Assembly: GCA_964406675.1 (NCBI GenBank)
Contig: CAYOSP010000001.1
Coordinates: 16,861-80,860 of the forward strand
Direction: 5' to 3'
From: an uncultured Eubacteriales bacterium
Lineage (GTDB): Bacteria; Actinomycetota; Coriobacteriia; Anaerosomatales; JAUVQN01
Length of the DNA: 64,000 bases
Shown here: positions 1-64,000 of the stretch, piece by piece
Position numbering within the stretch: the stretch's first letter is position 1
How the letters are laid out: the number at the start of each line of letters is the position of its first letter
Notes under the pieces: generated by a model
Told to the model about the DNA's origin: nothing
The model's input: only the letters and a program-made list of their open reading frames with translations
Database searches by the model: none
Position numbers and translations under genes: made by a program

Positions 1-2187
1 GATCTCGGCCGCCACCCCCTCGGGCAGCGAGGCGGAACGGGTGAGGAGTATCGGCGCTCCGTAGGAGCCGGCGAGACCCGACGCGGCGAGCGCGTCCGGG
101 AACGCCTCGCCGGTCGCCACGACCACGGCGTCGGACCGGTCGAAATGCTCCCGCGAGACGGACACCGCGGTGGCGTATCTGTCGGCCCCCTCAAGCCTCA
201 GGAGACGGAAGGACGGCGTGACCGCCGCCTCGGAGCTCCAGTCGCTCACGTTGCCCGCCCTATCGACGGCGCGCACGCGGTACAGATACGTGACGTCGTT
301 GGTGAGGCTCGTGTCCGCATACTCGGCGGACGTGGTCGAGCCCACGACGGAGAAGGAGCCCCCCGTCCTCTTCCTGGATACCTCGTAGGAGGTCACATCC
401 GGCGCCGGCTTCTCCCAGGTGACCCTCGCCGCCCTGTTCGCGGGCTCGGCGACCACGCCGCCGGGGGGTCCGGGCGGCGTCGTGTCGAGCACGATCGAGT
501 CCGACAGCGTCGCGGTGCCCACGGCGCTCCGGAAACGCGCGCTCACCCACTTGACCCCGTCACCCGGGGTCAGGGTCACCTCGGAAGACGGTTCGAAGTC
601 CACCCAGGCGCCGTAACCGCCACCCGCGTCCACCCGCATCTCGTCCGCCCCGTACACGGAGGCGGTCAGGCTCACCGACGTCTCGTTCGTGGCCTCGGCC
701 CCGTCCTCGAGCACGATCTCCCCGTCGGGTCCGGACGTGGCGGCGGCGCTCGCCGGATCGAGGCGCGCGCCGGTCACGGTCTTGCCCGCGAGTCCCGCGA
801 CGGGCAGGGCGTTCAATAGCAGGCGCAGCTTGGTCGAGCCGTACCACTCACCCGGGTACAGCGCCTCCACGACCGCCGCCGCCCCCGAGACCTGGGGAGC
901 CGCCATGGACGTCCCGCGCATCTCTCCCCACCCCAGGGCGTAGGAACCGGAACCGTCCGAGACGTCCGTGGGCATGGCCGACGCGATCGACACCCCGGGC
1001 GCACCGAGGTCGACGCTCGTCTCGCCGTGGTTCGAGAAGTCGGCGAGAGCGTCCTGCTCGGTGGTGGCGGCCACCGAGATGATGTTGTCGTACTCGAAGG
1101 ACGCCGGATACTCCCCGTACGGCGGATCGTTGTCGGAGGAGCTGTTGCCCGCCGCGCACACCACGAGCACGCCGTGGTCCCGCGCGTACTCGATCGCGTC
1201 GCCTATCACCTCGAAATCCGACGCCTTGCCGTATCCGGCCCAGGACGCGTTGATGATGTCCGCTCCGTTATCGACCGCGTACTCGACGGCCTGCGCGGCC
1301 ACCAGATCCTCGCCGCCATAGGTACCGTCCAGCATGCGCACGGCCATCAGCTCTACGTCCACGTCCGGCCCGGCGATCCCCGAGACGCCCACGGCGTCAT
1401 CACTGCGAGCGGCGACGATCCCCGCGACGTGGGTCCCGTGAGCGTACTCGGCGAGATCGCCCTGTGCCCCGCTCCCATCGGCGTCCGCGCTCGGGTCCGC
1501 GTCGTCTTCGGAGAAGTCCCAGCCGTACACGTCGTCCACGTAGTCGTTGGCGTCGTCGTCGATCCCGTTCCCGGGCGTCTCGCCCGGGTTCGTCCACAAG
1601 CGCGGCGCGAGATCCGGGTGGCCGAGGTCGATGCCGCTGTCCGGCACGGCGACCACCACAGTGGCGGTGGGCATGCGCCCGCGCACGACGTCCCACGCCT
1701 GCTCGGCGTCCACCTTGGGCAGCGCCCACTGGAGATCGTAGTAGGTGTCGTTCGGCGTGAGCGCGGGGTACACCCTCCTGCCCAGACGCACGCGCTCCAC
1801 GAAGGGGTGCCCCTCTAGGCGCTCGGCGAGGCCGAACAGGTCGACGCCGGGAGCCGGCTCCACCGACACCCAGCCGGACGCGGTCCGTGCGCCGTCCTCA
1901 CGGAAGCCCGCGATCCGCGCGAGGGAGAGGCGGCTCCGGGCGTCCATGCCGGGAGCGAAAGTGACCGAGAGTCGACCGGTCAGGCCGTCGGCACCGGATC
2001 GGGCGGCACCCGCCGCGGCGGTGACCGGCAGGGTCCCCTCCCCGCGGCCCGCGGATGCGTCCACCGGCAGGAGCCCGGCCCCGACCATCACCGCGAGCGC
2101 GAACGCGACGAGGGCGGCGAGCGGACGCGTCGTCCGCGCGGGCTCGGTGGAACGACGTGGACGGAGGCGGGCTGGTCCGCGCATCAT
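1..2187 (-). CDS. Secreted subtilisin-like (S8) serine protease with Fn3-like and CWB2-like cell-wall-binding modules; its 3-prime end runs off the window
   Basis: Absent from the ORF track because it stays open to position 1. Hand translation of the minus strand from ATG 2187 gives 729 codons with no stop. It has a signal-like N-terminus (ALVAFALAVMVGAGLL) and the catalytic motifs VPDSGID, HGTHVAG and GTSMAAP. These are followed by VTWEKP..YEVSRK..YRVRAVDRAGN (Fn3-like) and GADRYATAVSVS..PDALAASGLAG (CWB2-like). Confidence 0.85.
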   Translation of the reverse strand, partial: MMRGPARLRPRRSTEPARTTRPLAALVAFALAVMVGAGLLPVDASAGRGEGTLPVTAAAGAARSGADGLTGRLSVTFAPGMDARSRLSLARIAGFREDGARTASGWVSVEPAPGVDLFGLAERLEGHPFVERVRLGRRVYPALTPNDTYYDLQWALPKVDAEQAWDVVRGRMPTATVVVAVPDSGIDLGHPDLAPRLWTNPGETPGNGIDDDANDYVDDVYGWDFSEDDADPSADADGSGAQGDLAEYAHGTHVAGIVAARSDDAVGVSGIAGPDVDVELMAVRMLDGTYGGEDLVAAQAVEYAVDNGADIINASWAGYGKASDFEVIGDAIEYARDHGVLVVCAAGNSSSDNDPPYGEYPASFEYDNIISVAATTEQDALADFSNHGETSVDLGAPGVSIASAMPTDVSDGSGSYALGWGEMRGTSMAAPQVSGAAAVVEALYPGEWYGSTKLRLLLNALPVAGLAGKTVTGARLDPASAAATSGPDGEIVLEDGAEATNETSVSLTASVYGADEMRVDAGGGYGAWVDFEPSSEVTLTPGDGVKWVSARFRSAVGTATLSDSIVLDTTPPGPPGGVVAEPANRAARVTWEKPAPDVTSYEVSRKRTGGSFSVVGSTTSAEYADTSLTNDVTYLYRVRAVDRAGNVSDWSSEAAVTPSFRLLRLEGADRYATAVSVSREHFDRSDAVVVATGEAFPDALAASGLAGSYGAPILLTRSASLPEGVAAEI

Positions 2188-2202
2188 GCTTCCTCTCCGG
2201 CT

Positions 2203-2247
2203 CCGGCGGAGCATACCCCGGCGGAGCATACCCCGGCGGAGCATACG
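2203..2247. repeat. 15-nt tandem repeat x3 (ccggcggagcatacc) just upstream of the protease start
   Basis: Direct reading shows three contiguous copies, the last with one mismatch. On the minus strand each copy carries TATGCT, a TANNNT-type -10-like hexamer. Confidence 0.9.
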
Positions 2248-2293
2248 CGAAGAGTATCGCATGCCTGAGAGACCGGAGTCGTCCGGTATCGGG

Positions 2294-2743
2294 TCACGTG
2301 ATGAGGTCCCTGACCGTCCCGGCGAGCACGTAGAGCGCCCCGGCCCCGGCGAGCGCCACCACGGCCGCCGACAGCCGGCCGGTCCCCCAGTGGACCCGCC
2401 GTCCCGTCGCGCAGCCGACGAGGAAGGGTGCGAGATAGCCCACCCCCGCGCTCACGACGATCCAGGAGGCGACGACCACCGCGACCTCGACGGGGGTCAT
2501 CGCCGCGACGCCCCATCCCGCGGAGTCCAGGAGGTCGGGCACCGTGGACAGCGCACGCAGACCGTCACCGGCCGCCCAAGCGACGGCCAGCACGAGCCAC
2601 CCCCACATCCGGTTGCCCCGGTCTCCGTCCGGAGCGCCGGCGAACGCCGCGCCCATCGCCGAACCGCCCATGGCCGCGACGGGGTTGAACGACAGCCCGA
2701 GCGCGACGCCGTAGACGATCAGCGACCCCAGACCGTCGCTCAC
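2294..2743 (-). CDS. Hypothetical polytopic membrane protein
   Basis: This is the C-terminal part of track ORF 2294..2989. A GTG at 2743 overlaps the purF TGA stop (GTGA). The sequence is hydrophobic (GSLIVYGVALGLSF, WGWLVLAVAWAA, VAVVVASWIVVSAGVGYLAPFLVG). I recognise no family. Confidence 0.6.
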   Translation of the reverse strand: MSDGLGSLIVYGVALGLSFNPVAAMGGSAMGAAFAGAPDGDRGNRMWGWLVLAVAWAAGDGLRALSTVPDLLDSAGWGVAAMTPVEVAVVVASWIVVSAGVGYLAPFLVGCATGRRVHWGTGRLSAAVVALAGAGALYVLAGTVRDLIT

Positions 2744-4359
2744 GGCCCCTCCGGGAAGAGCTCGAGCGCGAGCTTGCCGCGCTTGACCGTCTCCGGGATC
2801 TCGATCGGATACTCGCCGGTGAAGCACGCCGCGCACACGGAATCGGGATCGTGCCCGACGGCCTCGAACATCTGCTTGGGGGAGATGTAGGCGAGCGAGT
2901 CGACCCCGATGAACTCGGCGACCTCCTCGACCACCTCGTTGGAGGCGATGAGCTGCTCCTGCGTGTCCGTGTCGATCCCGTAGAAGCACGGCCAGCGGAC
3001 CGGCGGGGACGTGATGCGCATGTGCACCGCGGCGGCGCCCGCCTCACGGAGCAGCGTGACGAGCTTCCGCGAGGTGTTGCCGCGCACGATCGAGTCGTCG
3101 ACCACGATGAGCCGCTTGCCTTCGATGGCACGCTTCAGCGGGTTGAGCTTCATCCGGATGCCCTGCTGGCGCATGGACTGCGTGGGAGAGATGAACGTCC
3201 TGCCCACGTAGCGGTTCTTCACGAGCCCCTCGCCGAACGGGATGCCGCTCTCGTGAGCGTATCCGATGGCGGAAGGGATGCCGCTGTCCGGTACGCCGAT
3301 CACCATGTCGGCCTCCACCGGCAGTACTCTCGCGGCCGACTCACCGAGCCGCAAACGCGCGTCGTAGACGGTGCAGTCCAGCAACTCACTGTCCGGTCTC
3401 GCCAAGTAGATGTACTCGAAGACGCACAGGCTCGGCTTCTCGGCGGGCACCGCCTGCTCGGACTCGAGACCCGCGTCGGAGAGCTTGACGAGCTCACCCG
3501 GCCCGACGTCGCGCTCGAACTCCGCGCCCACGATGTCGAGCGCGCACGTCTCGGACGCGACCACCCAACCCTCTTCGCGGCGGCCCAGGACGAGCGGCCG
3601 GATGCCGTACGGGTCGCGGAACGTGTAGAGCGCCTCCTCGGACATCATCACCGTGGAGTACGCGCCGCGGATCCGCCTCATCGTCTCTCGGATGCCTCCG
3701 CGCATGCTCGAGTGCTGCTGCGTGAAGTGATCGATGAGCGTGACCATGACCTCGGAGTCGGTCGTGGAATGGAGCCCGAACCCGTTGCCGTTCAGCTCGT
3801 CGCGCAGCTCCACGGTGTTGACCAGGTTGCCGTTGTGCGCGAGCGCGATGGTGTTCGGGCCGATCTGCGAGATGACCGGCTGTGCGTTCTCCCAGCGGCT
3901 CGAGGACCCGGTGGTGGAGTAGCGCGTGTGACCGACCGCGATGTGGCCCTCGAACGCGTCGAGGTCCGACTCCCGGAACACCTGGGCGACGAGCCCGAGA
4001 TCCTTGTTCACGGTGAGCGACTCGCCGTCGGCGACGGCGATGCCGGCGGATTCCTGGCCCCGGTGCTGGAGCGCCATCAGGCCGAAGTACGCCAGCCGCC
4101 CGACGTCCTCACCGTGCGCGAAGACCCCGAAGACGCCGCACGCCTCTTCGGGTCGGTCGGGCCGTTCCGGCCGGTCCTGCCGGTCGGGCCGTTCCGGCCG
4201 GTCCTGCCGGTCGGGCCGTTCCGGCCGACCTTCCGGCCCGGGGCCCGGCTGTTCGATATCGTTCGTAGAAGGAAGCAGAGGGGCGTCCCGTCCGATCGCC
4301 TGCGAGGGACTCGTCGCTCCCCGCCCTCGGGGCGCGTCCCGACGCAGGTAGGATAGCAT
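2740..4359 (-). CDS. purF: Amidophosphoribosyltransferase with an unusually long N-terminal extension
   Basis: Track ORF of 539 aa. The catalytic N-terminal nucleophile context CGVFGVF is present, followed by ALQHRGQESAGI and a PRTase fold motif (LIVVDDSIVRGNTS). The only in-frame start upstream of the Cys is ATG 4359. Confidence 0.93.
   Translation of the reverse strand: MLSYLRRDAPRGRGATSPSQAIGRDAPLLPSTNDIEQPGPGPEGRPERPDRQDRPERPDRQDRPERPDRPEEACGVFGVFAHGEDVGRLAYFGLMALQHRGQESAGIAVADGESLTVNKDLGLVAQVFRESDLDAFEGHIAVGHTRYSTTGSSSRWENAQPVISQIGPNTIALAHNGNLVNTVELRDELNGNGFGLHSTTDSEVMVTLIDHFTQQHSSMRGGIRETMRRIRGAYSTVMMSEEALYTFRDPYGIRPLVLGRREEGWVVASETCALDIVGAEFERDVGPGELVKLSDAGLESEQAVPAEKPSLCVFEYIYLARPDSELLDCTVYDARLRLGESAARVLPVEADMVIGVPDSGIPSAIGYAHESGIPFGEGLVKNRYVGRTFISPTQSMRQQGIRMKLNPLKRAIEGKRLIVVDDSIVRGNTSRKLVTLLREAGAAAVHMRITSPPVRWPCFYGIDTDTQEQLIASNEVVEEVAEFIGVDSLAYISPKQMFEAVGHDPDSVCAACFTGEYPIEIPETVKRGKLALELFPEGP
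4151..4235. repeat. 27-bp in-frame tandem repeat (about 3 copies) inside the purF 5-prime extension
   Basis: The unit ggtcgggccgttccggccggtcctgcc sits at 4155-4181 and 4182-4208, with a diverged third copy at 4209-4235. It encodes RPERPDRQD repeats. Confidence 0.9.
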
Positions 4360-4371
4360 GCCGCCGCCCCG

Positions 4372-5064
4372 TCAGCCCCAGACCGGTATGGTCCCTTCGC
4401 GATCGCTGCGATGGCTCTCCGCGATGCGCTCCGCGTAGGCTTCTCGCCGGCGTCCGTGCTTCAGCAGGTTCTCGTCGATCGCCCCCGCCGCATGGAACGC
4501 GCCGCCCAGCGCGGCGACGCTCAACGTGTGCCCCGTCTCGTGGGGCACGATGCGGTGGGCGCCGGGCGTGATGAAGGCGAAGTTGCCCAGGTTGTAGCCG
4601 CCCTTGAAGCCGGGACGGTACAGCCAGCCGCCCTCGAGCACCACGGTGCCCGTCGCCGCGTCCACGAAGATGCGGTGCACCCGGAACCGGTCGACCCGGT
4701 TGAGACTCACCGCCGCTCCCGCGAGCTGGACGAGGAGCGCGTACGCGCCGAGCAGCGTGATCGGCCACGACATCGGCATCAGCCAGCTCGCCCAGCCGAG
4801 CGCCTTCTGGTAACGGGGAAGGCGCGCCGTCTCGGGGAAGGCCGCGGCGAAGCCGAGTCCGCCCAGCGCGACCCCGGGCACCGCGAGCCCCATGAACGCG
4901 AGCGCGAAAGCGTTGCAGAAGGCGTTGAAGGCGATCAGCGCTCGGCGCCGGAGCGGCTCGGTCGGCCCGTGGGGGTCGCGGTCGCCGAGCACGTACACGA
5001 CCAAGGCGACGAGGGCGTTCAGCCCGAACAGCGCCGCCATCCGCCGTCCCGCCCGGCGCTTCAT
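4372..5064 (-). CDS. Membrane protein with a C-terminal HExxH (HETGH) zincin-like motif
   Basis: This is the real part of track ORF 4372..5679, starting at MKRRAGRR (ATG 5064). That ATG overlaps the upstream gene's TGA stop (ATGA). It has four hydrophobic segments followed by a soluble tail containing PHETGHTLSV. Confidence 0.65.
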   Translation of the reverse strand: MKRRAGRRMAALFGLNALVALVVYVLGDRDPHGPTEPLRRRALIAFNAFCNAFALAFMGLAVPGVALGGLGFAAAFPETARLPRYQKALGWASWLMPMSWPITLLGAYALLVQLAGAAVSLNRVDRFRVHRIFVDAATGTVVLEGGWLYRPGFKGGYNLGNFAFITPGAHRIVPHETGHTLSVAALGGAFHAAGAIDENLLKHGRRREAYAERIAESHRSDREGTIPVWG

Positions 5065-5603
5065 CGGGCGCGACCGCCGCGCCTCGGCAGCGCCCAGAGC
5101 AGCCACCCGAAGAGCGCCGCCGCCGCGACCACCAGTATCGGCGCCAGGACGGCGGCGACCGACGTCACGAGCGCGACCACGTCCTCGACCACACTCGCCA
5201 CCGGCCCGCCGACCCCCGCGGTCGAGGCGTTCACCGCGGGTCTCGTCGTCGCCTTCGCCACGTGCACGCCGCCGGCCAGGAGGATGCCGAGCGCGATCAG
5301 GAGCACCGGGCTCACGTCGGTCGCCGCGCCGGGGGACGCGACGGCGACCAGCCCTCCCGCCGCCGGGCGGATCACCGTCTGGATGACGTCGTTGACGTGG
5401 TCCACCGCCGGCAGCTTGTCGGCGACGATCTCGACGACCAACAGGACCGCGATGAGCGCCATCGCCCACCACTCGGAGATGAGGTCGTAAGGAGCCGCGA
5501 GCGTGAGGAGTCCCGCCCTGCCCGCGATGGAGACGGCGAGAAGCGGTATGTACGCGTTGAGGCCCGCGGGGAGCGCGAGGCCTATCGAGGTCAACAGTTC
5601 CAC
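5061..5603 (-). CDS. DUF4126-like integral membrane protein
   Basis: Track ORF of 180 aa starting at a GTG with a GGAG about 6 nt upstream. The motifs LPAGLNAYIPLL and VADKLPAVDHVND are typical of the DUF4126 family, from my recollection of that family. Confidence 0.7.
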   Translation of the reverse strand: MELLTSIGLALPAGLNAYIPLLAVSIAGRAGLLTLAAPYDLISEWWAMALIAVLLVVEIVADKLPAVDHVNDVIQTVIRPAAGGLVAVASPGAATDVSPVLLIALGILLAGGVHVAKATTRPAVNASTAGVGGPVASVVEDVVALVTSVAAVLAPILVVAAAALFGWLLWALPRRGGRAR

Positions 5604-5723
5604 GCGGAACTCCGGTGCCGTTGTGTGCGACTGGTGGTATCGTGCGACACTCTACTGCACGACCCGGTCCGGACGCCACGCGGGCTCCGGTGGGTGGACG
5701 CGCCCGAGGGAGGTCGAGACCGC

Positions 5724-6860
5724 ATGCCCAGACGCGTAGGGGTGCCGAGAGCGCTCCTCTACCATCGCTACGCCGCGATGTGGGAGACGTTCCTGGAGAC
5801 CCTCGGCTGCGAGGTCGTGCTCTCGCCTCCCACGAACGGAGCGCTGGTACGCTCGGCCACCGCGGTCGCGGAGGGCGAGCTGTGCCTCCCGGTGAAGGTG
5901 CACCTGGGTCACGCCGCCGCCCTCGACGGCGAGGTGGACGTGCTCTTCGTGCCCCGCGTGGTGGCCGTCGACGGCAGCCGGTTCACCTGCCCGAAGCTGC
6001 TCGGCCTGCCCGACATGACGAGAGCGCTCGGCCTCTCGACGCCGGTCTTGGACCCGACGTTCGACCTGCACGCCGGTCGATTGCGGTTCCTCCGCGACGC
6101 GTACCGCCTCGCACGCTCCCTCGACGGAGGGCGGATCCGCTCGGCGCGGGCGGTCATGGCCGCGCTGCGCGCACAGCGGCGCCACGACCGGGCCGCGCTC
6201 CGGCCGCAGCGGCGCGTCGGCGCGACGGCGTCCGGCGACGGACGTCCGCTGCGCATCGGGGTGGCCTCGCATCCGTACAACCTCTTCGACGAGCACGTGA
6301 GCCTGCGGCTCCTCGAACGGCTCACCGACCGGGGCTGCGAGGTGCTCACCCCCGAACAGATAGCGCCCCGCGCGCTGGACGGCGCGGCTGCGGGCCTGCC
6401 GAAGGACGTCTTCTGGACCTACGAGCGGGAGATCGTGGGCGCGGTGCGGCACTGGCTGGAGCACGACATGGTCGACGGCATCGTGTACCTGCTCTCGTTC
6501 GCGTGCGGACCGGACTCGTTCATGCAGGTGGTCATCCAGGACGAGGTGCACGCGGCCGAGGTCCCGATGATGTCGCTGGTACTCGACGAGCACTCCGCGG
6601 AGGCCGGGTTCCTGACACGCCTGGAAGCGTTCATGGACATGCTCGAGCGCCGCGCCGCTCGCGATCGCGTCGAGGAACGGTCCGTCACGCACTCATCCCG
6701 CGCCGCCGGACCCGACGCCGACGGACCCCACGCCTGCGGACCCCACGCCGCCGAGAACGGTGCCGCCGAGACCGCGCGACCGCCCTCCGCGCGGCGGGTC
6801 CCCCCGGAGACCGCCGCTCGCCCCGCGGACGACGAGGCCCGGGATCGGGTGCCCTCGTGA
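5724..6860 (+). CDS. DUF2229 / acyl-CoA dehydratase activase-related protein (subunit 1)
   Basis: ATG 5724 has a GGGAGG upstream. The N-terminus GVPRALLYHRYAAMWETFLETLGCEVVLSPPTN..GELCLPVKVHLGH matches the conserved start of the COG3580/3581-type domain. The C-terminus is low-complexity. Confidence 0.8.
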   Translation: MPRRVGVPRALLYHRYAAMWETFLETLGCEVVLSPPTNGALVRSATAVAEGELCLPVKVHLGHAAALDGEVDVLFVPRVVAVDGSRFTCPKLLGLPDMTRALGLSTPVLDPTFDLHAGRLRFLRDAYRLARSLDGGRIRSARAVMAALRAQRRHDRAALRPQRRVGATASGDGRPLRIGVASHPYNLFDEHVSLRLLERLTDRGCEVLTPEQIAPRALDGAAAGLPKDVFWTYEREIVGAVRHWLEHDMVDGIVYLLSFACGPDSFMQVVIQDEVHAAEVPMMSLVLDEHSAEAGFLTRLEAFMDMLERRAARDRVEERSVTHSSRAAGPDADGPHACGPHAAENGAAETARPPSARRVPPETAARPADDEARDRVPS

Positions 6861-7981
6861 TCGTCACCACGCCGCGCATGGGCAACCTCACCCCGTTCGT
6901 CGCCGAGCTGTTCGAGCGGCTGGGCGTCGAGTACCTGCCGCCGCCGCAGACCAGCGAGCGCACCCTCGCACTCGGCGTGCGCCACGCGCCGGAGATGGCC
7001 TGCCTGCCGCTGAAGCTCACGATCGGCAACCTCATCGAGGGGCTCGAGGCGGGAGCCGACACGACGGTGATGGTCGGCGGGCGCGGTCCGTGCCGCTTCG
7101 GCTACTACGCCGACCTCCAGCGCCGCATCCTCCACTCGCTCGGCTACGAGCACCGCGCGCTCGTGCTCGAACCGCTCAACCTCGTGGGGTGGCGGGAGTT
7201 CGGTCGCCAGCTCAAGGCGATCGCCCCCGGCAGCTCCTACCGCGAGATCGCCTCGGCGTTCAAGACGACGTTCGCCAAGGGGCAGGTCTCGGACCGCATC
7301 GAGAAGCGAGGGCTGGAGACGCGCTGCTACGAGCGCGAGCGGGGCGAGACGAGCCGGGTGACGAACCGAGCCTTCGAGATCCTCCGCGAGGCTTGGACGC
7401 GCGAGGAGATCGAGGAGGCGGAGCGCGAGGCGGCGGCGCTGTTCGACGCGATGGACCTCGACCGGGACCGCGACGTGCTCGAGGTGGCGTTCCTCGGCGA
7501 GTTCTACCTGCTGCTCGAGCCGTTCACCAACTTCGACCTCGAGCCGTGGCTCGGCGAGCGCGGCGTGTGCCTCGAGCGCGGTGTCTACGTGACCGACTGG
7601 ATCTCGCCGAGCACCGACAACCCCGTCGGGGGCCACAGCGACGAGGAGGTCGCCGAGCACGCGCACCCGTACCTCACGCATCACGTGGGGGCGGAGGGCC
7701 AGAGCGTCATCGGTCACATGCGCATGGCGGCCGAGGCGGGCTTCGACGGGATCATCCACATGCTCCCGTTCACCTGCATGCCCGAGATCATCGCGAAATC
7801 GATCATGCCCACGGTCTCGCGCGATCTCGACCTGCCCTACCTCTCGCTGGTGATCGACGAACAGACGGGCAAGGCCGGGGTGCACACGCGCCTCGAGGCC
7901 TTCCTCGACCTGCTGAGGAGCCGGCGGGCGGGCAGCGACGGGAACGGTTCGGAGAGGAGCACCGCATGCGCGGTTACCTAG
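6857..7981 (+). CDS. DUF2229 / acyl-CoA dehydratase activase-related protein (subunit 2)
   Basis: GTG 6857 overlaps the upstream TGA (GTGA). Family-typical motifs are PRMGNLTPFVAELFERLGVEYLPPP, EMACLPLKLTIGN, GGRGPCRFGYY and LPFTCMPEII. Confidence 0.8.
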   Translation: MIVTTPRMGNLTPFVAELFERLGVEYLPPPQTSERTLALGVRHAPEMACLPLKLTIGNLIEGLEAGADTTVMVGGRGPCRFGYYADLQRRILHSLGYEHRALVLEPLNLVGWREFGRQLKAIAPGSSYREIASAFKTTFAKGQVSDRIEKRGLETRCYERERGETSRVTNRAFEILREAWTREEIEEAEREAAALFDAMDLDRDRDVLEVAFLGEFYLLLEPFTNFDLEPWLGERGVCLERGVYVTDWISPSTDNPVGGHSDEEVAEHAHPYLTHHVGAEGQSVIGHMRMAAEAGFDGIIHMLPFTCMPEIIAKSIMPTVSRDLDLPYLSLVIDEQTGKAGVHTRLEAFLDLLRSRRAGSDGNGSERSTACAVT

Positions 7982-9082
7982 GCGTGGACGTCGGCTCCGT
8001 GAGCACCAACCTCGTGTTCCTCGACGAGGATCTCGAGCCGCGGGCGGTCGTCTATCGCCGCACCCAGGGCAGGCCGATCGACGCGGTGCAGCGCGGGCTC
8101 GAGGAGCTCGCGGCACAGCTCACGCACGCGAGCGACAACGGCGGGCCCGACGTGGAGGTGCTCGGGGTCGGCACCACCGGCAGCGCGCGGTACCTGACCG
8201 GCGTCATCGTCGGCGCCGACATCGTGAAGAACGAGATCACCGCGCACGCGGTGGGCGCGATGCACGTGGTGCCGGACGTGCGCACCGTCCTCGAGATCGG
8301 CGGACAGGACTCCAAGCTCATCCTGCTGCGCGACGGCGTGGTGGTGGACTTCGCGATGAACACCGTCTGCGCCGCCGGTACCGGCTCGTTCCTCGACCAC
8401 CAGGCCGGGCGGCTCGGCATACCCATCGAGGAGTTCGGCTCCTGGGCGCTGCGCTCCGAGAAGGGCGCGCAGATCGCCGGTCGCTGCAGCGTGTTCGCCG
8501 AGTCCGACATGATCCACAAGCAGCAGGTGGGCTACGCGACCGAGGACATCGTGTTCGGCCTGTGCGAGTCGCTCGTGCGCAACTACCTGAACAACCTCGC
8601 GAAGGGTAAGGACCTGCACGCGCCGATCGTCTTCCAGGGCGGCGTGGCGGCGAACGCGGGCATGAAGCGTGCGTTCGAGGAGACGCTCGGCTGCGAGGTG
8701 CACGTCCCCGCGCACCACCACGTGATGGGCGCGATCGGCGCCGCGATCCTCGGGCGGGAGGCCGCGCTCGCGAGCGGCGACGGGCACCGGAGCGAACCCG
8801 GGCAGAGGAGCGAGTCACGGCCCCGGAGCGGCGACGGGAACGGGGTCGCTCGCGTCGACGAGGGTCGGCGCACGCGGTTCAAGGGGTTCGAGACGTCACG
8901 GGTCGAGTACCGGACGACCAGCTTCCACTGCAAGGGGTGCGAGAACATCTGCGAGGTGGTGGAGTGCCGCAGCGACGACGAGGTGCTCGCCCGCTGGGGC
9001 GGTCGATGCGGCAAGTGGGAGGTCGAGGAGCCGGCGGCCGCTCGGGACGCGGACGCCGTCGCCGACGCGGCGACGGGCGAGA

Positions 9083-9108
<26 letters not shown>
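7966..9108 (+). CDS. BadF/BadG/BcrA/BcrD (HgdC-type) ATPase, a putative reductive activase, with a Cys-rich tail
   Basis: ATG 7966 lies after GGAGAGGAG. ASKHA motifs are present ([45 protein letters not shown]). The tail carries [15 protein letters not shown]...GGRCGKWE. Confidence 0.85.
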
Positions 9109-12047
<2,939 letters not shown>

Positions 12048-12048
12048 G

Positions 12049-12378
12049 CTAGTCGGCCCCCGCTTCGCCGCCGGCGGCGTCGGCGGCCGTCTCGCCGTCG
12101 GCCTCGCCGCCGATGTCCCCGCGGTCGGCGGAGCGCTCGATGCGGTAGTCCTCGATCACCGGGTTGGCGAGCAGTCTCTCGCACATCTCCCGCACGCGCT
12201 CGTCGGCGTCGACGCCTTCGGGGAGCCGGGACCCGTCCACCGCGAGGCGGATGTACTTGCCGATCGACACGGCCTCGACCTCTTCGTAGCCGAGGTTGCG
12301 GAGCGCCCGCTCCGCGGTGGCGCCCGGCGGATCGAATATGCCCTCCTTGAACGTGACGAAGACCTCGTATCCCGCCAT
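12049..12378 (-). CDS. purS: Phosphoribosylformylglycinamidine synthase PurS subunit with an acidic C-terminal tail
   Basis: The internal start MAGYEVFVTFKEGIFDPPG is typical of PurS. Its ATG overlaps the upstream TGA by 1 nt, and it lies immediately upstream of purQ. Confidence 0.85.
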   Translation of the reverse strand: MAGYEVFVTFKEGIFDPPGATAERALRNLGYEEVEAVSIGKYIRLAVDGSRLPEGVDADERVREMCERLLANPVIEDYRIERSADRGDIGGEADGETAADAAGGEAGAD

Positions 12379-12782
12379 CAGGACCCGCCCTCCTTGCGCA
12401 TCCGCGCGATCTCTTCCTTGCGCAGCTTCCGGATCTTGACCAGATCGATGTAGAGCGCGGTCACGAACGACGCGAGCCACACACCGAGCATCATCGAGCG
12501 CAGGATCACGCTCTCCTGCACCGCGGGCACGAGCAGCCCCATCGCCGCGAGCAGGGCGAGCCCCAGGAACACCCACCACCGTCGCCTGTACCGCTTGATC
12601 TCGTCGTTGGTGACCGGCTCGATCCGCTTCCACCAGGGCTGCTTCGTCTTCTTCTTGCCGGAGGAGGCCGAGGATCGCCTGTCGCCGGACCCGCGCTTCG
12701 GCTTGGCCGAGGCCGCGCTCTTCCTCGTCTTGCCGACCTTGTCCTTCTGATAGCGCGGGTTCTGCGGACTGCGCCTGCTCAC
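12378..12782 (-). CDS. Small basic membrane protein (hypothetical)
   Basis: GTG 12782 overlaps the purC TGA (GTGA). The N-terminus is rich in Lys and Arg and is followed by two hydrophobic helices (WWVFLGLALLAAMGLLV, MMLGVWLASFVTALYI). Confidence 0.55.
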   Translation of the reverse strand: MSRRSPQNPRYQKDKVGKTRKSAASAKPKRGSGDRRSSASSGKKKTKQPWWKRIEPVTNDEIKRYRRRWWVFLGLALLAAMGLLVPAVQESVILRSMMLGVWLASFVTALYIDLVKIRKLRKEEIARMRKEGGS

Positions 12783-13666
12783 TGCGTCTCCCCCTCGGGG
12801 ACGAACGGCTTCTCGGTGATCATCTCGTACGCCTGCACGTACTTGTGCGAGGTCCGTTCCACGATGTCCTTCGGAAGGGGCGGCGCGGGGGGCTCCTTGT
12901 CCCAACCGGTCGATTCGAGCCAATCGCGGACGAACTGCTTGTCGAAGGAGGCCTGGGAGCGGCCGGGCTCGTAGTCGTCCGCCGGCCAGAAGCGGGACGA
13001 ATCCGGCGTGAGGACCTCGTCGACGAGCGTGATCTCGCCGCCCACCAGACCGAACTCGAACTTGGTGTCCGCGATGATCACGCCGCGCTCGGCCGCGTGC
13101 GCGCGAGCGCGCTCGTAGAGCTCGATCGAGATGCGCTCGAGTTCCCCTGCGTACTCCTCGCCGACGAGGTCGCGCGCCTCGGCGACCGAGATGTTCACGT
13201 CGTGCCCGACGGTGGCCTTCGTGGACGGCGTGAACAGCGTCTCGGGCAGCCTGTCGGACTCACGTAGGCCCTCCGGGAGCGCGTGACCGCTCACCGAGCC
13301 GAGCCGCCTGTACTCCTTCCAGCCCGAACCGGCGAGGTATCCGCGCACGATGCATTCGACGGGGAACACGTCGGCCTTCTCGACGAGCATGGACCGTCCC
13401 GCGAGCTCGTCGCGCCGGTCGCTGAACTCGTCCGGGAGGTCCGCCGCGTCCGCGGAGATGAGGTGATCGCGCACGATGTCACCCAGCAGATCGAACCAGA
13501 AGAGGGACAGCTTGGTGAGCACCTCGCCCTTGTGCGGGATGTCGTCGGGCAGCACGACGTCGAAGGCGCTGATGCGGTCGCTCGCCACGAGCAGGAGCTC
13601 GTCGCCGAGATCGTATATGTCGCGCACCTTGCCCTGGTAACTCGGACTCGATCCGGTCGGCGCCAT
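12779..13666 (-). CDS. purC: SAICAR synthase
   Basis: Motifs include [33 protein letters not shown] and [10 protein letters not shown] chose the start at MAPTGSS (ATG 13666); the alternative at 13699 cannot be excluded. Confidence 0.9.
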
Positions 13667-13782
13667 AGGCGACACCGCACCCCTTCCCGGAGATAGCATC
13701 CCTCGCCCGCGAGTACGGTGGGCCGTGACGGCGGACCGTGACGGCGGGCCGAACGCGCACATTGTATCAGCAGCGGGCCGAC

Positions 13783-15357
13783 TCAGCCGGGGAAGGACAT
13801 CGCCTCGATGAAGCGCTGCCGGAAGCGCTCGTGAGCGGCCAGGTCCAGCGCTTTCACCCTCCCCGCGACCCGCTCGACGTCCTCCATCCCCGAGGGCTCC
13901 ACCGCGATGATCTCGGCTCCCGCCTTGGCCGCGTTACCCACGAACTCGATCCGTTCACGCCATTCGGGCGGGAACATGCCCATGCGCACGAGCGCGCTGG
14001 GCCGCAGGTGGAGACCGAATCCGCCGGCGACGATCACCTCGGCGACGTCGGAGGCCGACACGCCCCCCTCGTCGAGCAGTACGTCGATGCCCGCCCTGAT
14101 CGCGCCTTTGGCGAGCTGCACCTCTCGGACGTCCTTCTGCGTGAGATAGATGCCTCGGCCCTCGTCCAGCCACACCCGGCGGCCCTCGGGGGTCTCGGCT
14201 ATCCGGTGCGCGAGCCGGTCGCCGGTGTCGACGATCCGACCTCCGACGTCGAGGACGCCGCGCTCGAGCAGCGCCGCGACGAGATCGATCACGCCGCTCC
14301 CGCAGATGCCCGTGGGCGGGGCGCCCGCGATGGTGTGCAGGCGCAGGACGCCGCCCTCGATGTCCACCCGCTCCACCGCGCCGGCGGTCGCTCGCATCCC
14401 CTTCTCGATCGTGGCGCCCTCCAGCGCGGGCCCCGCCGCCGTGGAGGCGGCGATCATCCGACCGGACGGGAGCTTGAGCACGATCTCGCCGTTCGTCCCC
14501 ACGTCGACGTAGAGCACGGCGCCGTCATGGTCCTCGAGCCCCACCGCCAGCAGGCCGGCGGTGACGTCCGGTCCCACGAACACGGACACGGCGGGCGGCA
14601 CGCGGACCCGGGTCCTGCCGAACAACTCCAGGCCGATCCGATCGGCCGGCTCGGACCGCGCACCGGTGAACGCGGGCTCGTAGGGCGACGAGGTGAGTCC
14701 CGACGTGGGCTCGCCGAGGAACATGTGCATCATCACGGTGTTCCCGACCGCCACCACGTCCGACACGTCGGCCGGGTCCGCGCCGTGTCTCGCCAGGATC
14801 TCCTCGCTGAGCGAGCCGACGTGGCGCACCAGCACGTCGTGGAGCGCTCCCTCCTCGCCGCGGGCGGCGAGTCGGGACATGACGTCGTCACCGTAGCGGA
14901 CCTGCGGGTTGAGCGCTCCGGCGTGCCCGAGCTCGCGAGCGCTCGCCCGATCGACCAAGCCGACGGCGAGGGTGGTCGTGCCCACGTCGACGACCACGGC
15001 GAGTCCGGAGGCTCTGGGAGCCGTGGCGCGCGGACGCGGGCCTAGGGAGTGCGCCACGAGCTGCGGGTCCTCGACCTGCGGCCGCCCGAGCACCTCAGTC
15101 ACACGCACGTCCCCGCTGAATCGAGCACGACAGGCGAGCCGGACGCCCTCGGCGATCTCCGCCGGGGAGAGCAGCGCACGCTCCACGGGAGTGGGATCGA
15201 GCAACTCGCCGGACACGCGCACCCGGCACCTGCCGCAGGTGCCGCGGCCGCCGCATGGAGCTTCCATCGGGAACCCCGCGCGCGCGGCGACCTGCAGGAC
15301 GGAGACGCCGGCCTCTGCGTCGACCGTCGTCCCGTCGGGGAAGGTCACCGCGGGCAC
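13783..15357 (-). CDS. RACo-like protein: N-terminal plant-type 2Fe-2S ferredoxin fused to a DUF4445/ASKHA ATPase
   Basis: Track ORF of 524 aa with CGGRGTCGRCRV...LACRA, then VDVGTTTLAV, GNTVMMHMFLG, DVGTNGEIVL, PTGICGSGVID and AGGFG. Confidence 0.8.
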   Translation of the reverse strand: MPAVTFPDGTTVDAEAGVSVLQVAARAGFPMEAPCGGRGTCGRCRVRVSGELLDPTPVERALLSPAEIAEGVRLACRARFSGDVRVTEVLGRPQVEDPQLVAHSLGPRPRATAPRASGLAVVVDVGTTTLAVGLVDRASARELGHAGALNPQVRYGDDVMSRLAARGEEGALHDVLVRHVGSLSEEILARHGADPADVSDVVAVGNTVMMHMFLGEPTSGLTSSPYEPAFTGARSEPADRIGLELFGRTRVRVPPAVSVFVGPDVTAGLLAVGLEDHDGAVLYVDVGTNGEIVLKLPSGRMIAASTAAGPALEGATIEKGMRATAGAVERVDIEGGVLRLHTIAGAPPTGICGSGVIDLVAALLERGVLDVGGRIVDTGDRLAHRIAETPEGRRVWLDEGRGIYLTQKDVREVQLAKGAIRAGIDVLLDEGGVSASDVAEVIVAGGFGLHLRPSALVRMGMFPPEWRERIEFVGNAAKAGAEIIAVEPSGMEDVERVAGRVKALDLAAHERFRQRFIEAMSFPG

Positions 15358-15358
15358 G

Positions 15359-15574
15359 TCAGAACCATCCCCACCGGTACAGGCCTGCCGCCGTCAGTCC
15401 GTGAACGCCCGCGAGCACCACCAGGATCCATCCGAGGGCGCGATGTATCCGCAGACGGCGCTTCGCAAGGATGGGCAGGCGCCGCGTGCCGAGGAGCGCC
15501 TGCGCCACCAGTAGCACGAAGACCAGCAGGCCCATCCCCATCACGAGATCCGCGGCCCGCACGCCGAGGATCAT
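15359..15574 (-). CDS. 71-aa two-helix membrane protein (hypothetical)
   Basis: ATG 15574 overlaps the purB TGA (ATGA), and the stop lies 1 nt before the RACo-like start. The sequence is hydrophobic (MGMGLLVFVLLVAQALLG, LGWILVVLAGVHGL). Confidence 0.5.
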   Translation of the reverse strand: MILGVRAADLVMGMGLLVFVLLVAQALLGTRRLPILAKRRLRIHRALGWILVVLAGVHGLTAAGLYRWGWF

Positions 15575-16878
15575 CGTCCCTCCCTGAATCGCAATCCACC
15601 GAGCCGCTCGAAGACCACGTCCTTGCGCCCGAGGAAGACCTCCGGGGCGAAGAGGGCTTCGAGGTCCTCTTCGGAGAGCGGCGAGTCCGGATCCGCGGCG
15701 AGGTGCTCGCGGAAGGTGCCGCCGTCCTTCCACGTGGCCATCGCATCGCGTTGCACGACGGTGTACGCGTCCTCGCGCAGCATGCCCGCGTCCACGAGCG
15801 CGAGCAGCACCCTGGACGAGAACACGAGCCCGCGCGTGCGATCCAGGTTGCGCAGCATGTTCTCGGGGTGGACCTGCAGCCCGTCGAGGATCCACGTGAG
15901 CTTGTCGAGCATGTAGTCGAGCGCGATCGAGGAGTCCGCGAGCACCACGCGCTCAGCGCTCGAGTGGGAGATGTCCCGCTCGTGCCACAGCGCGACGTCG
16001 TCGAAACCGACCTGCGCGTTCGCCTTCACCACGCGCGCGAGCCCGCAGACCCGCTCGGCGGTGATGGGGTTGCGCTTGTGTGGCATCGCCGAGGAGCCCT
16101 TCTGCTTCGCGCCGAACGGCTCCTCGGCCTCGAGGACGTCCGTGCGCTGCAGCGCGCGTACCTCGGTGGCCACCTGCTCGGCGGTCGCCGCCGCGATCGC
16201 GAGCGCGGCGAGGAACTGCGCGTGCCGGTCCCGCTGGAGCACCTGCGTGGAGATCGGCGAGGGGGCCAGGCCGAGCTTGTCGCACACGTACTCCTCGACG
16301 AAGGGGTCGATGTTGGAGTACGTGCCGACCGCGCCCGAGATGGCGCCGGTCGCGACCACCTCGCGCGCCTGCAGGAGGCGGTCGAGCGAACGCTTCCACG
16401 CCCACGCCCACATCGCGAACTTCATCCCGAACGTCATCGGCTCGGCATGGATGCCGTGGGTGCGCCCCACGCAGACCGTCTCCTGGAACTCGAACGCCCG
16501 GCGCTTGCAGACCTCGCCGATGCGCCGCACGTCCTCGATGAGGATGTCCAGCGCCTGCGTCATCTGGTAGCTGAGCGCGGTGTCCCCCAGGTCGGACGAC
16601 GTCATCCCGTAGTGCACGTACTTGGACTCGTCTCCGATGTGCTCGGCCATCGACGTGAGGAAGGCGATCACGTCGTGGTTGACCTCGGCCTCTATCTCCT
16701 CGATGCGCTCGAGGGTGAAGTCCGCCCGTTCCCGCACGACCGCCGCCGCTTCCTTGGGCACGACACCGAGCTCCGCCTGGGCCTCGGTCGCGAGGACCTC
16801 GATCTCCTTCCAGACCTCGAACTTGTTCTCCAGTGACCAGATGCGACCCATCTCGGGCCGGGTATAGCGTTCGATCAT
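15571..16878 (-). CDS. purB: Adenylosuccinate lyase
   Basis: Trimmed to MIERYTRPEMGRIW (ATG 16878). Motifs include HYGMTSSDL, GAISGAVGT and GSSAMPHKRNP. Confidence 0.93.
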   Translation of the reverse strand: MIERYTRPEMGRIWSLENKFEVWKEIEVLATEAQAELGVVPKEAAAVVRERADFTLERIEEIEAEVNHDVIAFLTSMAEHIGDESKYVHYGMTSSDLGDTALSYQMTQALDILIEDVRRIGEVCKRRAFEFQETVCVGRTHGIHAEPMTFGMKFAMWAWAWKRSLDRLLQAREVVATGAISGAVGTYSNIDPFVEEYVCDKLGLAPSPISTQVLQRDRHAQFLAALAIAAATAEQVATEVRALQRTDVLEAEEPFGAKQKGSSAMPHKRNPITAERVCGLARVVKANAQVGFDDVALWHERDISHSSAERVVLADSSIALDYMLDKLTWILDGLQVHPENMLRNLDRTRGLVFSSRVLLALVDAGMLREDAYTVVQRDAMATWKDGGTFREHLAADPDSPLSEEDLEALFAPEVFLGRKDVVFERLGGLRFREGR

Positions 16879-17002
16879 CGGGCGGGCCCCCTGCGGCTCG
16901 GATGCGTACGGTCTTCCGCACCCATTATGCCCCACGCCCGGCGAGCCCGACGCACGCCTCGGCGCCCTCAGGTACACCGCGAACAAAAAGCCACTCCATG
17001 CC

Positions 17003-17725
17003 TCAGCCCTCCATCTTCAGGACGATGTCGCCGACACCGCCGTCGATCTCGATATCCATCACGTCCCCGCGGTCGCGGTAGGCCTCGTTGATCCAGTCGC
17101 CGTCCTCGCTGATGAAGCCGTCCGCGCTGACCGTGCCGATGCCGCCGTCGATCTCGACGCGCACGCCCATGTCGCGCGGGACCGTCAGGGTCAGCCGACC
17201 CGCTCCGCCCCTCATCCGCACGTCTACCGGCTCGTCGTAGTCGCCGGACAGGTCCACGGCCAGATCGCCCGCTCCGACCTCCACGGTGAGCGCCTCGAGC
17301 ATCGTGTCCCTGAGGTCGAGGGTCGCCTCGCCGGCTCCGAGGTCCAGGTCGAGCTCCAGCGGCACCGAGTCCGCGAGGGCGAGGTCCCACTCATAGCGCG
17401 TGTCCCCGAGCGAGAACCGCCCGCTGGGCTGACGCACGGTCAGGTGGCCCGCGCCGTCGTCGGTCTCGTAGTCCACGTCCGGCGCCATGGAGGAGACGTC
17501 GTAGCGGAACCGCGCGTCCATGGCCTCCTCGGCGCCGCCCTTCACCGTGAGACGACCGGCGCCCATGCGGATGTCCGCCTCCAGTCGCTCGGCTCCGTGG
17601 AGCTCCACCACCTCGCGGTCGTCCTCGGTCTCCCGGTCCACCCGCTCGAACATCACGCACCCGCTCGTCGCGAGCAGCGCCACCGCAAGGCTCACCGCCG
17701 CGAATACCGTCATCGTCTTGCGCAC
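17003..17725 (-). CDS. Lipoprotein with a toast-rack/DUF2154-like beta-repeat domain
   Basis: The lipobox is LLATSGC. Repeated GAGxLxV/DL motifs are present. The start is uncertain: GTG 17725 follows AAGGGAG, and alternatives lie between 17713 and 17791. Confidence 0.65.
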   Translation of the reverse strand: MRKTMTVFAAVSLAVALLATSGCVMFERVDRETEDDREVVELHGAERLEADIRMGAGRLTVKGGAEEAMDARFRYDVSSMAPDVDYETDDGAGHLTVRQPSGRFSLGDTRYEWDLALADSVPLELDLDLGAGEATLDLRDTMLEALTVEVGAGDLAVDLSGDYDEPVDVRMRGGAGRLTLTVPRDMGVRVEIDGGIGTVSADGFISEDGDWINEAYRDRGDVMDIEIDGGVGDIVLKMEG

Positions 17726-17758
17726 GGTCGTCACTCCCTTTCGCCGTCCGGTCGCTGA

Positions 17759-17788
17759 TCGCGTCATTCGTCGTCGCGTCATTCGTCC
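17759..17788. repeat. 15-nt tandem duplication (tcgcgtcattcgtcg x2)
   Basis: Direct reading shows two contiguous copies with one mismatch, in the lipoprotein 5-prime region. Confidence 0.85.
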
Positions 17789-17894
17789 GAGAACCGGCCC
17801 ACGAGCATCGCAGTACACAGTCCACAGTAGTCAAGGACTTTCTTCGGGCGGTGGGAGATGGTGACGAAGAAGCCTGCTCAGGGGTCTAGAACGC

Positions 17895-18500
17895 TCACTC
17901 CGACGCGGCGCTCGGCTTCTCGAAGCGGAACCCGTCCTCGAACACCGCGACGCACGCGGCGGCGACGTCCTCGTCGAACAGCGTGCCCGAGCCGCGACCG
18001 ACCTTCTCGAGTGCCGCGTCGACACCCAGCGCCGGACGGTAGGGCCGATGCGAGCTCATCGCCTCGACGACGTCGGCCACGGCGTAGACTCGTCCGGCGA
18101 AGCCGATCTCGTCGCCGGACAGACCGTACGGGTAGCCGCTGCCGTCCAAGCGCTCGTGGTGCTCGAGGACGCCCCGGCATATCCGCTCCGGCAGACCGGC
18201 CTCGCTGAGCACGCGATGACCGACGTCGGGGTGGGTCTCGACGAGCCGCCGCTCCACCTCCGAGAGCGGTCCGCCCTTCGTGAGGATGTCGGCGGGGATG
18301 CGGATCTTGCCCACGTCGAGCATGGCGGCGCCGATCTCGAGATCACGCGCCTCCTCGAACGGCACGTCCATGCGCTGCTGGATGATGCGGACCACCAACG
18401 CGGCGACGCCGACCAGATGGCCCGACGTGTACGGGTCCCGCATGTCGAGCGTGAGCCCCACGACGTGAGCGACGGCCTGCAGGCGGGCTTGGCGTTCCAC
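17895..18500 (-). CDS. Stand-alone HD-GYP domain phosphohydrolase (putative c-di-GMP phosphodiesterase)
   Basis: Motifs RDPYTSGH, LDVGKIRIP, HHERLDGSGYPYGL and DVVEAMSSHRPYR. I propose GTG 18500 as the start, 9 nt after AGGGG. The longer track ORF upstream of this point is Arg/Gly-rich sequence that does not look like protein. Confidence 0.7.
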   Translation of the reverse strand: MERQARLQAVAHVVGLTLDMRDPYTSGHLVGVAALVVRIIQQRMDVPFEEARDLEIGAAMLDVGKIRIPADILTKGGPLSEVERRLVETHPDVGHRVLSEAGLPERICRGVLEHHERLDGSGYPYGLSGDEIGFAGRVYAVADVVEAMSSHRPYRPALGVDAALEKVGRGSGTLFDEDVAAACVAVFEDGFRFEKPSAASE

Positions 18501-18505
18501 GAGGG

Positions 18506-18691
18506 TCAACCCCTGGGCGCCGCGTCCACCTCGTCCATGCGCATGCCCCGCAGGCGCTCCCGGGGATAGCCGTAGAAGTCGCACGCGGCCGGATTGGCGT
18601 CGTCGATGACCTGTTCGGTGGGATCGATGATGAGCACCGGCACCGGGGTGTGCCTGAACACGCATCCGTAGCGCGAGTCTTCGTCGCTCAC
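18506..18691 (-). pseudogene. 61-codon ORF encoding only the N-terminal half of a PAS domain (possible remnant of a PAS-HD-GYP fusion)
   Basis: GTG 18691 has a strong GGGGAGGTGG upstream. The product reads YGCVFRHTPVPVLIIDPTEQVIDDANPAACDFYGYPRERLRGMRMDEV and then stops. The stop overlaps a TTG in the HD-GYP frame. Confidence 0.5.
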
Positions 18692-18774
18692 GGGACACCA
18701 CCTCCCCTCGAAGCACGATAGGCGTCGCACTCCGAGTCTACCCTGGAAAGCGCCGCGAGACCTACCGCCGACGG

Positions 18775-19647
18775 TCAGCGCACGATCTTGCTGATGGGGA
18801 TCTCGAGGATGTCGGCCGCTCCCGCCGCCTTGAGGCGCGGGATGAGCTCGTTGACGGTGGCCTTGTCCGCCACGGTCGTGACCTCGACGTAGTCCGACCC
18901 GTAGAGCTTGTTGACCGTCGGCTGCTTCATGGCCGGCAACTCGGCGACGACCGTCTCGAGCTCGTCCTCGGGCACGTTCATCGAGAGCAGCACGCGACCC
19001 CGGGCGTCGATGACGCCGAGCAGGAGCGTGCGGACCTCCTCGATGGCGCGGCGCTTGTCGGGATCCTCCCAGGCGGCCTCGTTGGCGAGCAGCCGCGTGG
19101 TCGAGGTCAGGATCGTGTCCACGATCCGCAGCCCGTTCCGCCTCAAGGTCGATCCCGTCTCGGTGAGGTCCACGACCACGTCCATGAGCTCGGGCACCTT
19201 CGCCTCGGTGGCCCCGTACGAGTAGAAGACGTCCACGTCCACCCCGAGCTCCTCGAAGTATCGCTCGGTCACGTGGACGAACTCGGTGGTGACGCGACTG
19301 CCCGCCGGGATGTCGGACACCTCCCGGATGTCGGAGCCGTGCGGCACGGCCACGACGAGCCTGGTGACCCCCGTGCCGGTCTTGGCGTACGGGAGCTCGG
19401 CCACCTCGACGACATCGGCGCCGGTCTCGAGCACGCAATCGTGGCCGCTGATGCCGAGGTCGAAGAAGCCCTGCTCGACGTAGGTCGGTATCTCCTGAGG
19501 CCGGAGGATCTTCACGCGCTCGATGCGCGGGTCGTCGGCGATCCCGTCGTAGCCGCGACCCGGGACGGTGATCCTCATGTCGGCCTCGGAGAACAGCAAC
19601 ATGGTCTGCTCCTCGAGACTGCCTTTGGGGAGCGCGATCGACAGCAT
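18775..19647 (-). CDS. hisG: ATP phosphoribosyltransferase (long form)
   Basis: Trimmed to MLSIALPKGSLEE (ATG 19647, GGGAGG upstream). Motifs include DLGISGHD and VDLTETGSTLR, and a C-terminal regulatory domain is present. Confidence 0.9.
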   Translation of the reverse strand: MLSIALPKGSLEEQTMLLFSEADMRITVPGRGYDGIADDPRIERVKILRPQEIPTYVEQGFFDLGISGHDCVLETGADVVEVAELPYAKTGTGVTRLVVAVPHGSDIREVSDIPAGSRVTTEFVHVTERYFEELGVDVDVFYSYGATEAKVPELMDVVVDLTETGSTLRRNGLRIVDTILTSTTRLLANEAAWEDPDKRRAIEEVRTLLLGVIDARGRVLLSMNVPEDELETVVAELPAMKQPTVNKLYGSDYVEVTTVADKATVNELIPRLKAAGAADILEIPISKIVR

Positions 19648-19686
19648 GGGGCCTCCCGACTTCCTCGTCTCGTCATGCGCCGCTCC

Positions 19687-19734
19687 GACCTGCGCGCAGG
19701 CCTGCGCGCCGACTTGCGTGCCGGCTTGCGCGCG
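19687..19734. repeat. Degenerate 12-nt tandem repeat x4 in the hisG leader
   Basis: The four units are gacctgcgcgca, ggcctgcgcgcc, gacttgcgtgcc and ggcttgcgcgcg. Confidence 0.8.
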
Positions 19735-19779
19735 CACGGACGAGCGCTTCATTACTGCGCCATGGTAACAGGACGCAGT

Positions 19780-21081
19780 CTACGGAAGCATCCCCCTGCC
19801 CCGGAGGACGTCGACGATCCTCTCCTGCGTCACGCGGCTGGGGTCGTAGCTCACCTCGAGCAGGAGGCTCTCCGTGTCGAGTGAGGCAGCGGACACGCCG
19901 TCCACCTGCTCGAAGTCGCCGAACAGCTCCTGGGCCTCCACCTCGGGAGGACACTCGCACGGGATGACGATCCGCGTGCGGTACGCGGCGGCCGGCTCCG
20001 CGTCGGATATCTCCGTGCGCACCGCCGACCCTTCGCGCACGAGTCCGCCCGGTGTCGCGCCGCCCATCGAGAAAGAGTACGCCATCGCGGCGAAGGCCAC
20101 CGGTATCGCTACCATGAGCAGCTTCTTCCCCGCTCCGCTCTGCGACGGCGGCTCCTCGGCCGCGTCCGTGGTCGGCGCATCCGGCGTGATCGAGGAGTCG
20201 TCCGACCGGATCGAAGGGTCGGTCGCCGTCGACGCGTCGGACGCGCGGCGGCGGCTGCTGTATGCGATGACGGCCATCACCACACCGGTGATCGCCACGA
20301 TGAGGGTCACGCCCCACAGTATCGAGGGATCGCCGCCCTGGTCCTCGCCAGCGCCCGTGTCCTGCCGCGCGCCCGCCGGGATGACGAAGTCCACCTCGAG
20401 CGAGAGCTCCTCGCCCGCCCTGAGGTTGGTCACCTCCCGATACAGGTACACCACGCCCGGCATGCCTTCGTGTCGCCGCACGTCCGGCGGCGTCGAGCGG
20501 ACCTCCACCCAACTCGGCATCGCCACGGCGTAGCGAGCGGTGTCCGCGGCGGAATCCGCGACCCATCGCATCCTCGCGGTGAAGCTCTCTCCCGAATCCA
20601 CGAGCGCTTCGGGCTGGGCGACCTCCACCTGCGCGCGGCGCGACCCGTCGAGCGTGAACATCACCAGGTCGTACGATCCGCCTTCCCGGACCTCGTAGGG
20701 GAGTTCCACATCCTCCGCGACGGTGTCGCCATGGATCTCGCCCGCCCACATCACGTCCGCGCCCTTCGGGACGGGCAGGTGGACGGTGGCGGGGAGCGGG
20801 ACGCTCTCGTCGAGCAGTCCACCGACGGCGAGCACGGGTCTTCGGGAGAGGTCGTTCAGCATCAGGGTGACGTCCATGAACGACCAGCCGGGTCCGGCCG
20901 AGCCTTCGACGTCGGCCGCCGAGTCGGTCTCGACGGCGAGAGAGGCGGACGGGAGCAGCAGCGTCGACACGAGGAGACCCACCGAGAGGAGGATCGCGGG
21001 GGCGGACGCGAGGACGATCCGTCGCGAACTTCGTGCGGATCTCGGCAAGGGGCCCCTCCAGCCGGACGTCATCCAGTACAC
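19780..21081 (-). CDS. Hypothetical exported/membrane protein with a C-terminal ferredoxin-fold-like (HMA-like) module
   Basis: Track ORF of 433 aa with a signal-like segment (ILLSVGLLVSTLLLPSASLA), a mid TM helix (ILWGVTLIVAITGVVMAVIAY) and a second TM helix. The C-terminus reads IPCECPPE...VDGVSAASLD...LLLEVSYDP. The start is uncertain (GTG 21081 or ATG 21072). Confidence 0.6.
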   Translation of the reverse strand: MYWMTSGWRGPLPRSARSSRRIVLASAPAILLSVGLLVSTLLLPSASLAVETDSAADVEGSAGPGWSFMDVTLMLNDLSRRPVLAVGGLLDESVPLPATVHLPVPKGADVMWAGEIHGDTVAEDVELPYEVREGGSYDLVMFTLDGSRRAQVEVAQPEALVDSGESFTARMRWVADSAADTARYAVAMPSWVEVRSTPPDVRRHEGMPGVVYLYREVTNLRAGEELSLEVDFVIPAGARQDTGAGEDQGGDPSILWGVTLIVAITGVVMAVIAYSSRRRASDASTATDPSIRSDDSSITPDAPTTDAAEEPPSQSGAGKKLLMVAIPVAFAAMAYSFSMGGATPGGLVREGSAVRTEISDAEPAAAYRTRIVIPCECPPEVEAQELFGDFEQVDGVSAASLDTESLLLEVSYDPSRVTQERIVDVLRGRGMLP

Positions 21082-21166
21082 GTCCGGGGTGAGAGCAAGG
21101 GTGATACCAGCGCGCTTGGTCCTTCGCGGGTCGCCCCGCCGCTCCGAGACGGGCTCGGTCCCGTGC

Positions 21167-21206
21167 GGGCGCCTCAGCCCTCCGCCGGGCGCCTCAGCCC
21201 TCCGCG
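21167..21206. repeat. 20-nt tandem duplication spanning the purE stop codon
   Basis: The unit gggcgcctcagccctccgcc occurs at 21167-21186 and 21187-21206 with one mismatch. Both copies contain tca, the minus-strand TGA. Confidence 0.9.
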
Positions 21207-21655
21207 AGCGACCTCTTCAACGCGCGGACGGCTTCACGATGTTCCGGATGGGCTCCCCCGACGATCTGCGCGGCGAGGATCGCCGCGTTCCGGGCGCCGC
21301 CGATGGCCACGCACGCGACCGGCACGCCCTTGGGCATCTGCACCATCGAGAGCAGCGAGTCGAGCCCTCCGAGGTCCGACGTCTTCATCGGCACGCCGAC
21401 CACCGGCAGCGGCGTGAACGCCGCGACCACTCCGCCGAGGTGGGCCGCCTTGCCGGCGGCCGCGACGATCACCTCGATGCCGCGCCCCTCCGCGCCCGAC
21501 GCCCACTCGTGCACTCTCGCGGGCTGGCGGTGTGCCGAGGCGACCGTCATCTCGTAGGGTACGCCGAGCTCGTCGAGCGCGTCCGCGCAATCCTGCATGA
21601 CCGGTCGGTCGGATTCGCTCCCCATCACTATGCCTACCAGCGGCTTCTCGGCCAT
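21194..21655 (-). CDS. purE: N5-carboxyaminoimidazole ribonucleotide mutase (class I PurE)
   Basis: Trimmed to [16 protein letters not shown] (ATG 21655, GGAGGG upstream). The SAHR motif and [20 protein letters not shown] are present. Confidence 0.9.
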
Positions 21656-21680
21656 GGTATCCCTCCATCGATCGCTTCCG

Positions 21681-22964
21681 TCATCCCTCACCGAACAGCA
21701 GCACGCGCTCGGCCTCGGGGAGACGCTCCCTGGCCTGGTCACGGAAGTTGTTCACGCCGGCGAAGAACTCCCGCATCATCGCCACGAGCAGATAGCGGCC
21801 CTTCGCCGTGAGCGTGAGGCGCTTCTCGTCGTCGACGTCGAACGCGCCCACCGCCTTGAAGAACGCGTACTCGCGCCACAGCCCCCGGCGCACGCTCACC
21901 CCGAAGTCGCGCTCGAAGCGCTCCTTGTCGAGCTCCAAGCCGAACAGTTCCATCATGAACCGGTACGCCATCCGTTCCCAGTGCCCGAATCCGCGCACCG
22001 CCGCGGTCGGCATCTCGCCGGCGTCCACCGACTCGTCGTACCGCCTCACCGAGAACGTGTTCACGTACAGCGCTCCGCCGAGGTAGCTGAACGACCCGCT
22101 CCCCGCGCCCACGTACTGCTCGTAGTCCACGATGTACTCGTCGATCATCCCGCCGCCCTTGCGCGAGAACGTCCACGCGCTCGCGGGTTCGAACCTCTCG
22201 GAGAGCCGCTCGTAGAGGATCCCGTAGTAGCGGTGCTCCCGTTTGTAGTCCACCGCCCCGATCGTCTCGGCGAGCCGGCGGCGCACCGCCTTCGACGTCA
22301 TGAGCGGGTAGAAGGTGACCTGGTTGCACCCCGATTCCTTCACGCGCTCGAGGTCGTCGCGCAGGATCGCCTCGGTCTGGCTCGGGAAGTTGAAGATCAT
22401 GTCGACGTTGAGCGAGTGGAACCTATCCGCCGTCTCCTGCAGGCGCTCCAGGATCTCAGCGCCGCTGCCGTACTTGTCGTAGCGTTCCATCTGCCTGAGC
22501 AGCCCGTCGTCGAAGCTCTGCACGCCCACGCTGAAGCGCTGCACGCGCTCGGTGAGCGGCTCGACGACGCGCTCGACGAGATGGTTGGGGTTGGTCTCGC
22601 AGGAGACCTCGCGAATGGCGAAGAGTCCCCGGGCGAGGTCGATGGTCGCGGTGAGCTCGTCGACCAGGATGGTGGGCGTGCCGCCGCCTACGTAGAGCGA
22701 AGCGAAGTCGTAGCCCATCGCCTCGATCATCCGCAACTCCTCGCGCAGGCGGCGGAAGTAGCCGCGCGCGGCGTCCTCCTCGAAGGGAAAGCGGTTGAAG
22801 GAGCAGTACGGGCAGAGCCGCTCGCAGAACGGCACGTGCGCGTAGAGCATGTAGGAGACGCCCGGCTCCGGGCCCGGGATCGTCGCGTCGGGATGCGGAT
22901 CCAGGTTGAGGACCTTCTCGTTCTCCCGCCGCAGGACCGTCGTCAGCAGGCGCTCGGCGAGCAC
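21681..22964 (-). CDS. Radical SAM protein of the HemN/HemW (oxygen-independent coproporphyrinogen oxidase-like) family
   Basis: Motifs are [16 protein letters not shown] (CxxxCxxC), LYVGGGTPT and [12 protein letters not shown] 22964 lies 1 nt after the purD stop. Confidence 0.85.
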
Positions 22965-22965
22965 G

Positions 22966-24285
22966 CTACCGCCCCGTACCGCTCGCGGAGCCGCGGGCCG
23001 CGACCCCGGACTCGTCCCCGGACTCGTCCAACGCCTTCGCGCCGATGTCGCGGCGGTAGTGGGCACCCTCGAAGTCGATGCGCCCCACCGCCTCGTACGC
23101 GCGCTCGCGCGCCTCGGCGAGCGTGGGCGCCACGGCGGTCACGTTGAGCACGCGCCCTCCCGCGGTGAGCAGCCGATCGTCCTCGCGCCTCGTCCCAGCG
23201 TGATAGACGGTGACCCCTTCCGGCACGGCGGCCTCCTCGACGCCGATGATCGCCTTGCCCTTCTCGTAGGAGCCCGGATAGCCGCCCGAGGCCATCACCA
23301 CGGAGAGCGCCGCGTCCCCGCTCCACGCGAGGTCGACCTCGTGCAGACGGCCCTCGGCGGTCGCGAGGAGCACGTCGAGCAGGTCGGTCTCGAGCAGCGG
23401 CAGCACCACCTGGGTCTCCGGGTCACCGAAGCGGGCGTTGAACTCGAGCACCTTCGGTCCCTCGTCGGTGAGGATGAAGCCGCCGTAGAGCACGCCGCTG
23501 TACGGAACCCCCATGTCGGCGAGCCCGGACACGACGCGTTCGATGGTCTCGCGCATCATGTCCACCGCGGCCCCGTCGGCCGCGGGCACCGGCGAGTACA
23601 CGCCCATGCCGCCCGTGTTCGGGCCGGTGTCTCCCTCGAAGACCGGCTTGTGGTCCTGTGCGGGCACCATGTGACGCACCGTGCTCCCGTCGGTGAAGGA
23701 GAGCAGCGAGCACTCCTGGCCGACCAGCTTCTCCTCGAGCACCACCCGGCTGCCCGCCTCGCCGAAGCGACCGCCGAAGCACTCCTCGATCGCCGTCGCA
23801 GCCTCCTCGGCCGTCTCCGCCACGGTCACGCCCTTACCGGCGGCCAGACCGTCGGCTTTCACCACGATCGGCGCGCCGACCTCGGCGAGATACGTATGCG
23901 CCTCGGTGGCGGTCTCGAAGGTGCGGGCCCTCGCGGTGGGGATACCGAGGCGCTCCATGACCTCTTTCGCGAAGCTCTTCGAGCCCTCGATCCGCGCACC
24001 GGCGGCGTCGGGACCGAACACCCTCATGCCGGTCGCGCGGAGCCGGTCCGCGGCGCCCGCGACGAGAGGCGCCTCAGGACCGATGACGACGAGGTCGGGC
24101 GCGATCGCCTTCGCCTCGGCCTCGACCGCCGCCGGGTCCTCGATGTCGAACGAGAGATGCTCGGCGAGCTCCGCCGTCCCGCCGTTACCGGGCGCGACGA
24201 ACAGGTCGGGGTGGTGTCCGGACCGCGAGAGCGCCAGCGCGATCGCGTGTTCGCGGCCTCCGCCACCGAGTAACAGGACACGCAC
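22966..24285 (-). CDS. purD: Phosphoribosylamine-glycine ligase
   Basis: Track ORF of 439 aa with MRVLLLGGGGREHA, PGNGGTA, the ATP-grasp motif KADGLAAGKGV and LEFNARFGDPE. The C-terminal DESGDESG comes from a 12-nt duplication at 23003-23026. Confidence 0.93.
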   Translation of the reverse strand: MRVLLLGGGGREHAIALALSRSGHHPDLFVAPGNGGTAELAEHLSFDIEDPAAVEAEAKAIAPDLVVIGPEAPLVAGAADRLRATGMRVFGPDAAGARIEGSKSFAKEVMERLGIPTARARTFETATEAHTYLAEVGAPIVVKADGLAAGKGVTVAETAEEAATAIEECFGGRFGEAGSRVVLEEKLVGQECSLLSFTDGSTVRHMVPAQDHKPVFEGDTGPNTGGMGVYSPVPAADGAAVDMMRETIERVVSGLADMGVPYSGVLYGGFILTDEGPKVLEFNARFGDPETQVVLPLLETDLLDVLLATAEGRLHEVDLAWSGDAALSVVMASGGYPGSYEKGKAIIGVEEAAVPEGVTVYHAGTRREDDRLLTAGGRVLNVTAVAPTLAEARERAYEAVGRIDFEGAHYRRDIGAKALDESGDESGVAARGSASGTGR

Positions 24286-24383
24286 GTGGGATCACCCTCA
24301 TCCAGGTCGAGAGCAGGCGCAATGATTGTAGCGGAAGCCGAGCACCCGGCCGGACGCGCCGGTCTCTCCGGTCGTCCCCGGTC

Positions 24384-25673
24384 TCAGATCCGGCGCTCCC
24401 AGCGCCGCAGGATCGTCTGCGCGCGCTCCGGACCCACCGCGATGACCGAGACCGGCACCTCCGCGAGATCCTCGAGGAACATGATGTAGTCCCGCGCGGC
24501 CTTGGGCAACTCCTCGAAGCTGCGGCATCCGGTGATGTCGTCGTCCCAACCCGGCAGGTCCTCGTACACGGGTCGTGCGTGATGGAACACGGTCTGGTGA
24601 CAGGGGAGCTCGCTGTAGAGACTGCCGTCGTAGAGGTACTGCGTGCACACCTTGATCGTCTCCAGCTCGCTCAGGACGTCGAGCTTGGTGACCACCAGGT
24701 CCGTGATCCCCGAGACCTTCACCGCGTACCGGGCGATCAGCCCGTCGAACCAGCCCGCGCGCCGCTTCCTGCCGGTCGTGGTCCCGTACTCGCCGCCCTT
24801 GCTGATGAGATGCTCGCCCACCTCGTCGTGCAGCTCCGTCGGGAAGGGCCCGGAGCCGACCCGGGTGATGTAGGCCTTGGCGATCCCGAGGACGCGGTCG
24901 ATCGCCCTAGGTCCCACGCCGACGCCGGTGCACGCGCCTCCGGCCACGGGACTCGACGAGGTGACGAACGGGTACGTGCCGTGATCGAGGTCGAGCATCG
25001 TGCCCTGGGCGCCCTCGAACAGCACCCACTGGTCGGCCTCGAGCGCGCGATTGATGATGCTGCTCGTCTCGGCGATGTGGGGCTTGATGCGTTCCGCGTA
25101 GCGGAGGTACTCGTCGGCGATCTCGTCCACGGTGTACGTGCGCAAGCCGTACACCTTCTTCAGGATCGCGTTCTTCTCGACGAGCGCCGCCTCGACCTTC
25201 TTCCGGAGGATGTGCGGATCCGTGAGGTCCTGCACGCGCAGACCCATGCGCGAGGCCTTGTCCATGTACGCCGGGCCGATGCCGCGCCTCGTCGTGCCGA
25301 TCTCCTGCTTGCCGAGCCTGCGCTCGCTCGCCCCGTCGAGGTCCTTGTGGTACGGCATGATGAGGTGCGCGTTGCCCGAGATGAGCAGGCGGTGCGTGGA
25401 CAGCCCGTCGGCCTCGAGGCGGTCCATCTCCTCGAGCAGCACCTCCGGATCGACCACGCACCCGTTGCCGATCACCGGCGTGATGTGCGGATACATGATG
25501 CCGGAGGGGATGAGGTGCAGCTTGAGCGTACGCCCGCCGTGGATGACCGTGTGACCGGCGTTGTTGCCGCCCTGGAAGCGCACGACGTAGTCGAAGTCGT
25601 CCGCGATGAGGTCGGTGATCTTACCTTTGCCTTCGTCGCCCCATTGGGCGCCGAGCAGCACGATGCCGGGCAT
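24384..25673 (-). CDS. purA: Adenylosuccinate synthetase
   Basis: Track ORF of 429 aa with [30 protein letters not shown] and TTGRKRR. Confidence 0.95.
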
Positions 25674-25770
25674 GACTGCCTTCCGTCGGGTCCGCGACGT
25701 AGGCAGTATGACGTACGCACCCTGCAGGGTCGAGCCGGCGGACCGGCGGCGCGTGTCGTCCAGCCCCTGC

Positions 25771-27633
25771 TCAGCCGTCCGGCGGCGACTCCGCAGGCGG
25801 GTCCGGGGGCGGATCCGGCAGCGGGTCCGCGGCCGACTTCGCGGGTGGCGGCTCCTTCGGCAGCACGAGCGTGAACGTGGAACCCGTCCCGGGCGTGCTC
25901 GTCACCTCGATGTCCCCGCCGAGAAGGCGCGCGAGGCGCCGGGAGATCGCCAGACCCAGGCCGATCCCGCTCGAGGAGTCCTTGGCGGTCCGCCCCAGTC
26001 TGGAGAAGTCCTCGAAGAGCAGGGGGACCTCGTCGGGCGCGATCCCCGGCCCCGAGTCCTCGACGCCGATCCGTACCTCCGTCTCGCCCTCCTCGAGGAC
26101 GATCCGCACCCAGCCCGACTCGGTGAACTTGATCGCGTTCGACAGGAGGTTCATCGCGATCTGCCGCACCTTCTCATCGTCGGTGATCACCCGCACCGGG
26201 CGACGCGGGCACTCCGTCTCGAATGAGAGCGTCGCGTCATCGACCATCGGGCGCATGAGCTCCGTCATCTCGCGCATCGACTCACAGAGATCCGTCTCGC
26301 GGTACACGACATCGTCACGGCCGTATTCCGCCCTCGAGAGATCGAGGATCTGGTCCACCAGGCGGAGCAGCCGCCGCCCCGACTCCCGGATCATCCCGAC
26401 CTGCCTGCGCTGTTCTTCTGTGAGCTCGCCGGCCATGCCGTCGTGCAGCATGCCGCTGAACCCGATGACGGCGTTCAGGGGCGTGCGCAGCTCGTGACTC
26501 ATCGCCGCCAGGAAGTCGTCCTTCGCGCGGTTCGCGAGCCGGAGCTCGTCTGCCACGCGCGCCAACTCCTCCGTGCGCCTGGCGACCAGCTCCTCGAGAC
26601 GACCGCGATACTCGCGTACCTCACGCTCGGACCGGCGGCGCGCCGAGATGTCGTGGATCGTGGAGAGGAGGTACTCCTTGCCGTCGATCCTGATCGGCCC
26701 CGTGTACACTTCCACGTCCCGGATCCGGCCCGAGGCCACCGCGTGGCGGAACTCGAAGTGGTCGCGCTCCTGAGCGCGCGCGAGCCGCATCTCGGCCTCC
26801 ACCTCGGGTTCTGAGAGCTGGTTGATGTCCTGGACGCGCATGTGCGTGAGCTGACGGCGACTCCAGCCGTAGAAGCGCACCGCCGCCTCGCTCGCGTCGA
26901 CGATGGATCCGTCGTCCGGATCGACCAGCAGCTGCGGCTGCGAGTTCTCCAGGAACAGCCGACGGTAACGCGCTTCGCTCGAAGCGAGCTGTTCGCGCAC
27001 CACCTCCATGTGGTCGAGCAGGATGCCGAGCGCCACGACCATGGCGAGGACTGATGCGAGCAGGTATCCCCACGGCGCGAACCATTCCACGAAGCGCAGG
27101 ACCGCGTAGTCCCACTTGTGCAGACCCCAGAGGACGAACGCCCACCCGACGGTCGCCGACCATATCGAGGGGCGCACCTTCCTCGAGCGCAGCCAAGCCC
27201 AGCCGGAGACGAGGTAAGCCGCGCCGATCAGGGCGAACGGGAGGGACACGACCACCTCGGGCGCCCCGCCCGAGAGCGTCGCGACGATCGCCCACAGACC
27301 GGCCGAGGCGCCGGCGCCGCCGATCGCCCACCGATGCCACGCGACGAACCGCACGCCGACGAACCGAAGGGACCCCGTGAGCAGCAGCGCCGCATTGGCC
27401 ACCGTCAAGAGGGCGGCCGCCGCGAGCCAGGGCTCCCGAGGCCCGATCGGATACGCGTATCCGATCTCGGCAGCGAAGCGCAGGCAGTAGGCGACCCAGG
27501 CGACGCTCCATTCGAGCAGGTAGATCCTGCGTTCACGGACGTAGAGGCTCAGCGTGACGACTGCCAGCACCAGCGAGGTCACCAGGCTCGCCACGAGCGC
27601 GGGCAGCAACCACGAGTCGATGTGCACGTCCAT
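25771..27633 (-). CDS. Sensor histidine kinase (polytopic N-terminal domain, PAS, HisKA, HATPase_c)
   Basis: Track ORF of 620 aa with about 6-7 hydrophobic helices, a PAS domain ([18 protein letters not shown]), an H-box ([10 protein letters not shown]) and N/G boxes ([23 protein letters not shown]). Confidence 0.85.
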
Positions 27634-27835
27634 GTGTGGCCCGCATCCCTTCGCAGCCCGCGTGACGCCCGCACTCTACGCCGCGCTGCCAGATTACCGC
27701 ATCGTGACGTCATCGCGACCGCTCGGACCGCACGGGCCGGTGCGGGGTATGCTCGTCGTGATCGCGCCCGCGCTCGATGGAGCGGGACGTGAGAGCGCAA
27801 GCGCGACATGGACGCGCAGGGAAGGAGACGGCAGG

Positions 27836-28552
27836 ATGCATCGCACACGTCATCGCAACGTACTCAGGAGCGCGTCGAGAGGGCGGCCGCACCTCGTGTG
27901 GCTCACGACCCTCGCACTCATACTCGCGGCGGCCGCTCCGCTGCTCGCCGGCTGCGACGGGACCGAGGACGCCGGGGTCGACACCGGCGCCGAGACCGAC
28001 GCGGACGGGGCGGGCGAGGACGACGAGGGCACCGACGGCGAGCCTGACGAGCAAGCCGACGGGGAGGACGGCACGGACGAGGGCGCCGACGGGACCGAGC
28101 CGGACGACGGCGTCGTCGAGAGCCCGGTCGCGCTCTACTTCGCCTACGCGGGCGGCAACGCGCTGGCCGTGGACCGCGAGGTGGAGACCACCGACACGCT
28201 CCCCGAGGCGGCGATGAAGGAGCTGCTCGCCGGGCCCACGGAGGCCGAGCTCGAGACCTGGCCGGCGCTGGGCACCGAGATACCCGAGGGCACGCGGCTC
28301 CTCGGGCTCGAGATCGAGGACGGTGTCGCGCTCGTCGACCTGTCGGAGGAGTTCGAACAGGGGGGCGGCACCGCATCGATCACCGCCCGCATCGCGCAGG
28401 TCGTCTACACGCTCACCGAGCACGAGGAGATCGACGCGGTGGAGTTCTACCTCGAGGGCGAGCGCGTGGAGGTGTTCTCGGGCGAGGGCCTCATGCTCGA
28501 CGAGCCCCAGACGCGCGAGGACTACGAGGAACTCGTCCCGATCGACGCGTGA
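27836..28552 (+). CDS. GerMN-domain lipoprotein
   Basis: ATG 27836 follows GAAGGAG. The lipobox is LLAGC, followed by an acidic linker and then ALYFAY...AMKELLAGPT...IPEGTRLLGLEIEDGVALVDLSEEF. Confidence 0.75.
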   Translation: MHRTRHRNVLRSASRGRPHLVWLTTLALILAAAAPLLAGCDGTEDAGVDTGAETDADGAGEDDEGTDGEPDEQADGEDGTDEGADGTEPDDGVVESPVALYFAYAGGNALAVDREVETTDTLPEAAMKELLAGPTEAELETWPALGTEIPEGTRLLGLEIEDGVALVDLSEEFEQGGGTASITARIAQVVYTLTEHEEIDAVEFYLEGERVEVFSGEGLMLDEPQTREDYEELVPIDA

Positions 28553-28562
28553 GGAGGCCCGC

Positions 28563-29165
28563 ATGAAGACCCGACTCGGTCCGCAGAACCGGCTCTTCCC
28601 CGCCCCCGTCCCGCTCGTGCTGAGCGGGACGGGCGACGAGGCGAGCATGCTCGCCGTCGCCTGGGCGACCATCGTCGGCAGCAAGCCGCCCTCCCTCGCG
28701 ATGGCGCTCGGGCGTCGCCATCACACGGTCGACCTCATCGAGCGCACCGGCGAGTTCACCGTCAACGTCCCCCCGGTCTCCCTCGCCGAGGAGGTCGACT
28801 ACTGCGGGCTCGTGTCCGGCCGCGACGTCGACAAGACGGCACGCTGTGGCTTCACCCTGCTGCCGTCCGCCGTGGTCGGCCCGCCGATCATCGAGGAGTG
28901 CCCCTACAACCTGGAGTGCCGCGTCTCGGAGACGTTCGACATGCCCACGGGCACCCTGCTCGTGGTCGGCGAGGTCCTGGAGGCGCACGCGGACGCCGAG
29001 CTCGTCCGGGAGAACGGGCGCGACGTCGACATCGCCCGCCTCGACCCCCTCGTCTACATCACCGGCAACCGCGAGTACTTCCGGCTCGGCGAGCGCGTGG
29101 CCGACGCCTACCGCATCGGGCGCCGGCTCGACGAGGAGTCGGAAGCCGAGCACGAGGACGGGTGA
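28563..29165 (+). CDS. Flavin reductase-like (FMN-binding split-barrel) protein
   Basis: ATG 28563 follows GAGGAGG. The sequence (PVPLVLSGT, MLAVAWATIVGSKPP, TGEFTVNVP) is consistent with the family. Confidence 0.8.
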   Translation: MKTRLGPQNRLFPAPVPLVLSGTGDEASMLAVAWATIVGSKPPSLAMALGRRHHTVDLIERTGEFTVNVPPVSLAEEVDYCGLVSGRDVDKTARCGFTLLPSAVVGPPIIEECPYNLECRVSETFDMPTGTLLVVGEVLEAHADAELVRENGRDVDIARLDPLVYITGNREYFRLGERVADAYRIGRRLDEESEAEHEDG

Positions 29166-30232
29166 CGGTCCGGGGTCCGGCGCCGGAGCGGGATCAGGTA
29201 CCCGACCCCGCGCGCGAGGTGCAGCGACACGAGCACGAGCGGGGCGAGCACGCCGACGCACGCGTCGCGACGCGTGAATGCCCCTCGGACGCCGACCGAG
29301 ACCGCCGCGGCGAGGTAGGCGGCGACCGGGGCGAGCGCCCACCTGCGCAGACGACGTGACGCGAGTGACGCGACCGCCAGCACCGGCAGGGCGACGGTCC
29401 ACGCCGCGACCGCGAGGTGGGCGCCGCGATGCGTCCCCAACCGGCGGCTCGCGGACCCCATCGCCACGTTCCGGCGCATGAACGCGCGGTACGTGGTGTC
29501 ACGCAGGTGCCCCACCCGCGCGTCCGGGGCGTGGACCACCCGGTACCCGGCCGCTTCCACCCTCCGACCCAGATCGACGTCCTCGTGCACCTCGAGCGAC
29601 TCGTCGAAGACGTGCGGGACCCCCACGGAGGCGGCTCTCGGGATCGCCGCGGAGGCGGCCACCTCGGCCGGGATCATCATGTTCCACAGCTTCGGATAGT
29701 AGCGCCCGGCACGGACCCCGGTCCTCCCTCCCCGCACGCTCCCGGCGCCGAGCGGCGAGTGCAGCACGACGTCCAGCGCCACGTCGAACGACGAACGGGA
29801 TTCGAGTTCGTCGGAGCCTCCGAGCAGACCGAGCCCGGGCTCCGACGCGATCGCCTCGTCCATACGGGTCAGCCAGTCTCGCCGGAACAGCGCGTCGTCG
29901 TCCGCGAAGGCGAGGTACCGGCCGCGCGCCTGATCGCAGGCCCGGTTGAGCGCGACGGAGCGGTTCGGCCCGACGGTGCGGCCCGGCCCTTCGACCGCAG
30001 CCTCCCTCGGGCACCCCACCCAGCGGATCGGGAACGGGGCGACCTCCGCCGCGCGCCGCACGATCGCGCGAGCCTCCTCGTCGTCCGTCGCTCCGGCGAC
30101 CAGCGCTTCGACACGGTCGGCGGGGTAGTCGAGGGCACACAGCGTGCGCAGCGAATCCGCGAGCATGCAGCCGCCGTGGACCACCGGCAGGATGACGCTA
30201 TAGCGCGGCGCGCCAGGGGCCTCAGCGGTCAC
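29108..30232 (-). CDS. Family 2 glycosyltransferase with a C-terminal membrane segment
   Basis: Motifs are YSVILPVVHGG and the DxD-type FADDDALF. The hydrophobic tail is AVAAWTVALPVLAVASL. The GTG start overlaps the upstream radical SAM gene by 11 nt. Confidence 0.8.
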   Translation of the reverse strand: MTAEAPGAPRYSVILPVVHGGCMLADSLRTLCALDYPADRVEALVAGATDDEEARAIVRRAAEVAPFPIRWVGCPREAAVEGPGRTVGPNRSVALNRACDQARGRYLAFADDDALFRRDWLTRMDEAIASEPGLGLLGGSDELESRSSFDVALDVVLHSPLGAGSVRGGRTGVRAGRYYPKLWNMMIPAEVAASAAIPRAASVGVPHVFDESLEVHEDVDLGRRVEAAGYRVVHAPDARVGHLRDTTYRAFMRRNVAMGSASRRLGTHRGAHLAVAAWTVALPVLAVASLASRRLRRWALAPVAAYLAAAVSVGVRGAFTRRDACVGVLAPLVLVSLHLARGVGYLIPLRRRTPDRHPSSCSASDSSSSRRPMR

Positions 30233-31352
30233 GGAACCACTCCGTCTCGATCACGGTGTCCTCGGCGCGCATCCCGCGATACGTGCAGCGGCTGCAGTGG
30301 TGGTATTCGTTGCGACCCTCGTGGAAGCCGTCGCGGAACGCTCGGGCCACGGGACCGCGCCAGATCCGCAGCCACCCGCCGTCCTCCGGATACGACCCGA
30401 ACGCGAGCGACGCGTCGTGGTCGTACTCGCACGAGATCACGGTCCCGCGCGCGTCCACGGTGATCCGCCGCGAGGGCCGATCGCATCCGAACCGCGCCGC
30501 ATCCGGCCCATCCCCGGACCGCCGGTAGCGCGACGCCTCCGGCTCGTAACGGTCACCGAGCTCGAAGGGCTCGTCGACCGTCTTGACGCTGAAGACGTCG
30601 ACGCCCGCGTCGCGAGCCCATCGGCGAGCGGCCTCGAGTTCGTGTTCGTTGTGGTGCATGATCACGAACCGCATGTTCAGCCTCGGTGTCGGACTCCCGA
30701 GACGTTCGCGGGCGGCGACGAGTCCCAGGACGTTGGCACGCGCGGTCTCGAGGTCCCCGCCCACGCGGTACCGCTCGTAGGTCTCCTGGGTGGCGCCGTC
30801 GACGGCGAACACGATGCTGTCCAGCCCGCTGCGCACCATCCGTTCCGCCCCGTCGGGCCCCAGCGGCACGTTGCCGTTCGTGCTCACATGCACCGCGATC
30901 CCCGCCCGCTTCGCGTACCCGACCATCTCCCAGAGGTCCGGGTGCAGCAGCGGCTCTCCCCACATCCACAGCACCATGAGCAGCACGCTGTCGGCGAGCT
31001 CGTCGACCAGGCTGCGGAACACCGCGGGGTCCATGTACGTGCCGTACGCGCGAGACCCTTGCTCGCGCCTCACGCGGGTGAGGCACTGTGGGCACGACAG
31101 GTTGCAGTGATCGACGGGCTCGACCTGCGCGATGAGCGGCCCCGCGGTCGGGTGGGAGCGGCCGAGCGTCCGGTCCAGACCGGCTGCGATGAGGTTCCTG
31201 CGCCTCGCCCGTCCCACGGGCCGCACCTCGAACGGCAACCCTTCGAATCGGAAGCGGAAGCGGTCTCTGAGCACGAGGTCCGCGACCTTCCACGCATCCG
31301 CCGCCGCCGAGCGCTTCTTGGTCGTCACCCACCACTCCCGCATCGGGTACAT
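30222..31352 (-). CDS. Radical SAM protein with a SPASM/twitch-like Cys-rich C-terminus
   Basis: Motifs are VDHCNLSCPQC (CxxxCxxC) and WGEPLLHPD, with C-terminal Cys residues (FGCD..ISCEYD..HHCSRCTY). An alternative start at ATG 31343 has better spacing from AAGGAG. Confidence 0.8.
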   Translation of the reverse strand: MYPMREWWVTTKKRSAAADAWKVADLVLRDRFRFRFEGLPFEVRPVGRARRRNLIAAGLDRTLGRSHPTAGPLIAQVEPVDHCNLSCPQCLTRVRREQGSRAYGTYMDPAVFRSLVDELADSVLLMVLWMWGEPLLHPDLWEMVGYAKRAGIAVHVSTNGNVPLGPDGAERMVRSGLDSIVFAVDGATQETYERYRVGGDLETARANVLGLVAARERLGSPTPRLNMRFVIMHHNEHELEAARRWARDAGVDVFSVKTVDEPFELGDRYEPEASRYRRSGDGPDAARFGCDRPSRRITVDARGTVISCEYDHDASLAFGSYPEDGGWLRIWRGPVARAFRDGFHEGRNEYHHCSRCTYRGMRAEDTVIETEWFRDR

Positions 31353-31389
31353 GCTCCTTGCACCCTACCGTCAAGGAAAGGAGTCGGGA

Positions 31390-31794
31390 ATGGCTTCCGC
31401 ACGAGTGGTCGACGTCCTATCGATCAAGATGCCCACGCAGGTGGGGCTCACGGCGCGCGTGGCCGAGGCGCTCAAGAAGGCGGGGGTCGACATCACCTCG
31501 CTCTGCGCGTGGGAGTCCGAGGGAGAGGCGACGTTCCAGTTCACGGTGGACGACGTGGCCGCCGCGGCTCAGGTCTTCCAGGCCATGGATGTCGAACTGA
31601 CCAAGCGCACCGCCGTCCAGGTGACCATGCCGCACCGGGCGGGCGCTCTGCAGGAGGTCGCCGAGAAGGTCGCGCAGGGAGGGCTGAACATCTCGCATCT
31701 CTACGCCACGGCGAGTCCCGGGATGGACGAAGCCGTCGTCATCATGTTCACGGAGGACGACGCTCGCGCCGCCGAGGTCGCGAGTCTCGCCTAG
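31390..31794 (+). CDS. Tandem ACT-domain protein
   Basis: ATG 31390 follows AAAGGAG. Two ACT-like halves are present (LSIKMPTQVGLTARVAEALKKAGVDI and VTMPHRAGALQEVAEKVAQGGLNI). Confidence 0.7.
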   Translation: MASARVVDVLSIKMPTQVGLTARVAEALKKAGVDITSLCAWESEGEATFQFTVDDVAAAAQVFQAMDVELTKRTAVQVTMPHRAGALQEVAEKVAQGGLNISHLYATASPGMDEAVVIMFTEDDARAAEVASLA

Positions 31795-32909
31795 ACGACG
31801 CCGAACAGATCGAGCTGGTGCGCCGGCCGCTTCCCGTCGAGGAGCACGAACGGCGCGGCGCGGTCGGCGAGGATGCCGAGGGCTCGGAGTTGGTCGGTCC
31901 CGCGCAGCGTGCACCCGCGGCGGGCGGCCTCCAGGCGTCGCGCGCCCGTCGGTCCGATGCCCGGGACGCGCAGGAGGAGGGAGCGCTCCGCCGTGTTCAG
32001 TTCGGCCGGCTCTTCGGCGAGGACGCTCCGGGCCCACGCGAGCTTGGGATCGGCGTCCAGCGGCAGACGGCCGACCGCGTCGTAGGGCAGTTCCTCGGCG
32101 GTGAAACCGTAGTCGCGCAGGAGGAAGTCGGACTGGTAGAGGCGGTGTTCGCGCACCGGTGACTCGGCGGGATGCCGTGCGAGCGGCGTGTCGCGCACCG
32201 GGGTGAACGCCTTGAAGTACGTGCGGGCGAGGCCCGCCTCGCGCCTGAGGCGCTCGGTGGTCAGGAGCAGGTCCCGGTCGCTCTCACCTCCCGGTCCCAC
32301 GACGAACTGCGTGGTCTGGCTCGGGCCCCCGCGCGAGGGGTCGCTCCAGGCTCCCGGGGGACCTCCGCGCTCCCCGCGCAGGCGGTGCACGCGCCGGAGC
32401 GGCCGCACCAGTTCGTCGAAGAGCCGCTTGTGGGGCGCCAGCCTCGCGAGCGCGGACTCGGTGGGAGCCTCGAGGTTGACCGACACGCGATCCGCCAGCG
32501 AGACGGCGCGATCGATCTGCTCGTCCCGCGCTCCCGGCATGATCTTCAGGTGCACGTACCCTCGGAAGCCGTACCGGCTCCGGACGAGTTCGACCGTGTC
32601 GTTGAGGCGCTGCTGCGTGCGCACGCCTCCCCCCACGAGAGCGGAACTCAAGAACAGACCGTCGACCTCACCCGCGGCGTGCATCCTGTCGAAGTGAGCG
32701 GCCATGCGATCCGGCGTGCTGGACGCGCGCCTGCCGTCGCGACCCACACGGCACGGGCAGTAGAGGCAATCCCGCTCACATCCGTCGGCGAGCAGGGTCT
32801 TCAGCAGGCGCTTACCGCCTCCGCCCGCCACGACGGGACGTACGACGTCCTCCTCGAGCGCCGCCGAGGCGCTCAGGCGTGTCAGCGTTCCCGGACCGCA
32901 GCCTGACAT
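31791..32909 (-). CDS. Putative DNA modification/repair radical SAM protein with a C-terminal helix-hairpin-helix (TIGR03916-like)
   Basis: Track ORF of 372 aa with GCERDCLYCPC (CxxxCxxC) and a C-terminal LLRVPGIGPTGARRLEAAR (HhH). Confidence 0.8.
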   Translation of the reverse strand: MSGCGPGTLTRLSASAALEEDVVRPVVAGGGGKRLLKTLLADGCERDCLYCPCRVGRDGRRASSTPDRMAAHFDRMHAAGEVDGLFLSSALVGGGVRTQQRLNDTVELVRSRYGFRGYVHLKIMPGARDEQIDRAVSLADRVSVNLEAPTESALARLAPHKRLFDELVRPLRRVHRLRGERGGPPGAWSDPSRGGPSQTTQFVVGPGGESDRDLLLTTERLRREAGLARTYFKAFTPVRDTPLARHPAESPVREHRLYQSDFLLRDYGFTAEELPYDAVGRLPLDADPKLAWARSVLAEEPAELNTAERSLLLRVPGIGPTGARRLEAARRGCTLRGTDQLRALGILADRAAPFVLLDGKRPAHQLDLFGVV

Positions 32910-32967
32910 GCCGCATCACGTCCCTGCGAAGGGTCGGCGAGTAGGATGTCGTGCGTGTCCAGTATAG

Positions 32968-32981
32968 CGAACGTGTGTTCG
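32968..32981. promoter_or_regulatory. Candidate LexA SOS box (CGAAC-N4-GTTCG) abutting a TATACT -10 for the radical SAM repair gene
   Basis: The plus strand reads cgaacgtgtgttcg, a perfect inverted repeat matching the Gram-positive/actinobacterial SOS consensus. The minus-strand TATACT lies at 32966-32961. Confidence 0.6.
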
Positions 32982-33018
32982 GTAGCCGAGACGCCGCCGC
33001 TCCCCCTGTTCCCGGCCG

Positions 33019-34587
33019 TCAGTCGACGCGGATGAGCGAGTCCGTGGGCGCGTGGTCGTCGGTGAGCAGCGGCACGTCGGCCATCTCGATCACGCCGGTG
33101 TAGAGATCGTCGCGCATGCCGGCGAACCCCTCGATGCTCACGCTGCCCCCCACGCGGTCCGCGATGCGGTCGACCAACTCCCCGCGCGACACCTCCGCGT
33201 CGGTCGCGAGCACGATGATGTTGCGGTTCGTCAGCAGGTTCCCGTCGCCGCCGAGCCCGATGGGGAACACCCACAGACGGTCCCAGCTCTCCTGCGCGGT
33301 GCGGTACATGCTGCGGAACAGCTCGCTGCGCTCACCCTCCACCGAGGAGATCACGTTGTACGCCACGACCCCACCGGGGGCGAGGACCCCGTCGACCTCG
33401 TCGAAGAACTCCCGCGTCGTGAGGTGGAACGGCAGGCCGTCCGCGTAGTAGGCGTCGATCATGACGATGTCGTACGTCTCCTCGCACCGCTGGACGTAGC
33501 GGCGCGCGTCCTCGACGAACACGCGGACCCGCTCGTCCTCGGGCAGGCCGAAGTAGCGCTCGGCCACGTCGACCACCACCGGGTCGATCTCCACGGCGTC
33601 GATGCGCACGTCGGGGTAGTCGCGCCACATCCGCTTCACCACGGTCCCGCCACCCAGGCCCAGCACGAGCACGCGCTCGGGCTCCGGACGCACGGCGAGC
33701 GCGAGGTGCAGGTAGTCCGGGTAGCGGATCGCGCTCTCGTACTCGTCGTCGAGGTATATCGCCGACTGGTGACTGCGGTCGAACCGCAGGTGGCGCGCCT
33801 CGTCATCCTCGGTGACGGTCACGCGGTGGTACTGCGTGTCCGCGCGCATGAGGACCGTCTCCCCCAGCTCGTTCGTGACCGCCGATCCCGTCCCGGCGAG
33901 CGCCACCCCGCCGACCGCGACACCCGCGAGCACGAGGGCGAGGGCGACGCTCACCACGGCGCGCGCCGGCAACTCCCGGGGCGCGTATCGCTCCGCCTCC
34001 GGCGCGAGGAGCGCCGTCCGTGCGCTGAGTCCCAGCGCGAGCAGTGCGACGGCGCCGAGGAGGAAACCGGTCCACACGATGAGCGGACCGATGGAGAGCA
34101 GCGGGATGAGCCAGAACGCGGTGGCGATCGTGCCGACGATGCTCCCGGCCGTGGACACGGCGTACAACCCGCCGGCCGAACGCCCGATGTGCTCCATCCG
34201 GACGGCGGCCAGTCGCACGCCCAGCGGCGACACGGTGGCCATCAGCAGGGAGGGCACGAAGAAGACGAGCGCCGCGGCCACGAGCGAGCCCGCTCGCGGC
34301 CCGAGGTCGGCCGCCCACGGGACGACCACCGAAGCGACCGAGGGCGCGATCACGGTGGAGAGCGAGGCGCCGGCGATGACCACCGGGAGCACGCGGGACG
34401 CGCCCCAGCGATCCGCGGCGTGGCCTCCCAGCCAGTAGCCGAGGCTGAGCGCGACCATCACCGAGCTGATGACGCTGCCCCACACGTAGATGGAGTTGCC
34501 CATCGACGGGGCGAGCACGCGCGCGGCGACCATCTCGAGGCTCATGAGCGACGCGCCGCAGAGGAAGACGATGAGGCGCAGCATCAC
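33019..34587 (-). CDS. Fused polytopic membrane (MFS-like) domain and spermidine synthase-like methyltransferase-fold domain
   Basis: Track ORF of 522 aa. The N-terminal roughly 200 aa are hydrophobic. The C-terminal domain carries VLVLGLGGGT, DAVEIDPVV and DIVMIDAY. Confidence 0.85.
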   Translation of the reverse strand: MMLRLIVFLCGASLMSLEMVAARVLAPSMGNSIYVWGSVISSVMVALSLGYWLGGHAADRWGASRVLPVVIAGASLSTVIAPSVASVVVPWAADLGPRAGSLVAAALVFFVPSLLMATVSPLGVRLAAVRMEHIGRSAGGLYAVSTAGSIVGTIATAFWLIPLLSIGPLIVWTGFLLGAVALLALGLSARTALLAPEAERYAPRELPARAVVSVALALVLAGVAVGGVALAGTGSAVTNELGETVLMRADTQYHRVTVTEDDEARHLRFDRSHQSAIYLDDEYESAIRYPDYLHLALAVRPEPERVLVLGLGGGTVVKRMWRDYPDVRIDAVEIDPVVVDVAERYFGLPEDERVRVFVEDARRYVQRCEETYDIVMIDAYYADGLPFHLTTREFFDEVDGVLAPGGVVAYNVISSVEGERSELFRSMYRTAQESWDRLWVFPIGLGGDGNLLTNRNIIVLATDAEVSRGELVDRIADRVGGSVSIEGFAGMRDDLYTGVIEMADVPLLTDDHAPTDSLIRVD

Positions 34588-34632
34588 GTCAGCGGACCTC
34601 GGTGGGTGCGGAGCGACCGGTCCCTCGCGGGA

Positions 34633-34872
34633 TCACTCGTCGGGAAGGCAGGTGGGGCAAGGGACGTATCCCTCCGCTTCGGCCTCTTCCTTCGAATCGA
34701 ACCAGACGCGCCGTTCCTTGTCGATGTTCTCGGCCCAGAGGCAGTCCGGCTCGTGGTAGCTCCCGGACAGGCTGGATCCCACGTACTCACCCTTGGCACA
34801 GCCGGTCAGAGAACCGGCGGCCAGTCCGATGAGGAGCGTGGCGAACAGGCAGAATACGACGATCCTTCGCAT
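34633..34872 (-). CDS. Small lipoprotein with a YH-x3-C ... GY-x-PC-x2-C metal-binding-like motif
   Basis: Track ORF of 79 aa with the lipobox SLTGC, then YHEPDC...FDSKEEAEAEGYVPCPTC. Confidence 0.7.
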   Translation of the reverse strand: MRRIVVFCLFATLLIGLAAGSLTGCAKGEYVGSSLSGSYHEPDCLWAENIDKERRVWFDSKEEAEAEGYVPCPTCLPDE

Positions 34873-34955
34873 GTGGATGCTCCCGTGATCCCGGCAGTGG
34901 ACTCAGTGAGGTCTTTCGAGGGTCACTGCGAAAAGCCTGCCGGGACACCCACCGC

Positions 34956-36164
34956 TCAGCTCCGCAGCAGCGTGACGCGCAGCCTCCAGACGGCCAGGGC
35001 GTACATCAGCACGGCGAACGCGGTGAGTATCCCGAGCTCGAGCATGATGTCGCCCAGGCCGCCGCCGCGGACGATGAGCTCCTCGAACGCCTCGATCCCC
35101 CAGGCGTGCGGGGTGACGTGCGCCACCCGATACATCGTCGGGGCGAAGACCTTCATCACCGACAGCGGGAACATCGAGCCCCCGAGGGCGGCCAGACCGA
35201 GCCCGAGGAGCACCCCGACGCCTCCCGCCTGCTGGTCGTTGCGGAGCGTGGATCCCATCAGCATCCCGGCGCCCGCGGCGCCCGCCGAGAAGACCACGAG
35301 GATCGCGACCGCACCGATCGGGTCACCCCAGTCGACCCCGAACATGAGCGCCGAGCCCAGCATGATGAACGCGCCCTGCACCATCGCCACGGCGAACCGG
35401 CCCACCGCCTCGCCGAACAGGATGCTGGACACGCGGGTGGGCGTGGAGAGCATCCGGTCGGTCACGCCGAGCTGACGCGCCTGGATGAGCGCGGTCGAAC
35501 CGGTGAGCGACGTGAGGAAGACGAACAGGATCAGCTGCGAGTAGGCGCCCATATCGAACTGACCGATCGTCGCGAGCTCGAACGGCTCGCCCACCGCGGT
35601 GCGCTCGACCGTGGTCCCCTCCGACGCCTCGGCGATCTCCCGGGCCCGCTCCAGCGCGGTCTCGTGATCCAGGCCCGTCCGCTCGGCGGCGAATGCCGCC
35701 GCCCGAAGGAGCGCGCCCTGCTCGGTGATCGCCGCGTCGACCGTGTTGCGCACCGCCCTCGAGTCCTGGTTCGGCCCGGACACGAACTCGATGGAGACCT
35801 CGTCCCCGGCGAGCAGGCGCTCCTCGTAGTCCTCGGGCAGCACCACCCCTGCTTCCAGCCGCCCGCGCTCGACCGCGTGTACCAGCGCTTCGCGTTCTTC
35901 GAACCTCACGACCTCGATGCCGTCCGCCGCCGCCGGTTCGTCCGCGAGCTCCTCCGCGAGCCCGCCGTCCCCGGCGCCCTCCCCGGTGCCCTCCGCAGCA
36001 TCTTCCGCGGCGCCTACCACGCCGAGCCTCGGGTCGAAGTCCCCACCGAACGCGGCACCGAGCACGAGGATGAGCAGCATCGGGAAGAGGAACACGAAGA
36101 AGATGTTGCTCCGGTCCCTCAGGAGCCGGAGGACGGCGTTGGCCGCGATCCACACGGTCTTCAC
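34956..36164 (-). CDS. ABC-2 type transporter permease
   Basis: GTG 36164 overlaps the upstream TGA (GTGA). It has an N-terminal TM helix, a large extracytoplasmic loop and a C-terminal 5-TM ABC-2 core. Confidence 0.8.
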   Translation of the reverse strand: MKTVWIAANAVLRLLRDRSNIFFVFLFPMLLILVLGAAFGGDFDPRLGVVGAAEDAAEGTGEGAGDGGLAEELADEPAAADGIEVVRFEEREALVHAVERGRLEAGVVLPEDYEERLLAGDEVSIEFVSGPNQDSRAVRNTVDAAITEQGALLRAAAFAAERTGLDHETALERAREIAEASEGTTVERTAVGEPFELATIGQFDMGAYSQLILFVFLTSLTGSTALIQARQLGVTDRMLSTPTRVSSILFGEAVGRFAVAMVQGAFIMLGSALMFGVDWGDPIGAVAILVVFSAGAAGAGMLMGSTLRNDQQAGGVGVLLGLGLAALGGSMFPLSVMKVFAPTMYRVAHVTPHAWGIEAFEELIVRGGGLGDIMLELGILTAFAVLMYALAVWRLRVTLLRS

Positions 36165-37360
36165 GGGCGCACCGCCTTCTGCAGGAATCCCCACGCCGCG
36201 GCGCCGGTGACCAAGCCGAACAGCAGCAGCGCACCCACCGAGGGCAGCACCGCGCTCACCTCGCCGCCGGCGAGGTCACCCAGTCCCCTGAGGAACCAGG
36301 CGTGCGGCGTCGCGAGGCTGAGTGTCGCGAGCGCCCCGCCGATCTGCGAGATGGGGAAGAACGTCCCGCCGAGGAAGCCGAGCACGAGCGCCACGATGGC
36401 CTGGAAGTTGGCCGCCTGCTCCTGCGTCTTCGCCGCGGCCGACACCACGGCGAGGATGCCCATCGCCGCGAACACCATCGCGAGGATGAGGAGCGCCACG
36501 CCCACCGGATGCCCCCAGTCGGCGCCCAGCAAGAGCGAGGTTCCGACGGCGAGGACGCCCATGCTCGACACGCCGAGCATGAACGCGGTGGCCGCCTTGC
36601 CGCCGAGGATCGACCTCCTGGATATCGGCGCCGCGAGCAGGCGCGACATCGTTCCGAGGCGACGCTCCTCGAGCAGTCCGCTCACTCCGAACTGGATGCT
36701 GAAGAACACGAACAGCGCCGCCATCCCCGCGGCGAGATAGGTCGTGCCGTCGAGCTGCCGCGTCTCGGAGGTGACGTCCTCGACGGTGATCGGGTTCTCC
36801 GTCCGTGCCGCCTCCCGCGCGAGCATGGCGACCTCCTCGGCACCGGGTTCGTGCTCGGGGCCCAGCGTGGTCTTGACCGCCACGTCCACCGCGTCCAGTT
36901 CGGCGGCGAAGCCCTCCGCGAGCGAGTACGCGATCTGCCCCGCGAGACCGGAGCCCCTGGAGACGACGACCTCCAGCGAGCCGCCACCCCCGCCGAGCAC
37001 CTGCTGGGAGAAGCCCTCCGGGATCACGAAGGCCGCGTCGGCCTGGTCCTCGCCCTCCTGGCCCTGCATGCCCTCCTCCACGAGCGCCGTGGCGGCCTCG
37101 ACCGACTCGGCCTCCTCGACGGTGATACCGCTGTCGTCCCCCATGCCGCCGAGCGCTCCGACGAAGGACTCCGCGATGGGTCCTCCGTCGAGGTCCACGT
37201 ACAGGTAGCGCGCGGTGAACTCGGCGTCCTGGATCGGATTGAACACCAGGCTGAATATGGCCGCCAGGGCGAGCGGCGCGACGATCCCGTAGAGGAAGGC
37301 CGACTTGTCGCGGACACGCTGGCGGACGTCCTTCAGCGCGATGAGCAGTACGGTGCGCAC
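36161..37360 (-). CDS. ABC-2 type transporter permease
   Basis: GTG 37360 follows AGGAG. It has the same architecture as the neighbouring permease. Confidence 0.8.
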   Translation of the reverse strand: MRTVLLIALKDVRQRVRDKSAFLYGIVAPLALAAIFSLVFNPIQDAEFTARYLYVDLDGGPIAESFVGALGGMGDDSGITVEEAESVEAATALVEEGMQGQEGEDQADAAFVIPEGFSQQVLGGGGGSLEVVVSRGSGLAGQIAYSLAEGFAAELDAVDVAVKTTLGPEHEPGAEEVAMLAREAARTENPITVEDVTSETRQLDGTTYLAAGMAALFVFFSIQFGVSGLLEERRLGTMSRLLAAPISRRSILGGKAATAFMLGVSSMGVLAVGTSLLLGADWGHPVGVALLILAMVFAAMGILAVVSAAAKTQEQAANFQAIVALVLGFLGGTFFPISQIGGALATLSLATPHAWFLRGLGDLAGGEVSAVLPSVGALLLFGLVTGAAAWGFLQKAVRP

Positions 37361-37368
37361 GTCGCTCC

Positions 37369-38334
37369 TCAGTCCCGCAGCGCTTTGCCGGTCAGGTGGA
37401 GGAAGACCGCCTCGAGGTCCGGCTCGTCCACGTCCACGCTGCTGACCGCCACCCCCAGGTCCGTGACGACGCCGAGTATCTCGGTCAGCTGCTCGGCCGC
37501 GTCGTCCACCAGGACCTCGATGCCCTGCTCGCCCACGGCCGCCTCGCGGACCCGGTCGATCCCCCGGACCGCCTCGGCCGCCGCCTGCAGGTCCCCGCTC
37601 GCGGTGAGGTGCACACGGTCGTGCCGGCCCACCATGCCCACCAGTTCGCGGCGCGTCCCTTCCGCCACCAGCGAGCCCTCGTCGATGATGCCCACACGGT
37701 CGCAGAGGCGCTCGGCCTCTTCCATGTAGTGCGTCGTGTACAGGACCGCCATGCCCTCCACGCTCAAGTGCTCGACGCTCTCCAGGATGGCGTTGCGGCT
37801 CTGCGGGTCCACGCCCACGGTCGGCTCGTCCAGGACGAGCAGGCGCGGCCGGTGGAGTAGGCCGATGCCGATGTTCAGCCGGCGCTTCATGCCGCCGGAG
37901 TACTCCTCGGTACGGTCGTCCGCGCGCTCGTCGAGGCCGATGATCCCGAGCACCTCCGCGATGCGGTCGTCGAGATCGCCCGAGCCGATCCCGTAGAGAC
38001 GCCCGAAGAACCTCAGGTTCTCGCGCGCGGTGAGATCCGGGTAGATCGCGATCTCCTGCGGGACGTAGCCGACGTGGCGCTTCGCCGCCACGCTGCGCGT
38101 GGTGAGCTCCTCGCCGTCCACGTACACCTCGCCGGCGTCGCGCTCGAGCAGACCGCAGATCATCGAGATGCTCGTGGTCTTGCCGGCCCCGTTGGGCCCC
38201 AGCAGGCCGTACGTCTCGCCCTCGCCGATACGGAATCCGACGTCGTCGACGGCCTGCACGTCGCCGAAGCGCTTCGACAGGCCCCGGCAGCCGAGGACGT
38301 ACCTCTCGCCGTCGTCCTCGGCGCGGTCCCGCAT
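37369..38334 (-). CDS. ABC transporter ATP-binding protein (DrrA/ABC-2 type)
   Basis: Walker A is GPNGAGKTT, the signature is YSGGMKRRL and Walker B is LLVLDEPT. I chose ATG 38334 as the start; upstream GTG alternatives exist. Confidence 0.88.
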   Translation of the reverse strand: MRDRAEDDGERYVLGCRGLSKRFGDVQAVDDVGFRIGEGETYGLLGPNGAGKTTSISMICGLLERDAGEVYVDGEELTTRSVAAKRHVGYVPQEIAIYPDLTARENLRFFGRLYGIGSGDLDDRIAEVLGIIGLDERADDRTEEYSGGMKRRLNIGIGLLHRPRLLVLDEPTVGVDPQSRNAILESVEHLSVEGMAVLYTTHYMEEAERLCDRVGIIDEGSLVAEGTRRELVGMVGRHDRVHLTASGDLQAAAEAVRGIDRVREAAVGEQGIEVLVDDAAEQLTEILGVVTDLGVAVSSVDVDEPDLEAVFLHLTGKALRD

Positions 38335-38473
38335 GCCGTCCGCCCCACTGTCCGCCGTGTTTCCTCCCACGCCGCCTCGCACCCTCTCTCGCACGCCGTC
38401 CCCTGAATCGACCGGACACCCAACGGGAAGATTACAGGTTGTGGGAACGGCGGCAAGTGGAAGGAGTCGGGAC

Positions 38474-39190
38474 ATGGCGGACAAGGAAGTGGGATGCGGG
38501 AAGCCGACCGGTAAGGCCGTGGGCGAGCAGGAGGCGGGCGGCTCGAAGACGCCGGCCACGGCCTCCGAGAGCGCGGCGGCGCCCGCACCGGTCACCCGGA
38601 TCATGGTGGGGAAGAAGGCGCCGGACTTCGAGGCCCCCAGCTTCCGGAACGGCGAGTTCGGGAGCGTCCAGCTGTCGGATCTCCTCGGGCGCTGGGTCAT
38701 GCTGTGCTTCTATCCCGGCGATCTCACCTTCGTTTGACCGACCGAGCTGTCGGCGGTCGCCGCAAGGTACAGCGAGCTGGAGGAGCTCGGCGTCGAGGTG
38801 ATCTCGATGAGCGTGGACAGCAAGTTCGTCCACAAGATCTGGAACGAGACCGAGCTGTCCAAGATGGTCGACGGGGGCATCCCCTACCACATGGCGTCGG
38901 ACGGCGCGGGTCACATCGGACGCGCGTACGGCGTGTACGACGGAGATGCGGGGGTGAACGTGAGGGGCCGCTTCCTCATCGACCCGGACGGCGTGATCCA
39001 GGCGATGGAGGTCCTCTCACCGCCGGTGGGACGCAACGTCGACGAGACGGTGCGCCAGGTCCAGGCGTTCCAGAAGGTGCGCGACTCCGGTGGGGCCGAG
39101 GCGACACCCTCGGGCTGGCAGCCGGGGGACGAGACACTCAAGCCCGGTCCCGATCTGGTCGGGCGGGTCTGGGAGCACTGGAAGCCTTAG
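38474..39190 (+). CDS. AhpC/Prx-family peroxiredoxin with in-frame TGA (38735-38737) at the peroxidatic Cys position; putative selenocysteine peroxiredoxin
   Basis: Track ORFs 38099..38737 and 38798..39190 are in the same frame. Read through, the sequence is CFYPGDLTFV-[TGA]-PTELSAVAARYSELEELGVEVISMSVDSKFVHKIW, which is colinear with the E. coli AhpC motif [14 protein letters not shown]. ATG 38474 follows GGAAGGAG. Confidence 0.8.
38736..38790 (+). promoter_or_regulatory. Candidate bacterial SECIS region downstream of the UGA
   Basis: A hand-folded hairpin spans 38748-38764 (UG-[U bulge]-CGGC / GGUC loop / GCCG-CA). Counting from the U of UGA, the GGUC loop occupies nt 21-24. Alternative hairpins lie at 38736-38758 and 38773-38789. 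Confidence 0.5.
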
Positions 39191-39207
39191 CTCGAACCGG
39201 CGCGGGG

Positions 39208-41877
39208 TCAGTCCGACGAGGGGACATCGAGCGGGAGACGGAGCACGAACGTCGAACCCTCGCCCAGCGTGGAGCGCAGTTCGAGCGATCCACCCATCGC
39301 CTCGGCGAGACCGCGCGACACGGCCAGCCCGAGCCCGAGACCGCCCGCCCGTTCCGCGTCGGGATGAACCTGCGCGAACGGCTCGAACACGCGCTCCCGC
39401 ATCTCCGGAGGGACCCCGGGGCCGGTGTCCGACACCTCGAAACGCATCTCGTCGCCGTCCGGGACGAGATCGAGCGCCACGACGCCCTCGTGGGTGTACT
39501 TGATCGCGTTGCTCAGCAGGTTCAGGAGTACCTGCCTGATCCTGAGACGATCACCACACACGTGCAGCGGGGTCTCCGGCAGGTCCGCCTCGAGCGAGAG
39601 TCCCGAGGAGGAAGCGAGACCGCGTACGGTATCCAGCGCCGAGGTCGCCAACGGCACGACATCGAAGCGCTCGAGATCGAGCGTGATCCGCGACTCCTCG
39701 ATCCTCGACAGGTCCAGGAGCTGCTCGATGAGGCCGAGCAGGTGGCGGCCGGAGGTCTCGATCATCTCGATCTGGCGCTCCTGCTCGGGGTTGAGGTCCC
39801 CCGGCGACCCCGAGGCGAGCACGCCGCTGAAACCGATGATCGCGTTGAGCGGCGTCCGCAGCTCGTGACTCATCTGCGCGAGGAAGCTGGACTTGGCCGC
39901 GTCGGCCTCTTCGAGTGCGACGTTGGCCGAGATCAGCTCCTCGTTCGAGGACTCCAACTCCTCGTTGAGGCACTGCAGTTCCTCGTTCGCTTCGTCGAGT
40001 TCGCGGTTGGTTCGTTCGAGCTCTCGGTTCGCCACGCTCAGATGACGATTCATCTCGATGAGCTCTTCGCTCAATCCCGCGAGCTCATCGTTGGCGCCGG
40101 CGAGCTGGGTCTCACGGTCCTGGACGATGGATTCGAGTCGCGCCCGATGCCCTTCCAGCTCCAGTTCGGCGCGCTTGTGTTCGGTGATGTCCCGCACGAA
40201 TCCGACCGCCGTCCTCGGCCGCCCGGTCTCGTCGAGGATCGCCTCCCCTTCCACCCGCAGATACCGCTCCCCGTCCCCATCGTCCGACACGCGGACCTCG
40301 AGGGGCGTCCGCTCTCCGCTTTCGAGTAGCCGCCGCATGGCCGCATGGGCAGACTCCCTGTGCTCGCCCACGAGCAGCGAGTCGACCAGCTCGCCCGCCT
40401 CCAAGCGCGCGTCGGGAGACACCCCGAGGATCTTCCGCAGACCGCTCGATCCCGTGACCTCGCCGGTCTCCAGGTCCATCCTCCAGCTGCCCGAACCGGC
40501 CAGGAGCTCGGCCTGCTCCAGCAGTTCCCGGCTGCTCCGGAGTTCCTGCTCCGCCCGGAGCCGCTCGGTCACGTCCCTCGCCGAGGCGTAGATCACGCCC
40601 CCGGGGCCGGACCGGACGACCCGCCATTCGATCGACCTGGCGCCCCCGTCCCGGCCGACCCACCGGTTCACGAACCCGCCGACCACGCCCGCGCCGTCCG
40701 CCAACTCCCGGAGGACCTCTTCCGTCCTCTCGCGGTCCTCGGCGTACACGTAGCTCTGGAACAGGGTCCCGACGAGGGCGTCGGGGTCGTAGCCGAGCGC
40801 CTGCTCCCAGCTCGGGCTCGCCTTGAGGATCGCGCCGGCGGCGTCCACGACCAGCAGCAGATCCAGGCTGACGTCGAAGAACGCCTCCAGTTCGCGGGTC
40901 TTCTTCCGCAGGACGCCTTCGGCACGGATCCGGGCCGTGACGTCCCGGACCACGGAGAAGACGAGTCGCTCGTCCTCGAGTACGACGGAGCGGGAGCTCA
41001 CCTCCACGGGGACGACCGATCCGTCCTTGCGGACGTGCTCCGTACGGAACAGCAGCGGACCGCCGTCCAGGATCTCGCGCACCTTGTCCGCGTGATCATC
41101 GTGCCGAGGAGCCGTATCGAGGTCCCGGACCGTCATCGTCATGAGCTCGTCCTCGGGATAGCCGAGCATCTCGGACGCGGCGGCGTTGACCTCGCGGATC
41201 GCGCCCTCCGGGGTGTGGAGGTAGACCGCGTCCGCGGCGCTCTCGAACAAGGTGAGGTACCTGCGCCTGCTGTCGACCAGGAACCGGTGTGTGACGTCTG
41301 CGTCGAGATTGAGGATGAACAGGCCGACGGCGAACGAGAGGAGTATCGAGAGCGCGAGGAGACCGGTACCGGGATCGGGAAACGTGACGTAGACGAGGGC
41401 CTGGGCCACACCGATCACGAAGAAGCCGACCATCCAGAAGAAGCTCGAACCGGCGAGGCGCATGACCGTGCGGGCACGCAGCACCGCGTAGCCGCTCGCG
41501 CCCAACAAGGTGATCGACTGGACGATAGGCGTCAGCGCGTGACTCGCCGGCCGAGCGATATACAGCGCCAGCGCGGCGATGAGGAGACCGGCCGCGCCGG
41601 CGAGCACCCGACGCGCTTCCAGGCGCACGAAATACGTAAGCACTCCGGCGACCACGAGCAAGCTGCCTACGAGCGCCAGGGCCGCGTAGATCGAGAAGGC
41701 CGCCACCGAGTCGGGCCACGCGAGGCGGATCCCCGTGGAACCCGCATAGAGCAGCCAACCCGTCGCGAGGATCCAGTACCGACCAGCACGCCTGCGCAGC
41801 GCGAGATCCAGCGACACGAGCAGGTTGAGTCCGCGGACCGCGGTCAGGACGAGCAGGGCGAGTGACGTGACGCCCAT
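39208..41877 (-). CDS. Large sensor histidine kinase (polytopic N-terminus, multiple PAS domains, NEEL-type coiled coil, HisKA, HATPase_c)
   Basis: Track ORF of 889 aa with at least 3 PAS-like units, the coiled coil NRELDEANEELQCLNEELESSNEEL, an H-box ([10 protein letters not shown]) and [15 protein letters not shown] and GLGLGLAV. Confidence 0.85.
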   Translation of the reverse strand: MGVTSLALLVLTAVRGLNLLVSLDLALRRRAGRYWILATGWLLYAGSTGIRLAWPDSVAAFSIYAALALVGSLLVVAGVLTYFVRLEARRVLAGAAGLLIAALALYIARPASHALTPIVQSITLLGASGYAVLRARTVMRLAGSSFFWMVGFFVIGVAQALVYVTFPDPGTGLLALSILLSFAVGLFILNLDADVTHRFLVDSRRRYLTLFESAADAVYLHTPEGAIREVNAAASEMLGYPEDELMTMTVRDLDTAPRHDDHADKVREILDGGPLLFRTEHVRKDGSVVPVEVSSRSVVLEDERLVFSVVRDVTARIRAEGVLRKKTRELEAFFDVSLDLLLVVDAAGAILKASPSWEQALGYDPDALVGTLFQSYVYAEDRERTEEVLRELADGAGVVGGFVNRWVGRDGGARSIEWRVVRSGPGGVIYASARDVTERLRAEQELRSSRELLEQAELLAGSGSWRMDLETGEVTGSSGLRKILGVSPDARLEAGELVDSLLVGEHRESAHAAMRRLLESGERTPLEVRVSDDGDGERYLRVEGEAILDETGRPRTAVGFVRDITEHKRAELELEGHRARLESIVQDRETQLAGANDELAGLSEELIEMNRHLSVANRELERTNRELDEANEELQCLNEELESSNEELISANVALEEADAAKSSFLAQMSHELRTPLNAIIGFSGVLASGSPGDLNPEQERQIEMIETSGRHLLGLIEQLLDLSRIEESRITLDLERFDVVPLATSALDTVRGLASSSGLSLEADLPETPLHVCGDRLRIRQVLLNLLSNAIKYTHEGVVALDLVPDGDEMRFEVSDTGPGVPPEMRERVFEPFAQVHPDAERAGGLGLGLAVSRGLAEAMGGSLELRSTLGEGSTFVLRLPLDVPSSD

Positions 41878-42018
41878 GTCAAACCTCCCCGCGAAGACCG
41901 CGCCCGGCGACAGGCGCGCTCGGTAGGATGTATCGAGTCTACCACCTGCGCCTCATCTCGCGCGCTCACTCGTCCACTCGTTCACCCGGGGTCGGGGACG
42001 GCCGTCACGCGCGGCGGG

Positions 42019-43398
42019 TCAGTCCGCGCGGTCGAGGATCGCGCGGGCCGCCAGCACCCCGCTCGCCGACGACTGCACCAACCCGCGGGTGATCCCTGCA
42101 CCGTCGCCGATCGCGTAGAGCCCGTCGATCTCAGTCCGCAATCGCTCGTCGACGTCCAGACGGGACGAGTAGAACTTCACCTCGACCCCGTACAGCAGCG
42201 TCCCGGGCGACGCGATACCCGGAGCCAGACGATCCAGCGCTTCGATGAACTCGAGGATGTCGGAGAGGTGGCGATAGGGGAGCACGAACGAGAGATCGCC
42301 CGGCGTGGCGTCTGAGAGCGTCGGCCTCACGAGAGACCGTTCGAGGCGTCGCGGGGTGGAGCGTCGCCCGTCCCTGAGATCGCCCAGCCGCTGCACGAGG
42401 ATGCGCTCGCCGAGCAGGTTCGCGAGTCGCGCGATGGAGGTCCCGTACGTGATGGGGTCGTCGAACGGTTCGGTGAACTCCTTGCTCACGAGTACCGCGA
42501 AGTTGGTGTTCTGGGTGGTGCGCTCCGCGTACGAGTGCCCGTTGACGGTGGTGATGTCGCCGTAGGACTCGGTGGTCACCTCCCCGTACGGATTCATGCA
42601 GAAGGTACGCACCTCGTCGCCGAACTGGCGTGAGTGGTAGATGAGTTTCGCCTCGTACAGCGCCTCCGTGAGCGGCTCCATCACCACGGCGGGCGCCTCC
42701 ACCCGCACGCCGACGTCCACCGCGTTGTTCGCCAGCCCGATCCCGAGGACGCGTGCCTGCGCGGCCAGCCATTCCGCCCCGTCGCGACCCGGCGCGAGGA
42801 TGACGCGATCGGCCTCGACGGTCTCACCGTCGACCAGCTCGACCCCGCGCACCGAGCCGTCGACGAGCACCTTCGCCGCCTCGCATCGCACGCGCATCTC
42901 GACGCCGAGCTCCGTCAGACGATCGCGCATGAGGGCGAGCACCGCCGGCGACCGATCGGTGCCCATGTGACGTATCGGCATCGGGATCAGGCGCATCCCC
43001 GCGAGGACGGCCTGCCGGGACAGACGGTCCGCCTCCTCCGGGTCGGGACCGTACAGTCGCCGCGGAGCGCCGAACTCCAGCCATCTCTCGTCGGTGTGGG
43101 AGATGAGGGACTCGAGCGCTTCGGGCGCGAGGTAGTCGGCGAGATTGCCGCCGACCTCGCTGCTCAATGTGAGTTTCCCGTCGGAGAACGCCCCCGCGCC
43201 TCCCCAGCCCGACATCACGTCGCAAGTCGGACACGAGACACAGCCATGCCGGCGCGCGGGGCAGTCGCGGTCTTCCAGCGCGTCGCCCTTCTCGAGCAGG
43301 AGCACCGAGAGGTCCGACCCCTCGGCCAGCTCGAGGGACGCGAAGATGCCGGCGGGTCCGGCCCCCACGACCACGACATCGTATCGCTCGTCGCCCAT
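42019..43398 (-). CDS. FAD-dependent oxidoreductase (COG2509-like)
   Basis: Track ORF of 459 aa with the dinucleotide-binding motif VVVVGAGPAG, and with CVSCPTC and AIGDGAG. Confidence 0.8.
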   Translation of the reverse strand: MGDERYDVVVVGAGPAGIFASLELAEGSDLSVLLLEKGDALEDRDCPARRHGCVSCPTCDVMSGWGGAGAFSDGKLTLSSEVGGNLADYLAPEALESLISHTDERWLEFGAPRRLYGPDPEEADRLSRQAVLAGMRLIPMPIRHMGTDRSPAVLALMRDRLTELGVEMRVRCEAAKVLVDGSVRGVELVDGETVEADRVILAPGRDGAEWLAAQARVLGIGLANNAVDVGVRVEAPAVVMEPLTEALYEAKLIYHSRQFGDEVRTFCMNPYGEVTTESYGDITTVNGHSYAERTTQNTNFAVLVSKEFTEPFDDPITYGTSIARLANLLGERILVQRLGDLRDGRRSTPRRLERSLVRPTLSDATPGDLSFVLPYRHLSDILEFIEALDRLAPGIASPGTLLYGVEVKFYSSRLDVDERLRTEIDGLYAIGDGAGITRGLVQSSASGVLAARAILDRAD

Positions 43399-43576
43399 CG
43401 CACGCCTCCCCGCATCGCGACCACGATCACTCGGCCACCGGGATATGGATACCCGGGTCGAACGCCTCGCAACGAGTATCGCACGCGCGGTATGCGGGCG
43501 CCGTGGACCCGCGATGCGTTCGACTCCCCTGGGTCGGACCGGGCGCTTGGGGCATGATGTGGGTAGGAGGTCTCAC

Positions 43577-43873
43577 ATGTCGTACGGGCTCACACCCGAA
43601 GAGGGACATACGTATCGTGGCGACGGGCATGCCGCCGGCGACGACACGGTGACCATCTACACCACGCCGGCCTGCCCCTGGTGCCGAGTGGCCAAGCGCT
43701 ACTTCGCCAGGCACGGGATACCCTTCGAAGAGGTCGATGTCTTCGAGGACCGGGGCGGCCTGGAGCACATGGCGGAGATGACCGGGCAGTACGGCGTGCC
43801 CGTCATACAGGTGGGCCGAGCCGCGGTGATCGGCTGGGACGAGGACGTGTTCCTGGAGTTGTACGGGAGTTGA
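43577..43873 (+). CDS. Glutaredoxin-like protein (CPWC active site)
   Basis: ATG 43577 follows GGTAGGAGG. The sequence reads VTIYTTPACPWCRVAKRYF...YGVPVI. Confidence 0.8.
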   Translation: MSYGLTPEEGHTYRGDGHAAGDDTVTIYTTPACPWCRVAKRYFARHGIPFEEVDVFEDRGGLEHMAEMTGQYGVPVIQVGRAAVIGWDEDVFLELYGS

Positions 43874-44271
43874 TCGACCGGTCCCGAAGGGCCGTGGCGG
43901 TCATCGGCGCCAGCGCCGATCGCTCGAAGTTCGGCAACAAGGCGGTGCGCGCCTACCTCGGCAAGGGCTACACCGTATGGCCGGTGAATCCGAAGGGTGG
44001 CGAGATCGAGGGCCTACCGGTGTTCCGGGGGCTCGAGGACCTGCCCGAACTCCCGCATCGGGCGACCATCTATCTCCCGTCCCGACCGGCCATCGCCGCA
44101 CTCGAGCAGCTCGCGGACATGGAGAAGGAGCACGGCCGCCGGGTGAGCGCCGTCTACCTCAACCCCGGCGCCGATCCTCCCGAGGTCGTCGCACGCGCCA
44201 CGGATCTCGGCCTGAAGGTGCACACGGCCTGTTCGATCCGCGCGATAGGTGAGGACCCGGCCGACTACTGA
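43870..44271 (+). CDS. CoA-binding domain protein
   Basis: The sequence contains RAVAVIGASADRSKFGNKAVRAYL..GYTVWPVNPK. The start is tentatively TTG 43870, overlapping the glutaredoxin TGA. Confidence 0.65.
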   Translation: MIDRSRRAVAVIGASADRSKFGNKAVRAYLGKGYTVWPVNPKGGEIEGLPVFRGLEDLPELPHRATIYLPSRPAIAALEQLADMEKEHGRRVSAVYLNPGADPPEVVARATDLGLKVHTACSIRAIGEDPADY

Positions 44272-44345
44272 ACGCCCGGCCGTACCGAGCGGGATGAAGG
44301 ACGACCGGGGAGACGATCCTTGCCCGATCGCGCCGCTCCGATCGT

Positions 44346-44365
44346 GCCGCTCCGATCGGAGCGGC
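44346..44365. terminator. Perfect 20-nt palindrome (GCCGCTCC-GATC-GGAGCGGC) between convergent genes
   Basis: Direct reading gives an 8-bp stem. It is preceded by a 14-nt direct copy (ccgctccgatcg). There is no T-tract. Confidence 0.55.
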
Positions 44366-44384
44366 CCCGGTCCATCAGCCCCGC

Positions 44385-44464
44385 CGCGTCGGCTCCGTCA
44401 GTCCCAGCGCGTCGGCTCCGTCAGTCCCAGCGCGTCGGCTCCGTCAGTCCCAGCGCGTCGGCTC
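44385..44464. repeat. 23-nt tandem repeat (about 3.5 copies) copying the dnaB 3-prime end including its stop codon
   Basis: The unit cgcgtcggctccgtcagtcccag occurs at 44385, 44408 and 44431, with a partial fourth copy running into dnaB. The minus strand reads GAGCCGACGCGCTGGGACTGA (EPTRWD*). Confidence 0.92.
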
Positions 44465-45838
44465 GACGAACTTCGCGTAGCGATCCTTGAACAGGAGCTT
44501 CACCGTGCCCACCGGTCCGTTACGGTGCTTCGCGATGATGATCTCGGCCTCGCCCTTCCCGGGCATGCCCTCTCCTTCTTCGTCGAAGCGGTCCTCCACG
44601 TTGGTACGCGTGTCCCGATGGATGAACATGACCACGTCGGCGTCCTGCTCGATGGCGCCGGATTCACGAAGGTCGGAGAGGACGGGACGCTTCCCCTGAC
44701 GCTGCTCCACCGCGCGTGAGAGCTGAGAGAGTGCGAGCACGGGCAGTCCCAGCTCCTTGGCGAGCACCTTGAGCCCCCGGCTGATCTCGGCGATCTCCAC
44801 CTGCCGGTTCTCGGTCCTCCGGTTCTGTGGCTGCATGAGTTGCAGGTAATCCACGATGACCAGGCCTTCGCTCTTGTCCCGGAACAAGCGGCGCGCCTTG
44901 GCGCGAAGCTCGAGGATCGAGATGGCCGGGGTGTCGTCGACGTACAGCTCACACTTGCCGAGGCGACCCACCGCCTCATGCAGGGGATGCCATTCGCCGT
45001 CGCCGATATGGCCGGTCCGCATCTTGTGGGAATCGATACCCGCCTCGGACGCGAGGATCCGCTGGATCAGCTGCCAGCTCGACATCTCGAGACTGAAGAC
45101 GGCTACCGGGGTCCCCGCCTTCGCCGCGTTCACCGCCACGTTCAACGCGAGCGCCGTCTTACCGACGGAAGGCCTAGCCGCGAGGATGATGAGGTCGCTC
45201 TTCTGCAGCCCCGCGAGGTACTTGTTGTCGAGCTGCTTGAACCCCGTGGCGATACCGGTGAGGTGATCCTTGCGGTCGTAGAGCTCGCTGATGCGCTCAA
45301 GACCCTCCGTGAGCAGCGCCTCCGTGTCCTTGAAGTTCTCCGATATCCTCTGATTGGTCACCTCGAACACGGTCTTCTCGGCCTGTTCGATGATCTCGGG
45401 GAGGGTGTCGGCCGACTCGTACCCCATGCGCACGATATCGGTGGCCGCCGTGATGAGGTCGCGCAGCGTGGCGTCGCGCTTGACGATGTCCGCGTAGTAG
45501 CGGGCGTTGGCGGCTGTGGGGACGGTGTTGGTCACGGTGAGCAGGTACGGCTTGCCGCCCGCCGCCTCGATCTGGTCGACGGCCTCGAGCCGGTCGGCCA
45601 CCGTGACCGCGTCGACCGGCTCGCCGTGGTCGTAGAGGTGCTGGATCGCTTCGAAGATGCGTTGGTGGCGCGGGGTGTAGAAGTCCTTGGCTCGCAGCGA
45701 CGAGAGTCCCGTCTCGACGGCCCCGACGGACAAGAACATCGAGCCGAGCAGAGACTGCTCGGCATCGGTGTTATGCGGTGGGACCCTCTCGCCCGGTGAG
45801 ACGATACGGGGGCCTGACGCTCGTCTGGACTCGGCCAT
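44444..45838 (-). CDS. dnaB: Replicative DNA helicase
   Basis: Track ORF of 464 aa with PPHNTDAEQSLLGSM, Walker A ARPSVGKTA, DYLQLM and SQLSRAVEQR. Confidence 0.95.
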   Translation of the reverse strand: MAESRRASGPRIVSPGERVPPHNTDAEQSLLGSMFLSVGAVETGLSSLRAKDFYTPRHQRIFEAIQHLYDHGEPVDAVTVADRLEAVDQIEAAGGKPYLLTVTNTVPTAANARYYADIVKRDATLRDLITAATDIVRMGYESADTLPEIIEQAEKTVFEVTNQRISENFKDTEALLTEGLERISELYDRKDHLTGIATGFKQLDNKYLAGLQKSDLIILAARPSVGKTALALNVAVNAAKAGTPVAVFSLEMSSWQLIQRILASEAGIDSHKMRTGHIGDGEWHPLHEAVGRLGKCELYVDDTPAISILELRAKARRLFRDKSEGLVIVDYLQLMQPQNRRTENRQVEIAEISRGLKVLAKELGLPVLALSQLSRAVEQRQGKRPVLSDLRESGAIEQDADVVMFIHRDTRTNVEDRFDEEGEGMPGKGEAEIIIAKHRNGPVGTVKLLFKDRYAKFVEPTRWD

Positions 45839-45874
45839 CGGTACGGGCCCGCACTCGGTGCGGACCGCCCCCCT

Positions 45875-46504
45875 CTACAGTCCGCTCGGCGATCCGGCGA
45901 TCTCATCGCCGTCCGCCCCGGCCTCTTCCTTCTCTTCGACCTCTTCGCCCTCTTCCGTTCCTTCGGCCTCCTCGGTCTCCTCAAGGGAGGCCGCGGCCTC
46001 GATCTCGGCTGCCGCCTCTTCCATCAGGCGCGTTCGCACGTCCTCCTGCAGCTCGCCGCCCTCGGGAGTCACGCGCACGACCACGATGGCCTCGACGTCG
46101 GCGGACAGGCGGACCGTGATCTCGTGTTCGCCGATCTCCTTGATGTGACCGGCGACCAGCATCTTCTTGCGGTCCACGTCGGCTTCGAGTTGATCGAGCA
46201 GCGCGTCCTGGATCATCTGGGGGGTCACCGACCCGAACAGACGACCCTCCTCCCCCGCCTTGGCCTCGATCGTGACGACCTGACCGTCGACCAGGGAGGC
46301 GAGCTGCTCGGCTTCCGCGCGTCTCGCCGTCTCGCGCTTCTCGATGTTGGCGCGACGCGCCTCGAGCTGCTTCAGATTGCCCGAGCCGGCTTCGACCGCC
46401 AACTTCCTCGGGAACAGGTAGTTCCGGGCGTAGCCGCGAGCGACGTCGATCACGTCTCCCTCGTGGCCCTTGCCCTTCACTTCGTCCAGCAGGATCACTT
46501 TCAT
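45875..46504 (-). CDS. rplI: Ribosomal protein L9 with an acidic C-terminal extension of about 60 aa
   Basis: Trimmed to [18 protein letters not shown] (ATG 46504, GAGGAG upstream). The tail is [20 protein letters not shown]. Confidence 0.9.
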
Positions 46505-46557
46505 GGTCCGTCTACTCCTCATCCGCGTCGAAGCCGGATCCGGCTTCGAGAATGGTC

Positions 46558-47586
46558 TCACTGTACAGCATCGTTCTCATCCCCAGGTCCGTCCTCGGAC
46601 CCGCCTTCGGGCCCGTGCTCGGGCTCGTGCTCGGAACCGTCTTCGGACTCGTGCCCGGATCCGTTCTCTCCGTCTCTCGGCAGACCCCGGGAGTTGATCC
46701 AGAGGTCGGCCAGCCCCGCCACCCCGAGCGCGGGGAAGAGCACGCCGAGCCAGAGCATCAGACCGTATATCAACACCCTGAACAGCGGGCCCAGTTTCAA
46801 CCGCATGAACAGGGTCTCGGCCACGCCGAATCCCTGCACGCCCAGCACCGCCCAACTCAGCAGTGCGAGGTTCCAGCCGATCGCGGCGGCCCATCCGAGG
46901 GGTTCACCCGTCAATCGCGCGACCAGCAGCGAGCCCAACGCGGCGATCACCGGCCACATCCAGTGCGGACTCACGTCCACCTTCGCCACCGGGGTCAGCG
47001 TCGAGACCTTGCGCCCGAGCAGCCTGCCGATACGGCCGGCGAGCCAGACGCCCGCATAGGCCCCGGCCAGCGCCATCACGAGGAGCAGCGCCGGCCACGC
47101 CAGCGAGAGCACGTCCGCCACGCGCTGTAGCGCGGCCTCCGTCTCCACGCCGGTGGAGAGTTCGCCGGACCGCACCGCGGCCATCCACGCGTCCCCCACC
47201 GCCTTGAAGAACGACGCCGGACTCTGCCCCGCTCGCATGAGGTCGAACGTCATCCATGAGACCACGCCCGTGTACGACACCACCCCCACGATCGCGGCCA
47301 CCCGCCAGGCCTCGCGACGCTCCAACGCCTTGGCGGCCCACCAGACCACCGCCATCGTCGGCACCGCCATCACGGCAGCCAGCGGCTGGAGCGCCACCGC
47401 GACGACGACACACACGAGCGCCGTCCCCCCCGCCTGGTGCCACGACCTCCGGTACGTCAGGTAGGCGATGCCGCCCACCAGGACCGGGATCGCGACCGCG
47501 AGCAGCTCGAACAGCAGCGCGGCCGCGACCACACAGAGCATGGGGACGACCACGAGATCGGCCGCTTTCGAGCGCAGTCCGGCCAT
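46558..47586 (-). CDS. DUF2232 (YybS-like) polytopic membrane protein
   Basis: Trimmed to [11 protein letters not shown] (ATG 47586, 6 nt after the rpsR stop). It has multiple TM helices and an acidic His/Glu-rich tail. The position between rpsR and rplI is typical for this family. Confidence 0.65.
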
Positions 47587-47591
47587 CCCGA

Positions 47592-47843
47592 TCAGCGGCG
47601 TCGCCGGTCGCCGGTCGTGACCACGGGGACCGCGTACGGCAGCAACGCCATCTCGCGCGCACGCTTGACGGCCCTGGACACCTGATGCTGGTGCTGGGCA
47701 CACGTGCCCGTCACACGGCGCGGCTTGATCTTGCCGCGGTCCGTGGTGAACTTGCGCAGCAGCTGCAGGTCCTTGTAGTCCACGTAGTCGATATCCTCTT
47801 TGCAGAAGATGCAGTACTTCTTGCGCGTCCTGCGTCCATCCAT
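47592..47843 (-). CDS. rpsR: Ribosomal protein S18
   Basis: Track ORF of 83 aa with [33 protein letters not shown]. Confidence 0.93.
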
Positions 47844-47942
47844 CTCACATACCTCCTCTCGACCCGCCGAAGCGGGCGGACGTGTCGTCGGTCCCGGGCG
47901 AGGGGCGGCGGGAGGGTGCCGCCGCCGAAGCCCGGTGGTGCG

Positions 47943-48368
47943 TCAGAACGGGATCTCTTCCCCACCGGGGTCGTCGGACGCCGCGTCGGCCTCCGGGGCG
48001 CGGCTCGCGCCGCCTCCGGTACCGCGGCCCGAGTCGCCACGCGACCCGGTGAAGTCGATGTCGTCGGCGATCACCTCGATGGCCGAGCGCTTGCCGCCGT
48101 CGGGCGTCTCCCACTCGCGCCAGCGCAGCCGGCCGTCTACACCGATGGCGGTACCCTTCTGCACGTGGGGGGCGAGTCCCTCGCCACGGTTACCGAACAC
48201 CGTGACGTCGATGTAGTTCGGGATCTCCTCCCACTCACCCGTGCTCTGGTTCTTCTTCCGGTCGTTGAACGCGAGCCTCATCGAGAGGACGCTCAGCCCG
48301 GAGGCCGTCTGCCGAAGCTCGGGATCCTTGGTCAACCGGCCGGTCAATACCACTCTGTTGATACTCAT
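47943..48368 (-). CDS. ssb: Single-stranded DNA-binding protein
   Basis: Track ORF of 141 aa with MSINRVVLTGRLTKDPELR, a Gly-rich linker and the acidic tip GGEEIPF. Confidence 0.93.
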   Translation of the reverse strand: MSINRVVLTGRLTKDPELRQTASGLSVLSMRLAFNDRKKNQSTGEWEEIPNYIDVTVFGNRGEGLAPHVQKGTAIGVDGRLRWREWETPDGGKRSAIEVIADDIDFTGSRGDSGRGTGGGASRAPEADAASDDPGGEEIPF

Positions 48369-48435
48369 CGCTCCTCATTCACCTCACTGATGACGGTACT
48401 TCGCCGTCCGCGACGATCGTGCGCACACGCGCCGA

Positions 48436-48729
48436 TCAGGCCACGTGATCGAGTCGCACGATCATGAAGCGGACGACCGGATCGGAGATGTGGAGCACGC
48501 GGTCCAGCTCGGCTACCTCGGGAGGTCCGGCGTGGAAGGACACGACGACGTAGGTGCCGTCGCGATGCCCTTCGATCTCGTAGGCGAGCTTGCGCTTGCC
48601 CCATTCGTCGACGTCGTCGACGGTGCCGTCTTCGGCGGTGATGATCCCGCGGACCCTCTCCATGACGGAAGCCTTGGCTTCCTCGTCGAGGGACGGATCG
48701 AGCATGAGCATGAGTTCGTAGGCCTTCAA
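48436..48729 (-). CDS. rpsF: Ribosomal protein S6
   Basis: The track ORF starts at GTG 48738. However, TTG 48729 lies 8 nt after GGGAGG and gives the conserved N-terminus M-KAYELMLMLDP. Confidence 0.9.
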   Translation of the reverse strand: MKAYELMLMLDPSLDEEAKASVMERVRGIITAEDGTVDDVDEWGKRKLAYEIEGHRDGTYVVVSFHAGPPEVAELDRVLHISDPVVRFMIVRLDHVA

Positions 48730-48911
48730 GTTCTTCACCTCCCTCGGTCACATGGCCCCGGGACTTGAAGGCGAGCCCGGAGCAGGAAATGAGCCCGAGC
48801 AGTGTAGCACCCACGTCCCGTGCCCCACAAACCATGCATACACCGTGGGTGTGACATCACTGCGCTCCCGGTCGCCGCTTCCCGCCGTCCGATCCCGTCG
48901 CCGGACGACGA

Positions 48912-48945
48912 GAAGGGCCACCGGACTCGGGAGAGGTGGCCCTTC
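48912..48945 (-). terminator. Stem-loop downstream of tRNA-Gly (11-bp stem GAAGGGCCACC / GGTGGCCCTTC)
   Basis: Hand fold with a 12-nt loop. There is no U-tract (an I-shaped hairpin of the kind common in GC-rich genomes). Confidence 0.5.
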
Positions 48946-48958
48946 GTGAGGGATTCGA

Positions 48959-49034
48959 TGGAGCGGGCAACGGGTCTCGAACCCGCGACCTTCGGCTTGG
49001 GAAGCCGACGCTCTACCTACTGAGCTATGCCCGC
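48959..49034 (-). tRNA. tRNA-Gly (anticodon CCC), with CCA encoded
   Basis: The reverse complement is GCGGGCATAGCTCAGTAGGTAGAGCGTCGGCTTCCCAAGCCGAAGGTCGCGGGTTCGAGACCCGTTGCCCGCTCCA. This gives a 7-bp acceptor stem, a D arm (GCTC/GAGC), the anticodon loop TTCCCAA and a T loop (TTCGAGA). Confidence 0.9.
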
Positions 49035-49053
49035 ATGTCGAGGGGTGAGCCGT

Positions 49054-49081
49054 ATTCTAACACCGCGCATACGCCCGACAA
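49054..49081 (-). promoter_or_regulatory. Candidate promoter for tRNA-Gly (-35 TTGTCG, 16-nt spacer, -10 TAGAAT)
   Basis: Read on the minus strand, the -10 hexamer ends 19 nt upstream of the mature tRNA 5-prime end. Confidence 0.5.
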
Positions 49082-49175
49082 GCCCGCTCGCCCGGAGCGG
49101 CGGGGGGGCCGGGAGGGAGCCCTGCCCGCAGTCCCGTGGCGAGCCGCGGAGCGGCGGGACGTGGACCGCCCGAGT

Positions 49176-49281
49176 GCGGGGACCGGGAGGGGGCGCGCCC
49201 GCAGTTCCGCAGCGAGGGTCGCCGCACAGCGGCGGCCCGAGCGAGGACTGTCTGAGGACGGCGCCCCCTCCCGGTCCCCGC
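49176..49281. repeat. 21-bp perfect inverted repeat enclosing a structured 64-nt loop, immediately downstream of trkA
   Basis: GCGGGGACCGGGAGGGGGCGC (49176-49196) pairs with 49261-49281. An inner 9-bp hairpin (GGTCGCCGC-ACA-GCGGCGGCC) is present. A roughly 55-nt diverged direct copy of the left half lies at about 49108-49165. Confidence 0.65.
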
Positions 49282-49285
49282 CACG

Positions 49286-49951
49286 TCACTCGCCGGTGAG
49301 CGCCTTGACGAGCGCCTTCTCGTGCTCCGTCTTGGTGAACGCGATCACCGTGTCGCCCGGCTCGAACTCGGTCTCACCGTGGACGGTCACGATCTCGTCC
49401 TCTCGCACGAGCGCGATCAGGATGCAGTCCACCGGCAGGTCCAACTCCCTGACCTGCGTGTTGCACACCACGCAGCGATCGGTCGGCAGCTCCACCTCGA
49501 CGATCGCCATGTTCCCTTTGCGCAGGGAGATCAGCGTACGCAGGTCGCCGAAGGTAGCCTCCTCCTCGATGAGCCGCGAGATGATGGTCGTCGAGGAGAC
49601 GGCCTCGATGCCGAGCACGTTGAAGATACGCTCGTTGCTCGGGTTGTTCACGCGAGCGACGAGGCGGTCGACGCCGAAGGCGACACGGGCGAGCTGGCAG
49701 GCCACGAGATTGTCGTCGTCGTCACCGGTCACGGCGGCGAACACGTCCGCGCGCGAGGTGCCGGCGTCCTCCTGGAACTGCACGTCGCAACCGTCTCCCA
49801 GGATGACGAGCGCCTCGTCGGGCAGTTCGCCGGCGAGCTTCTTGGCCACCTGCTCGCGCTTCTCGATGATGGCCACCTCGTGGCCGTGCTCGAGGAGCGT
49901 GCGGGCCAGGTACGAGCCCACCTTGCCTCCGCCGTTGATCACGATGTACAC
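49286..49951 (-). CDS. trkA: TrkA/KtrA-type K+ transport regulatory protein (RCK N and C domains)
   Basis: Track ORF of 221 aa with MYIVINGGGKVGSYLA plus a TrkA_C domain. Confidence 0.88.
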   Translation of the reverse strand: MYIVINGGGKVGSYLARTLLEHGHEVAIIEKREQVAKKLAGELPDEALVILGDGCDVQFQEDAGTSRADVFAAVTGDDDDNLVACQLARVAFGVDRLVARVNNPSNERIFNVLGIEAVSSTTIISRLIEEEATFGDLRTLISLRKGNMAIVEVELPTDRCVVCNTQVRELDLPVDCILIALVREDEIVTVHGETEFEPGDTVIAFTKTEHEKALVKALTGE

Positions 49952-49954
49952 GCT

Positions 49955-50596
49955 CTAGTCCTCCATGTAGCGCTGGATCCTGCCGAACGCGTCCTCTTTG
50001 ACGGCGGCTGTGATGATGTCGCCCCTCTGGAGCTGCGTCTCCGCCTCCGGCACGAACGTCTCCTTGCCGCGGATGACCGCGCTGACCCTGAAACGGCGGT
50101 CGATCTCGATGTCCCTCACGCGCTTGCCCTGGACCTGCTTGCTCGCCATGAACTCGATGATCTCGACGTCACCCATATTGGTGAGGTGGTGACCATGGCC
50201 GGCGAGTATCTTCTCGAGGAGCGATCGGGCGACCATCGACGTCCCGCTCACGTGATCCAGGTCCAGCTGCTGGTAGGTGCGCTCCCGGTCGGGGTTGTAG
50301 AGGCGCGCCACCACGTGCTTCACGTCGAAGAGCTTCCGCGCCACCTCGGCGGTCATGAGGTTCGTGTTGTCCAGATCGGTCACCGCGGCGAGGGCGTCGG
50401 CCCCGCGGGTGCCCACGGAGCTGAGCACCTCCTCGTCGAAACCGACACCGACCACCGTGAGCCCGTTGAACGCCGTGCCGAGACGCCGGAAGGCGCCCGC
50501 GTCCCTGTCGATGACCACGACGTCGTGGCCCTCCACGGAGAGCATCGTCGCGAGCTGAGAGCCTACGCGACCGCAGCCGACCACGATCACATACAT
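49955..50596 (-). CDS. trkA: TrkA/KtrA-type K+ transport regulatory protein (second paralog)
   Basis: Trimmed to MYVIVVGCGRVGSQLA (ATG 50596, GGGAGG upstream). Confidence 0.88.
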   Translation of the reverse strand: MYVIVVGCGRVGSQLATMLSVEGHDVVVIDRDAGAFRRLGTAFNGLTVVGVGFDEEVLSSVGTRGADALAAVTDLDNTNLMTAEVARKLFDVKHVVARLYNPDRERTYQQLDLDHVSGTSMVARSLLEKILAGHGHHLTNMGDVEIIEFMASKQVQGKRVRDIEIDRRFRVSAVIRGKETFVPEAETQLQRGDIITAAVKEDAFGRIQRYMED

Positions 50597-50660
50597 GTGC
50601 TGACCTCCCATAACCGCCCAAAGGCGGACCAAATCAAGCTACGCCGCACCGGTGTGGGTG

Positions 50661-51362
50661 TCAAACCCGCTCCGCGGACCCCTCTTGCTCGGCACGTCGA
50701 CGCAGACGCGTGCCGAGCGACAGCAGCCCGCTCCCGCCGAGCGCCGTCAGCGCGGCCCACGACAGCGCCGAGACCGCCCAGAAACGGAGCGGGAAGAGCC
50801 GGATCAGCAGGGAATCCGCGGGGAACGTCCAGGTACCCGCCTCGAAGAGGATCGAGTGGAAGCCGGAGAAGACGGCCTCGAAGTCGACCAGCCCGGCCAC
50901 CGCGACCAGAGCGAGCAGGACGAGGCTCGCCGCACCGCCCGCGCGCAGACCCGCCGCCAACCGCTCACGCTCGCGGCGGGAGAGGCGCACGACGAGCCAC
51001 GTCGCGAGCAGGGCCGCGGCGATCCCTGTCGCCGCCCGTCCCCCGGCGATGACCGCCCGGACGTCCTCCAGATGCGACACCGCGTCCGCGCTGAAGCCCT
51101 CGCGCCCGTCGACCCTGACCGGCAGCGGCTCGGCGTCCGGCTCGGTCACGTACGCGCGCACCGACTCGGCCAGATCCAGAGCGCCCCCCTCGTCGACGCC
51201 CGCGTCCTTCCAGACCTCGAGGGCGGAAGCGAGGGTGCTCGTGTACCCGGGGGAGGTGAGCACCATCAGACCGAGACCCGCGATCACGAGCAGGCAGCAC
51301 GCCGCCACGGCGGCCGTCTCGACGTACAGGAGCGGTCGGCGGAGTGCCGACAGGGAGGTCAC
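50661..51362 (-). CDS. DUF1461/TIGR01906-like integral membrane protein
   Basis: Track ORF of 233 aa with the motifs HLEDVRAVI and FSGFHSILFEAGTWTFPADSLLIRLFPLRFW. The family assignment is from memory. Confidence 0.65.
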   Translation of the reverse strand: MTSLSALRRPLLYVETAAVAACCLLVIAGLGLMVLTSPGYTSTLASALEVWKDAGVDEGGALDLAESVRAYVTEPDAEPLPVRVDGREGFSADAVSHLEDVRAVIAGGRAATGIAAALLATWLVVRLSRRERERLAAGLRAGGAASLVLLALVAVAGLVDFEAVFSGFHSILFEAGTWTFPADSLLIRLFPLRFWAVSALSWAALTALGGSGLLSLGTRLRRRAEQEGSAERV

Positions 51363-52621
51363 GAGGCGGCCGCCTCCGGCTCGCGGTCGAGCGAACCGGC
51401 GGTCACGACGCGGTTCCCGCCCGACTCGGATGCCGCGGCGAGCGCTCGATCGGCCGCGCTCAACAGCCCGTCGGCGGTGGCGCCGTCACCGGGATAGGCC
51501 GCGACACCGAGGCTCAACGTCACCGTCTTCCCGCCGAGACTGAATCGCTCGGCACGCCGGCGGAACGCCTCCGCGAGCGACACCAGCCGTCCCTCGAAGG
51601 CTTCCTCGTCATGCTCGTCCGAGAGCTCGGGCACCACCATGGCGAACTCCTCGCCGCCGAAGCGGCAGAGCACGTCGAGCTCGCTCTCGGCATCGCCCTG
51701 TTCCTTCAACGCTTCGCGCAGCTCGCGAGCCAGCGCGGCGAGCATACGGTTCCCTTCCCGGAAGCCGAACATCCTGTTGAAGCGTCCGAAGCGGTGGATG
51801 TCCATGAGCACGACGCCCACCGAGCCTCCCGCGTGGGCCGCTCGTGCGACCTCGGTCTCGAGGGCGTCGCGGAAGTAGCTGCGGTTGTAGAGCATCGTGC
51901 AGCCGTCGATCATCGAACGCTCCGCCATCGCCGACTCGCGCGAGCGGATCGCGTTCATCATGAGGGTGCCGATGACCGCGGTACCGGCCATCATGGTGAC
52001 CGCCCACAACCCGCGCACCGCGACGTAGGGAGCCTCGGTGTGGAGGTCGTTGCTCACGAAGGGCATCGCCACCGGATCCAGCACGCCGAAGTACTCCAGC
52101 GCGAGGATCCCCACGTAGATGAGCGCCGCGAACCCGGCGACGATCCAGATGTCCCTCCCCTGCGGCAGTATGAACGCCGCCTCCAGGATGAACAGCAGGA
52201 ACATCGCGTGGAACCAGGAGTAGACACCCCCGCTGTAGTGGATGAGGACGGCCACGACGAGCACGTCGAACAGGAGTTGCGCGTGGTTCAGCACGGCGAC
52301 GTTGCCGAACCGCGTGTACGTGATCGAGTAGAAGGTGTTGTAGACGAGGACGAACACGAGCGCGGCCGCCGGCACGGTCATGTTCGAGCGGAGGTCCTCG
52401 AGGGGTATGGTGGAGGTGTACACCGCGGCGGCCGCCACGCTGAACAGTACCAGCACCACGACCAGCGCCCAGCGGACGCGGATCACCAGCCCGACGCGAC
52501 GGATGTTCGCGTCCAGCGCTTCGATGTCGTGCTGTGTCGGCTCCTCGCGCCAGAGCACCCGGCATCCTCTGCCGAGCCTCTTGGCGAGCCGGAGCGGGCT
52601 CAGGTTGCTCGCGATTCCCAC
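51359..52621 (-). CDS. Membrane-anchored diguanylate cyclase (GGDEF domain with a GGEEF active site)
   Basis: GTG 52621 lies 7 nt after GGGAGG. About 6 TM helices are followed by DGCTMLYNRSYF...RFGGEEFAMV...SLGVAAYP. Confidence 0.8.
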   Translation of the reverse strand: MGIASNLSPLRLAKRLGRGCRVLWREEPTQHDIEALDANIRRVGLVIRVRWALVVVLVLFSVAAAAVYTSTIPLEDLRSNMTVPAAALVFVLVYNTFYSITYTRFGNVAVLNHAQLLFDVLVVAVLIHYSGGVYSWFHAMFLLFILEAAFILPQGRDIWIVAGFAALIYVGILALEYFGVLDPVAMPFVSNDLHTEAPYVAVRGLWAVTMMAGTAVIGTLMMNAIRSRESAMAERSMIDGCTMLYNRSYFRDALETEVARAAHAGGSVGVVLMDIHRFGRFNRMFGFREGNRMLAALARELREALKEQGDAESELDVLCRFGGEEFAMVVPELSDEHDEEAFEGRLVSLAEAFRRRAERFSLGGKTVTLSLGVAAYPGDGATADGLLSAADRALAAASESGGNRVVTAGSLDREPEAAAS

Positions 52622-52733
52622 GTGCGGGCCTCCCGGCAGTGTGAGGTCCTGCTGCGCCTGCAGAAGTGTACGCTTCGCCGATGTGCCCCTGCAAACCGCG
52701 TGCGGGGAGCGCGGGGGCCTTATACTGAGCGGC

Positions 52734-53699
52734 ATGCCGATGACACGGGACCTCGCATCGCTGGACGGCGCCCTCGCGCTCCTCGCCACGCTCGGGGAAC
52801 CCGTCGGCTGGGTGCTCGCCGCGCTCGCGATCGTCCTGGCCGCCTGCTCACTCGTATCCTCGCTCCGGCCGTACCGCGACCCGGTGCTGTGGGCGCTCAC
52901 CGGGCTCCTGGTCGCCGGCGAGGGCCTGCTCATGTGGTTCCATTGGAGGGTCTGGGCGGCGACCGAGCTCATCGACCCGCTGAGCGGCGCTCGCACCGGG
53001 CGTATCGCGGCCCCGCTGTGGGTCGAATCGGAGAAGCTGTACGTGTGGGCGCTCATCCTCGCGATCATGTTCGCCCTCGCGCGTCGCCACCGTGACGAGA
53101 TCGCGCCGTGGATCGGACCGCTGCTCGCGGCGCTCGTGATCGGCGGCGTGTTCTGGTACGAGCCGTTCACCCGGCCGCTGCCCGACCTCATCGCGCAGTA
53201 CCGCACGTACGCCACGGCCATGATCACGGGGGACGCGAACACGGCGGTCGGGCTCTTCCAGTCCCTCGAGGGCAGCAGGCGCTTCTACTACAACACCTGG
53301 TACATGTGGGTGCACCCGCCACTGCTCTTCCTCTCGTACGGCGCATTCACCATGTCGTTCGCCGCGCTCACCGCGATGATCGCCCGGCGCCGGCAGTCGT
53401 TCGAGGAGACCGCCTACCGCTGGGCGAGGTGGGGCTACCTCCCGCTGACCGCCGGCATGCTGCTGGGCTTCCCCTGGGCGATCATGGCCTGGGGCGGCGA
53501 GGCCTGGTGGTGGTCCGGCAAGGTCAACATGTCGATCATGATGTGGCTGCTCTACACCGCCTACCTCCACGGCCGCCTGTACCTACGCCGCCGCGGCATG
53601 TGGAAGGTCGTCGCCGCGCTCGGCGTGCTCTCGTTCGTCGCGCTCGTGCTCACGTACGTCGCCACGTACGTCGTGCCGGGCGCCCATTCGGTGGCGTGA
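52734..53699 (+). CDS. Cytochrome c assembly protein family (CcsA/HemX-like) membrane protein
   Basis: ATG 52734. A Trp-rich motif (FPWAIMAWGGEAWWWSGKVN) and the conserved His context (LLYTAYLHGR) are present. A TATACT ends 7 nt upstream of the ATG, which suggests a possible leaderless mRNA. Confidence 0.7.
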   Translation: MPMTRDLASLDGALALLATLGEPVGWVLAALAIVLAACSLVSSLRPYRDPVLWALTGLLVAGEGLLMWFHWRVWAATELIDPLSGARTGRIAAPLWVESEKLYVWALILAIMFALARRHRDEIAPWIGPLLAALVIGGVFWYEPFTRPLPDLIAQYRTYATAMITGDANTAVGLFQSLEGSRRFYYNTWYMWVHPPLLFLSYGAFTMSFAALTAMIARRRQSFEETAYRWARWGYLPLTAGMLLGFPWAIMAWGGEAWWWSGKVNMSIMMWLLYTAYLHGRLYLRRRGMWKVVAALGVLSFVALVLTYVATYVVPGAHSVA

Positions 53700-53710
53700 G
53701 GGGAGGGGCG

Positions 53711-54325
53711 ATGTCCGGGTCGGAGGAGAGGACGAGCGGATCGCGCGGTTGGGACTACTGGCTCATGACGGCGACGGTCGGACTGCTCGGCGCGCTGGGG
53801 CTCCAGTCCTTCGTCGGGACGCTGTACGCGTGGTGGGCATACCGGAACGTGCAGGGCTTCGAACAGGTCGGCTACGGCGCGTTCGTCTCCGTCATGAACG
53901 CGATCGCCGCCCCGTTGGTGATCGTCCTCGTCGTCGTGCTCGGGCTGTGCGTACCCAAGCGCATCCTCTCCCGCGACGCGCTCCTGTGGACGTCGGCGGC
54001 GATGGTCGGTATCGGCGTGCTCGGCTGGCTGGTCACGGGGGATGCGACGGCCGGTCTCGCCGTCTACCTCGTCGCGGCGGCGGCGCTGCAGCTCGTGGTC
54101 GTGTTCCTCACGGCGAAGAGCGCACGCGAGCTCGACTACCTCACCGAGGGACGCGTGACACGGCTCGGCTCCGCGCTGCTGCACCTCGGCTTCATCGTGT
54201 TCGTCTTCGTGGTGGTGGCGCTGCAGGAGTCGGCCCTGCTGCTGCCGGTCTTCTACGCCGGGGCGATCCTGCTCGTCGCGGGCAGCGCGATGTCCTTCTG
54301 GGCGGGCAAGCTGGTGGGGCGGTAG
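53711..54325 (+). CDS. Hypothetical polytopic membrane protein
   Basis: ATG 53711 follows GGGGAGGGG. About 6 hydrophobic helices are present and I recognise no family. Confidence 0.55.
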   Translation: MSGSEERTSGSRGWDYWLMTATVGLLGALGLQSFVGTLYAWWAYRNVQGFEQVGYGAFVSVMNAIAAPLVIVLVVVLGLCVPKRILSRDALLWTSAAMVGIGVLGWLVTGDATAGLAVYLVAAAALQLVVVFLTAKSARELDYLTEGRVTRLGSALLHLGFIVFVFVVVALQESALLLPVFYAGAILLVAGSAMSFWAGKLVGR

Positions 54326-54359
54326 GTCGCGCTCGAAGCTCGCCGTCCGGGTTCGCCGC

Positions 54360-56195
54360 TCAGAGTTCGCGGATGATCCCCAGCGCCATGTCGGCGGCGC
54401 GGTCCAGGTTCTCCGGCTCCACGACGTCGACCGTGTCCGTCTCCCAGTGCCAGTGCGGGAGCCGCGAGTTGACGTCGAACGCCATGATGCTCATGGCGCG
54501 ATGGCCTCTCGCGAGCGCGGGGGTCGCGTCGGTGGAGAGCCCCCGGTAGGGGCGCCCCTTCACCGGCCACTCGCGCGCCCGCGCCAGGCGGCGGGCCGCG
54601 CCGGTGAGCCGCCGGTCGGCGGACAGCGTCCACGCCATCCCCTCGCTGGTCACCCAGACCACCGTGCCGACTCCGACGTTGTCGAGGTTGATGATGACCG
54701 AGCCGCGCAGCTCGTCGCCGTACCTCTCGAGGAAGACCTTCATGCCCCGGGTGCCGACCTCCTCCGCGCCGGTGGCGACGAACCAGAGCTCCTTCTCGGC
54801 CAGCTCCCGGTCCGTGCGCTGCGTGACCCGCTGCCGGATCCTCGCCGCGAGGTCGCCCGCGTATCGAGGGTCGGCGAAGTCCGGTCCGGCCGAGCCGCCC
54901 TTCTCTCCTCGCGGCGGCCCGTCGCCCTCGTCGTCGCGCCCACCCCCGGCGCCCTCCTCGCCACCGGTGCCCTCCTCGCCACCGGTGCCCTCCTCGCCAC
55001 CGGCCTCGTCCTCGAACGCCTCCCACGAGCCGATCTTGCGCCCCTCTGCGCGCACGTCGAACCCGTCGCCGACGCCGAGCCAGTCGCCGAGGCCGTCGCC
55101 GAAGTCGAACCGGGGCTGCTCGCGCCCCGGCTCCCGCTCGCGCCAGGCGTCGTCCTCTCCCGCATCCTCGCCCTCACGTGCGCCCGAGGGGCCCCGTCCG
55201 GTGCCCGACTCGTCCTCGCCGTAGCCGCTCCGGTAGTCGTCCTCGTAGCCACCCGGCACCGACGCGGGCGAGTAGGTGAGCACCGCGTCCTCGGGAGGAT
55301 CGCCCGGCCCGGGCGTCGCGGGGGGTACCCGCCCGGGCGTCGCCTCCGGTGACGGTGAGGGCGCCGAGCCGGTCCCGGTGGGGGTGTCGGCGGGTGCATC
55401 GACGCGAGCCTCCGCGGCGGTGTCCGCGGGCGCGCCCTCGAGCAGCCACTCGTCCGTGCGCGTGCGCTCCTTCTGAGGACCCTCCGGCACGCAGCGGCGC
55501 ATGGCCTCGAGCATCGCCGCGACACCGGACGCGTTGTCGTTCGCCCCGTCGACGAAGTCCATCAGCAGCTCGCGGTGTACGTTGATGAGCAGCGGCACGA
55601 GCAGGTAGGCCGCGGGCACGAGGGTCGCGTACCAGAGCCAGGGCTGGAGCGTGTCCACGAAGGCGAGCGGGAGCGCCGCGACCAGGCACAGCACCGCCAC
55701 CAGGACGGTCGACCACTTCATGAGCCCGAACGAGACGTTGAAGCCGCCCACCATCGATGGGTGGAACGCGAGGGACGACCTCGCCGAGTCGTAGTGCGCG
55801 ACGATGACGACCTTACGGGCGGTCTCGCCCCTGCGCAGCCGCGGGACGTGTCGCGCGATCACGTTCTGGGAGGGCCCCTTCGGCATGAGTGAGGTGAGGC
55901 CGAAGTACGTGGCGAGGTCGGAGAACATGAGTCCGGCGGTGAGTACCGCGAGGACGGCCGCCGGCGCCGGGTAGAAGCCGGCGAGCACGGCGGCGGCGAT
56001 CGACAGCACGTGGTACGCGACGTACGCCCACGAGTAGGTCCTCGGGCTGAGGAAGTCCTGCCGCTCCACCTCCAGGGCGTGCTCCCGGAAGACGCTCTCG
56101 ATGTAGTCGGCCGCTTCGGCCTCGGCGTCCGTCGTCGCCGGTCGAGGGCCGATCCGCCCTGCCAGCTCGCGGACGTGCTGCATCGCCTCGCTCAT
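54360..56195 (-). CDS. M28-family metallopeptidase with inserted TM helices and a long acidic/Gly-rich disordered insert
   Basis: Motifs are VVIVAHYDS, DGANDNASGVAAMLE, FVATGAEEVGTRG, IINLDNVG and HWHWETDT. ATG 56195 follows GGAGGG; the track uses GTG 56210. Confidence 0.8.
   Translation of the reverse strand: MSEAMQHVRELAGRIGPRPATTDAEAEAADYIESVFREHALEVERQDFLSPRTYSWAYVAYHVLSIAAAVLAGFYPAPAAVLAVLTAGLMFSDLATYFGLTSLMPKGPSQNVIARHVPRLRRGETARKVVIVAHYDSARSSLAFHPSMVGGFNVSFGLMKWSTVLVAVLCLVAALPLAFVDTLQPWLWYATLVPAAYLLVPLLINVHRELLMDFVDGANDNASGVAAMLEAMRRCVPEGPQKERTRTDEWLLEGAPADTAAEARVDAPADTPTGTGSAPSPSPEATPGRVPPATPGPGDPPEDAVLTYSPASVPGGYEDDYRSGYGEDESGTGRGPSGAREGEDAGEDDAWREREPGREQPRFDFGDGLGDWLGVGDGFDVRAEGRKIGSWEAFEDEAGGEEGTGGEEGTGGEEGAGGGRDDEGDGPPRGEKGGSAGPDFADPRYAGDLAARIRQRVTQRTDRELAEKELWFVATGAEEVGTRGMKVFLERYGDELRGSVIINLDNVGVGTVVWVTSEGMAWTLSADRRLTGAARRLARAREWPVKGRPYRGLSTDATPALARGHRAMSIMAFDVNSRLPHWHWETDTVDVVEPENLDRAADMALGIIREL
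54951..55004. repeat. 18-nt in-frame tandem repeat x3 (encodes GGEEGT repeats)
   Basis: The unit gccctcctcgccaccggt occurs at 54951, 54969 and 54987, the last with one mismatch. Confidence 0.9.
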
Positions 56196-56294
56196 GGGTC
56201 CCTCCACCACGGTCGGCGTCCATGCCCATACTACGGCAGTCGACCCGTGGGAGGCAGGGGTAGTGCGAAGGCGACGGCGATCCTCCGTATGCCG

Positions 56295-56681
56295 CTACCC
56301 GTGGATGAGCGTGGGCAGGCAGCGCGTGCACACCCACGTGCTCGTGCCCGACGTGCGCACGGGCAGGAGGACCGCTTCGTCCTCGCTCCGGTCGCACCGC
56401 CGGCAGCGCTGGGGGATGTAGCTCGCGGCGCGCTTCTCCATCTCGGCCTCGGCCGCGTCGTGGTCGAACGCGGGCGCCTCGCGCTCCTCGATGGTGAGCG
56501 CGCCTCTCGGGCAGACACCCAAGCAGAAACCGGCGCCGTCGCAGAGCTCCTCGCGCACCACGCGCGCCTTGCCGTCCACGATCTCGATGGCGCCCTCGGC
56601 GCACGGGCTCACGCACGCACCGCACCCGTCGCAGAGCGCCTCGTCGATCCTCACGATCTGTCTCGTCACGGTACGGCTCAC
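56295..56681 (-). CDS. 2x[4Fe-4S] ferredoxin with a CxxC...CxxC C-terminal extension
   Basis: GTG 56681 follows GAGGAGGG. The cluster motifs are CDGCGACVSPC and CDGAGFCLGVCP. The tail reads RCRRCD...VCTRC. Confidence 0.8.
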   Translation of the reverse strand: MSRTVTRQIVRIDEALCDGCGACVSPCAEGAIEIVDGKARVVREELCDGAGFCLGVCPRGALTIEEREAPAFDHDAAEAEMEKRAASYIPQRCRRCDRSEDEAVLLPVRTSGTSTWVCTRCLPTLIHG

Positions 56682-56743
56682 GTCGTCCCTCCTCGTGGCG
56701 AAGTCTCGTGGGCAGACCTTAGCGAGGCGTGGGAAGATGCACC

Positions 56744-56757
56744 TTGACCGACGTCAA
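56744..56757. promoter_or_regulatory. Perfect FNR/CRP-family box TTGAC-N4-GTCAA in the ferredoxin / crp-fnr divergent intergenic region
   Basis: The sequence ttgaccgacgtcaa is a perfect 14-bp palindrome. It lies 63 nt from the ferredoxin GTG and 16 nt from the regulator's candidate TTG start. Confidence 0.6.
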
Positions 56758-56772
56758 GACGGGGAGGCGGCA

Positions 56773-57480
56773 TTGTCCGAGAGGAGCACGACACCCCGGG
56801 CCGTCCTGGGCGAGAGCGCGCTGCTGCGCGGCTTCAGCGCGGAGGCGCTCGACCGGCTCGCGGCGTCGGCTCGCGCCGAACGTTTCGACCGCGGCTCGCT
56901 CCTGATCGCCGAGGGTGAGCCCGCCGAGCGCTTCGGGGTGATCGCCGCCGGGCGCGTGAACGTGTCGCACCTGCGGCCCGACGGACGTCGGGTCGCGCTC
57001 GAGACCGCCGAGAAGGGGGAGTCGTTCGCGGCGGTCGCCGCGCTCGCCGGCGGCCGCCACCCCGCCACCGTGGAAGCGGTCACCCCCGGTACGGCGGTCT
57101 GGGTGGAGCGCGACGACCTGCTCGCCGCGATCGAGCACGAACCGGCGGCGGCCAGGGTGCTCCTCCAGGACCTCGCGAGCCGGCTCGTCCGACTCACCGA
57201 CGTGGTGCGGACCCTGTCCCTGGACGTCCCCGGGCGCCTCGCCGGCTATCTCTTCGGAAGAGCGCTCTCCGTCGGGAAGGCGACACCCTCCGGTCTCGAG
57301 GTGGACCTCGGTATGACGAAGGCCGAGCTCGCGCAGAGCCTCGGGACCGTCCCGGAGACGCTCTCGCGCGCCCTCGCCCGACTCCGTGACGAGGGCGTCC
57401 TCGAGGTCCGCGGCGGCACCGTCCTCGTGTACGACGTGAGCGCCCTCGCGAAGATGGGTTCCGGCTACGAGGAGGCCTGA
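56773..57480 (+). CDS. Crp/Fnr-family transcriptional regulator
   Basis: It has a cNMP-binding-like beta-roll (FDRGSLLIAEGEPAERFGVIAAGRV) and an HTH with an FNR-type ETLSR recognition motif. I prefer TTG 56773 (after GGGGAGG) as the start; ATG 56737 is the alternative. Confidence 0.8.
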   Translation: MSERSTTPRAVLGESALLRGFSAEALDRLAASARAERFDRGSLLIAEGEPAERFGVIAAGRVNVSHLRPDGRRVALETAEKGESFAAVAALAGGRHPATVEAVTPGTAVWVERDDLLAAIEHEPAAARVLLQDLASRLVRLTDVVRTLSLDVPGRLAGYLFGRALSVGKATPSGLEVDLGMTKAELAQSLGTVPETLSRALARLRDEGVLEVRGGTVLVYDVSALAKMGSGYEEA

Positions 57481-57497
57481 TATACTGCCTCGACGGA

Positions 57498-57517
57498 CTG
57501 ACTGACCGTTCAGTCAG
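57498..57517. promoter_or_regulatory. Candidate TetR operator (CTGACTGA-N4-TCAGTCAG) downstream of a TATACT -10-like box (57481-57486)
   Basis: Perfect 8-bp inverted arms, 27 nt upstream of the TetR GTG start. Confidence 0.55.
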
Positions 57518-57543
57518 GGATCGGGCGACGAGACGGGGACGCG

Positions 57544-58203
57544 GTGGCGGAAGGTCCCTCCACAGAGACGGACGCACGTGGACGCATCCTCTCCCGCGCC
57601 GAGGAGTTGTTCGGCAGGCGGGGATATGAAGCGGTCTCGGTGGCGGACATCGCCGAGGCCTCGGACGTCTCGACCGGCCTGGTCTACTACCACTTCAAGG
57701 ACAAGGCGTCGCTGCTCTCCGCGCTCGTCGACGAGGTGAGCGCGATGACCGGGCGGCTCGTCGAGGAACACCTCGAGCGTCCGGCCGGTCCGAACGATCC
57801 GAGCGATCCGGGCGGCCCGGGTCATCCGGGGGACCCGCACGGACCACGGCGGCGCATCGAATCCTTCATCCGCGCGTACATGCGCCTCATCCACGAGCGC
57901 CGCGACCTCGTCCGGCTGCTCGCGCGCCAGGTCACCGACGTCGACAACCCCACCGGGCGCGCCGCACTGGGACACATGGCGGACACGATCGAGCGCGTCG
58001 CCCACGTGATCGCCGAGGGCGTCGAGTGCGGCGACCTCGACGACGTCGACCCGCAGCTCGCCGCGGAGAGCATCTTCGGGATGCTGCACATCCGGGTGGT
58101 CGCGGGGGCGCTCGAGGCACCGCACAGCGCGGCCATCGACAGCGATCCCGAGCACGTCGCGGAGTTCGTGTCCCGGGTGCTGATGGAGGGGATCGGCCGG
58201 TGA
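57544..58203 (+). CDS. TetR-family transcriptional regulator
   Basis: Track ORF of 219 aa with the HTH RILSRAEELFGRRGYEAVSVADIAEASDVSTGLVYYHFKDK. Confidence 0.85.
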   Translation: MAEGPSTETDARGRILSRAEELFGRRGYEAVSVADIAEASDVSTGLVYYHFKDKASLLSALVDEVSAMTGRLVEEHLERPAGPNDPSDPGGPGHPGDPHGPRRRIESFIRAYMRLIHERRDLVRLLARQVTDVDNPTGRAALGHMADTIERVAHVIAEGVECGDLDDVDPQLAAESIFGMLHIRVVAGALEAPHSAAIDSDPEHVAEFVSRVLMEGIGR

Positions 58204-60284
58204 GCGGCCTGCTGGAACGCCTGGCTGACGCCGTGGTCCGGGGGCGGCGCGCGATACTCGCCGTGGCGGCGCTGCTCCTCGTCGGCGGCGTGTTCGGGAT
58301 GATGAACGCCGACATCAACTACGACCTCTTCTCCTACCTGCCGGACGACCTCGGATCGGTCCGGGGCTTCGAGATCCTCAACGACGAGTTCCAGCTCGCC
58401 AACACCGCCCAGGTGCTCATCGAGGACACGTCCCCCACCGAGGCGAGCGGGTTCGCGGACGAACTGCGCTCGATCGAGGGTGTCGAGCGCGTGGCGTGGG
58501 TCGACGACTTCCAGGACATCCGCGTCCCGGAGGAGTTCTGGGACGAGGGCGTCCGCGAGAACTACTTCTCCGGCGGCGCCACGCTCATGCGGGTCAGCTT
58601 CGCCGAGGCGATGAACGACCCGCGGACCCGCCGGGCGTACGAGCGGATGCGGGAGGTGCTGCCGCGGGAGCGGGCGTCGATCACCGGCACGCAGCAGCTC
58701 GACCTCGAGGACGTCATCTCGGAGGACCAGGTGAAGTTCGCCGCCGCCGCGCTCGGCCTGGTGGCCCTCGTACTGGTGCTGACCATCCCCTCGGTGGTCG
58801 TGCCGCTGCTCTTCGTGGTGACCATCGGCCTGTGCGTGGCCTACAACCTCGGACTCTCCTACTACCTCGGTCAGGAGATGTCGTACCTGACCGGCGTGAT
58901 CGTGTTCGCCCTGCAGTTCGCCGTCACCATGGACTACGCGCTCTTCCTCTATCACCGGTTCGAGGAGGAGAAGCGGGGCGGCCATGTCGAGGACGCCATG
59001 CGGCGGGCCATCGTCGGCACGTTCAAGTCGGTGACCGCCGCCTCGCTCACGACGATCGCGGGCTTCCTCGCGCTCGTGGCGATGCGCCTGGGGTTCGGCG
59101 CGGACATGGGTCTCACGCTCGCGCGCGGTGTGGCCATCACCGTGGTGGGCGTGCTCACCATCCTGCCGGCGCTGCTCATCGAGGCCGACCCGCTCGTCCG
59201 CAGGCTCTCCCACCGCACCTTCGTGCCTGATTTCGGGAAGGCCGGCGCGTTCACCGCCAAGCACGCGCTCACCTTCAGCGTGATCGGCGCGGTCCTGTTC
59301 GTGCCCGCGCTGATCGGCTACTCGCAACTCGAGCTCAGCTACGACCTCGACGAGAGTCTCCCCGAGGAGCTGCCGTCACTCGAGGCGCAGGACCGCATCG
59401 GGGAGGTGTTCGGATCGGCCGACACGGCGTTCCTCGTGCTCGAGGACACCGGGTCCACGCGTGCCCTCGACGAGGTCTCGGACCGTGTCGCCGACATCGA
59501 GGGCGTCGCGGGCGTGTTCAGCTACACGCAGCTCGTCGACCCGCTGATCCCGAGCGAGTTCGTCCCCCGGGAGGCGAAGGACAACTTCTACGAGGACGGC
59601 TACACCTACATGGCCGTGGACATCGGCGCGGGGCTCGACGAGGCCGAGACCGACCGGCTCGTGGAGGGTCTCCGCGAGGCCGGCGACTCGTATCCCGGCA
59701 CGGCGTACGTGACCGGCGCGCAGCTGCTCATCCGCGACATGGAGGCGGTCACCGCGGGTGACGTCGACAGGGTGAACGTGATCAGCGTCATCGCCATCTT
59801 CGCGATCATCGCGCTCGCCTTCCGCTCGCTCGCCGTGCCGGTGGTCCTGCTCGCGGGCATCGAGCTCGCCATCTACGCGAACCAGGCGATCAGCGGATTC
59901 CTCGGCGGCGAGGTGATCTTCATCGCCGCGCTGGCCATCGGCGCCATCCAGCTCGGGGCGACGGTCGACTACGCGATCCTGCTCACCTCCCGCTTCGAGG
60001 AGGAGATGGCCAAGCAGGGTCGGCGCCTCCCGGCGATGCGCACCGCGCTCGGAGAGTCGGCGCAGTCGATCCTGGTGAGCGCCGGGACCATGTTCGCCGC
60101 CACCATCGGCATGGTCTTCCTGAGTCGCATCGAGACGATCACCGACCTCGTCGCGCTCATCTCGCGCGGCGCGGTCATCAGCTTCGTCGTCGTGGTCTTC
60201 CTGCTCCCCGCCGTCCTGGTGGCGGCCCAGCCCGTGTTCGAGAAGGCCGGCCTCGGCTGGCCGCGTCGCATGGAGAAGAGATGA
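58200..60284 (+). CDS. MMPL/RND-superfamily transporter
   Basis: GTG 58200 overlaps the TetR TGA (GTGA). It has two 6-TM bundles separated by soluble loops. Duplicated motifs FAVTMDYALFLYHRFEEE and GATVDYAILLTSRFEEE are present. Confidence 0.85.
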   Translation: MSGLLERLADAVVRGRRAILAVAALLLVGGVFGMMNADINYDLFSYLPDDLGSVRGFEILNDEFQLANTAQVLIEDTSPTEASGFADELRSIEGVERVAWVDDFQDIRVPEEFWDEGVRENYFSGGATLMRVSFAEAMNDPRTRRAYERMREVLPRERASITGTQQLDLEDVISEDQVKFAAAALGLVALVLVLTIPSVVVPLLFVVTIGLCVAYNLGLSYYLGQEMSYLTGVIVFALQFAVTMDYALFLYHRFEEEKRGGHVEDAMRRAIVGTFKSVTAASLTTIAGFLALVAMRLGFGADMGLTLARGVAITVVGVLTILPALLIEADPLVRRLSHRTFVPDFGKAGAFTAKHALTFSVIGAVLFVPALIGYSQLELSYDLDESLPEELPSLEAQDRIGEVFGSADTAFLVLEDTGSTRALDEVSDRVADIEGVAGVFSYTQLVDPLIPSEFVPREAKDNFYEDGYTYMAVDIGAGLDEAETDRLVEGLREAGDSYPGTAYVTGAQLLIRDMEAVTAGDVDRVNVISVIAIFAIIALAFRSLAVPVVLLAGIELAIYANQAISGFLGGEVIFIAALAIGAIQLGATVDYAILLTSRFEEEMAKQGRRLPAMRTALGESAQSILVSAGTMFAATIGMVFLSRIETITDLVALISRGAVISFVVVVFLLPAVLVAAQPVFEKAGLGWPRRMEKR

Positions 60285-62227
60285 GCCCGATGCCTGTCAC
60301 GCTCCCGGACGCCGTCCGCGCGCGCCTCCGCCCGTTCGCCGCGATCGCCGTGCTCGCCGCCGTGCTGACGGCGCTCGCGGGGATCGCGACGTCGCAGCCC
60401 GGGGAGGCCGACGTCTCGATCGTCGACGACGAGACCGTCTACGTGGTGGCGGACGCTACGGGAGAGGTGCGCGAGACCGTCGTCGTCGACTGGCTGAAGG
60501 TCGAGGGCGAGGGAGAGGTCCGCGTGGTGGATCGCGGATCGGTGCTGGAGGTCGAGCCGCTCGAGGAGGACGCCGACTTCCGGGTCGACGGCGAGGAGAT
60601 CGCCTGGGACCTGAGGGTGGACGGGCGCAAGGACTTCTTCTACCGCGCGACCACGGACAAGGAGTTGCCGGTCGACGTCGAGGTGACCTATACGCTGGAC
60701 GGCCGGGAGGTGGCCCCGGACGAGCTCGCCGGGGAGAGCGGCCGCCTGCGGGTGGAGGTGGCGGTGCACAACCGCCTCGAGACCTCGCGCGTGACCACCT
60801 ACACCACGGGCGCGGGAGAGACGGTGAGCGAGAAGCGCGAGTTCCGGCAGCCGCTGCTGTGCGTGGTGAGGATCGACTTCGACGGCACCCGCTACGACGA
60901 CATCGAAGAGGACGCCGAGATGATGACCGTGACGGGGGACACCATGAGCTACACCTTCATGACGTTCCCGCAGCCGGACGACAGCGCCGTGATCGAGATG
61001 GACGCCACGGACATCGCGCTCGACCCGATCATCGTGAGCGTCTTCCCGGAGATGCCGAGCACGCCCGAGATCGACGTGGAGGCCTCGCTCGCCGAGGTGC
61101 GTGACGGCGCCGAAGGCCTCGCCGAGCTCTCCCGCGCGCACATGCAAGTGCTCGACGGACTCGTCACGGAGCTCGATCCGGCCGCCTTCGAGGACGTCGC
61201 GTCCCAGGCCGACGGGTTCTCCCAGCTGACCGACGGGGTCACGGAGCTCCGCCGCGGCACGGAAGGCGTCGCCTCGCTCGTGGACGGCCAGATCGCCTAC
61301 CTCGACGGCGTCATCGCGGGCGTCGACACGACAGCGTTCGAGGACCTGAGCGAGCTCGCCGTCGCCGTCGAACAGCTCGCGGCGGGCGTCGGGGAGGCGC
61401 GGACGGGCGTCGAGGACCTCTCGGACCTCGTCGAGCTGCACGCGGGGCTCGCCGACGCGGCGGCCTCGCTGAACGCGTCGATGACGCCGCTCCTGCAGAG
61501 CGCCGTCACGTCGTACCCGGCGGACCCGCGGATCCAGGGCGCCTACGGGATGGCGCGGGCGCAGGCCGGCGTGCTCACCACGCTCACCGCCGGCGGCGTG
61601 ATGGAGGTCCCGGTGGGGCCGGGCGTCACCGCGACCGCCACCGTGCCGGGTATCGGCTCCGTCGCGACGTCGCTGGACGAGGTCGCGGCCGGACTCGCCG
61701 ACGCGCAGGCCGGGCTGGAGGCGATCGCCGCCGAGGCCGCCGCGCTCGACGAGGTACCCGCCGCCTTCGAGCAGCTCCGCGGCGCCCTCGTCGTGCTCAG
61801 GGACGGCGGGGTGGTGGCAGGCGAGCGACTCCCCGGCCTCACGTACACCGCCTCGTCCCTGCGCGACCTCGCCGCCGGACTGCGCGAGCTCGAAGCGGGC
61901 CTCGGCGGCGCCCAGGACGGACTCGACGAGTTGGCCTCGCTGCCGGGCGACCTCGCCGATCTGCAGGCCACCCTGCGTGCCCTGCGCGACGGCGGGACGG
62001 TGGCGGGCAACCGGCTCCCCGGTATCGCGACCACCGCCGAGGGGCTGGACGAGATGGCGGCGGGGCTGGAAGAGGGTATCACCGAGGCTCGCGCCGGCAA
62101 GGCGACCAGCGAGGCGATGAAGCGTGCCGCGGGCGACTACGACACGTTCCTCGGCAAGCCCGAGGGTGCGGAGGGCCGCGTCCGCTTCATCATCAAGCTC
62201 GACGGCATCGAGACCGCTGATGAGTAG
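60281..62227 (+). CDS. Exported protein with a beta-rich N-domain and long Ala/Leu/Gly/Glu-rich helical repeats (YhgE/Pip-like repeat region)
   Basis: ATG 60281 overlaps the MMPL TGA (ATGA). A signal/anchor segment (FAAIAVLAAVLTALAGIA) is present. A repeat pair (LRDGGVVAGERLPGL and LRDGGTVAGNRLPGI) is present. Confidence 0.65.
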   Translation: MSPMPVTLPDAVRARLRPFAAIAVLAAVLTALAGIATSQPGEADVSIVDDETVYVVADATGEVRETVVVDWLKVEGEGEVRVVDRGSVLEVEPLEEDADFRVDGEEIAWDLRVDGRKDFFYRATTDKELPVDVEVTYTLDGREVAPDELAGESGRLRVEVAVHNRLETSRVTTYTTGAGETVSEKREFRQPLLCVVRIDFDGTRYDDIEEDAEMMTVTGDTMSYTFMTFPQPDDSAVIEMDATDIALDPIIVSVFPEMPSTPEIDVEASLAEVRDGAEGLAELSRAHMQVLDGLVTELDPAAFEDVASQADGFSQLTDGVTELRRGTEGVASLVDGQIAYLDGVIAGVDTTAFEDLSELAVAVEQLAAGVGEARTGVEDLSDLVELHAGLADAAASLNASMTPLLQSAVTSYPADPRIQGAYGMARAQAGVLTTLTAGGVMEVPVGPGVTATATVPGIGSVATSLDEVAAGLADAQAGLEAIAAEAAALDEVPAAFEQLRGALVVLRDGGVVAGERLPGLTYTASSLRDLAAGLRELEAGLGGAQDGLDELASLPGDLADLQATLRALRDGGTVAGNRLPGIATTAEGLDEMAAGLEEGITEARAGKATSEAMKRAAGDYDTFLGKPEGAEGRVRFIIKLDGIETADE

Positions 62228-62276
62228 GATCGGGCGTACCCCGCCGGACCGCGCTCATGAAGCCTAGCCCCGGAGC

Positions 62277-63266
62277 CTACCCCTCTTCCGCGTCCTTGTC
62301 CGCGTCCTCTTCCTCGGTCGCGTCCCCCGACCCCAGCAGGCGCCGGAGTTCCTCGTCGGCCTCGGTCGCCTCTTTCCTCGCGTCCAGGTATTCCTGCGTG
62401 GGCTCGGCTGCGAGCTCGTCGTACGCGTCCGCGATGGGCGCCGTGCCGGACTCCGGCAGCTCGGCGGCCAGCGCCGCGACCTCCTCCTCGCGCGTCGAGA
62501 GCTCGTCGAGCATGTCGTTGGCCTCCTCGACGTCACCGGAGAGCCACGTCTCGTCGACGCGCTTGGAGAAGCCGAGGAGCTCGGTCTTCGCCTCCACGTA
62601 ATCGATGAACGGATCGAAGTCCGCCGCCTCGAATCGCTCACCGGCCTGTTCGAACGCTGCCTTCGCCGCCTCGTACTCGTCGATGGCCTGCTGGGTGAGC
62701 TGCGTCGAGGCCGTCACTCCCTCCTCGGTGTGCTCGTTGAATCGCTCGACCGCGCGGGTCTCGAGGTCCGCGGCGGCGAGTATCGCGTCCACGCCGCGCC
62801 GCGCCGGCTCGACCGCGCGTGCCGCGTCCGCGTTCATCTCCACGATCTCCGTGGCCACCTGGAGCATGTCCTTGCGAGCCTCCGCCGAGGCGCGCACGGC
62901 GTCGGCTATCTCCTGGTCCGTCTCGGGAAGCCGGTCGTAGGCGCCGTCCACGAGATCGACCGCCTCGCGCACGTCGTCCAGCGCTCCCGGGACCATCTCG
63001 CCCGCGTCGTCGGCGCGCGGGCCCAGCCCCGGCTCGACCTCCGCCTGCACCACGTCGTCCACGGCGAGGACCGCCTCGTCGGCGTCCCGGACCAGCCCGA
63101 TGGCCTCTTCGAGGTCATCCTGGGCGCGCGCCCTGCCGGCGATCACGTCGTACGCCAGGTAGGCTACGCCGCCCAGGACCGCAGCGATCAACAGGGCGAT
63201 CAACACGACACGCCGGCGGCTGCGGCGCTCGGGCGTGCTCGTCTTCTCCTCCGCGGATGATGGCAT
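62277..63266 (-). CDS. N-terminally anchored, acidic all-helical hypothetical protein
   Basis: ATG 63266 follows AGGAGGAG. It has a single TM helix (VVLIALLIAAVLGGVAYLAY) followed by Asp/Glu/Ala-rich helices. The upstream part of track ORF 62277..63917 does not look like protein. Confidence 0.6.
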   Translation of the reverse strand: MPSSAEEKTSTPERRSRRRVVLIALLIAAVLGGVAYLAYDVIAGRARAQDDLEEAIGLVRDADEAVLAVDDVVQAEVEPGLGPRADDAGEMVPGALDDVREAVDLVDGAYDRLPETDQEIADAVRASAEARKDMLQVATEIVEMNADAARAVEPARRGVDAILAAADLETRAVERFNEHTEEGVTASTQLTQQAIDEYEAAKAAFEQAGERFEAADFDPFIDYVEAKTELLGFSKRVDETWLSGDVEEANDMLDELSTREEEVAALAAELPESGTAPIADAYDELAAEPTQEYLDARKEATEADEELRRLLGSGDATEEEDADKDAEEG

Positions 63267-63401
63267 ATCGGGACTCCTCCTGGATGGTTCGTCCCGGACG
63301 CACCGGGAAGGTCGCGAACGCCTACAAGCATACCCTGCGAGGACGTTAAGGACCCTGAGAAGCGCTTCCGTATTTGGCACACCCGTTGCTATCCTCTGTA
63401 T

Positions 63402-63505
63402 CAGAGCGAGGCGACCTGCCTCCCTCCCCACCCCCCTCAGGGCAGGGAACCCGCTCGACTGAAACGGGGCGCGCTTCCCCCCAGCGCGCCCCGTTCTCCT
63501 TTTCT
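63402..63505 (+). ncRNA. Candidate 6C-like small RNA (two hairpins with C-rich loops, the second acting as an intrinsic terminator)
   Basis: Hairpin 1 is CCTGCC (63415-20) / GGCAGG (63441-46) with a 20-nt loop tccctccccacccccctcag. Hairpin 2 is a 13-bp stem (63463-75 / 63483-95) with loop TCCCCCC, followed by CTCCTTTTCTC. A candidate -10 TATCCT lies at 63390-95. The 5-prime end is a guess. Confidence 0.4.
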
Positions 63506-63656
63506 CACGTCTTCCGCCCTCGCTTCCGCCTAGCTTCCGCCCGCGCCGCCGGCCGGGTCGCCGCCCGCTCCTTCGCAAGACGCGGCTAAGCCGACGGAGC
63601 GCTCGCCGGGTTACGATGCGGTCCGGGGATGCGATCCGAACGTCGAGAGGGGACCC

Positions 63657-64000
63657 TTGTCGGACGCCACCGAACGACTCCTCAACCTGGCGATGTACAT
63701 GTCCGAGGCCGGTCCGGTGACCGCCGAGGAGTGCCGCGCCGAGGTCGCCGGGTATCCGGACGAACAGGACGACTCCGCGTTCGCGAGGATGTTCGAGCGC
63801 GACAAGGACGCCCTGCGCTCCTTCGGCGTCGTGATCCGGGTGGTCGACGAGGAGACCGAGTCCTACGCCGTGGACGAGGGCATGACCTTCGTCTCCGACG
63901 TCGGCCTGGACGAGCATGCCAGGGCGGCCCTGCGCGCCGCGGGAGCGGCGCTGCTCGCCGAGGACGACTTCCCGCTCGCCTCCGCGCTCAGGCGCGCGCT
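63657..64000 (+). CDS. WYL-type (PafB/PafC-like) HTH transcriptional regulator, 5-prime part only
   Basis: Not in the track because it runs off the window. Hand translation from TTG 63657 (after GAGAGGGG) gives SDATERLLNLAMYMSEAGPVTAEECRAEVAGYP...FARMFERDKDALRSFGVVIRVV, which is typical of the N-terminal HTH of this family. Confidence 0.65.
   Translation, partial: MSDATERLLNLAMYMSEAGPVTAEECRAEVAGYPDEQDDSAFARMFERDKDALRSFGVVIRVVDEETESYAVDEGMTFVSDVGLDEHARAALRAAGAALLAEDDFPLASALRRA

What the first reader, a model, noticed from the sequence alone, without database searches (positions are those of the whole stretch)
5724..9108. Split three-gene version of the orphan activase/DUF2229 enzyme, convergent with and overlapping purL
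Three translationally coupled genes encode two DUF2229-type proteins and a BcrA/BadF/HgdC-type ASKHA ATPase with a Cys-rich tail. The couplings are a GTGA overlap at 6857-6860 and a 16-nt overlap at 7966-7981. In many genomes these modules occur as one very large fused protein annotated as CoA-substrate-specific enzyme activase, whose substrate is unknown. HgdC/BcrAD-type ATPases normally inject low-potential electrons into a partner dehydratase or reductase (HgdAB, BcrBC), and no such partner is present here. The cluster sits inside a purine biosynthesis neighbourhood, and its 3-prime end overlaps the purL 3-prime end by 26 nt (9083-9108). The split architecture could help work out which module does what.
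Basis: partly seen in the sequence, partly recalled or inferred. Interest (0 to 1): 0.55.

Follow-up and report, generated by a model that had tools for sequence, protein, structure and literature searches.

The report
Split three-subunit PlsA/Ger-type lipid ether reductase
Three overlapping genes encode a complete, split version of the oxygen-sensitive, ATP-driven iron-sulfur enzyme that anaerobic bacteria use to turn membrane-lipid ester bonds into ether bonds; its position among purine genes is incidental.

Summary
Three translationally coupled + strand genes (A 5724-6860, B 6857-7981, C 7966-9108) encode two DUF2229/HGD-D proteins and a BcrAD/HgdC-type ATPase with a Cys-rich tail. The overlaps, including 26 nt with purL, are exactly as described.

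The interpretation needs three corrections.
- The fused ~1400-aa relatives are no longer orphans. They are PlsA(/PlsR) plasmalogen synthase and Ger glycerol ester reductase.
- A partner is present. A and B are paralogues with the fold of the HgdAB/HadBC/BzdNO/DCCP catalytic subunits, and each has three invariant Cys.
- The pur linkage is incidental, seen in only 3 of 84 related loci.

Module by module, A matches Red1 of PlsA, B matches PlsR/Red2, and C matches the activation domain plus the CxxCxxxC...C element that follows it. These matches hold against C. perfringens PlsA-PlsR, recovered here from published primers.

The A-B-C operon occurs in at least 575 species genomes of anaerobic Actinomycetota, Chloroflexota and Bacillota. 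In relatives it sits in gpsA-(A-B)x2-plsB-plsB operons, directly before plsX, or directly after spoVA.

It is most likely a three-subunit lipid ester-to-ether reductase. The substrate is inferred, not shown. Moderate interest: an uncharacterised architectural variant of a known enzyme family.

The parts
5706..5713 (+). Shine-Dalgarno-like GAGGGAGG, 10 nt upstream of the ATG of gene A
   Evidence: Read directly from the sequence.
5724..6860 (+). Gene A, 378 aa: Red1-type catalytic subunit (DUF2229 + HGD-D C-terminus). Invariant Cys54, Cys89 and Cys261 are presumed [4Fe-4S] ligands. The C-terminal ~55 residues are low-complexity and not conserved.
   Evidence: Pfam. Family alignment invariants. 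AF2 pLDDT 86.7, disordered after residue 337. Foldseek top 13 hits are all HAD/BCR/DCCP catalytic subunits. The A-HMM hits Red1 of 120/120 fused proteins and C. perfringens PlsA 664-956 at 121 bits.
6857..7981 (+). Gene B, 374 aa: Red2/PlsR-type catalytic subunit and a paralogue of A. Invariant Cys49, Cys79 and Cys307.
   Evidence: Pfam. Invariants. hhalign A family vs B family: probability 99.8%, E 2.6e-30. AF2 pLDDT 86.2. Foldseek top 15 hits are all HAD/DCCP/BCR subunits, best 3o3n_B at 1.5e-8. The B-HMM hits Red2 in 120/120 fused proteins and C. perfringens PlsR at 55 bits, E 3e-17. Cys307 aligns with a Cys of HadC.
7966..8769 (+). Gene C, ATPase core (residues 1-268): HgdC/BcrAD-type ASKHA electron-transfer ATPase. 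Cys135 and Cys174 lie at the positions expected to bridge a [4Fe-4S] cluster in a homodimer.
   Evidence: Pfam and TIGR00241. PDB sequence matches: MbdQ 1e-40, HgdC 1.7e-33, HadI 3.5e-33. Cys135 and Cys174 are conserved in 69 of 70 family members. 53% identity to Act2 of fused proteins.
8929..9009 (+). Gene C, Cys-rich element (Cys322-x2-Cys325-x3-Cys329 ... Cys348). It is shared with the linker that follows the second activation domain in PlsA and the fused proteins.
   Evidence: The four Cys are conserved in 68 of 70 sequences, including C. perfringens PlsA and five fused proteins. The C alignment to fused proteins runs through residue 354.
7966..9108 (+). Gene C, whole ORF of 380 aa. It includes a low-complexity insert (residues ~269-300) and a non-conserved C-terminal extension whose last 26 nt overlap the 3' end of purL.
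9083..11437 (-). purL (FGAM synthase II), the convergent neighbour. It is not part of the system.
   Evidence: Pfam AIRS, AIRS_C and FGAR-AT_linker. Stop codon position.

Best explanation
The three genes encode a complete, stand-alone member of the BCR/HAD radical-enzyme superfamily. It belongs to the PlsA/PlsR/Ger branch, built from three separate polypeptides instead of one or two fused ones.

Proposed mechanism:
1. C forms a homodimer, as HgdC does, that holds a [4Fe-4S] cluster between the two Cys135/Cys174 pairs. This replaces the covalently fused Act1-Act2 pair of PlsA.
2. A low-potential donor (ferredoxin or flavodoxin) reduces that cluster.
3. ATP binding and hydrolysis drive the electron onward, possibly via the four-Cys tail of C. 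It reaches the [4Fe-4S] clusters of the A/B heterodimer (three Cys each), which corresponds to Red1/Red2 of PlsA-PlsR and to HgdA/HgdB.
4. By analogy with PlsA-PlsR and Ger, A/B reduces the sn-1 acyl ester carbonyl of a membrane glycerophospholipid through a ketyl-type intermediate.
5. Dehydration gives a vinyl ether (plasmalogen); further reduction gives a saturated alkyl ether.

Status of the claims:
- Shown here: the gene structure, the homology of each module, the conserved ligands, and the conserved A-B-C operon.
- Inferred: the metal clusters, the homodimer, the electron path and the lipid substrate.
- Not predictable from sequence: whether the product is a vinyl or an alkyl ether.
- The pur location has no functional meaning.
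For: Module identity:
- Pfam and NCBIfam assignments.
- A and B are full-length paralogues.
- Their models match only HAD/BCR/DCCP catalytic subunits.

Cys conservation:
- Three invariant Cys in A and three in B.
- Bridging-cluster Cys135/Cys174 in 69/70 and the four tail Cys in 68/70 family members.

Link to characterised enzymes:
- C. perfringens plsA-plsR was located with the published cloning primers of PMC12838417, and both primer ends match.
- A hits only Red1 of PlsA (HMM 121 bits, E 4e-37). B hits only PlsR (55 bits, E 3e-17). C hits Act2 (E 4e-45) and Act1.
- Against 120 fused ~1400-aa proteins, the A-HMM prefers Red1 and the B-HMM prefers Red2 in 120/120.
- The window proteins are as close to these fused proteins as validated PlsA/PlsR are: 30.7 vs 28.3%, 25.3 vs 23.2%, 53 vs 37.8% identity.
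- The Cys tail is shared with PlsA and the fused proteins. The solved activators it matches are only 243-276 aa long, too short to carry it.

Operon conservation:
- B is adjacent to A in 84/84 loci, and C is in the locus in 64/84.

Lipid context in relatives:
- gpsA-(A-B)x2-GPAT-GPAT in three Actinomycetota loci.
- plsX starts 3-64 nt after C in eight Chloroflexota loci.
- A GT4 glycosyltransferase and an LPG_synthase_TM protein lie upstream in a Gaiellales locus.

Phenotype:
- Fervidicola ferrireducens and Moorella thermoacetica carry the split operon (L067, L059). They make plasmalogen-derived dimethyl acetals (supplement of PMC13274423).
Against: - No experiment exists on any split member.
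- Identity to validated PlsA Red1 and PlsR is only 21-25%.
- No lipid gene lies next to the operon in this window.
- PMC13274423 reports that Bacillota genomes hold a PlsA/Ger homologue with activation domains and also 'additional' homologues without them, of unclear role. If the split set coexists with a fused enzyme, it may do something different.
- In about 22 Bacillota loci the operon follows spoVA, a context with no obvious link to bulk lipid synthesis.
- The DMA phenotype of Moorella and Fervidicola could come from another PlsA homologue in those genomes. I could not scan whole genomes.
- The metal content of the Cys tail (Fe-S or Zn) is unknown.
Confidence: 0.6

Rival explanations
1. 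Same enzyme class (an ATP-driven Fe-S reductase/dehydratase complete with its catalytic subunits), but a paralogous branch with a different substrate. Candidates are a soluble acyl-CoA or small molecule, or a different position or class of lipid (sn-2 ester, forespore membrane lipid, neutral lipid).
For: - Low identity to validated PlsA/PlsR.
- The split family forms its own tight sequence group. The best 120 hits of A and the great majority of the best 150 representatives are 300-380 aa stand-alone proteins.
- The literature notes extra, activation-domain-less homologues alongside PlsA/Ger in the same Bacillota genomes, with unclear role.
- spoVA linkage in Bacillota.
- Other branches of the superfamily use very different substrates: aryl-CoA, 2-hydroxyacyl-CoA, and small molecules for DCCP (hits).
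Against: - One-to-one module correspondence with PlsA/PlsR/Ger, including the family-specific Cys tail.
- All validated members of this branch, from Firmicutes, Actinobacteria, Thermotogae and Desulfobacterota, act on glycerolipid esters (PMC13159169, PMC12838417).
- Operon-level linkage to gpsA, plsB-like GPAT and plsX in two other phyla.
- No acyl-CoA metabolism genes recur next to it.
Confidence: 0.3
2. The cluster has a role in, or is regulated together with, purine biosynthesis, for example by antisense interference with purL through the 26-nt convergent overlap.
For: It is embedded between purF and purL here and in one Coriobacteriia-like relative, L002. There is a true 26-nt 3' overlap with purL. 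No terminator-like site lies between the genes.
Against: - pur genes are within 10 kb in only 3 of 84 related loci. One of the three is a weak end-of-contig hit and one lies 6.5 kb away in a Bacillota genome.
- In L002 three unrelated genes separate C from purL.
- The overlapping tail of C is a non-conserved extension.
- No known step of purine synthesis needs such an enzyme (established pathway knowledge).
Confidence: 0.03
3. One reading: an orphan activase whose reductase or dehydratase partner is missing, with the DUF2229 proteins as accessory modules of unknown role.
For: Pfam names DUF2229 as uncharacterised. The HGD-D match covers only the last ~65 residues.
Against: Full-length fold matches of both A and B to HadC, DCCP, BzdNO and MbdON. 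Three invariant Cys in each. The corresponding modules form the reductase part of PlsA-PlsR/Ger.
Confidence: 0.02

Closest known systems
PlsA-PlsR plasmalogen synthase of Clostridium perfringens (CPE1194/1195; Jackson et al. 2021) and single-gene PlsA of Enterococcus, Lactococcus and Bifidobacterium (PMC12838417)
   Same: Same set of modules: HgdC-type ATPase, the CxxCxxxC...C element, a Red1 DUF2229/HGD-D module and a Red2 DUF2229/HGD-D module. A matches Red1, B matches PlsR, and C matches Act2/Act1 plus the tail. Both come from anaerobes, and an oxygen-sensitive Fe-S enzyme is expected.
   Different: Three polypeptides instead of two or one. One ATPase domain per polypeptide (a presumed homodimer) instead of a fused Act1-Act2 pair. 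Gene order Red1-Red2-Act is a circular permutation of the fused order Act-Act-Red1-Red2. Only 21-32% identity. No activity data.
Ger, glycerol ester reductase of Thermotoga maritima (Tmari_0479) and Desulfatibacillum alkenivorans (PMC13159169)
   Same: Same Pfam domain complement (Ger architecture BBDHDDH). The ~1400-aa fused proteins from Desulfobacterota, Planctomycetota and Nitrospinota MAGs are the nearest fused relatives of the window proteins (about 700 bits for the concatenate; ATPase core 53% identical).
   Different: Split architecture with a single activation domain. I could not obtain the validated Ger sequences, so the relationship rests on unvalidated fused relatives. Ger and PlsA cannot be told apart by sequence (PMC13274423).
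2-Hydroxyacyl-CoA dehydratases with their activators (HgdAB + HgdC; HadBC + HadI)
   Same: The same three-gene logic: one homodimeric ATPase gene plus two paralogous catalytic-subunit genes. Fold matches to 3o3m/3o3n. ATPase matches to 1hux and 4eht. The C-terminal Cys motif aligns.
   Different: Sequence similarity is limited to the last ~65 residues of A and B. NCBIfam HadC scores 15.5 bits against a 700-bit cut-off. The ATPase carries an extra four-Cys tail. No CoA-ester pathway genes lie nearby.
Double-cubane cluster protein DCCP with DCCP-R (6ENO, 7YYL), and class I benzoyl-CoA reductases (BzdNOPQ, MbdONPQ)
   Same: Top structural neighbours of A and B. MbdQ is the best PDB sequence match of C. 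Both are ATP-driven low-potential reductions.
   Different: NCBIfam double_cubane scores 16.9 bits against a 350-bit cut-off. A and B have only three invariant Cys each. This system is a heterodimer of paralogues, not a homodimer.

Membership tests
BCR/HAD radical-enzyme superfamily (ATP-dependent Fe-S reductases/dehydratases) | HgdC/BcrAD-type ASKHA ATPase with two conserved Cys positioned to bridge a [4Fe-4S] cluster in a dimer | tested here: met
   PF01869 E 5.4e-47 and TIGR00241 188.5 bits against a 125.4-bit cut-off. Sequence matches to MbdQ, HgdC and HadI. Cys135 and Cys174 are in 69/70 family members. That these Cys are cluster ligands is inferred from HgdC.
BCR/HAD radical-enzyme superfamily (ATP-dependent Fe-S reductases/dehydratases) | Two paralogous catalytic subunits with the HgdA/HgdB fold, each with a Cys-ligated Fe-S site | tested here: met
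   hhalign A vs B E 2.6e-30. Foldseek hits with E <= 1e-4 are exclusively HadBC, DCCP, BzdNO and MbdON. Three invariant Cys in each.
BCR/HAD radical-enzyme superfamily (ATP-dependent Fe-S reductases/dehydratases) | ATP-coupled electron transfer from the ATPase to the catalytic subunits | not testable with these tools
   Needs biochemistry.
PlsA/PlsR/Ger lipid ester reductases | Domain complement of activation (PF01869) + DUF2229/HGD-D (Red1) + DUF2229/HGD-D (Red2) | tested here: met
   The complement is spread over three genes.
PlsA/PlsR/Ger lipid ester reductases | Each module is specifically related to the corresponding module of an experimentally validated enzyme | tested here: met
   Against C. 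perfringens PlsA-PlsR recovered via published primers: A-HMM to Red1 121 bits and no significant hit on PlsR; B-HMM to PlsR 55 bits and none on PlsA; C to Act2 E 4e-45.
PlsA/PlsR/Ger lipid ester reductases | Four-Cys element (CxxCxxxC...C) directly after the (second) activation domain | tested here: met
   Conserved in 68/70 sequences, including C. perfringens PlsA, five fused proteins and the split C family. Using it as a family marker is my inference.
PlsA/PlsR/Ger lipid ester reductases | Two tandem activation domains in one polypeptide (BB), reported as conserved in all validated ether producers | tested here: not met
   C has one PF01869 domain. No second ATPase gene is in the window. A homodimer could supply the second copy, as in HgdC, but this is inferred. 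The authors of the 2022 preprint considered single-B homologues of uncertain functionality.
PlsA/PlsR/Ger lipid ester reductases | Converts the sn-1 ester of glycerolipids into a vinyl or alkyl ether under anoxic conditions | not testable with these tools
   Only indirect support: lipid-gene context in relatives and DMAs in two cultured carriers.
2-Hydroxyacyl-CoA dehydratase (HgdAB/HadBC) proper | Full-length match to HGD-D / equivalog models | tested here: not met
   PF06050 matches only profile positions 276-342 of 342. NCBIfam HadC scores 15.5 bits against a 700-bit cut-off.
Double-cubane cluster protein (DCCP) | Equivalog-level match to the NCBIfam double_cubane model | tested here: not met
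   NF040772 scores 16.9 bits against a 350-bit cut-off. Only three invariant Cys per subunit.

The most novel reading that the evidence does not exclude
The split A-B-C system is not just PlsA in pieces. It would be a distinct, widespread paralogous enzyme that coexists with fused PlsA/Ger in many anaerobes and makes a different product. Candidates are the sn-2 ether bond needed for diether and tetraether (brGDGT-type) lipids, or a forespore-specific membrane lipid in spore formers, where it is co-transcribed with spoVA. It would also explain the 'B-only' and 'activation-domain-less' homologues that lipid researchers have flagged as of unclear role.
Probability: 0.25. Interest if true: 0.75.

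Novelty: new variant of a known kind. Interest (0 to 1): 0.42.

Why it matters
- Bacterial ether lipids (plasmalogens, alkyl glycerol ethers, brGDGT precursors) matter for the 'lipid divide', for palaeoclimate proxies and for gut-microbe physiology.
- Only fused PlsA/Ger enzymes have been tested. Lipid researchers reported single-activation-domain ('B') homologues and activation-domain-less homologues as separate proteins of doubtful or unclear function.
- Here these are subunits of one conserved three-gene operon, present in at least 575 species genomes. That changes which organisms should be counted as potential ether-lipid producers: many Actinomycetota, Dehalococcoidia and spore-forming Bacillota.
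- Separate subunits would also allow the ATPase, Red1 and Red2 to be purified and mutated one at a time, which the 1400-aa fusion does not.
- For this particular window the result is mostly a correction. The enzyme is not an orphan, it has its partner, and the purine context is coincidental.

Tried and rejected
1. pur linkage. I searched 84 related loci with purF, purL, purQ, purS, purC, purB and RACo from the window. There were 3 loci with any pur hit, so I rejected it as functional.
2. The divergent upstream genes (DUF4126 and the HExxH-like membrane protein) as conserved partners. They gave no hit in any related locus.
3. A second copy or a fused homologue elsewhere in the window. None was found.
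4. Promoter and terminator scan of 5400-9400. Nothing rose above the shuffled expectation.
5. Rfam and tRNA scans. There is no riboswitch or RNA element near the cluster, only tRNA-Gly at 48959-49034.
6. Jackson et al. 2021. It is not held, by DOI or by PMC id, so the 'PlsA motifs' it defines could not be checked.
7. Table S7 of PMC13274423 and table S21 of PMC13159169 (domain architectures per strain). They are not retrievable. I therefore could not decide whether Moorella and Fervidicola also carry a fused PlsA.
8. Naming the organism. The cluster look-up returned no names or accessions.
9. Sequence-only PDB search with the A and B profiles. It reaches only the last ~65 residues, so fold comparison was needed.
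10. Literature search for COG3580, COG3581, 'CoA protein activase' and 'acyl-CoA dehydratase activase-related'. Nothing relevant turned up.


Full report
**1. Observation**

The window has about 71% G+C. Three + strand ORFs have the third-position G+C expected of real genes: 0.90, 0.95 and 0.93.
- A, 5724-6860, 378 aa: preceded by GAGGGAGG. It is DUF2229 over the full Pfam model (E 2.6e-39), with the C-terminal 65 residues matching HGD-D.
- B, 6857-7981, 374 aa, GTG start: it passes the DUF2229 threshold only for its N-terminus (36 bits against 29.4) and matches HGD-D weakly.
- C, 7966-9108, 380 aa: a BcrAD_BadFG/TIGR00241 ATPase.

The GTGA overlap, the 16-nt overlap and the 26-nt convergent overlap with the purL stop are all present. 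An independent gene call on another assembly of the same DNA gives the same three genes.

**2. Surroundings**

- Upstream, on the - strand, lie an S8 protease (runs off the window start), purF (2740-4359), a membrane protein without a Pfam match (4372-~5000) and a DUF4126 protein (5061-5603).
- Downstream, also on the - strand, lie purL, purQ, purS, purC, a RACo-like ASKHA/2Fe-2S protein, purB, and later purE, a radical SAM gene, purD and purA.
- The three genes are therefore a + strand insertion in a - strand purine region.

**3. The DUF2229 proteins are the missing 'partner'**

- Family alignments show three invariant Cys in A (54, 89, 261) and three in B (49, 79, 307).
- The two families are full-length paralogues (hhalign probability 99.8%, E 2.6e-30).
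- AlphaFold models are confident (pLDDT 86.7 and 86.2).
- In the PDB, every match with E <= 1e-4 is a catalytic subunit of the BCR/HAD superfamily: HadC, DCCP, BzdNO or MbdON.
- The last invariant Cys of B aligns with a Cys of HadC.
- In C, Cys135 and Cys174 are conserved in 69/70 relatives. C matches MbdQ, HgdC, HadI and DCCP-R by sequence.
- The locus thus encodes a full Hgd-like set: one ATPase and two paralogous Fe-S subunits.

**4. Relationship to characterised enzymes**

The literature held here shows that the large fused proteins are not orphans.
- PlsA-PlsR of C. perfringens and single-gene PlsA of Enterococcus, Lactococcus and Bifidobacterium make plasmalogens (PMC9702350, PMC12838417).
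- The 'modified PlsA' Ger of T. maritima and D. alkenivorans makes 1-O-alkyl glycerol ethers. Its architecture is BBDHDDH (PMC13159169).

To obtain a validated sequence I took the cloning primers from Table S6 of PMC12838417. I located plsA-plsR on a metagenome contig, L011: PlsA 6694-9621 (975 aa) and PlsR 9630-10892 (420 aa). Both primer ends match.

| Window protein | Matches in C. perfringens | Identity / score |
|---|---|---|
| A | PlsA residues 665-954 (Red1) only | 21%, E 3e-12; family HMM 121 bits, E 4e-37 |
| B | PlsR only | 25%, E 3e-12; family HMM 55 bits, E 3e-17 |
| C | Act2 and Act1 of PlsA | 32%, E 4e-45 (Act2); 29% (Act1) |

- A concatenated C+A+B query retrieves ~1400-aa fused proteins at about 700 bits.
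- In 120/120 of these the A-HMM prefers Red1 (median 201 against 26 bits) and the B-HMM prefers Red2 (82 against 22 bits).
- The window modules are as similar to these fused proteins as the validated Clostridium modules are.
- The Cys-rich tail of C (C322-x2-C325-x3-C329 ... C348) is conserved in 68/70 sequences. These include the linker after Act2 in C. perfringens PlsA and in fused proteins. The solved activators that C matches are only 243-276 aa long, too short to carry it.
- Gene order here (Red1-Red2-Act) is a circular permutation of the fused domain order (Act-Act-Red1-Red2).

**5. Distribution and context**

Most are MAGs of Actinomycetota, Dehalococcoidia/Chloroflexota and Bacillota.
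- Cultured carriers include Moorella thermoacetica, Fervidicola ferrireducens, Pelotomaculum propionicicum, Desulfofundulus thermosubterraneus, Caloranaerobacter azorensis, Caldicoprobacter algeriensis and Desulfotomaculum copahuensis.
- An exhaustive HMMER search gives 4353 50%-identity representatives at E <= 1e-3 and 1243 at E <= 1e-30. The best 150 are mostly 300-380 aa, with about a dozen A-B fusions of 670-770 aa.
- In 84 loci, B is next to A in all and C is in the locus in 64.
- pur genes are nearby in 3 loci only: L002 clearly, L019 weakly, L080 at a distance. The purine context is therefore incidental.

Recurrent neighbours are:
- in about 22-24 Bacillota loci, the spoVA genes directly upstream on the same strand (median gap 25 nt after spoVAF);
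- in eight Chloroflexota loci, plsX starting 3-64 nt after C;
- in three Actinomycetota loci, an apparent operon gpsA-A-B-A-B-GPAT-GPAT, confirmed by Pfam and by the A/B HMMs;
- in a Gaiellales locus, a GT4 glycosyltransferase and an LPG_synthase_TM protein directly upstream.

The gpsA, plsB-like and plsX contexts tie the split proteins to glycerolipid synthesis in two phyla, independently of homology.

**6. What the field has said about such proteins**

- The 2022 preprint noted Ger homologues with a single activation domain ('B', 'BDDD'). It called it unclear whether one activation domain gives a functional protein.
- The 2026 AEM paper states that Bacillota genomes contain additional PlsA homologues lacking the activation domain, of unclear role. 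It adds that homologues with one B domain correlate with plasmalogen production, and that Ger and PlsA cannot be told apart by sequence.
- Its supplement lists plasmalogen-derived DMAs in F. ferrireducens and M. thermoacetica. Both carry the split operon (L067, L059).
- I found no paper that treats the three genes as one unit.
- The operon view explains those observations. The 'B-only' protein and the 'activation-less' proteins are subunits of one complex, and a homodimer of C would supply the two ATPase domains, as in HgdC.

**7. Mechanism and confidence**

- The most likely reading (0.6) is a three-subunit, ATP-driven Fe-S reductase that converts a glycerolipid ester into a vinyl or alkyl ether.
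- The main rival (0.3) is the same machinery acting on another substrate. It is supported by the low identity to PlsA/PlsR, the possible coexistence with fused enzymes and the spoVA linkage.
- A purine-related role (0.03) and a partner-less activase (0.02) are effectively excluded.
- Cluster types, the homodimer, the electron path and the substrate are inferred. The vinyl or alkyl outcome cannot be predicted.

**8. Verdict**

It is an uncharacterised architectural variant (split, single ATPase, permuted order) of a known enzyme family, and it is common in anaerobes. Interest is moderate. It offers a tractable route to dissect PlsA/Ger chemistry, and it clarifies which homologues count as potential ether-lipid synthases. 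This particular locus is an ordinary member of that split family.

Noticed in passing
window 13783-15357 (-): A RACo-like protein (Fer2 + Raco_middle + RACo_C_ter ASKHA domain) sits between purC and purB. RACo is an ATP-dependent reductive activator of corrinoid proteins. It is a second ATP-driven redox activase in the same purine region, with no corrinoid protein seen nearby.
   Followed up: partly
window 21681-23066 (-): A radical SAM gene (461 aa) is inserted between purE (21194-21742) and purD (22966-24285). Its function is unknown.
   Followed up: no
window 29108-34587 (-): A run of four genes on one strand: a GT2 glycosyltransferase, two radical SAM proteins (one with a SPASM domain) and a spermine-synthase-like methyltransferase-fold protein. 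It may be a modification or biosynthetic cluster.
   Followed up: no
L007, L055, L059, L062, L091, L094, L096, L097 and about 14 more Bacillota loci, just upstream of position 10001: In spore-forming Bacillota the A-B-C operon lies directly downstream of spoVAF on the same strand (median gap 25 nt). spoVAF itself follows dacF-spoIIAA-spoIIAB-sigF-spoVAC/D/E. This suggests forespore-specific expression.
   Followed up: partly
L092 6703-14605 (also L040, L057): An apparent operon gpsA - A - B - A - B - GPAT - GPAT: two A/B pairs between a glycerol-3-phosphate dehydrogenase gene and two PlsB-like acyltransferase genes. There is no ATPase gene in the locus.
   Followed up: yes
L032, L035, L036, L043, L045, L046, L053, L075: In Dehalococcoidia/Chloroflexota MAGs, plsX starts 3-64 nt after the ATPase gene C.
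   Followed up: yes
L024, L025, L028, L029; representatives P0362, P0364, P0365 and others: A-B fusion proteins of 670-770 aa exist, in loci with no ATPase gene within 10 kb. The family therefore spans fully split, partly fused and fully fused architectures.
   Followed up: partly
window 1-~1900 (-): A subtilisin-like S8 protease with C-terminal cell-wall-binding-type repeats runs off the window start. A homologous S8 protease also flanks purF in the Coriobacteriia-like relative L002, so this chromosomal region is syntenic between the two.
   Followed up: no
window 8770-8865 and 6680-6857: Low-complexity, charged or Pro/Ala/Arg-rich stretches are absent from relatives and have low model confidence. 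One is an insert in C (residues ~269-300); the other is the C-terminal tail of A (residues ~320-378). They are typical high-GC expansions.
   Followed up: partly

Follow-up and report, generated by a model that had tools for sequence, protein, structure and literature searches.

A stand-alone radical SAM/helix-hairpin-helix gene of a TIGR03916 sister clade with a putative LexA operator next to its -10 hexamer

Radical SAM proteins of the TIGR03916/COG4277 family, which carry a helix-hairpin-helix (HhH), are described as occurring in about a fifth of prokaryotic genomes and recur in SOS regulons. Spore photoproduct lyase (SPL or SplB, COG1533), a radical SAM enzyme of DNA repair, uses a conserved cysteine as hydrogen-atom donor and is not known to have an HhH domain. 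The COG1573-COG4277 operon is reported to be under SOS control in Verrucomicrobia, Alphaproteobacteria and Bacteroidetes, and SplB to be SOS-regulated in several phyla (PMC8565304). A radical SAM gene is also included in the LexA regulon of Streptomyces venezuelae (PMC9380542). For the canonical TIGR03916 family, an AlphaFold 3 study predicts a tight complex between the radical SAM protein and DUF4130, and compares this complex with RlmN, Cfr and MiaB, noting a narrow channel that would suit single-stranded nucleic acid (bioRxiv 10.64898/2026.08.19.745780). We found no published report of LexA control of a clade of these proteins without a partner, and the literature yielded no paper about TIGR03916, about DUF6504 or about LexA and radical SAM in Chloroflexi.

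The gene described here lies on the minus strand of the window (the whole 64-kb stretch of DNA that was analysed) at 31791..32909, stop codon included, and encodes a stand-alone protein of 372 amino acids. The start codon is the ATG at 32909; a longer reading frame is impossible because an in-frame stop lies just before it, at 32915. The GC contents of the three codon positions (0.76/0.53/0.87) resemble those of the neighbouring genes and are typical for the window, and an identical 372-aa protein has already been recorded in a public assembly. The architecture given in the preliminary description, a radical SAM core followed by a C-terminal HhH, agrees with the open reading frame, with a Pfam PF04055 match (3.8e-9; residues 41–178, 32376..32789) and with a ComEA-like profile match. 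The core contains a CX3CX2C motif (C44-E-R-D-C48-L-Y-C51, codons at 32757..32780) that would supply the ligands of the radical SAM [4Fe-4S] cluster: C44, C48 and C51 are invariant in an alignment of 31 members of the clade defined below, and also across this clade and the canonical one.

The HhH domain spans residues ~302–362 (31824..32006) and includes the segment LLRVPGIGPxGA, with the GIGxxxA hairpin present as LLRVPGIGPTGA. The Pfam HHH_3 match is weak and under the gathering score (residues 302–330, 1.5e-3); when a profile of the clade was compared with the PDB, the C-terminal 60 residues matched the HhH domains of ComEA-related proteins (2duy, 1.8e-7; 8dss) and those of PolX and RuvA. 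DNA binding by domains of these kinds (ComEA-type (HhH)2, RuvA domain II and the PolX/Pol beta 8-kDa domain) is not sequence-specific; here the HhH forms one polypeptide with a catalytic barrel of the radical SAM type, and is not part of a DNA receptor or of a polymerase or helicase module. An AF2 model of the protein has a mean pLDDT of 82, with a modelled barrel that reaches approximately residue 270 and HhH helices at residues 309–312, 320–330, 338–343 and 348–354 (pLDDT >90). The solved folds nearest to the model are HydE, PFL-AE, lipoyl synthase, biotin synthase and viperin, all of which are generic radical SAM cores.

The preliminary description assigned the protein to TIGR03916. This is indeed its best and only NCBIfam match, spanning profile positions 52–381 of 415, but the score (246.5 bits) is below the curated cutoff of 343.5 bits. 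Five relatives from the same clade score 274–302 and a Gemmatirosa homologue 302.7, whereas four proteins encoded beside a partner gene score 545–691. Identity to the window protein is 56–62% within the clade and 34–39% for the partnered proteins. Three extra conserved N-terminal cysteines (AAKYDxxC..SG, GxCH and DGRC) are present in all eight of the partnered proteins aligned, from which we derived this triad as a distinguishing mark of our own rather than a published criterion. Neither the window protein nor its clade has the triad, and 123 of 127 of the best representatives at 50% identity are without it. Partnered proteins also have a 10–25-residue insert in the C-terminal tail that clade members do not. 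As judged from these sequence comparisons, the window protein is not a true TIGR03916 member and belongs to a large sister clade. Both groups share the same order of parts, a CX3CX2C barrel and then a C-terminal HhH. In the alignment 96 columns are invariant within the clade and 68 across both clades, the latter arguing for a shared chemistry.

In canonical loci the partner gene lies directly downstream of the radical SAM gene (8/8 loci; the spacing ranges from genes that overlap by 4 nt to genes 41 nt apart) and in several of them carries a fused uracil-DNA-glycosylase-like (UdgX) domain. In the window, no TIGR03915, DUF4130 or UDG-like gene adjoins the radical SAM gene or occurs anywhere else. 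A tblastn search with four partner proteins gave no match in the 64-kb window or in the loci of approximately 90 relatives, and no DUF4130 or UDG was present in the Pfam-annotated neighbourhoods of five relatives. Clustering of the neighbouring genes did not reveal a recurrent partner either, every neighbour family being confined to at most 16 of 81 loci. The earlier statement that no partner is adjacent thus agrees with both tblastn and the annotation of the window. The lack of a partner was also presented as a peculiarity of this gene; the absence is real, but it is not an anomaly of the locus, since the whole clade is without a partner in the loci examined. The missing partner is therefore a property of the clade and not a local loss. 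Genes of the window clade are monocistronic and lie in varied genomic contexts, in contrast to the partnered form with its adjacent partner.

Immediately upstream of the gene is a candidate LexA (SOS) box, the palindrome CGAACACACGTTCG (32968..32981, minus strand). A perfect CGAAC-N4-GTTCG match had been reported 60–70 nt upstream of the start codon, directly abutting a TATACT -10 hexamer. Both the match, which lies exactly at 32981..32968 (-), and its position relative to the ATG at 32909 are correct: the box starts 72 nt upstream of the ATG, with approximately 58–59 nt between box and start codon. The abutment is off by one base, as a single C separates the box from the probable -10 hexamer TATACT (32961..32966, minus strand), which is arranged similarly in relatives. 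The leader of this copy of the gene would be approximately 45 nt. It includes a weak, putative Shine-Dalgarno-like AGGGA 11 nt 5' of the ATG (32921..32925, minus strand), which is kept in L002, a 92%-identical fragment that is the only close relative. Neither a consensus -35, a full sigma-70 promoter nor a terminator was found between 31500 and 33300 in a consensus scan that is uninformative for a 70% GC actinobacterium. Without a terminator between the two genes, read-through from the co-directional gene upstream could bypass LexA.

LexA consensus sequences for Gram-positive bacteria and actinobacteria have been given as CGAACRnRYGTTYC (PMC2248561) and tCGAAC-N4-GNNCGa (PMC9380542). CGAACACACGTTCG matches the former at 13 of 14 positions and also fits the core of the latter. 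A perfect CGAAC-N4-GTTCG occurs once in the 64 kb, against 0.09 expected, and at least once in 9 of 100 shuffled sequences; with one mismatch allowed there are three boxes in the window against 4.2 expected. Because nine of the shuffles contain a perfect site and one-mismatch boxes are not enriched, the single site taken alone is just mildly significant. The combination of a box with a -10-like hexamer has a single occurrence in the window, at the radical SAM gene.

Comparison with relatives is more informative. In all six Actinomycetota-type relatives (59–62% identity, plus L002) a perfect CGAAC-N4-GTTC is fused to TATAAT or TATACT, 56–104 nt before the start codon. Among Chloroflexota loci, 65 of 78 have, upstream of the gene, a TAnnnT hexamer directly joined to GAAC-N4-GTTC with no more than one mismatch, and 13 are without a box. 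With both groups pooled, a box fused to a -10 precedes the orthologues in 71 of 84 loci from two phyla. Elsewhere the module occurs at 0.02 per kb, a rate that predicts 0.0085 for each upstream region, so that the frequency in the relatives is approximately 100-fold higher; several of the background matches are the same palindromes on the other strand. The remaining sites of this type in the relatives' loci, many of them likewise opposite-strand palindromes, do not precede a recognisable recA or lexA gene. In L002, a 40-nt block with the box and -10 is identical to that of the window (the coding sequences are 89% identical), although the sequence further upstream is unrelated.

The outer bases of the box follow lineage, with AGAAC..GTTCT in Chloroflexota and CGAAC..GTTCG/T in Actinomycetota. 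Scoring Chloroflexota loci with a 14-mer that includes the outer C/G (CGAAC..GTTCG) separated targets poorly from controls and was abandoned: it fails because Chloroflexota boxes have A/T at these positions, and the valid test in this phylum is the GAAC-N4-GTTC core plus a -10. The start codon falls 5–10 nt past the hexamer in 47 of 64 Chloroflexota loci, which marks the hexamer as the -10 of a leaderless transcript. Partnered homologues also have the LexA box of their own lineage: four alphaproteobacteria have GAAC-N7-GAAC, Caballeronia has TACTGTATAAATATACAGTA, and a clostridial genome has GAAC-N4-GTTC twice. LexA boxes thus precede partnered and partner-less groups alike. The conservation upstream of relatives suggests that the CGAACACACGTTCG box is functional. 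Together with the fit to the consensus, the box and -10 ahead of 6/6 Actinomycetota-type and 65/78 Chloroflexota relatives lend support to the earlier proposal that the gene belongs to the SOS regulon. The proposed link to SOS of what was called an enigmatic family holds up here, but is not new for the superfamily, as SOS control of the partnered operon has been published (PMC8565304). Relative to other Cheo-box-type LexA operators (Gram-positive, actinobacterial and Chloroflexota), the site in the window is not unusual in itself: it matches the consensus, and its position with respect to the -10 fits repression by promoter occlusion. The direct joining of the box to the -10, together with a start that has no leader in most Chloroflexota loci, makes for an unusually compact version.

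The neighbours are as first described: a fused MFS/spermidine synthase gene upstream on the same strand (33019..34587; NF037959) and, downstream, a convergent gene for a 134-aa ACT protein (31390..31794, plus strand) that overlaps the radical SAM stop by 4 nt. In some Chloroflexota loci, DUF6504, AlkZ-related and MBL genes are found immediately 3' of the radical SAM gene, and genes of DNA-repair type (AlkZ-related, Ada-like) adjoin the clade gene in some loci. The gene content of the window includes pur genes, hisG, dnaB, rplI, ssb, transporters and kinases; annotation identified no recA, lexA, dnaE2 or other bona fide SOS gene within the 64 kb. An origin in a defence system (as a prokaryotic viperin) or in a phage was considered and dropped, as the radical SAM protein matches no family in the PADLOC or PHROGs libraries. 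Horizontal transfer was considered since full-length relatives are only approximately 61% identical. It was rejected because the DnaB of the window is likewise only 63–71% identical to that of the same Coriobacteriia/Anaerosomatales MAGs. From these identities, the gene looks to have been inherited vertically in a poorly sampled lineage.

We consider that the gene is probably a stand-alone member of the sister clade of TIGR03916/COG4277 that is repressed by LexA and released in the SOS response, a reading drawn from sequence comparison that has to be weighed against several others. The palindrome could be a chance match or the site of a gene-specific regulator, with the gene outside the SOS regulon. 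The perfect sites in nine of 100 shuffles and the lack of one-mismatch enrichment are compatible with this, and the window offers no SOS gene as a positive control, but such an explanation is highly improbable given a box fused to the -10 in 71 of 84 loci of two phyla and a motif equal to the consensus published for LexA in Actinobacteria and Firmicutes (PMC2248561, PMC9380542). A gene-specific regulator, moreover, would not explain why partnered homologues have LexA boxes of the alpha-, beta- and Firmicutes types that correspond to their lineages. A separate question is whether the enzyme needs a partner of the TIGR03915/DUF4130 or UDG type that is encoded elsewhere in the genome. The search covered 64 kb of this genome and flanks of 3.5–5 kb in relatives, and the tight DUF4130-radical SAM complex predicted for the canonical family (bioRxiv 10.64898/2026.08.19.745780) would favour such a requirement. 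The canonical partner, however, is adjacent in 8/8 loci and never nearby in approximately 87 clade loci, and the clade has neither the cysteine triad nor the C-terminal insert, as expected if the interaction had been lost or had never existed; an unlinked partner is thus unlikely.

The gene might also be a decaying remnant in this lineage, N-terminally truncated and nonfunctional, with the box a fossil. The other clade members share a nearly invariant N-terminal helix (MDxxEKLxxL...EPAEE) that the window protein does not have, F53, also nearly invariant, is replaced by a cysteine, and in L002, the sole close relative, three indels split the reading frame. Against this, the 372-codon frame is intact, its third-position GC (0.87) is like that of the host, none of the 96 residues invariant in the clade has been lost, the AF2 model (pLDDT 82) confidently includes both barrel and HhH, and box, -10 and leader are conserved with L002, in which the indels may be metagenome assembly errors. 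Decay is accordingly very unlikely. Activity on RNA or a small molecule, in the manner of RlmN, Cfr or MiaB, or the installation of a DNA modification would make SOS control incidental. The comparison of the canonical complex to those enzymes and its channel suited to single-stranded nucleic acid (bioRxiv 10.64898/2026.08.19.745780) are in line with such an activity, as is the generic nature of the nearest solved folds. It is improbable in view of putative LexA control kept in at least five lineages and in both clades (in part from PMC8565304), the fusion of the canonical partner to a uracil-DNA-glycosylase-like domain, an HhH of the duplex-DNA-binding kind seen in ComEA, PolX and RuvA, and the AlkZ-related and Ada-like repair-type genes that adjoin in some loci.

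Under LexA control as preferred here, a LexA dimer would bind the palindrome CGAACACACGTTCG, one base upstream of the -10 and inside the core promoter, and, because of this location, would block RNA polymerase. Following DNA damage, RecA-stimulated self-cleavage of LexA would free the promoter. The product joins a CX3CX2C [4Fe-4S]/SAM barrel to a ComEA-like (HhH)2 that is predicted to bind duplex DNA without sequence preference. Reductive cleavage of SAM would yield a 5'-deoxyadenosyl radical, which may abstract a hydrogen atom from a nucleotide, damaged or modified, that the barrel accommodates, such that a DNA lesion would be directly reversed or processed. Unlike the canonical family, which requires a DUF4130/UDG partner, the enzyme would act alone. 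It most likely serves as a radical enzyme that is induced in the SOS response and has damaged duplex DNA as its target.

The window protein resembles SPL in being a radical SAM enzyme with putative LexA control and a DNA lesion as its presumed substrate. It matches no SPL/SplB model in NCBIfam or Pfam, however, and the 50 best Foldseek matches of its model in the PDB do not include spore photoproduct lyase. A further difference is that the clade has no conserved cysteine outside the cluster motif that could serve as H-atom donor. A broader proposal is offered tentatively and is open to considerable doubt: the partner-less, triad-less clade (>120 clusters at 50% identity) may constitute a self-sufficient SOS-induced repair enzyme, distinct from spore photoproduct lyase, that reverses or processes lesions on duplex DNA by radical chemistry and is targeted by LexA almost universally in Anaerolineae-type Chloroflexota and Coriobacteriia-like Actinomycetota.

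These comparisons extend the putative SOS link of the superfamily to Chloroflexota and deep-branching Actinomycetota, where a large sister clade appears to have retained LexA regulation, but the DUF4130/UDG partner and the additional cysteine motif were either lost or never acquired. The clade thereby separates the role of the radical SAM core from that of the partner, and would provide a simpler entry point for biochemistry: a single protein with a single Fe-S cluster and a DNA-binding tail. The box-(-10) module, probably leaderless in most Chloroflexota loci, is among the most regular LexA operators that could be used to define SOS regulons in these groups, which are largely uncultured. If self-sufficient repair is true of this clade, it would represent a new direct-repair chemistry, and the unsolved TIGR03916/UdgX system in its minimal form, reduced to a single protein.

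The radical SAM gene of the window occupies 31791..32909 on the minus strand, with an ATG start and 372 codons; the ORF cannot extend further because of an in-frame stop at 32915. Its third-position GC content (0.87) is similar to that of the neighbouring genes. The encoded protein carries the radical SAM cluster motif (C44-x3-C48-x2-C51) and a Pfam Radical_SAM match at residues 41-178. Its C-terminal helix-hairpin-helix (HhH) region gives a weak Pfam match, and a profile of its clade (discussed below) matches the HhH domains of ComEA, PolX, and RuvA in the PDB (best 1.8e-7). Both neighbours were found as first described: a fused MFS/spermidine synthase gene upstream on the same (minus) strand, and a convergent gene for a 134-aa ACT protein that overlaps the radical SAM stop by 4 nt. 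Just past the ACT gene, another radical SAM gene (30222-31352, minus strand) encodes a protein of the SPASM-domain maturase type. Its best NCBIfam matches (metalloenzyme, tungsten-cofactor, and mycofactocin maturases) are all far below cutoffs, and the 3' end of the gene overlaps the beginning of a family-2 glycosyltransferase gene (29108-30232, minus strand).

The preliminary description reported a perfect LexA-type box before the radical SAM/HhH gene, and this box (CGAACACACGTTCG, read from the sequence) is confirmed at 32981..32968 on the minus strand. A single C separates it from the -10-like hexamer TATACT (32966..32961, minus strand), and the ATG lies 59 nt past the box. Perfect CGAAC-N4-GTTCG occurs once in the 64-kb window (0.09 expected), with no enrichment in the window if one mismatch is allowed; the combination of box and -10-like hexamer also has one instance, at the radical SAM gene. 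No consensus -35 was found at this promoter, and no terminator was found after the upstream co-directional gene. Classic SOS genes such as recA and lexA are absent from the window, which therefore offers no positive-control SOS promoter. In the sole close relative of the window gene (locus L002 at 144-1264, from a JGI metagenome; 89% nucleotide identity), box, -10, and leader are intact, while the gene has three indels and is split into two ORFs. This copy is a pseudogene unless the indels are assembly errors, which they may be. At its N-terminus (residues 1-24, 32840-32909), the window protein itself lacks the helix MDxxEKLxxL...EPAEE, as does its 92%-identical relative; this helix hardly varies across the 30 other members of the clade alignment. 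It also has CPC where the clade has CPF, with a nearly invariant Phe after the cluster motif.

TIGR03916, the family to which the protein was initially assigned, is its sole NCBIfam match (profile positions 52-381 of 415). It is the best family match, but the score of 246.5 bits falls short of the curated cutoff (343.5). The protein is thus not a true member and is placed instead in a stand-alone sister clade of this family. The below-cutoff score is a trait of the whole clade: five other members score 274-302 bits and a partner-less Gemmatirosa homologue 302.7 bits, compared with 545-691 bits for four proteins whose loci have an annotated partner. Clade members share 56-62% identity with the window protein, partnered proteins 34-39%. 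Eight of the latter were compared (four from Alphaproteobacteria, two from Clostridia, and one each from a betaproteobacterium and Acinetobacter). In all eight loci, a TIGR03915 or UdgX-fusion gene overlaps the radical SAM gene or begins no more than ~40 nt past its stop, and all eight proteins (L084-L086, L088, and L097-L100) have a cysteine triad (AAKYDxxC..SG, GxCH, DGRC) ahead of CX3CX2C, a possible ligand set for a second metal or Fe-S centre. Their tails have a 10-25-residue insert ahead of the C-terminal QLSL motif. In contrast, the window protein and its clade have neither the partner gene nor the triad nor the insert, and no conserved cysteine outside the cluster motif is present in the clade alignment. 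The clade has many members: 1.84 billion cluster representatives, searched exhaustively, include 400 relatives at E <=1e-30, and among the best 150 of these the triad is absent in 123 of 127 N-terminally complete sequences. Because 68 alignment columns are invariant across clade and partnered proteins, their core chemistry is probably shared.

The lack of the usual partner, initially noted for this locus alone, holds for adjacent genes and is a trait of the whole clade at the loci searched. Using tblastn, four partner-protein queries matched neither the 64-kb window nor any of the clade loci fetched, although the same queries match each other (E from 4e-6 down to 1e-88). Clustering of every ORF lying up to 3.5 kb from the radical SAM gene in 81 loci gave no DUF4130 or UDG family, and no family occurred at more than 16 loci. 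The Pfam-annotated neighbourhoods of five close relatives contain no partner and all differ. Less probably, an unlinked partner gene lies elsewhere in the clade genomes. The homologue on Gemmatirosa kalamazoonensis plasmid 1 (L087 3800-5074; 43% identity, 303 bits) also lacks partner and triad, and the stand-alone type therefore reaches a third phylum, Gemmatimonadota; no LexA box is recognisable upstream of this gene.

The box is conserved among relatives. Perfect CGAAC-N4-GTTC fused to TATAAT/TATACT is present in all six Actinomycetota-type loci (L001, L002, L089, L091, L093, and L095). Between the window and L002, 40 nt over box and -10 are identical, compared with 89% identity in the coding sequence, and the sequence further upstream is unrelated. 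In Chloroflexota, GAAC-N4-GTTC with no more than one mismatch lies in the 400 nt upstream at 70 of 80 species-representative loci, 22 of them with a perfect site; the background is 0.011 perfect sites per kb. The box is fused (0-1 nt) to TAnnnT in 65 of 78 usable loci (0.0085 expected per region; consensus TAGAACATTTGTTCTATAAT), and the other 13 lack a detectable box. Several "background" sites for this combination are the same palindromes on the opposite strand. The conserved N-terminus MDxxEKLxxL begins 5-10 nt past the hexamer in 47 of 64 Chloroflexota loci (within L004-L083; e.g. L014 ~4840-4865, L021, and L015). Because the start codon is this close, the hexamer is a real -10, and the Chloroflexota transcripts should be leaderless. 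The window copy and its Coriobacteriia-type relatives differ from this layout, with 56-104 nt from box to start codon across the Actinomycetota-type loci. The Chloroflexota locus L033 has another LexA-like box joined to a -10 (TAGAATATATGTTCTAGTATAAT) at 736-760, 4 kb upstream of the radical SAM gene and before a gene for a 139-aa LuxR-type HTH protein.

The outermost bases of the box differ by lineage (A..T for Chloroflexota, C..G/T for Actinomycetota), and partnered homologues likewise have the LexA box type of their own lineage upstream: GAAC-N7-GAAC in four alphaproteobacteria, TACTGTATAAATATACAGTA in Caballeronia, and two GAAC-N4-GTTC boxes in Pusillibacter. Published LexA motifs are CGAACRnRYGTTYC for Firmicutes/Actinobacteria (PMC2248561) and tCGAAC-N4-GNNCGa for Streptomyces (from ChIP-seq and SPR; PMC9380542). 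Neither chance nor a gene-specific regulator can account for this cross-lineage pattern. By comparison, the predicted LexA box before the window gene appears functional, and the occurrence of box and -10 in 6/6 Actinomycetota-type and 65/78 Chloroflexota loci supports, at the sequence level, the earlier proposal that the gene belongs to the SOS regulon. SOS membership of this enigmatic family is not new in general, since PMC8565304 describes the COG1573-COG4277 (UDG and radical SAM-HhH) operon as SOS-regulated in Verrucomicrobia, Alphaproteobacteria, and Bacteroidetes. DUF4130 has been tied to SOS-type neighbourhoods (PMC3765255), and an AlphaFold 3 study predicts a DUF4130-radical SAM complex (bioRxiv 10.64898/2026.08.19.745780). 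The searchable literature yielded no report of the partner-less clade, nor of its LexA control in Chloroflexota/Actinomycetota.

The commonest neighbour of the radical SAM gene in the fetched loci is a conserved ~140-aa protein with no Pfam match, encoded convergently 0.5-3 kb downstream in 16 Chloroflexota loci (L037, L040, L046, L048, L050-L052, L054, L057, L061, L068, L069, L072, L074, L077, and L082; e.g. L077 3598-4020, minus strand); its recurrence probably reflects synteny common to related Anaerolineales. A DUF6504 gene (Pfam 2.9e-30) lies downstream on the same strand in nine Chloroflexota loci (L053 6095-6469, L016 7053-7433, L022 6063-6449, L024 6165-6557, L025, L031, L033, L021, and L060), directly 3' in most; in L016 and L031 another gene lies in between. 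L070 has a tenth copy, in the opposite orientation. No paper on DUF6504 turned up in the searchable literature. The protein could act as an SOS-linked accessory and might be related to the small ImuB-C-type domains of PMC3765255. In L016 (6251-8293), the radical SAM gene is followed by a metallo-beta-lactamase (MBL)-fold gene, DUF6504, and an AlkZ-related (DNA glycosylase-like) gene, a cluster that looks like a small DNA-repair island. Four loci share the MBL-fold gene and two the AlkZ-related gene (further loci with these genes are L010 1171-2046 and, directly downstream of the radical SAM gene, L004, L023, and L026). An Ada-like gene (AraC HTH and methyltransferase DNA_binding_1) immediately precedes the radical SAM gene of one close relative (L091 3034-3855) and lies 3.6 kb downstream of it in another (L095 8808-9194).

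The window also encodes purine biosynthesis, hisG, a RACo-type corrinoid activase, dnaB-rplI-ssb, ABC transporters, and histidine kinases. Its DnaB is only 63-71% identical to Coriobacteriia and Anaerosomatales MAG proteins, which places the source in a sparsely sampled, Coriobacteriia-like lineage of Actinomycetota with a GC content of 70%. The RACo-type gene (reductive activator of corrinoid proteins; 13783-15357, minus strand), amid purC, purB, purL, and purQ, fits an anaerobic organism. Since the best full-length relatives of the window protein (~61% identity) come from the Coriobacteriia/Anaerosomatales-type group and Chloroflexota, the gene's history would fit vertical inheritance and not recent transfer.

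An AlphaFold2 model of the window protein, built with a 31-sequence alignment, has a mean pLDDT of 82, with low confidence only in residues 1-17 and the cluster loop (40-60). Among solved structures, it is closest to generic radical SAM barrels (HydE, PFL-activating enzyme, lipoyl synthase, biotin synthase, and viperin), and the top 50 matches do not include spore photoproduct lyase. On the comparative evidence, LexA bound to the box would most likely occlude the -10 region, and DNA damage would derepress the gene. We infer that the enzyme would then dock on duplex DNA via its ComEA-like (HhH)2 tail, and that a 5'-deoxyadenosyl radical would reverse or process a lesion without a DUF4130/UDG partner. 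The main reason for interest in the clade is that it offers a one-protein route into unsolved DNA-damage-response chemistry.

What the first reader, a model, noticed from the sequence alone, without database searches (positions are those of the whole stretch)
38474..39190. Peroxiredoxin with in-frame UGA at the peroxidatic cysteine position: a likely selenocysteine (Sec) peroxiredoxin
The ORF track splits this gene into 38099..38737 and 38798..39190, but both pieces are in the same frame. The only interruption is TGA at 38735-38737. Read through, the protein is colinear with 2-Cys AhpC/Prx over its whole length. The sequence FYPGDLTFV-[UGA]-PTELSAVAARYSELEELGVEVISMSVDSKFVHKIW aligns to E. coli AhpC [45 protein letters not shown]. 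The C-terminal LIDPDGVIQAMEV...DLVGRV also aligns. The UGA therefore sits exactly where the catalytic Cys belongs, which is the classic signature of Cys-to-Sec recoding. The roughly 150 codons downstream of the UGA stay open and conserved, which argues against a dead gene. Sec-containing peroxiredoxins are known (PrxU of Eubacterium acidaminophilum) but rare, and automated annotation usually truncates them. In a GC-rich actinobacterium-like genome this would be a notable selenoprotein.
Basis: partly seen in the sequence, partly recalled or inferred. Interest (0 to 1): 0.85.

Follow-up and report, generated by a model that had tools for sequence, protein, structure and literature searches.

The report
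Selenocysteine peroxiredoxin (PrxU) gene
This is an intact gene for PrxU, a known peroxide-detoxifying enzyme whose catalytic residue is selenocysteine encoded by an in-frame UGA, found here in an uncultured Coriobacteriia-like bacterium; it is a correct observation but an ordinary member of a widespread, already catalogued family.

Summary
Window 38474..39190 (+) is one reading frame with a single internal TGA at 38735-38737, exactly at the peroxidatic-Cys column (PGDLTFV-U-PTE).

The read-through protein passes NCBI's curated PrxU equivalog model (378.5 bits, cutoff 270) and fails the AhpC model (187 against 272).

Of 161 related loci checked in genomes and metagenomes, 160 carry TGA at this codon and one carries TAA.

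A hairpin follows the UGA in the Sec forms: a 4-7 bp stem capped by a GGUC or AGUU loop. It shows strong compensatory covariation. A covariance model built without the window finds only this site in the 64 kb (54 bits, E about 4e-12). Five Cys-codon homologues score 19-38 bits and have broken stems.

TGA is an ordinary stop elsewhere in the window, so the genetic code is standard.

No selA, selB, selD or tRNA-Sec gene lies in the window, so the presence of decoding machinery remains untested.

- The family is not rare.
- The protein is not a typical 2-Cys Prx. The C-terminal resolving Cys is Thr211, and an invariant N-terminal Cys8 is present instead.
- NCBI already has an annotation model for it.

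Verdict: a new member of a known kind, of low-to-moderate interest.

The parts
38460..38466 (+). Shine-Dalgarno sequence GAAGGAG, 7 nt upstream of the ATG
   Evidence: Read directly. The start is consistent with homologues that begin M-A-x-x-x-x-G-C.
38474..39190 (+). prxU coding sequence: 238 codons including UGA(Sec88), plus a TAG stop
   Evidence: NCBIfam NF040737 peroxi_PrxU scores 378.5 bits against a cutoff of 270, covering residues 6-237. Pfam AhpC-TSA and 1-cysPrx_C also match.
38492..38512 (+). N-terminal motif GCGKPTG with Cys8 (38495-38497), on an extension of about 40 residues that AhpC lacks
   Evidence: Cys8 is invariant in 60 full-length family members. It is present in 156 of 159 Sec-form loci. 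A role as resolving Cys is inferred, not shown.
38714..38737 (+). Active-site motif P81-G-D-L-T85-F-V-U88 (PxxxTxxU)
   Evidence: P81, T85, F86 and V87 are invariant columns.
38735..38737 (+). In-frame UGA, read as selenocysteine 88 (the peroxidatic residue)
   Evidence: TGA is at the same codon in 160 of 161 related loci.
38748..38765 (+). SECIS-like hairpin. The core stem is C17-G28, G18-C27, G19-C26, C20-G25 (38751-38754 with 38759-38762). The loop is GGUC (38755-38758). The outer pair is U14-A31. Positions 15-30 and 16-29 are mismatched in this copy.
   Evidence: Covariation on 80 sequences scores 0.425 against 0.135 in shuffles (0 of 500 reach it), and slid controls stay at or below 0.128. 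Pair 18-27 is paired in 79 of 79 with four pair types. Loop positions 21 and 24 are G..C in 51 and A..U in 28.
38729..38782 (+). Stretch matched by the covariance model of the PrxU UGA-plus-hairpin region, built from 79 other loci
   Evidence: 54.1 bits, E 4e-12, and the only full-length match in the window. Sec forms elsewhere score 53.5-72.6 bits and Cys forms 18.9-37.5 bits.
38963..38965 (+). Codon for Arg164, the conserved active-site arginine of peroxiredoxins (VRGRF)
   Evidence: An invariant column. It aligns with the RG(T)F arginine of AhpC 1WE0.
39104..39106 (+). Codon for Thr211, at the position of the C-terminal resolving Cys of typical 2-Cys Prx (EATPSGW against EVCPAKW)
   Evidence: Alignment to 1WE0. 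In 159 Sec-form loci this column is T in 103, C in 27, M in 13, A in 3 and I in 2.

Best explanation
The gene encodes PrxU, a thioredoxin-fold peroxidase of the AhpC/Prx1 lineage whose peroxidatic residue is selenocysteine.

Inferred decoding, by analogy with characterised bacterial Sec decoding: when a ribosome reaches UGA88, the small hairpin 14-31 nt downstream, with a GGUC loop exposing G22 and U23, recruits SelB.GTP.Sec-tRNA(Sec). Sec is inserted instead of termination occurring. A more stable competing fold that pairs the UGA-proximal bases with the hairpin's 5' arm would be melted by the ribosome sitting on the UGA.

Inferred chemistry, from peroxiredoxin chemistry and residue conservation: the selenolate of Sec88 is activated by Thr85 and Arg164 in the PxxxTxxU pocket and reduces H2O2 or organic hydroperoxide, giving a selenenic acid. 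This is resolved by a thiol and finally reduced by thioredoxin. Because the canonical C-terminal resolving Cys is Thr211, and Cys8 on an N-terminal tether is invariant across the family, Cys8 is the most likely resolving residue, forming a Se-S bond.

Shown here: the UGA, family membership, the conserved covarying hairpin, intact downstream coding sequence, and a standard genetic code. Not shown: that the organism has selA, selB, selC and selD, and that selenium is actually incorporated.
For: - Family: the PrxU equivalog HMM scores 378.5 bits against a cutoff of 270.
- Recoding site: TGA is at the same codon in 79 of 79 genome loci plus L018, and in 78 of 79 metagenome loci plus L142. The 'W' at this column in 78 of 120 database homologues is TGA mistranslated by gene callers, as shown for P0022.
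- RNA signal: the hairpin covaries strongly, while the rival helix does not. A model built without the window hits only 38729-38782 (54.1 bits, E 4e-12). Five Cys-codon homologues score 18.9-37.5 bits with disrupted stems.
- Not decayed: there is no other disruption, GC3 downstream is 0.98, and all 26 family-invariant residues downstream of the UGA are retained. A Shine-Dalgarno sequence and ATG are present.
- Standard code: six neighbouring genes end in TGA.
- Literature: Sec-Prx is an experimentally verified bacterial selenoprotein family with the TxxU motif (PMC13188914, PMC9312934). Actinobacteria were listed among the selenoprotein-rich phyla (PMC1794560).
Against: - No selA, selB, selD or tRNA-Sec gene lies in the 64 kb, and the rest of the genome could not be searched.
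- This copy's hairpin is at the weak end of the family. Only four G-C pairs plus one outer pair form, with two mismatches. Its isolated folding energy is not unusual (z -0.44).
- The minimum-free-energy fold of the region is a different helix.
- No close orthologue (above about 74% identity) was found.
- The nearest relatives of the host (ABC ATPase 74-76% identical) do not have prxU at the syntenic place. Conservation within the lineage is therefore not shown.
- No Rfam SECIS family matches.
Confidence: 0.87

Rival explanations
1. Relic gene. The lineage inherited or acquired a prxU gene but lacks, or has lost, the Sec-insertion machinery. Translation then stops at codon 88 and the gene is a functionless or decaying pseudogene.
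For: No Sec machinery is in the window. The hairpin has two mismatched pairs and scores at the bottom of the Sec-form range. Relatives lack prxU at the syntenic position, which is compatible with a recent transfer.
Against: There is no second lesion in 150 downstream codons. All invariant residues are kept. GC3 of 0.98 matches host genes, which argues for long residence under selection. The hairpin core and the GGUC loop are intact.
Confidence: 0.07
2. Sequencing or assembly error, or a very recent point mutation, turned a Cys codon (TGC or TGT) into TGA in an ordinary Cys-type peroxiredoxin.
For: A single base separates TGA from TGC or TGT. Rare one-step variants at this codon do occur in public data: TAA in L128, TCA in L173 and AGA in L174.
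Against: The gene carries the hairpin that is specific to UGA forms and scores 54 bits. Real Cys forms score 19-38 bits and lack the hairpin. In addition, 160 of 161 nearest relatives have TGA.
Confidence: 0.02
3. UGA is not a stop in this organism (genetic code 4 or 25), so the codon is read as Trp or Gly.
For: Many database entries of the family show W at this column.
Against: That W comes from gene callers applying code 4 to short contigs: the DNA is TGA and the record does not translate under code 11. In the window, TGA terminates hisG, dnaB, trkA, ssb, rpsR and the M28 peptidase gene. A Trp or Gly at the peroxidatic position would kill the enzyme.
Confidence: 0.01
4. Two separate products: a short N-terminal peptide ending at the TGA and an independent protein started at GTG 38798, as the ORF track suggests.
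For: Mechanical ORF listing gives 38099..38737 and 38798..39190.
Against: Neither piece is a complete thioredoxin fold, since the Pfam domain spans residues 45-177 across the TGA. The 60 nt between the pieces are in frame, conserved and code for family residues. No ribosome-binding site was looked for or seen before 38798.
Confidence: 0.02

Closest known systems
PrxU, the selenocysteine peroxiredoxin of Eubacterium acidaminophilum (Sohling et al. 2001, Biol Chem 382:979, cited in PMC13188914 and PMC9312934); NCBIfam NF040737 'peroxi_PrxU'
   Same: It is in the same curated family (378.5 bits against a cutoff of 270, aligned over 230 of 233 model positions). The UGA is at the peroxidatic position in a TxxU motif. 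The same hairpin follows the UGA, and the same N-terminal Cys motif is present.
   Different: The host is a GC-rich uncultured Coriobacteriia-like actinobacterium rather than a clostridial amino-acid fermenter. The protein is at most about 74% identical to any sequence found. Its hairpin has two mismatched pairs. As I recall, the E. acidaminophilum protein was reported as 203 residues, that is, without the N-terminal extension; I could not check this.
Typical 2-Cys peroxiredoxin / AhpC (TIGR03137; e.g. Amphibacillus xylanus AhpC, PDB 1WE0; Salmonella AhpC, 1YEP)
   Same: It has the same fold and the same active-site Pro, Thr and Arg, and is colinear over residues 44-232 (E 1.5e-45).
   Different: It scores below the AhpC equivalog cutoff (187 against 272). 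Sec replaces the peroxidatic Cys. The C-terminal resolving Cys is Thr211. It has an extra N-terminal extension of about 40 residues with an invariant Cys. No ahpF gene is nearby.
Bacterial SECIS element of E. coli fdhF (a hairpin after the UGA whose GGUC apical loop presents G23 and U24 to SelB; recalled from the literature, not tested here)
   Same: A hairpin lies directly 3' of the UGA inside the coding sequence. The loop is GGUC, with G and U at +22 and +23 from the U of UGA. The first and last loop bases covary as G..C or A..U.
   Different: The G-U dinucleotide is one nucleotide closer to the UGA. The stem is shorter. No bulged U is conserved across the family. No Rfam SECIS model matches.
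Other Sec-containing Prx-like families (Prx-like thiol:disulfide oxidoreductase UxxC; Prx-SUH NF045827; UGC-containing Prx-like), listed in PMC13188914 and PMC9312934
   Same: All have a thioredoxin-fold AhpC-TSA domain containing Sec.
   Different: Their Sec motif and position differ. The Prx-SUH model scores only 20.9 bits here against a cutoff of 298.

Membership tests
PrxU (NCBIfam NF040737, Sec-type thioredoxin-dependent peroxiredoxin) | Whole-protein score above the curated equivalog cutoff | tested here: met
   378.5 bits against a cutoff of 270, residues 6-237 on model positions 2-230 of 233.
PrxU (NCBIfam NF040737, Sec-type thioredoxin-dependent peroxiredoxin) | In-frame UGA at the peroxidatic position of the PxxxTxxU motif | tested here: met
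   TGA at 38735-38737 in PGDLTFV-U. The same codon is TGA in 160 of 161 relatives.
PrxU (NCBIfam NF040737, Sec-type thioredoxin-dependent peroxiredoxin) | SECIS-type hairpin immediately downstream of the UGA | tested here: met
   Family covariation is shown. A model built without the window scores 54.1 bits, E 4e-12, at 38729-38782. Cys forms score 18.9-37.5 bits. Caveat: 2 of the 7 modelled pairs are mismatched in this copy.
PrxU (NCBIfam NF040737, Sec-type thioredoxin-dependent peroxiredoxin) | N-terminal extension with a conserved Cys (GC[AG][RK]PTG) | tested here: met
   Cys8 lies in GCGKPTG. The column is invariant in 60 full-length members and present in 156 of 159 Sec loci.
PrxU (NCBIfam NF040737, Sec-type thioredoxin-dependent peroxiredoxin) | Host encodes the Sec machinery (selA, selB, selC, selD) | not testable with these tools
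   None of these genes is in the 64 kb. The source genome is not in genome contigs, and only a 4.4 kb Logan contig and a 1.4 kb JGI contig of near-identical organisms were found.
PrxU (NCBIfam NF040737, Sec-type thioredoxin-dependent peroxiredoxin) | Selenium actually incorporated; thioredoxin-dependent peroxidase activity | not testable with these tools
   This needs 75Se labelling, LC-MS/MS and an enzyme assay.
AhpC / typical 2-Cys peroxiredoxin (TIGR03137) | Score above the AhpC equivalog cutoff | tested here: not met
   187.3 bits against a cutoff of 272.
AhpC / typical 2-Cys peroxiredoxin (TIGR03137) | C-terminal resolving Cys (VCP motif) pairing with the peroxidatic Cys of the partner subunit | tested here: not met
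   EATPSGW has Thr211 where 1WE0 has EVCPAKW. The family column is T in 103 of 159 loci.
AhpC / typical 2-Cys peroxiredoxin (TIGR03137) | Conserved active-site Pro, Thr and Arg in a thioredoxin fold | tested here: met
   P81, T85 and R164 are invariant columns. AhpC-TSA matches with E 8.6e-36.
Rfam bacterial SECIS families | Match to a curated covariance model | tested here: not met
   Nothing reaches the gathering score in the window. No SECIS family appears even at E up to 10 in 38650-38850.

The most novel reading that the evidence does not exclude
The PrxU family, including this gene, may resolve its selenenic acid through the invariant Cys on a flexible N-terminal tether (Cys8 here) rather than through the C-terminal Cys of typical 2-Cys peroxiredoxins. 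This would be an undescribed resolving-Cys topology in the Prx1/AhpC lineage. This copy would also be a laterally acquired Sec-peroxiredoxin in an uncultured Coriobacteriia clade whose close relatives lack it at the same locus.
Probability: 0.3. Interest if true: 0.45.

Novelty: new member of a known kind. Interest (0 to 1): 0.25.

Why it matters
Practically, generic ORF callers split or truncate this gene, or translate the UGA as Trp (78 of the 120 best database homologues show W). Recognising it corrects the annotation and marks the organism as a probable selenium user.

Biologically it adds little.

Two side products could interest specialists:
- A clean, strongly covarying SECIS model for the family, which separates Sec forms from Cys forms.
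- The observation that the canonical resolving Cys is usually absent while an N-terminal tethered Cys is invariant.

Tried and rejected
- An exact 54-mer search of GTDB genomes for the source genome found nothing.
- A look-up of the window's SSB protein gave only a 4.4 kb Logan contig.
- I searched for Sec machinery in the window by tRNA scan, Rfam and Pfam scans of about 30 ORFs. None was found. The AIRS-domain protein at 9086-11581 is PurL, not SelD.
- I searched for a second selenoprotein gene in the window by looking for in-frame stops flanked by coding-type composition. Only the prxU UGA qualified, and the same-frame ORF pairs are ordinary neighbouring genes.
- Single-sequence folding of the region is uninformative: z-scores are -0.4 to -1.9, and the MFE is a rival helix. 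That rival helix shows no covariation and was rejected.
- Rfam at a permissive threshold gave no SECIS family, only noise.
- The synteny test in host relatives via the neighbouring ABC ATPase showed relatives at 74-76% identity with no prxU beside the operon. The 97% relative's contig is too short. No fetched PrxU locus shares the window's neighbours.
The geometry of Cys8 relative to Sec88 was therefore not examined.
- A second hairpin hit at 57026-57043 has no UGA upstream and was dismissed as chance.

Full report
1. THE OBSERVATION

Window 38474..39190 on the + strand translates as 238 codons plus a TAG stop. The single internal stop is TGA at 38735-38737. A Shine-Dalgarno sequence GAAGGAG lies 7 nt before that ATG.

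The TGA sits in FYPGDLTFV-*-PTE, the PxxxTxxC peroxidatic motif. Pfam AhpC-TSA matches residues 45-177 straight across it (E 8.6e-36), followed by the 1-cysPrx_C domain.

A scan of all in-frame stops in the window looked for coding-type composition on both sides. It found this one (GC3 0.90 before, 0.98 after) and two ordinary gene junctions.

2. WHAT IT IS

With Cys written at the TGA, the protein scores 378.5 bits on NCBIfam NF040737 'peroxi_PrxU'. This is an equivalog model with a cutoff of 270, and 230 of its 233 positions are aligned. The AhpC equivalog TIGR03137 scores only 187 bits against a cutoff of 272.

The closest solved structures are AhpC and typical 2-Cys peroxiredoxins, for example 1WE0 at E 1.5e-45 over residues 44-232. 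No Sec-type peroxiredoxin chain appeared among the matches.

A search of 5.8 billion proteins gave thousands of relatives, the best 55-74% identical. At the peroxidatic column 78 of the best 120 show W, 39 show C, and one each shows S, L and R. The W is an artefact. For P0022, the closest homologue, the DNA has TGA and the record does not translate under code 11.

3. RELATIVES AT THE DNA LEVEL

A scan of one genome per GTDB species found at least 582 relatives. Of the best 80, all carry TGA at this codon: 79 by motif and L018 by inspection. They come from Thermodesulfobacteriota and Desulfobacterota, Chloroflexota, Ignavibacteria, Calditrichota, Spirochaetota, NC10, Acidobacteriota, Zixibacteria, KSB1, Synergistota, Cloacimonadota, Thauera, Thiobacillus and others.

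A scan of JGI metagenomes found at least 526 relatives. Of the best 80, 79 have TGA and one (L128) has TAA.

The family is therefore widespread, and Sec is the rule among the window protein's nearest relatives.

Literature agrees:
- Peroxiredoxin with a TxxU motif is listed among the experimentally verified prokaryotic selenoproteins (PMC13188914, PMC9312934, citing Sohling et al. 2001).
- Twelve Sec-Prx genes were already counted in 2006, when Actinobacteria were called one of three selenoprotein-rich phyla (PMC1794560).
- PrxU has been seen as an induced protein in Sulfobacillus proteomics (PMC7409299).

4. THE RECODING SIGNAL

I aligned 54 nt around the UGA from the window and 79 genome loci, without gaps. 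This shows a hairpin at positions 14-31, counting the U of UGA as 1. The stem has up to 7 pairs and closes a four-base loop, GGUC in 52 sequences and AGUU in 28.

Covariation is strong:
- 85.7% of cells are paired.
- The covariation score is 0.425 against 0.135 in shuffles (0 of 500 reach it), and at most 0.128 when the partners are slid.
- Pair 18-27, both third codon positions, is paired in 79 of 79 sequences with four pair types.
- Pair 15-30 shows four pair types.
- Loop positions 21 and 24 switch together, G..C or A..U.

From memory, a GGUC loop presenting G and U to SelB is the hallmark of the E. coli fdhF SECIS. Here the G-U is at +22 and +23.

The minimum-free-energy fold of the window's own sequence is a different helix, positions 2-11 with 16-24. 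On the alignment that helix shows no covariation: its two variable pairs are unpaired in 40-50% of sequences. It would in any case be opened by a ribosome positioned on the UGA (inference).

A covariance model built from the 79 other loci only finds one full-length match in the 64 kb. It lies at exactly 38729-38782 and scores 54.1 bits, E about 4e-12.

As a control I fetched five homologues with a real Cys codon: TGC or TGT in L082, L083, L170, L171 and L172. They score 18.9-37.5 bits with disrupted stems. Further Sec forms score 53.5-72.6 bits.

The window's copy is at the low end of the Sec range. It keeps four G-C pairs, the GGUC loop and the U14-A31 pair, but has mismatches at 15-30 and 16-29. 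Rfam has no model that matches.

5. THE GENE IS NOT DECAYING, AND THE CODE IS STANDARD

There is no second lesion. All 26 family-invariant residues downstream of the UGA are present, including the active-site Arg164. TGA terminates hisG, dnaB, trkA, ssb, rpsR and a peptidase gene in the same window. Reassignment of UGA is therefore excluded.

6. HOST AND CONTEXT

The window is 69.8% G+C. It carries:
- purine-biosynthesis genes and hisG;
- a RACo-type activase, radical-SAM enzymes and a 2-hydroxyacyl-CoA dehydratase-type activase, which suggest an anaerobe;
- the rpsF-ssb-rpsR-DUF2232-rplI-dnaB cluster;
- TrkA genes and regulators.

Its PurA is 80-85% identical to proteins of uncultured Coriobacteriia and Actinomycetota MAGs.

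prxU lies between a divergently transcribed ABC-2 exporter operon and a convergent PAS histidine kinase gene. No functional link is evident.

Relatives whose ABC ATPase is 74-76% identical have no prxU beside that operon. The 97% relative's contig is too short to tell. None of the 160 PrxU loci shares the window's neighbours. The best protein matches, up to 68-69% over the full length, are from other phyla. Lateral acquisition is plausible, but the host-like GC3 argues against a recent event.

7. WHAT COULD NOT BE SHOWN

No selA, selB, selD or tRNA-Sec gene is in the window: the only tRNA is tRNA-Gly, and the only AIRS protein is PurL. Whether the organism can decode the UGA rests on indirect evidence only.

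8. MECHANISM

Inferred decoding: SelB with Sec-tRNA(Sec) binds the GGUC hairpin as the ribosome reaches UGA88 and inserts Sec.

Inferred chemistry: Sec88 sits in the P81-T85-U88/R164 pocket and reduces peroxide, giving a selenenic acid. A thiol resolves it, and thioredoxin recycles the enzyme. 'Thioredoxin-dependent' is the family's curated name.

The protein is not a typical 2-Cys Prx. The C-terminal resolving Cys is Thr211. Across 159 Sec-form loci that column is T in 103, C in 27, M in 13, A in 3 and I in 2. In contrast, an N-terminal extension of about 40 residues carries a Cys in the motif GC[AG][RK]PTG. This Cys is present in 156 of 159 loci and is an invariant column in 60 full-length members, Cys forms included. 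I therefore propose Cys8 as the resolving residue. This is conjecture from conservation.

9. VERDICT

The statements that Sec-Prx is rare, that this is a 2-Cys AhpC type and that annotation lacks a model for it do not hold. This is a new member of a known, widespread and curated selenoprotein family, in a host clade where it may not have been recorded.

Confidence that it is a genuine, functional Sec-PrxU gene is about 0.87. The main residual doubt is the untested presence of the Sec machinery. Interest is low to moderate.

Noticed in passing
L128:10235-10288 (JGI contig Ga0272442_10000562, 58 kb, 68% G+C): A PrxU orthologue has TAA instead of TGA at the Sec codon. Its reading frame is otherwise intact, its GGUC hairpin is intact, and the model scores 53.5 bits. 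It could be a base error, a fresh pseudogene or a case of UAA-programmed Sec (such tRNA-Sec variants have been reported, from memory: Mukai et al. 2016). No tRNA gene is in the 14 kb held.
   Followed up: partly
L173:633-635 and L174:245-247 (homologues P0029 and P0111): Database homologues with Ser or Arg at the peroxidatic column carry TCA and AGA, each one base away from TGA. L174 still has a perfect AGUU hairpin, whereas L173's stem is partly degraded. They look like recent mutations or errors of a Sec codon. P0083 (Leu) was not checked.
   Followed up: partly
window 38492-38512 and the family alignment A4: An invariant Cys in an N-terminal GC[AG][RK]PTG motif sits on a variable, charged linker upstream of the Prx domain. 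It is present in both Sec and Cys forms, while the canonical C-terminal resolving Cys is mostly replaced by Thr. Many database gene calls start at an internal Met and miss this extension.
   Followed up: partly
window 38736-38758: The most stable local fold (-18.3 kcal/mol) pairs GACCG/CCGA, just after and overlapping the UGA, with UCGG/CGGUC. This sequesters the GGUC loop. It does not covary across the family but is possible in many members. It might modulate access to the SECIS hairpin.
   Followed up: partly
window 57026-57043 (+): A hairpin UCGCGGC-GGUC-GCCGCGC lies inside the Crp-like regulator gene and is a weak hit of the hairpin part of the model (14.9 bits, E 0.04). There is no UGA upstream, so it is judged a chance product of Ala-Ala-Val-Ala-Ala codons in GC-rich DNA.
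   Followed up: yes
L082:6061-6723 (Desulfoferula mesophila AP028679.1): A Cys-form prxU-family gene lies 2.3 kb from a gene with AIRS and AIRS_C domains (348 aa, the size of selenophosphate synthetase SelD). Its identity was not checked.
   Followed up: no
L164 (JGI 3300051636, Ga0534206_154987) and L001 (Logan SRR7048218_125356): Two independent public samples hold short contigs from the same or a nearly identical organism. One has an ABC ATPase 97% identical and the other an identical SSB. These samples could be mined for the rest of the genome, including the sel genes.
   Followed up: no
window 44444-48747 (-): The gene order rpsF-ssb-rpsR-DUF2232(yybS-like)-rplI-dnaB resembles the Firmicutes arrangement, with a membrane protein inserted between rpsR and rplI, although PurA places the organism in Coriobacteriia.
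   Followed up: no
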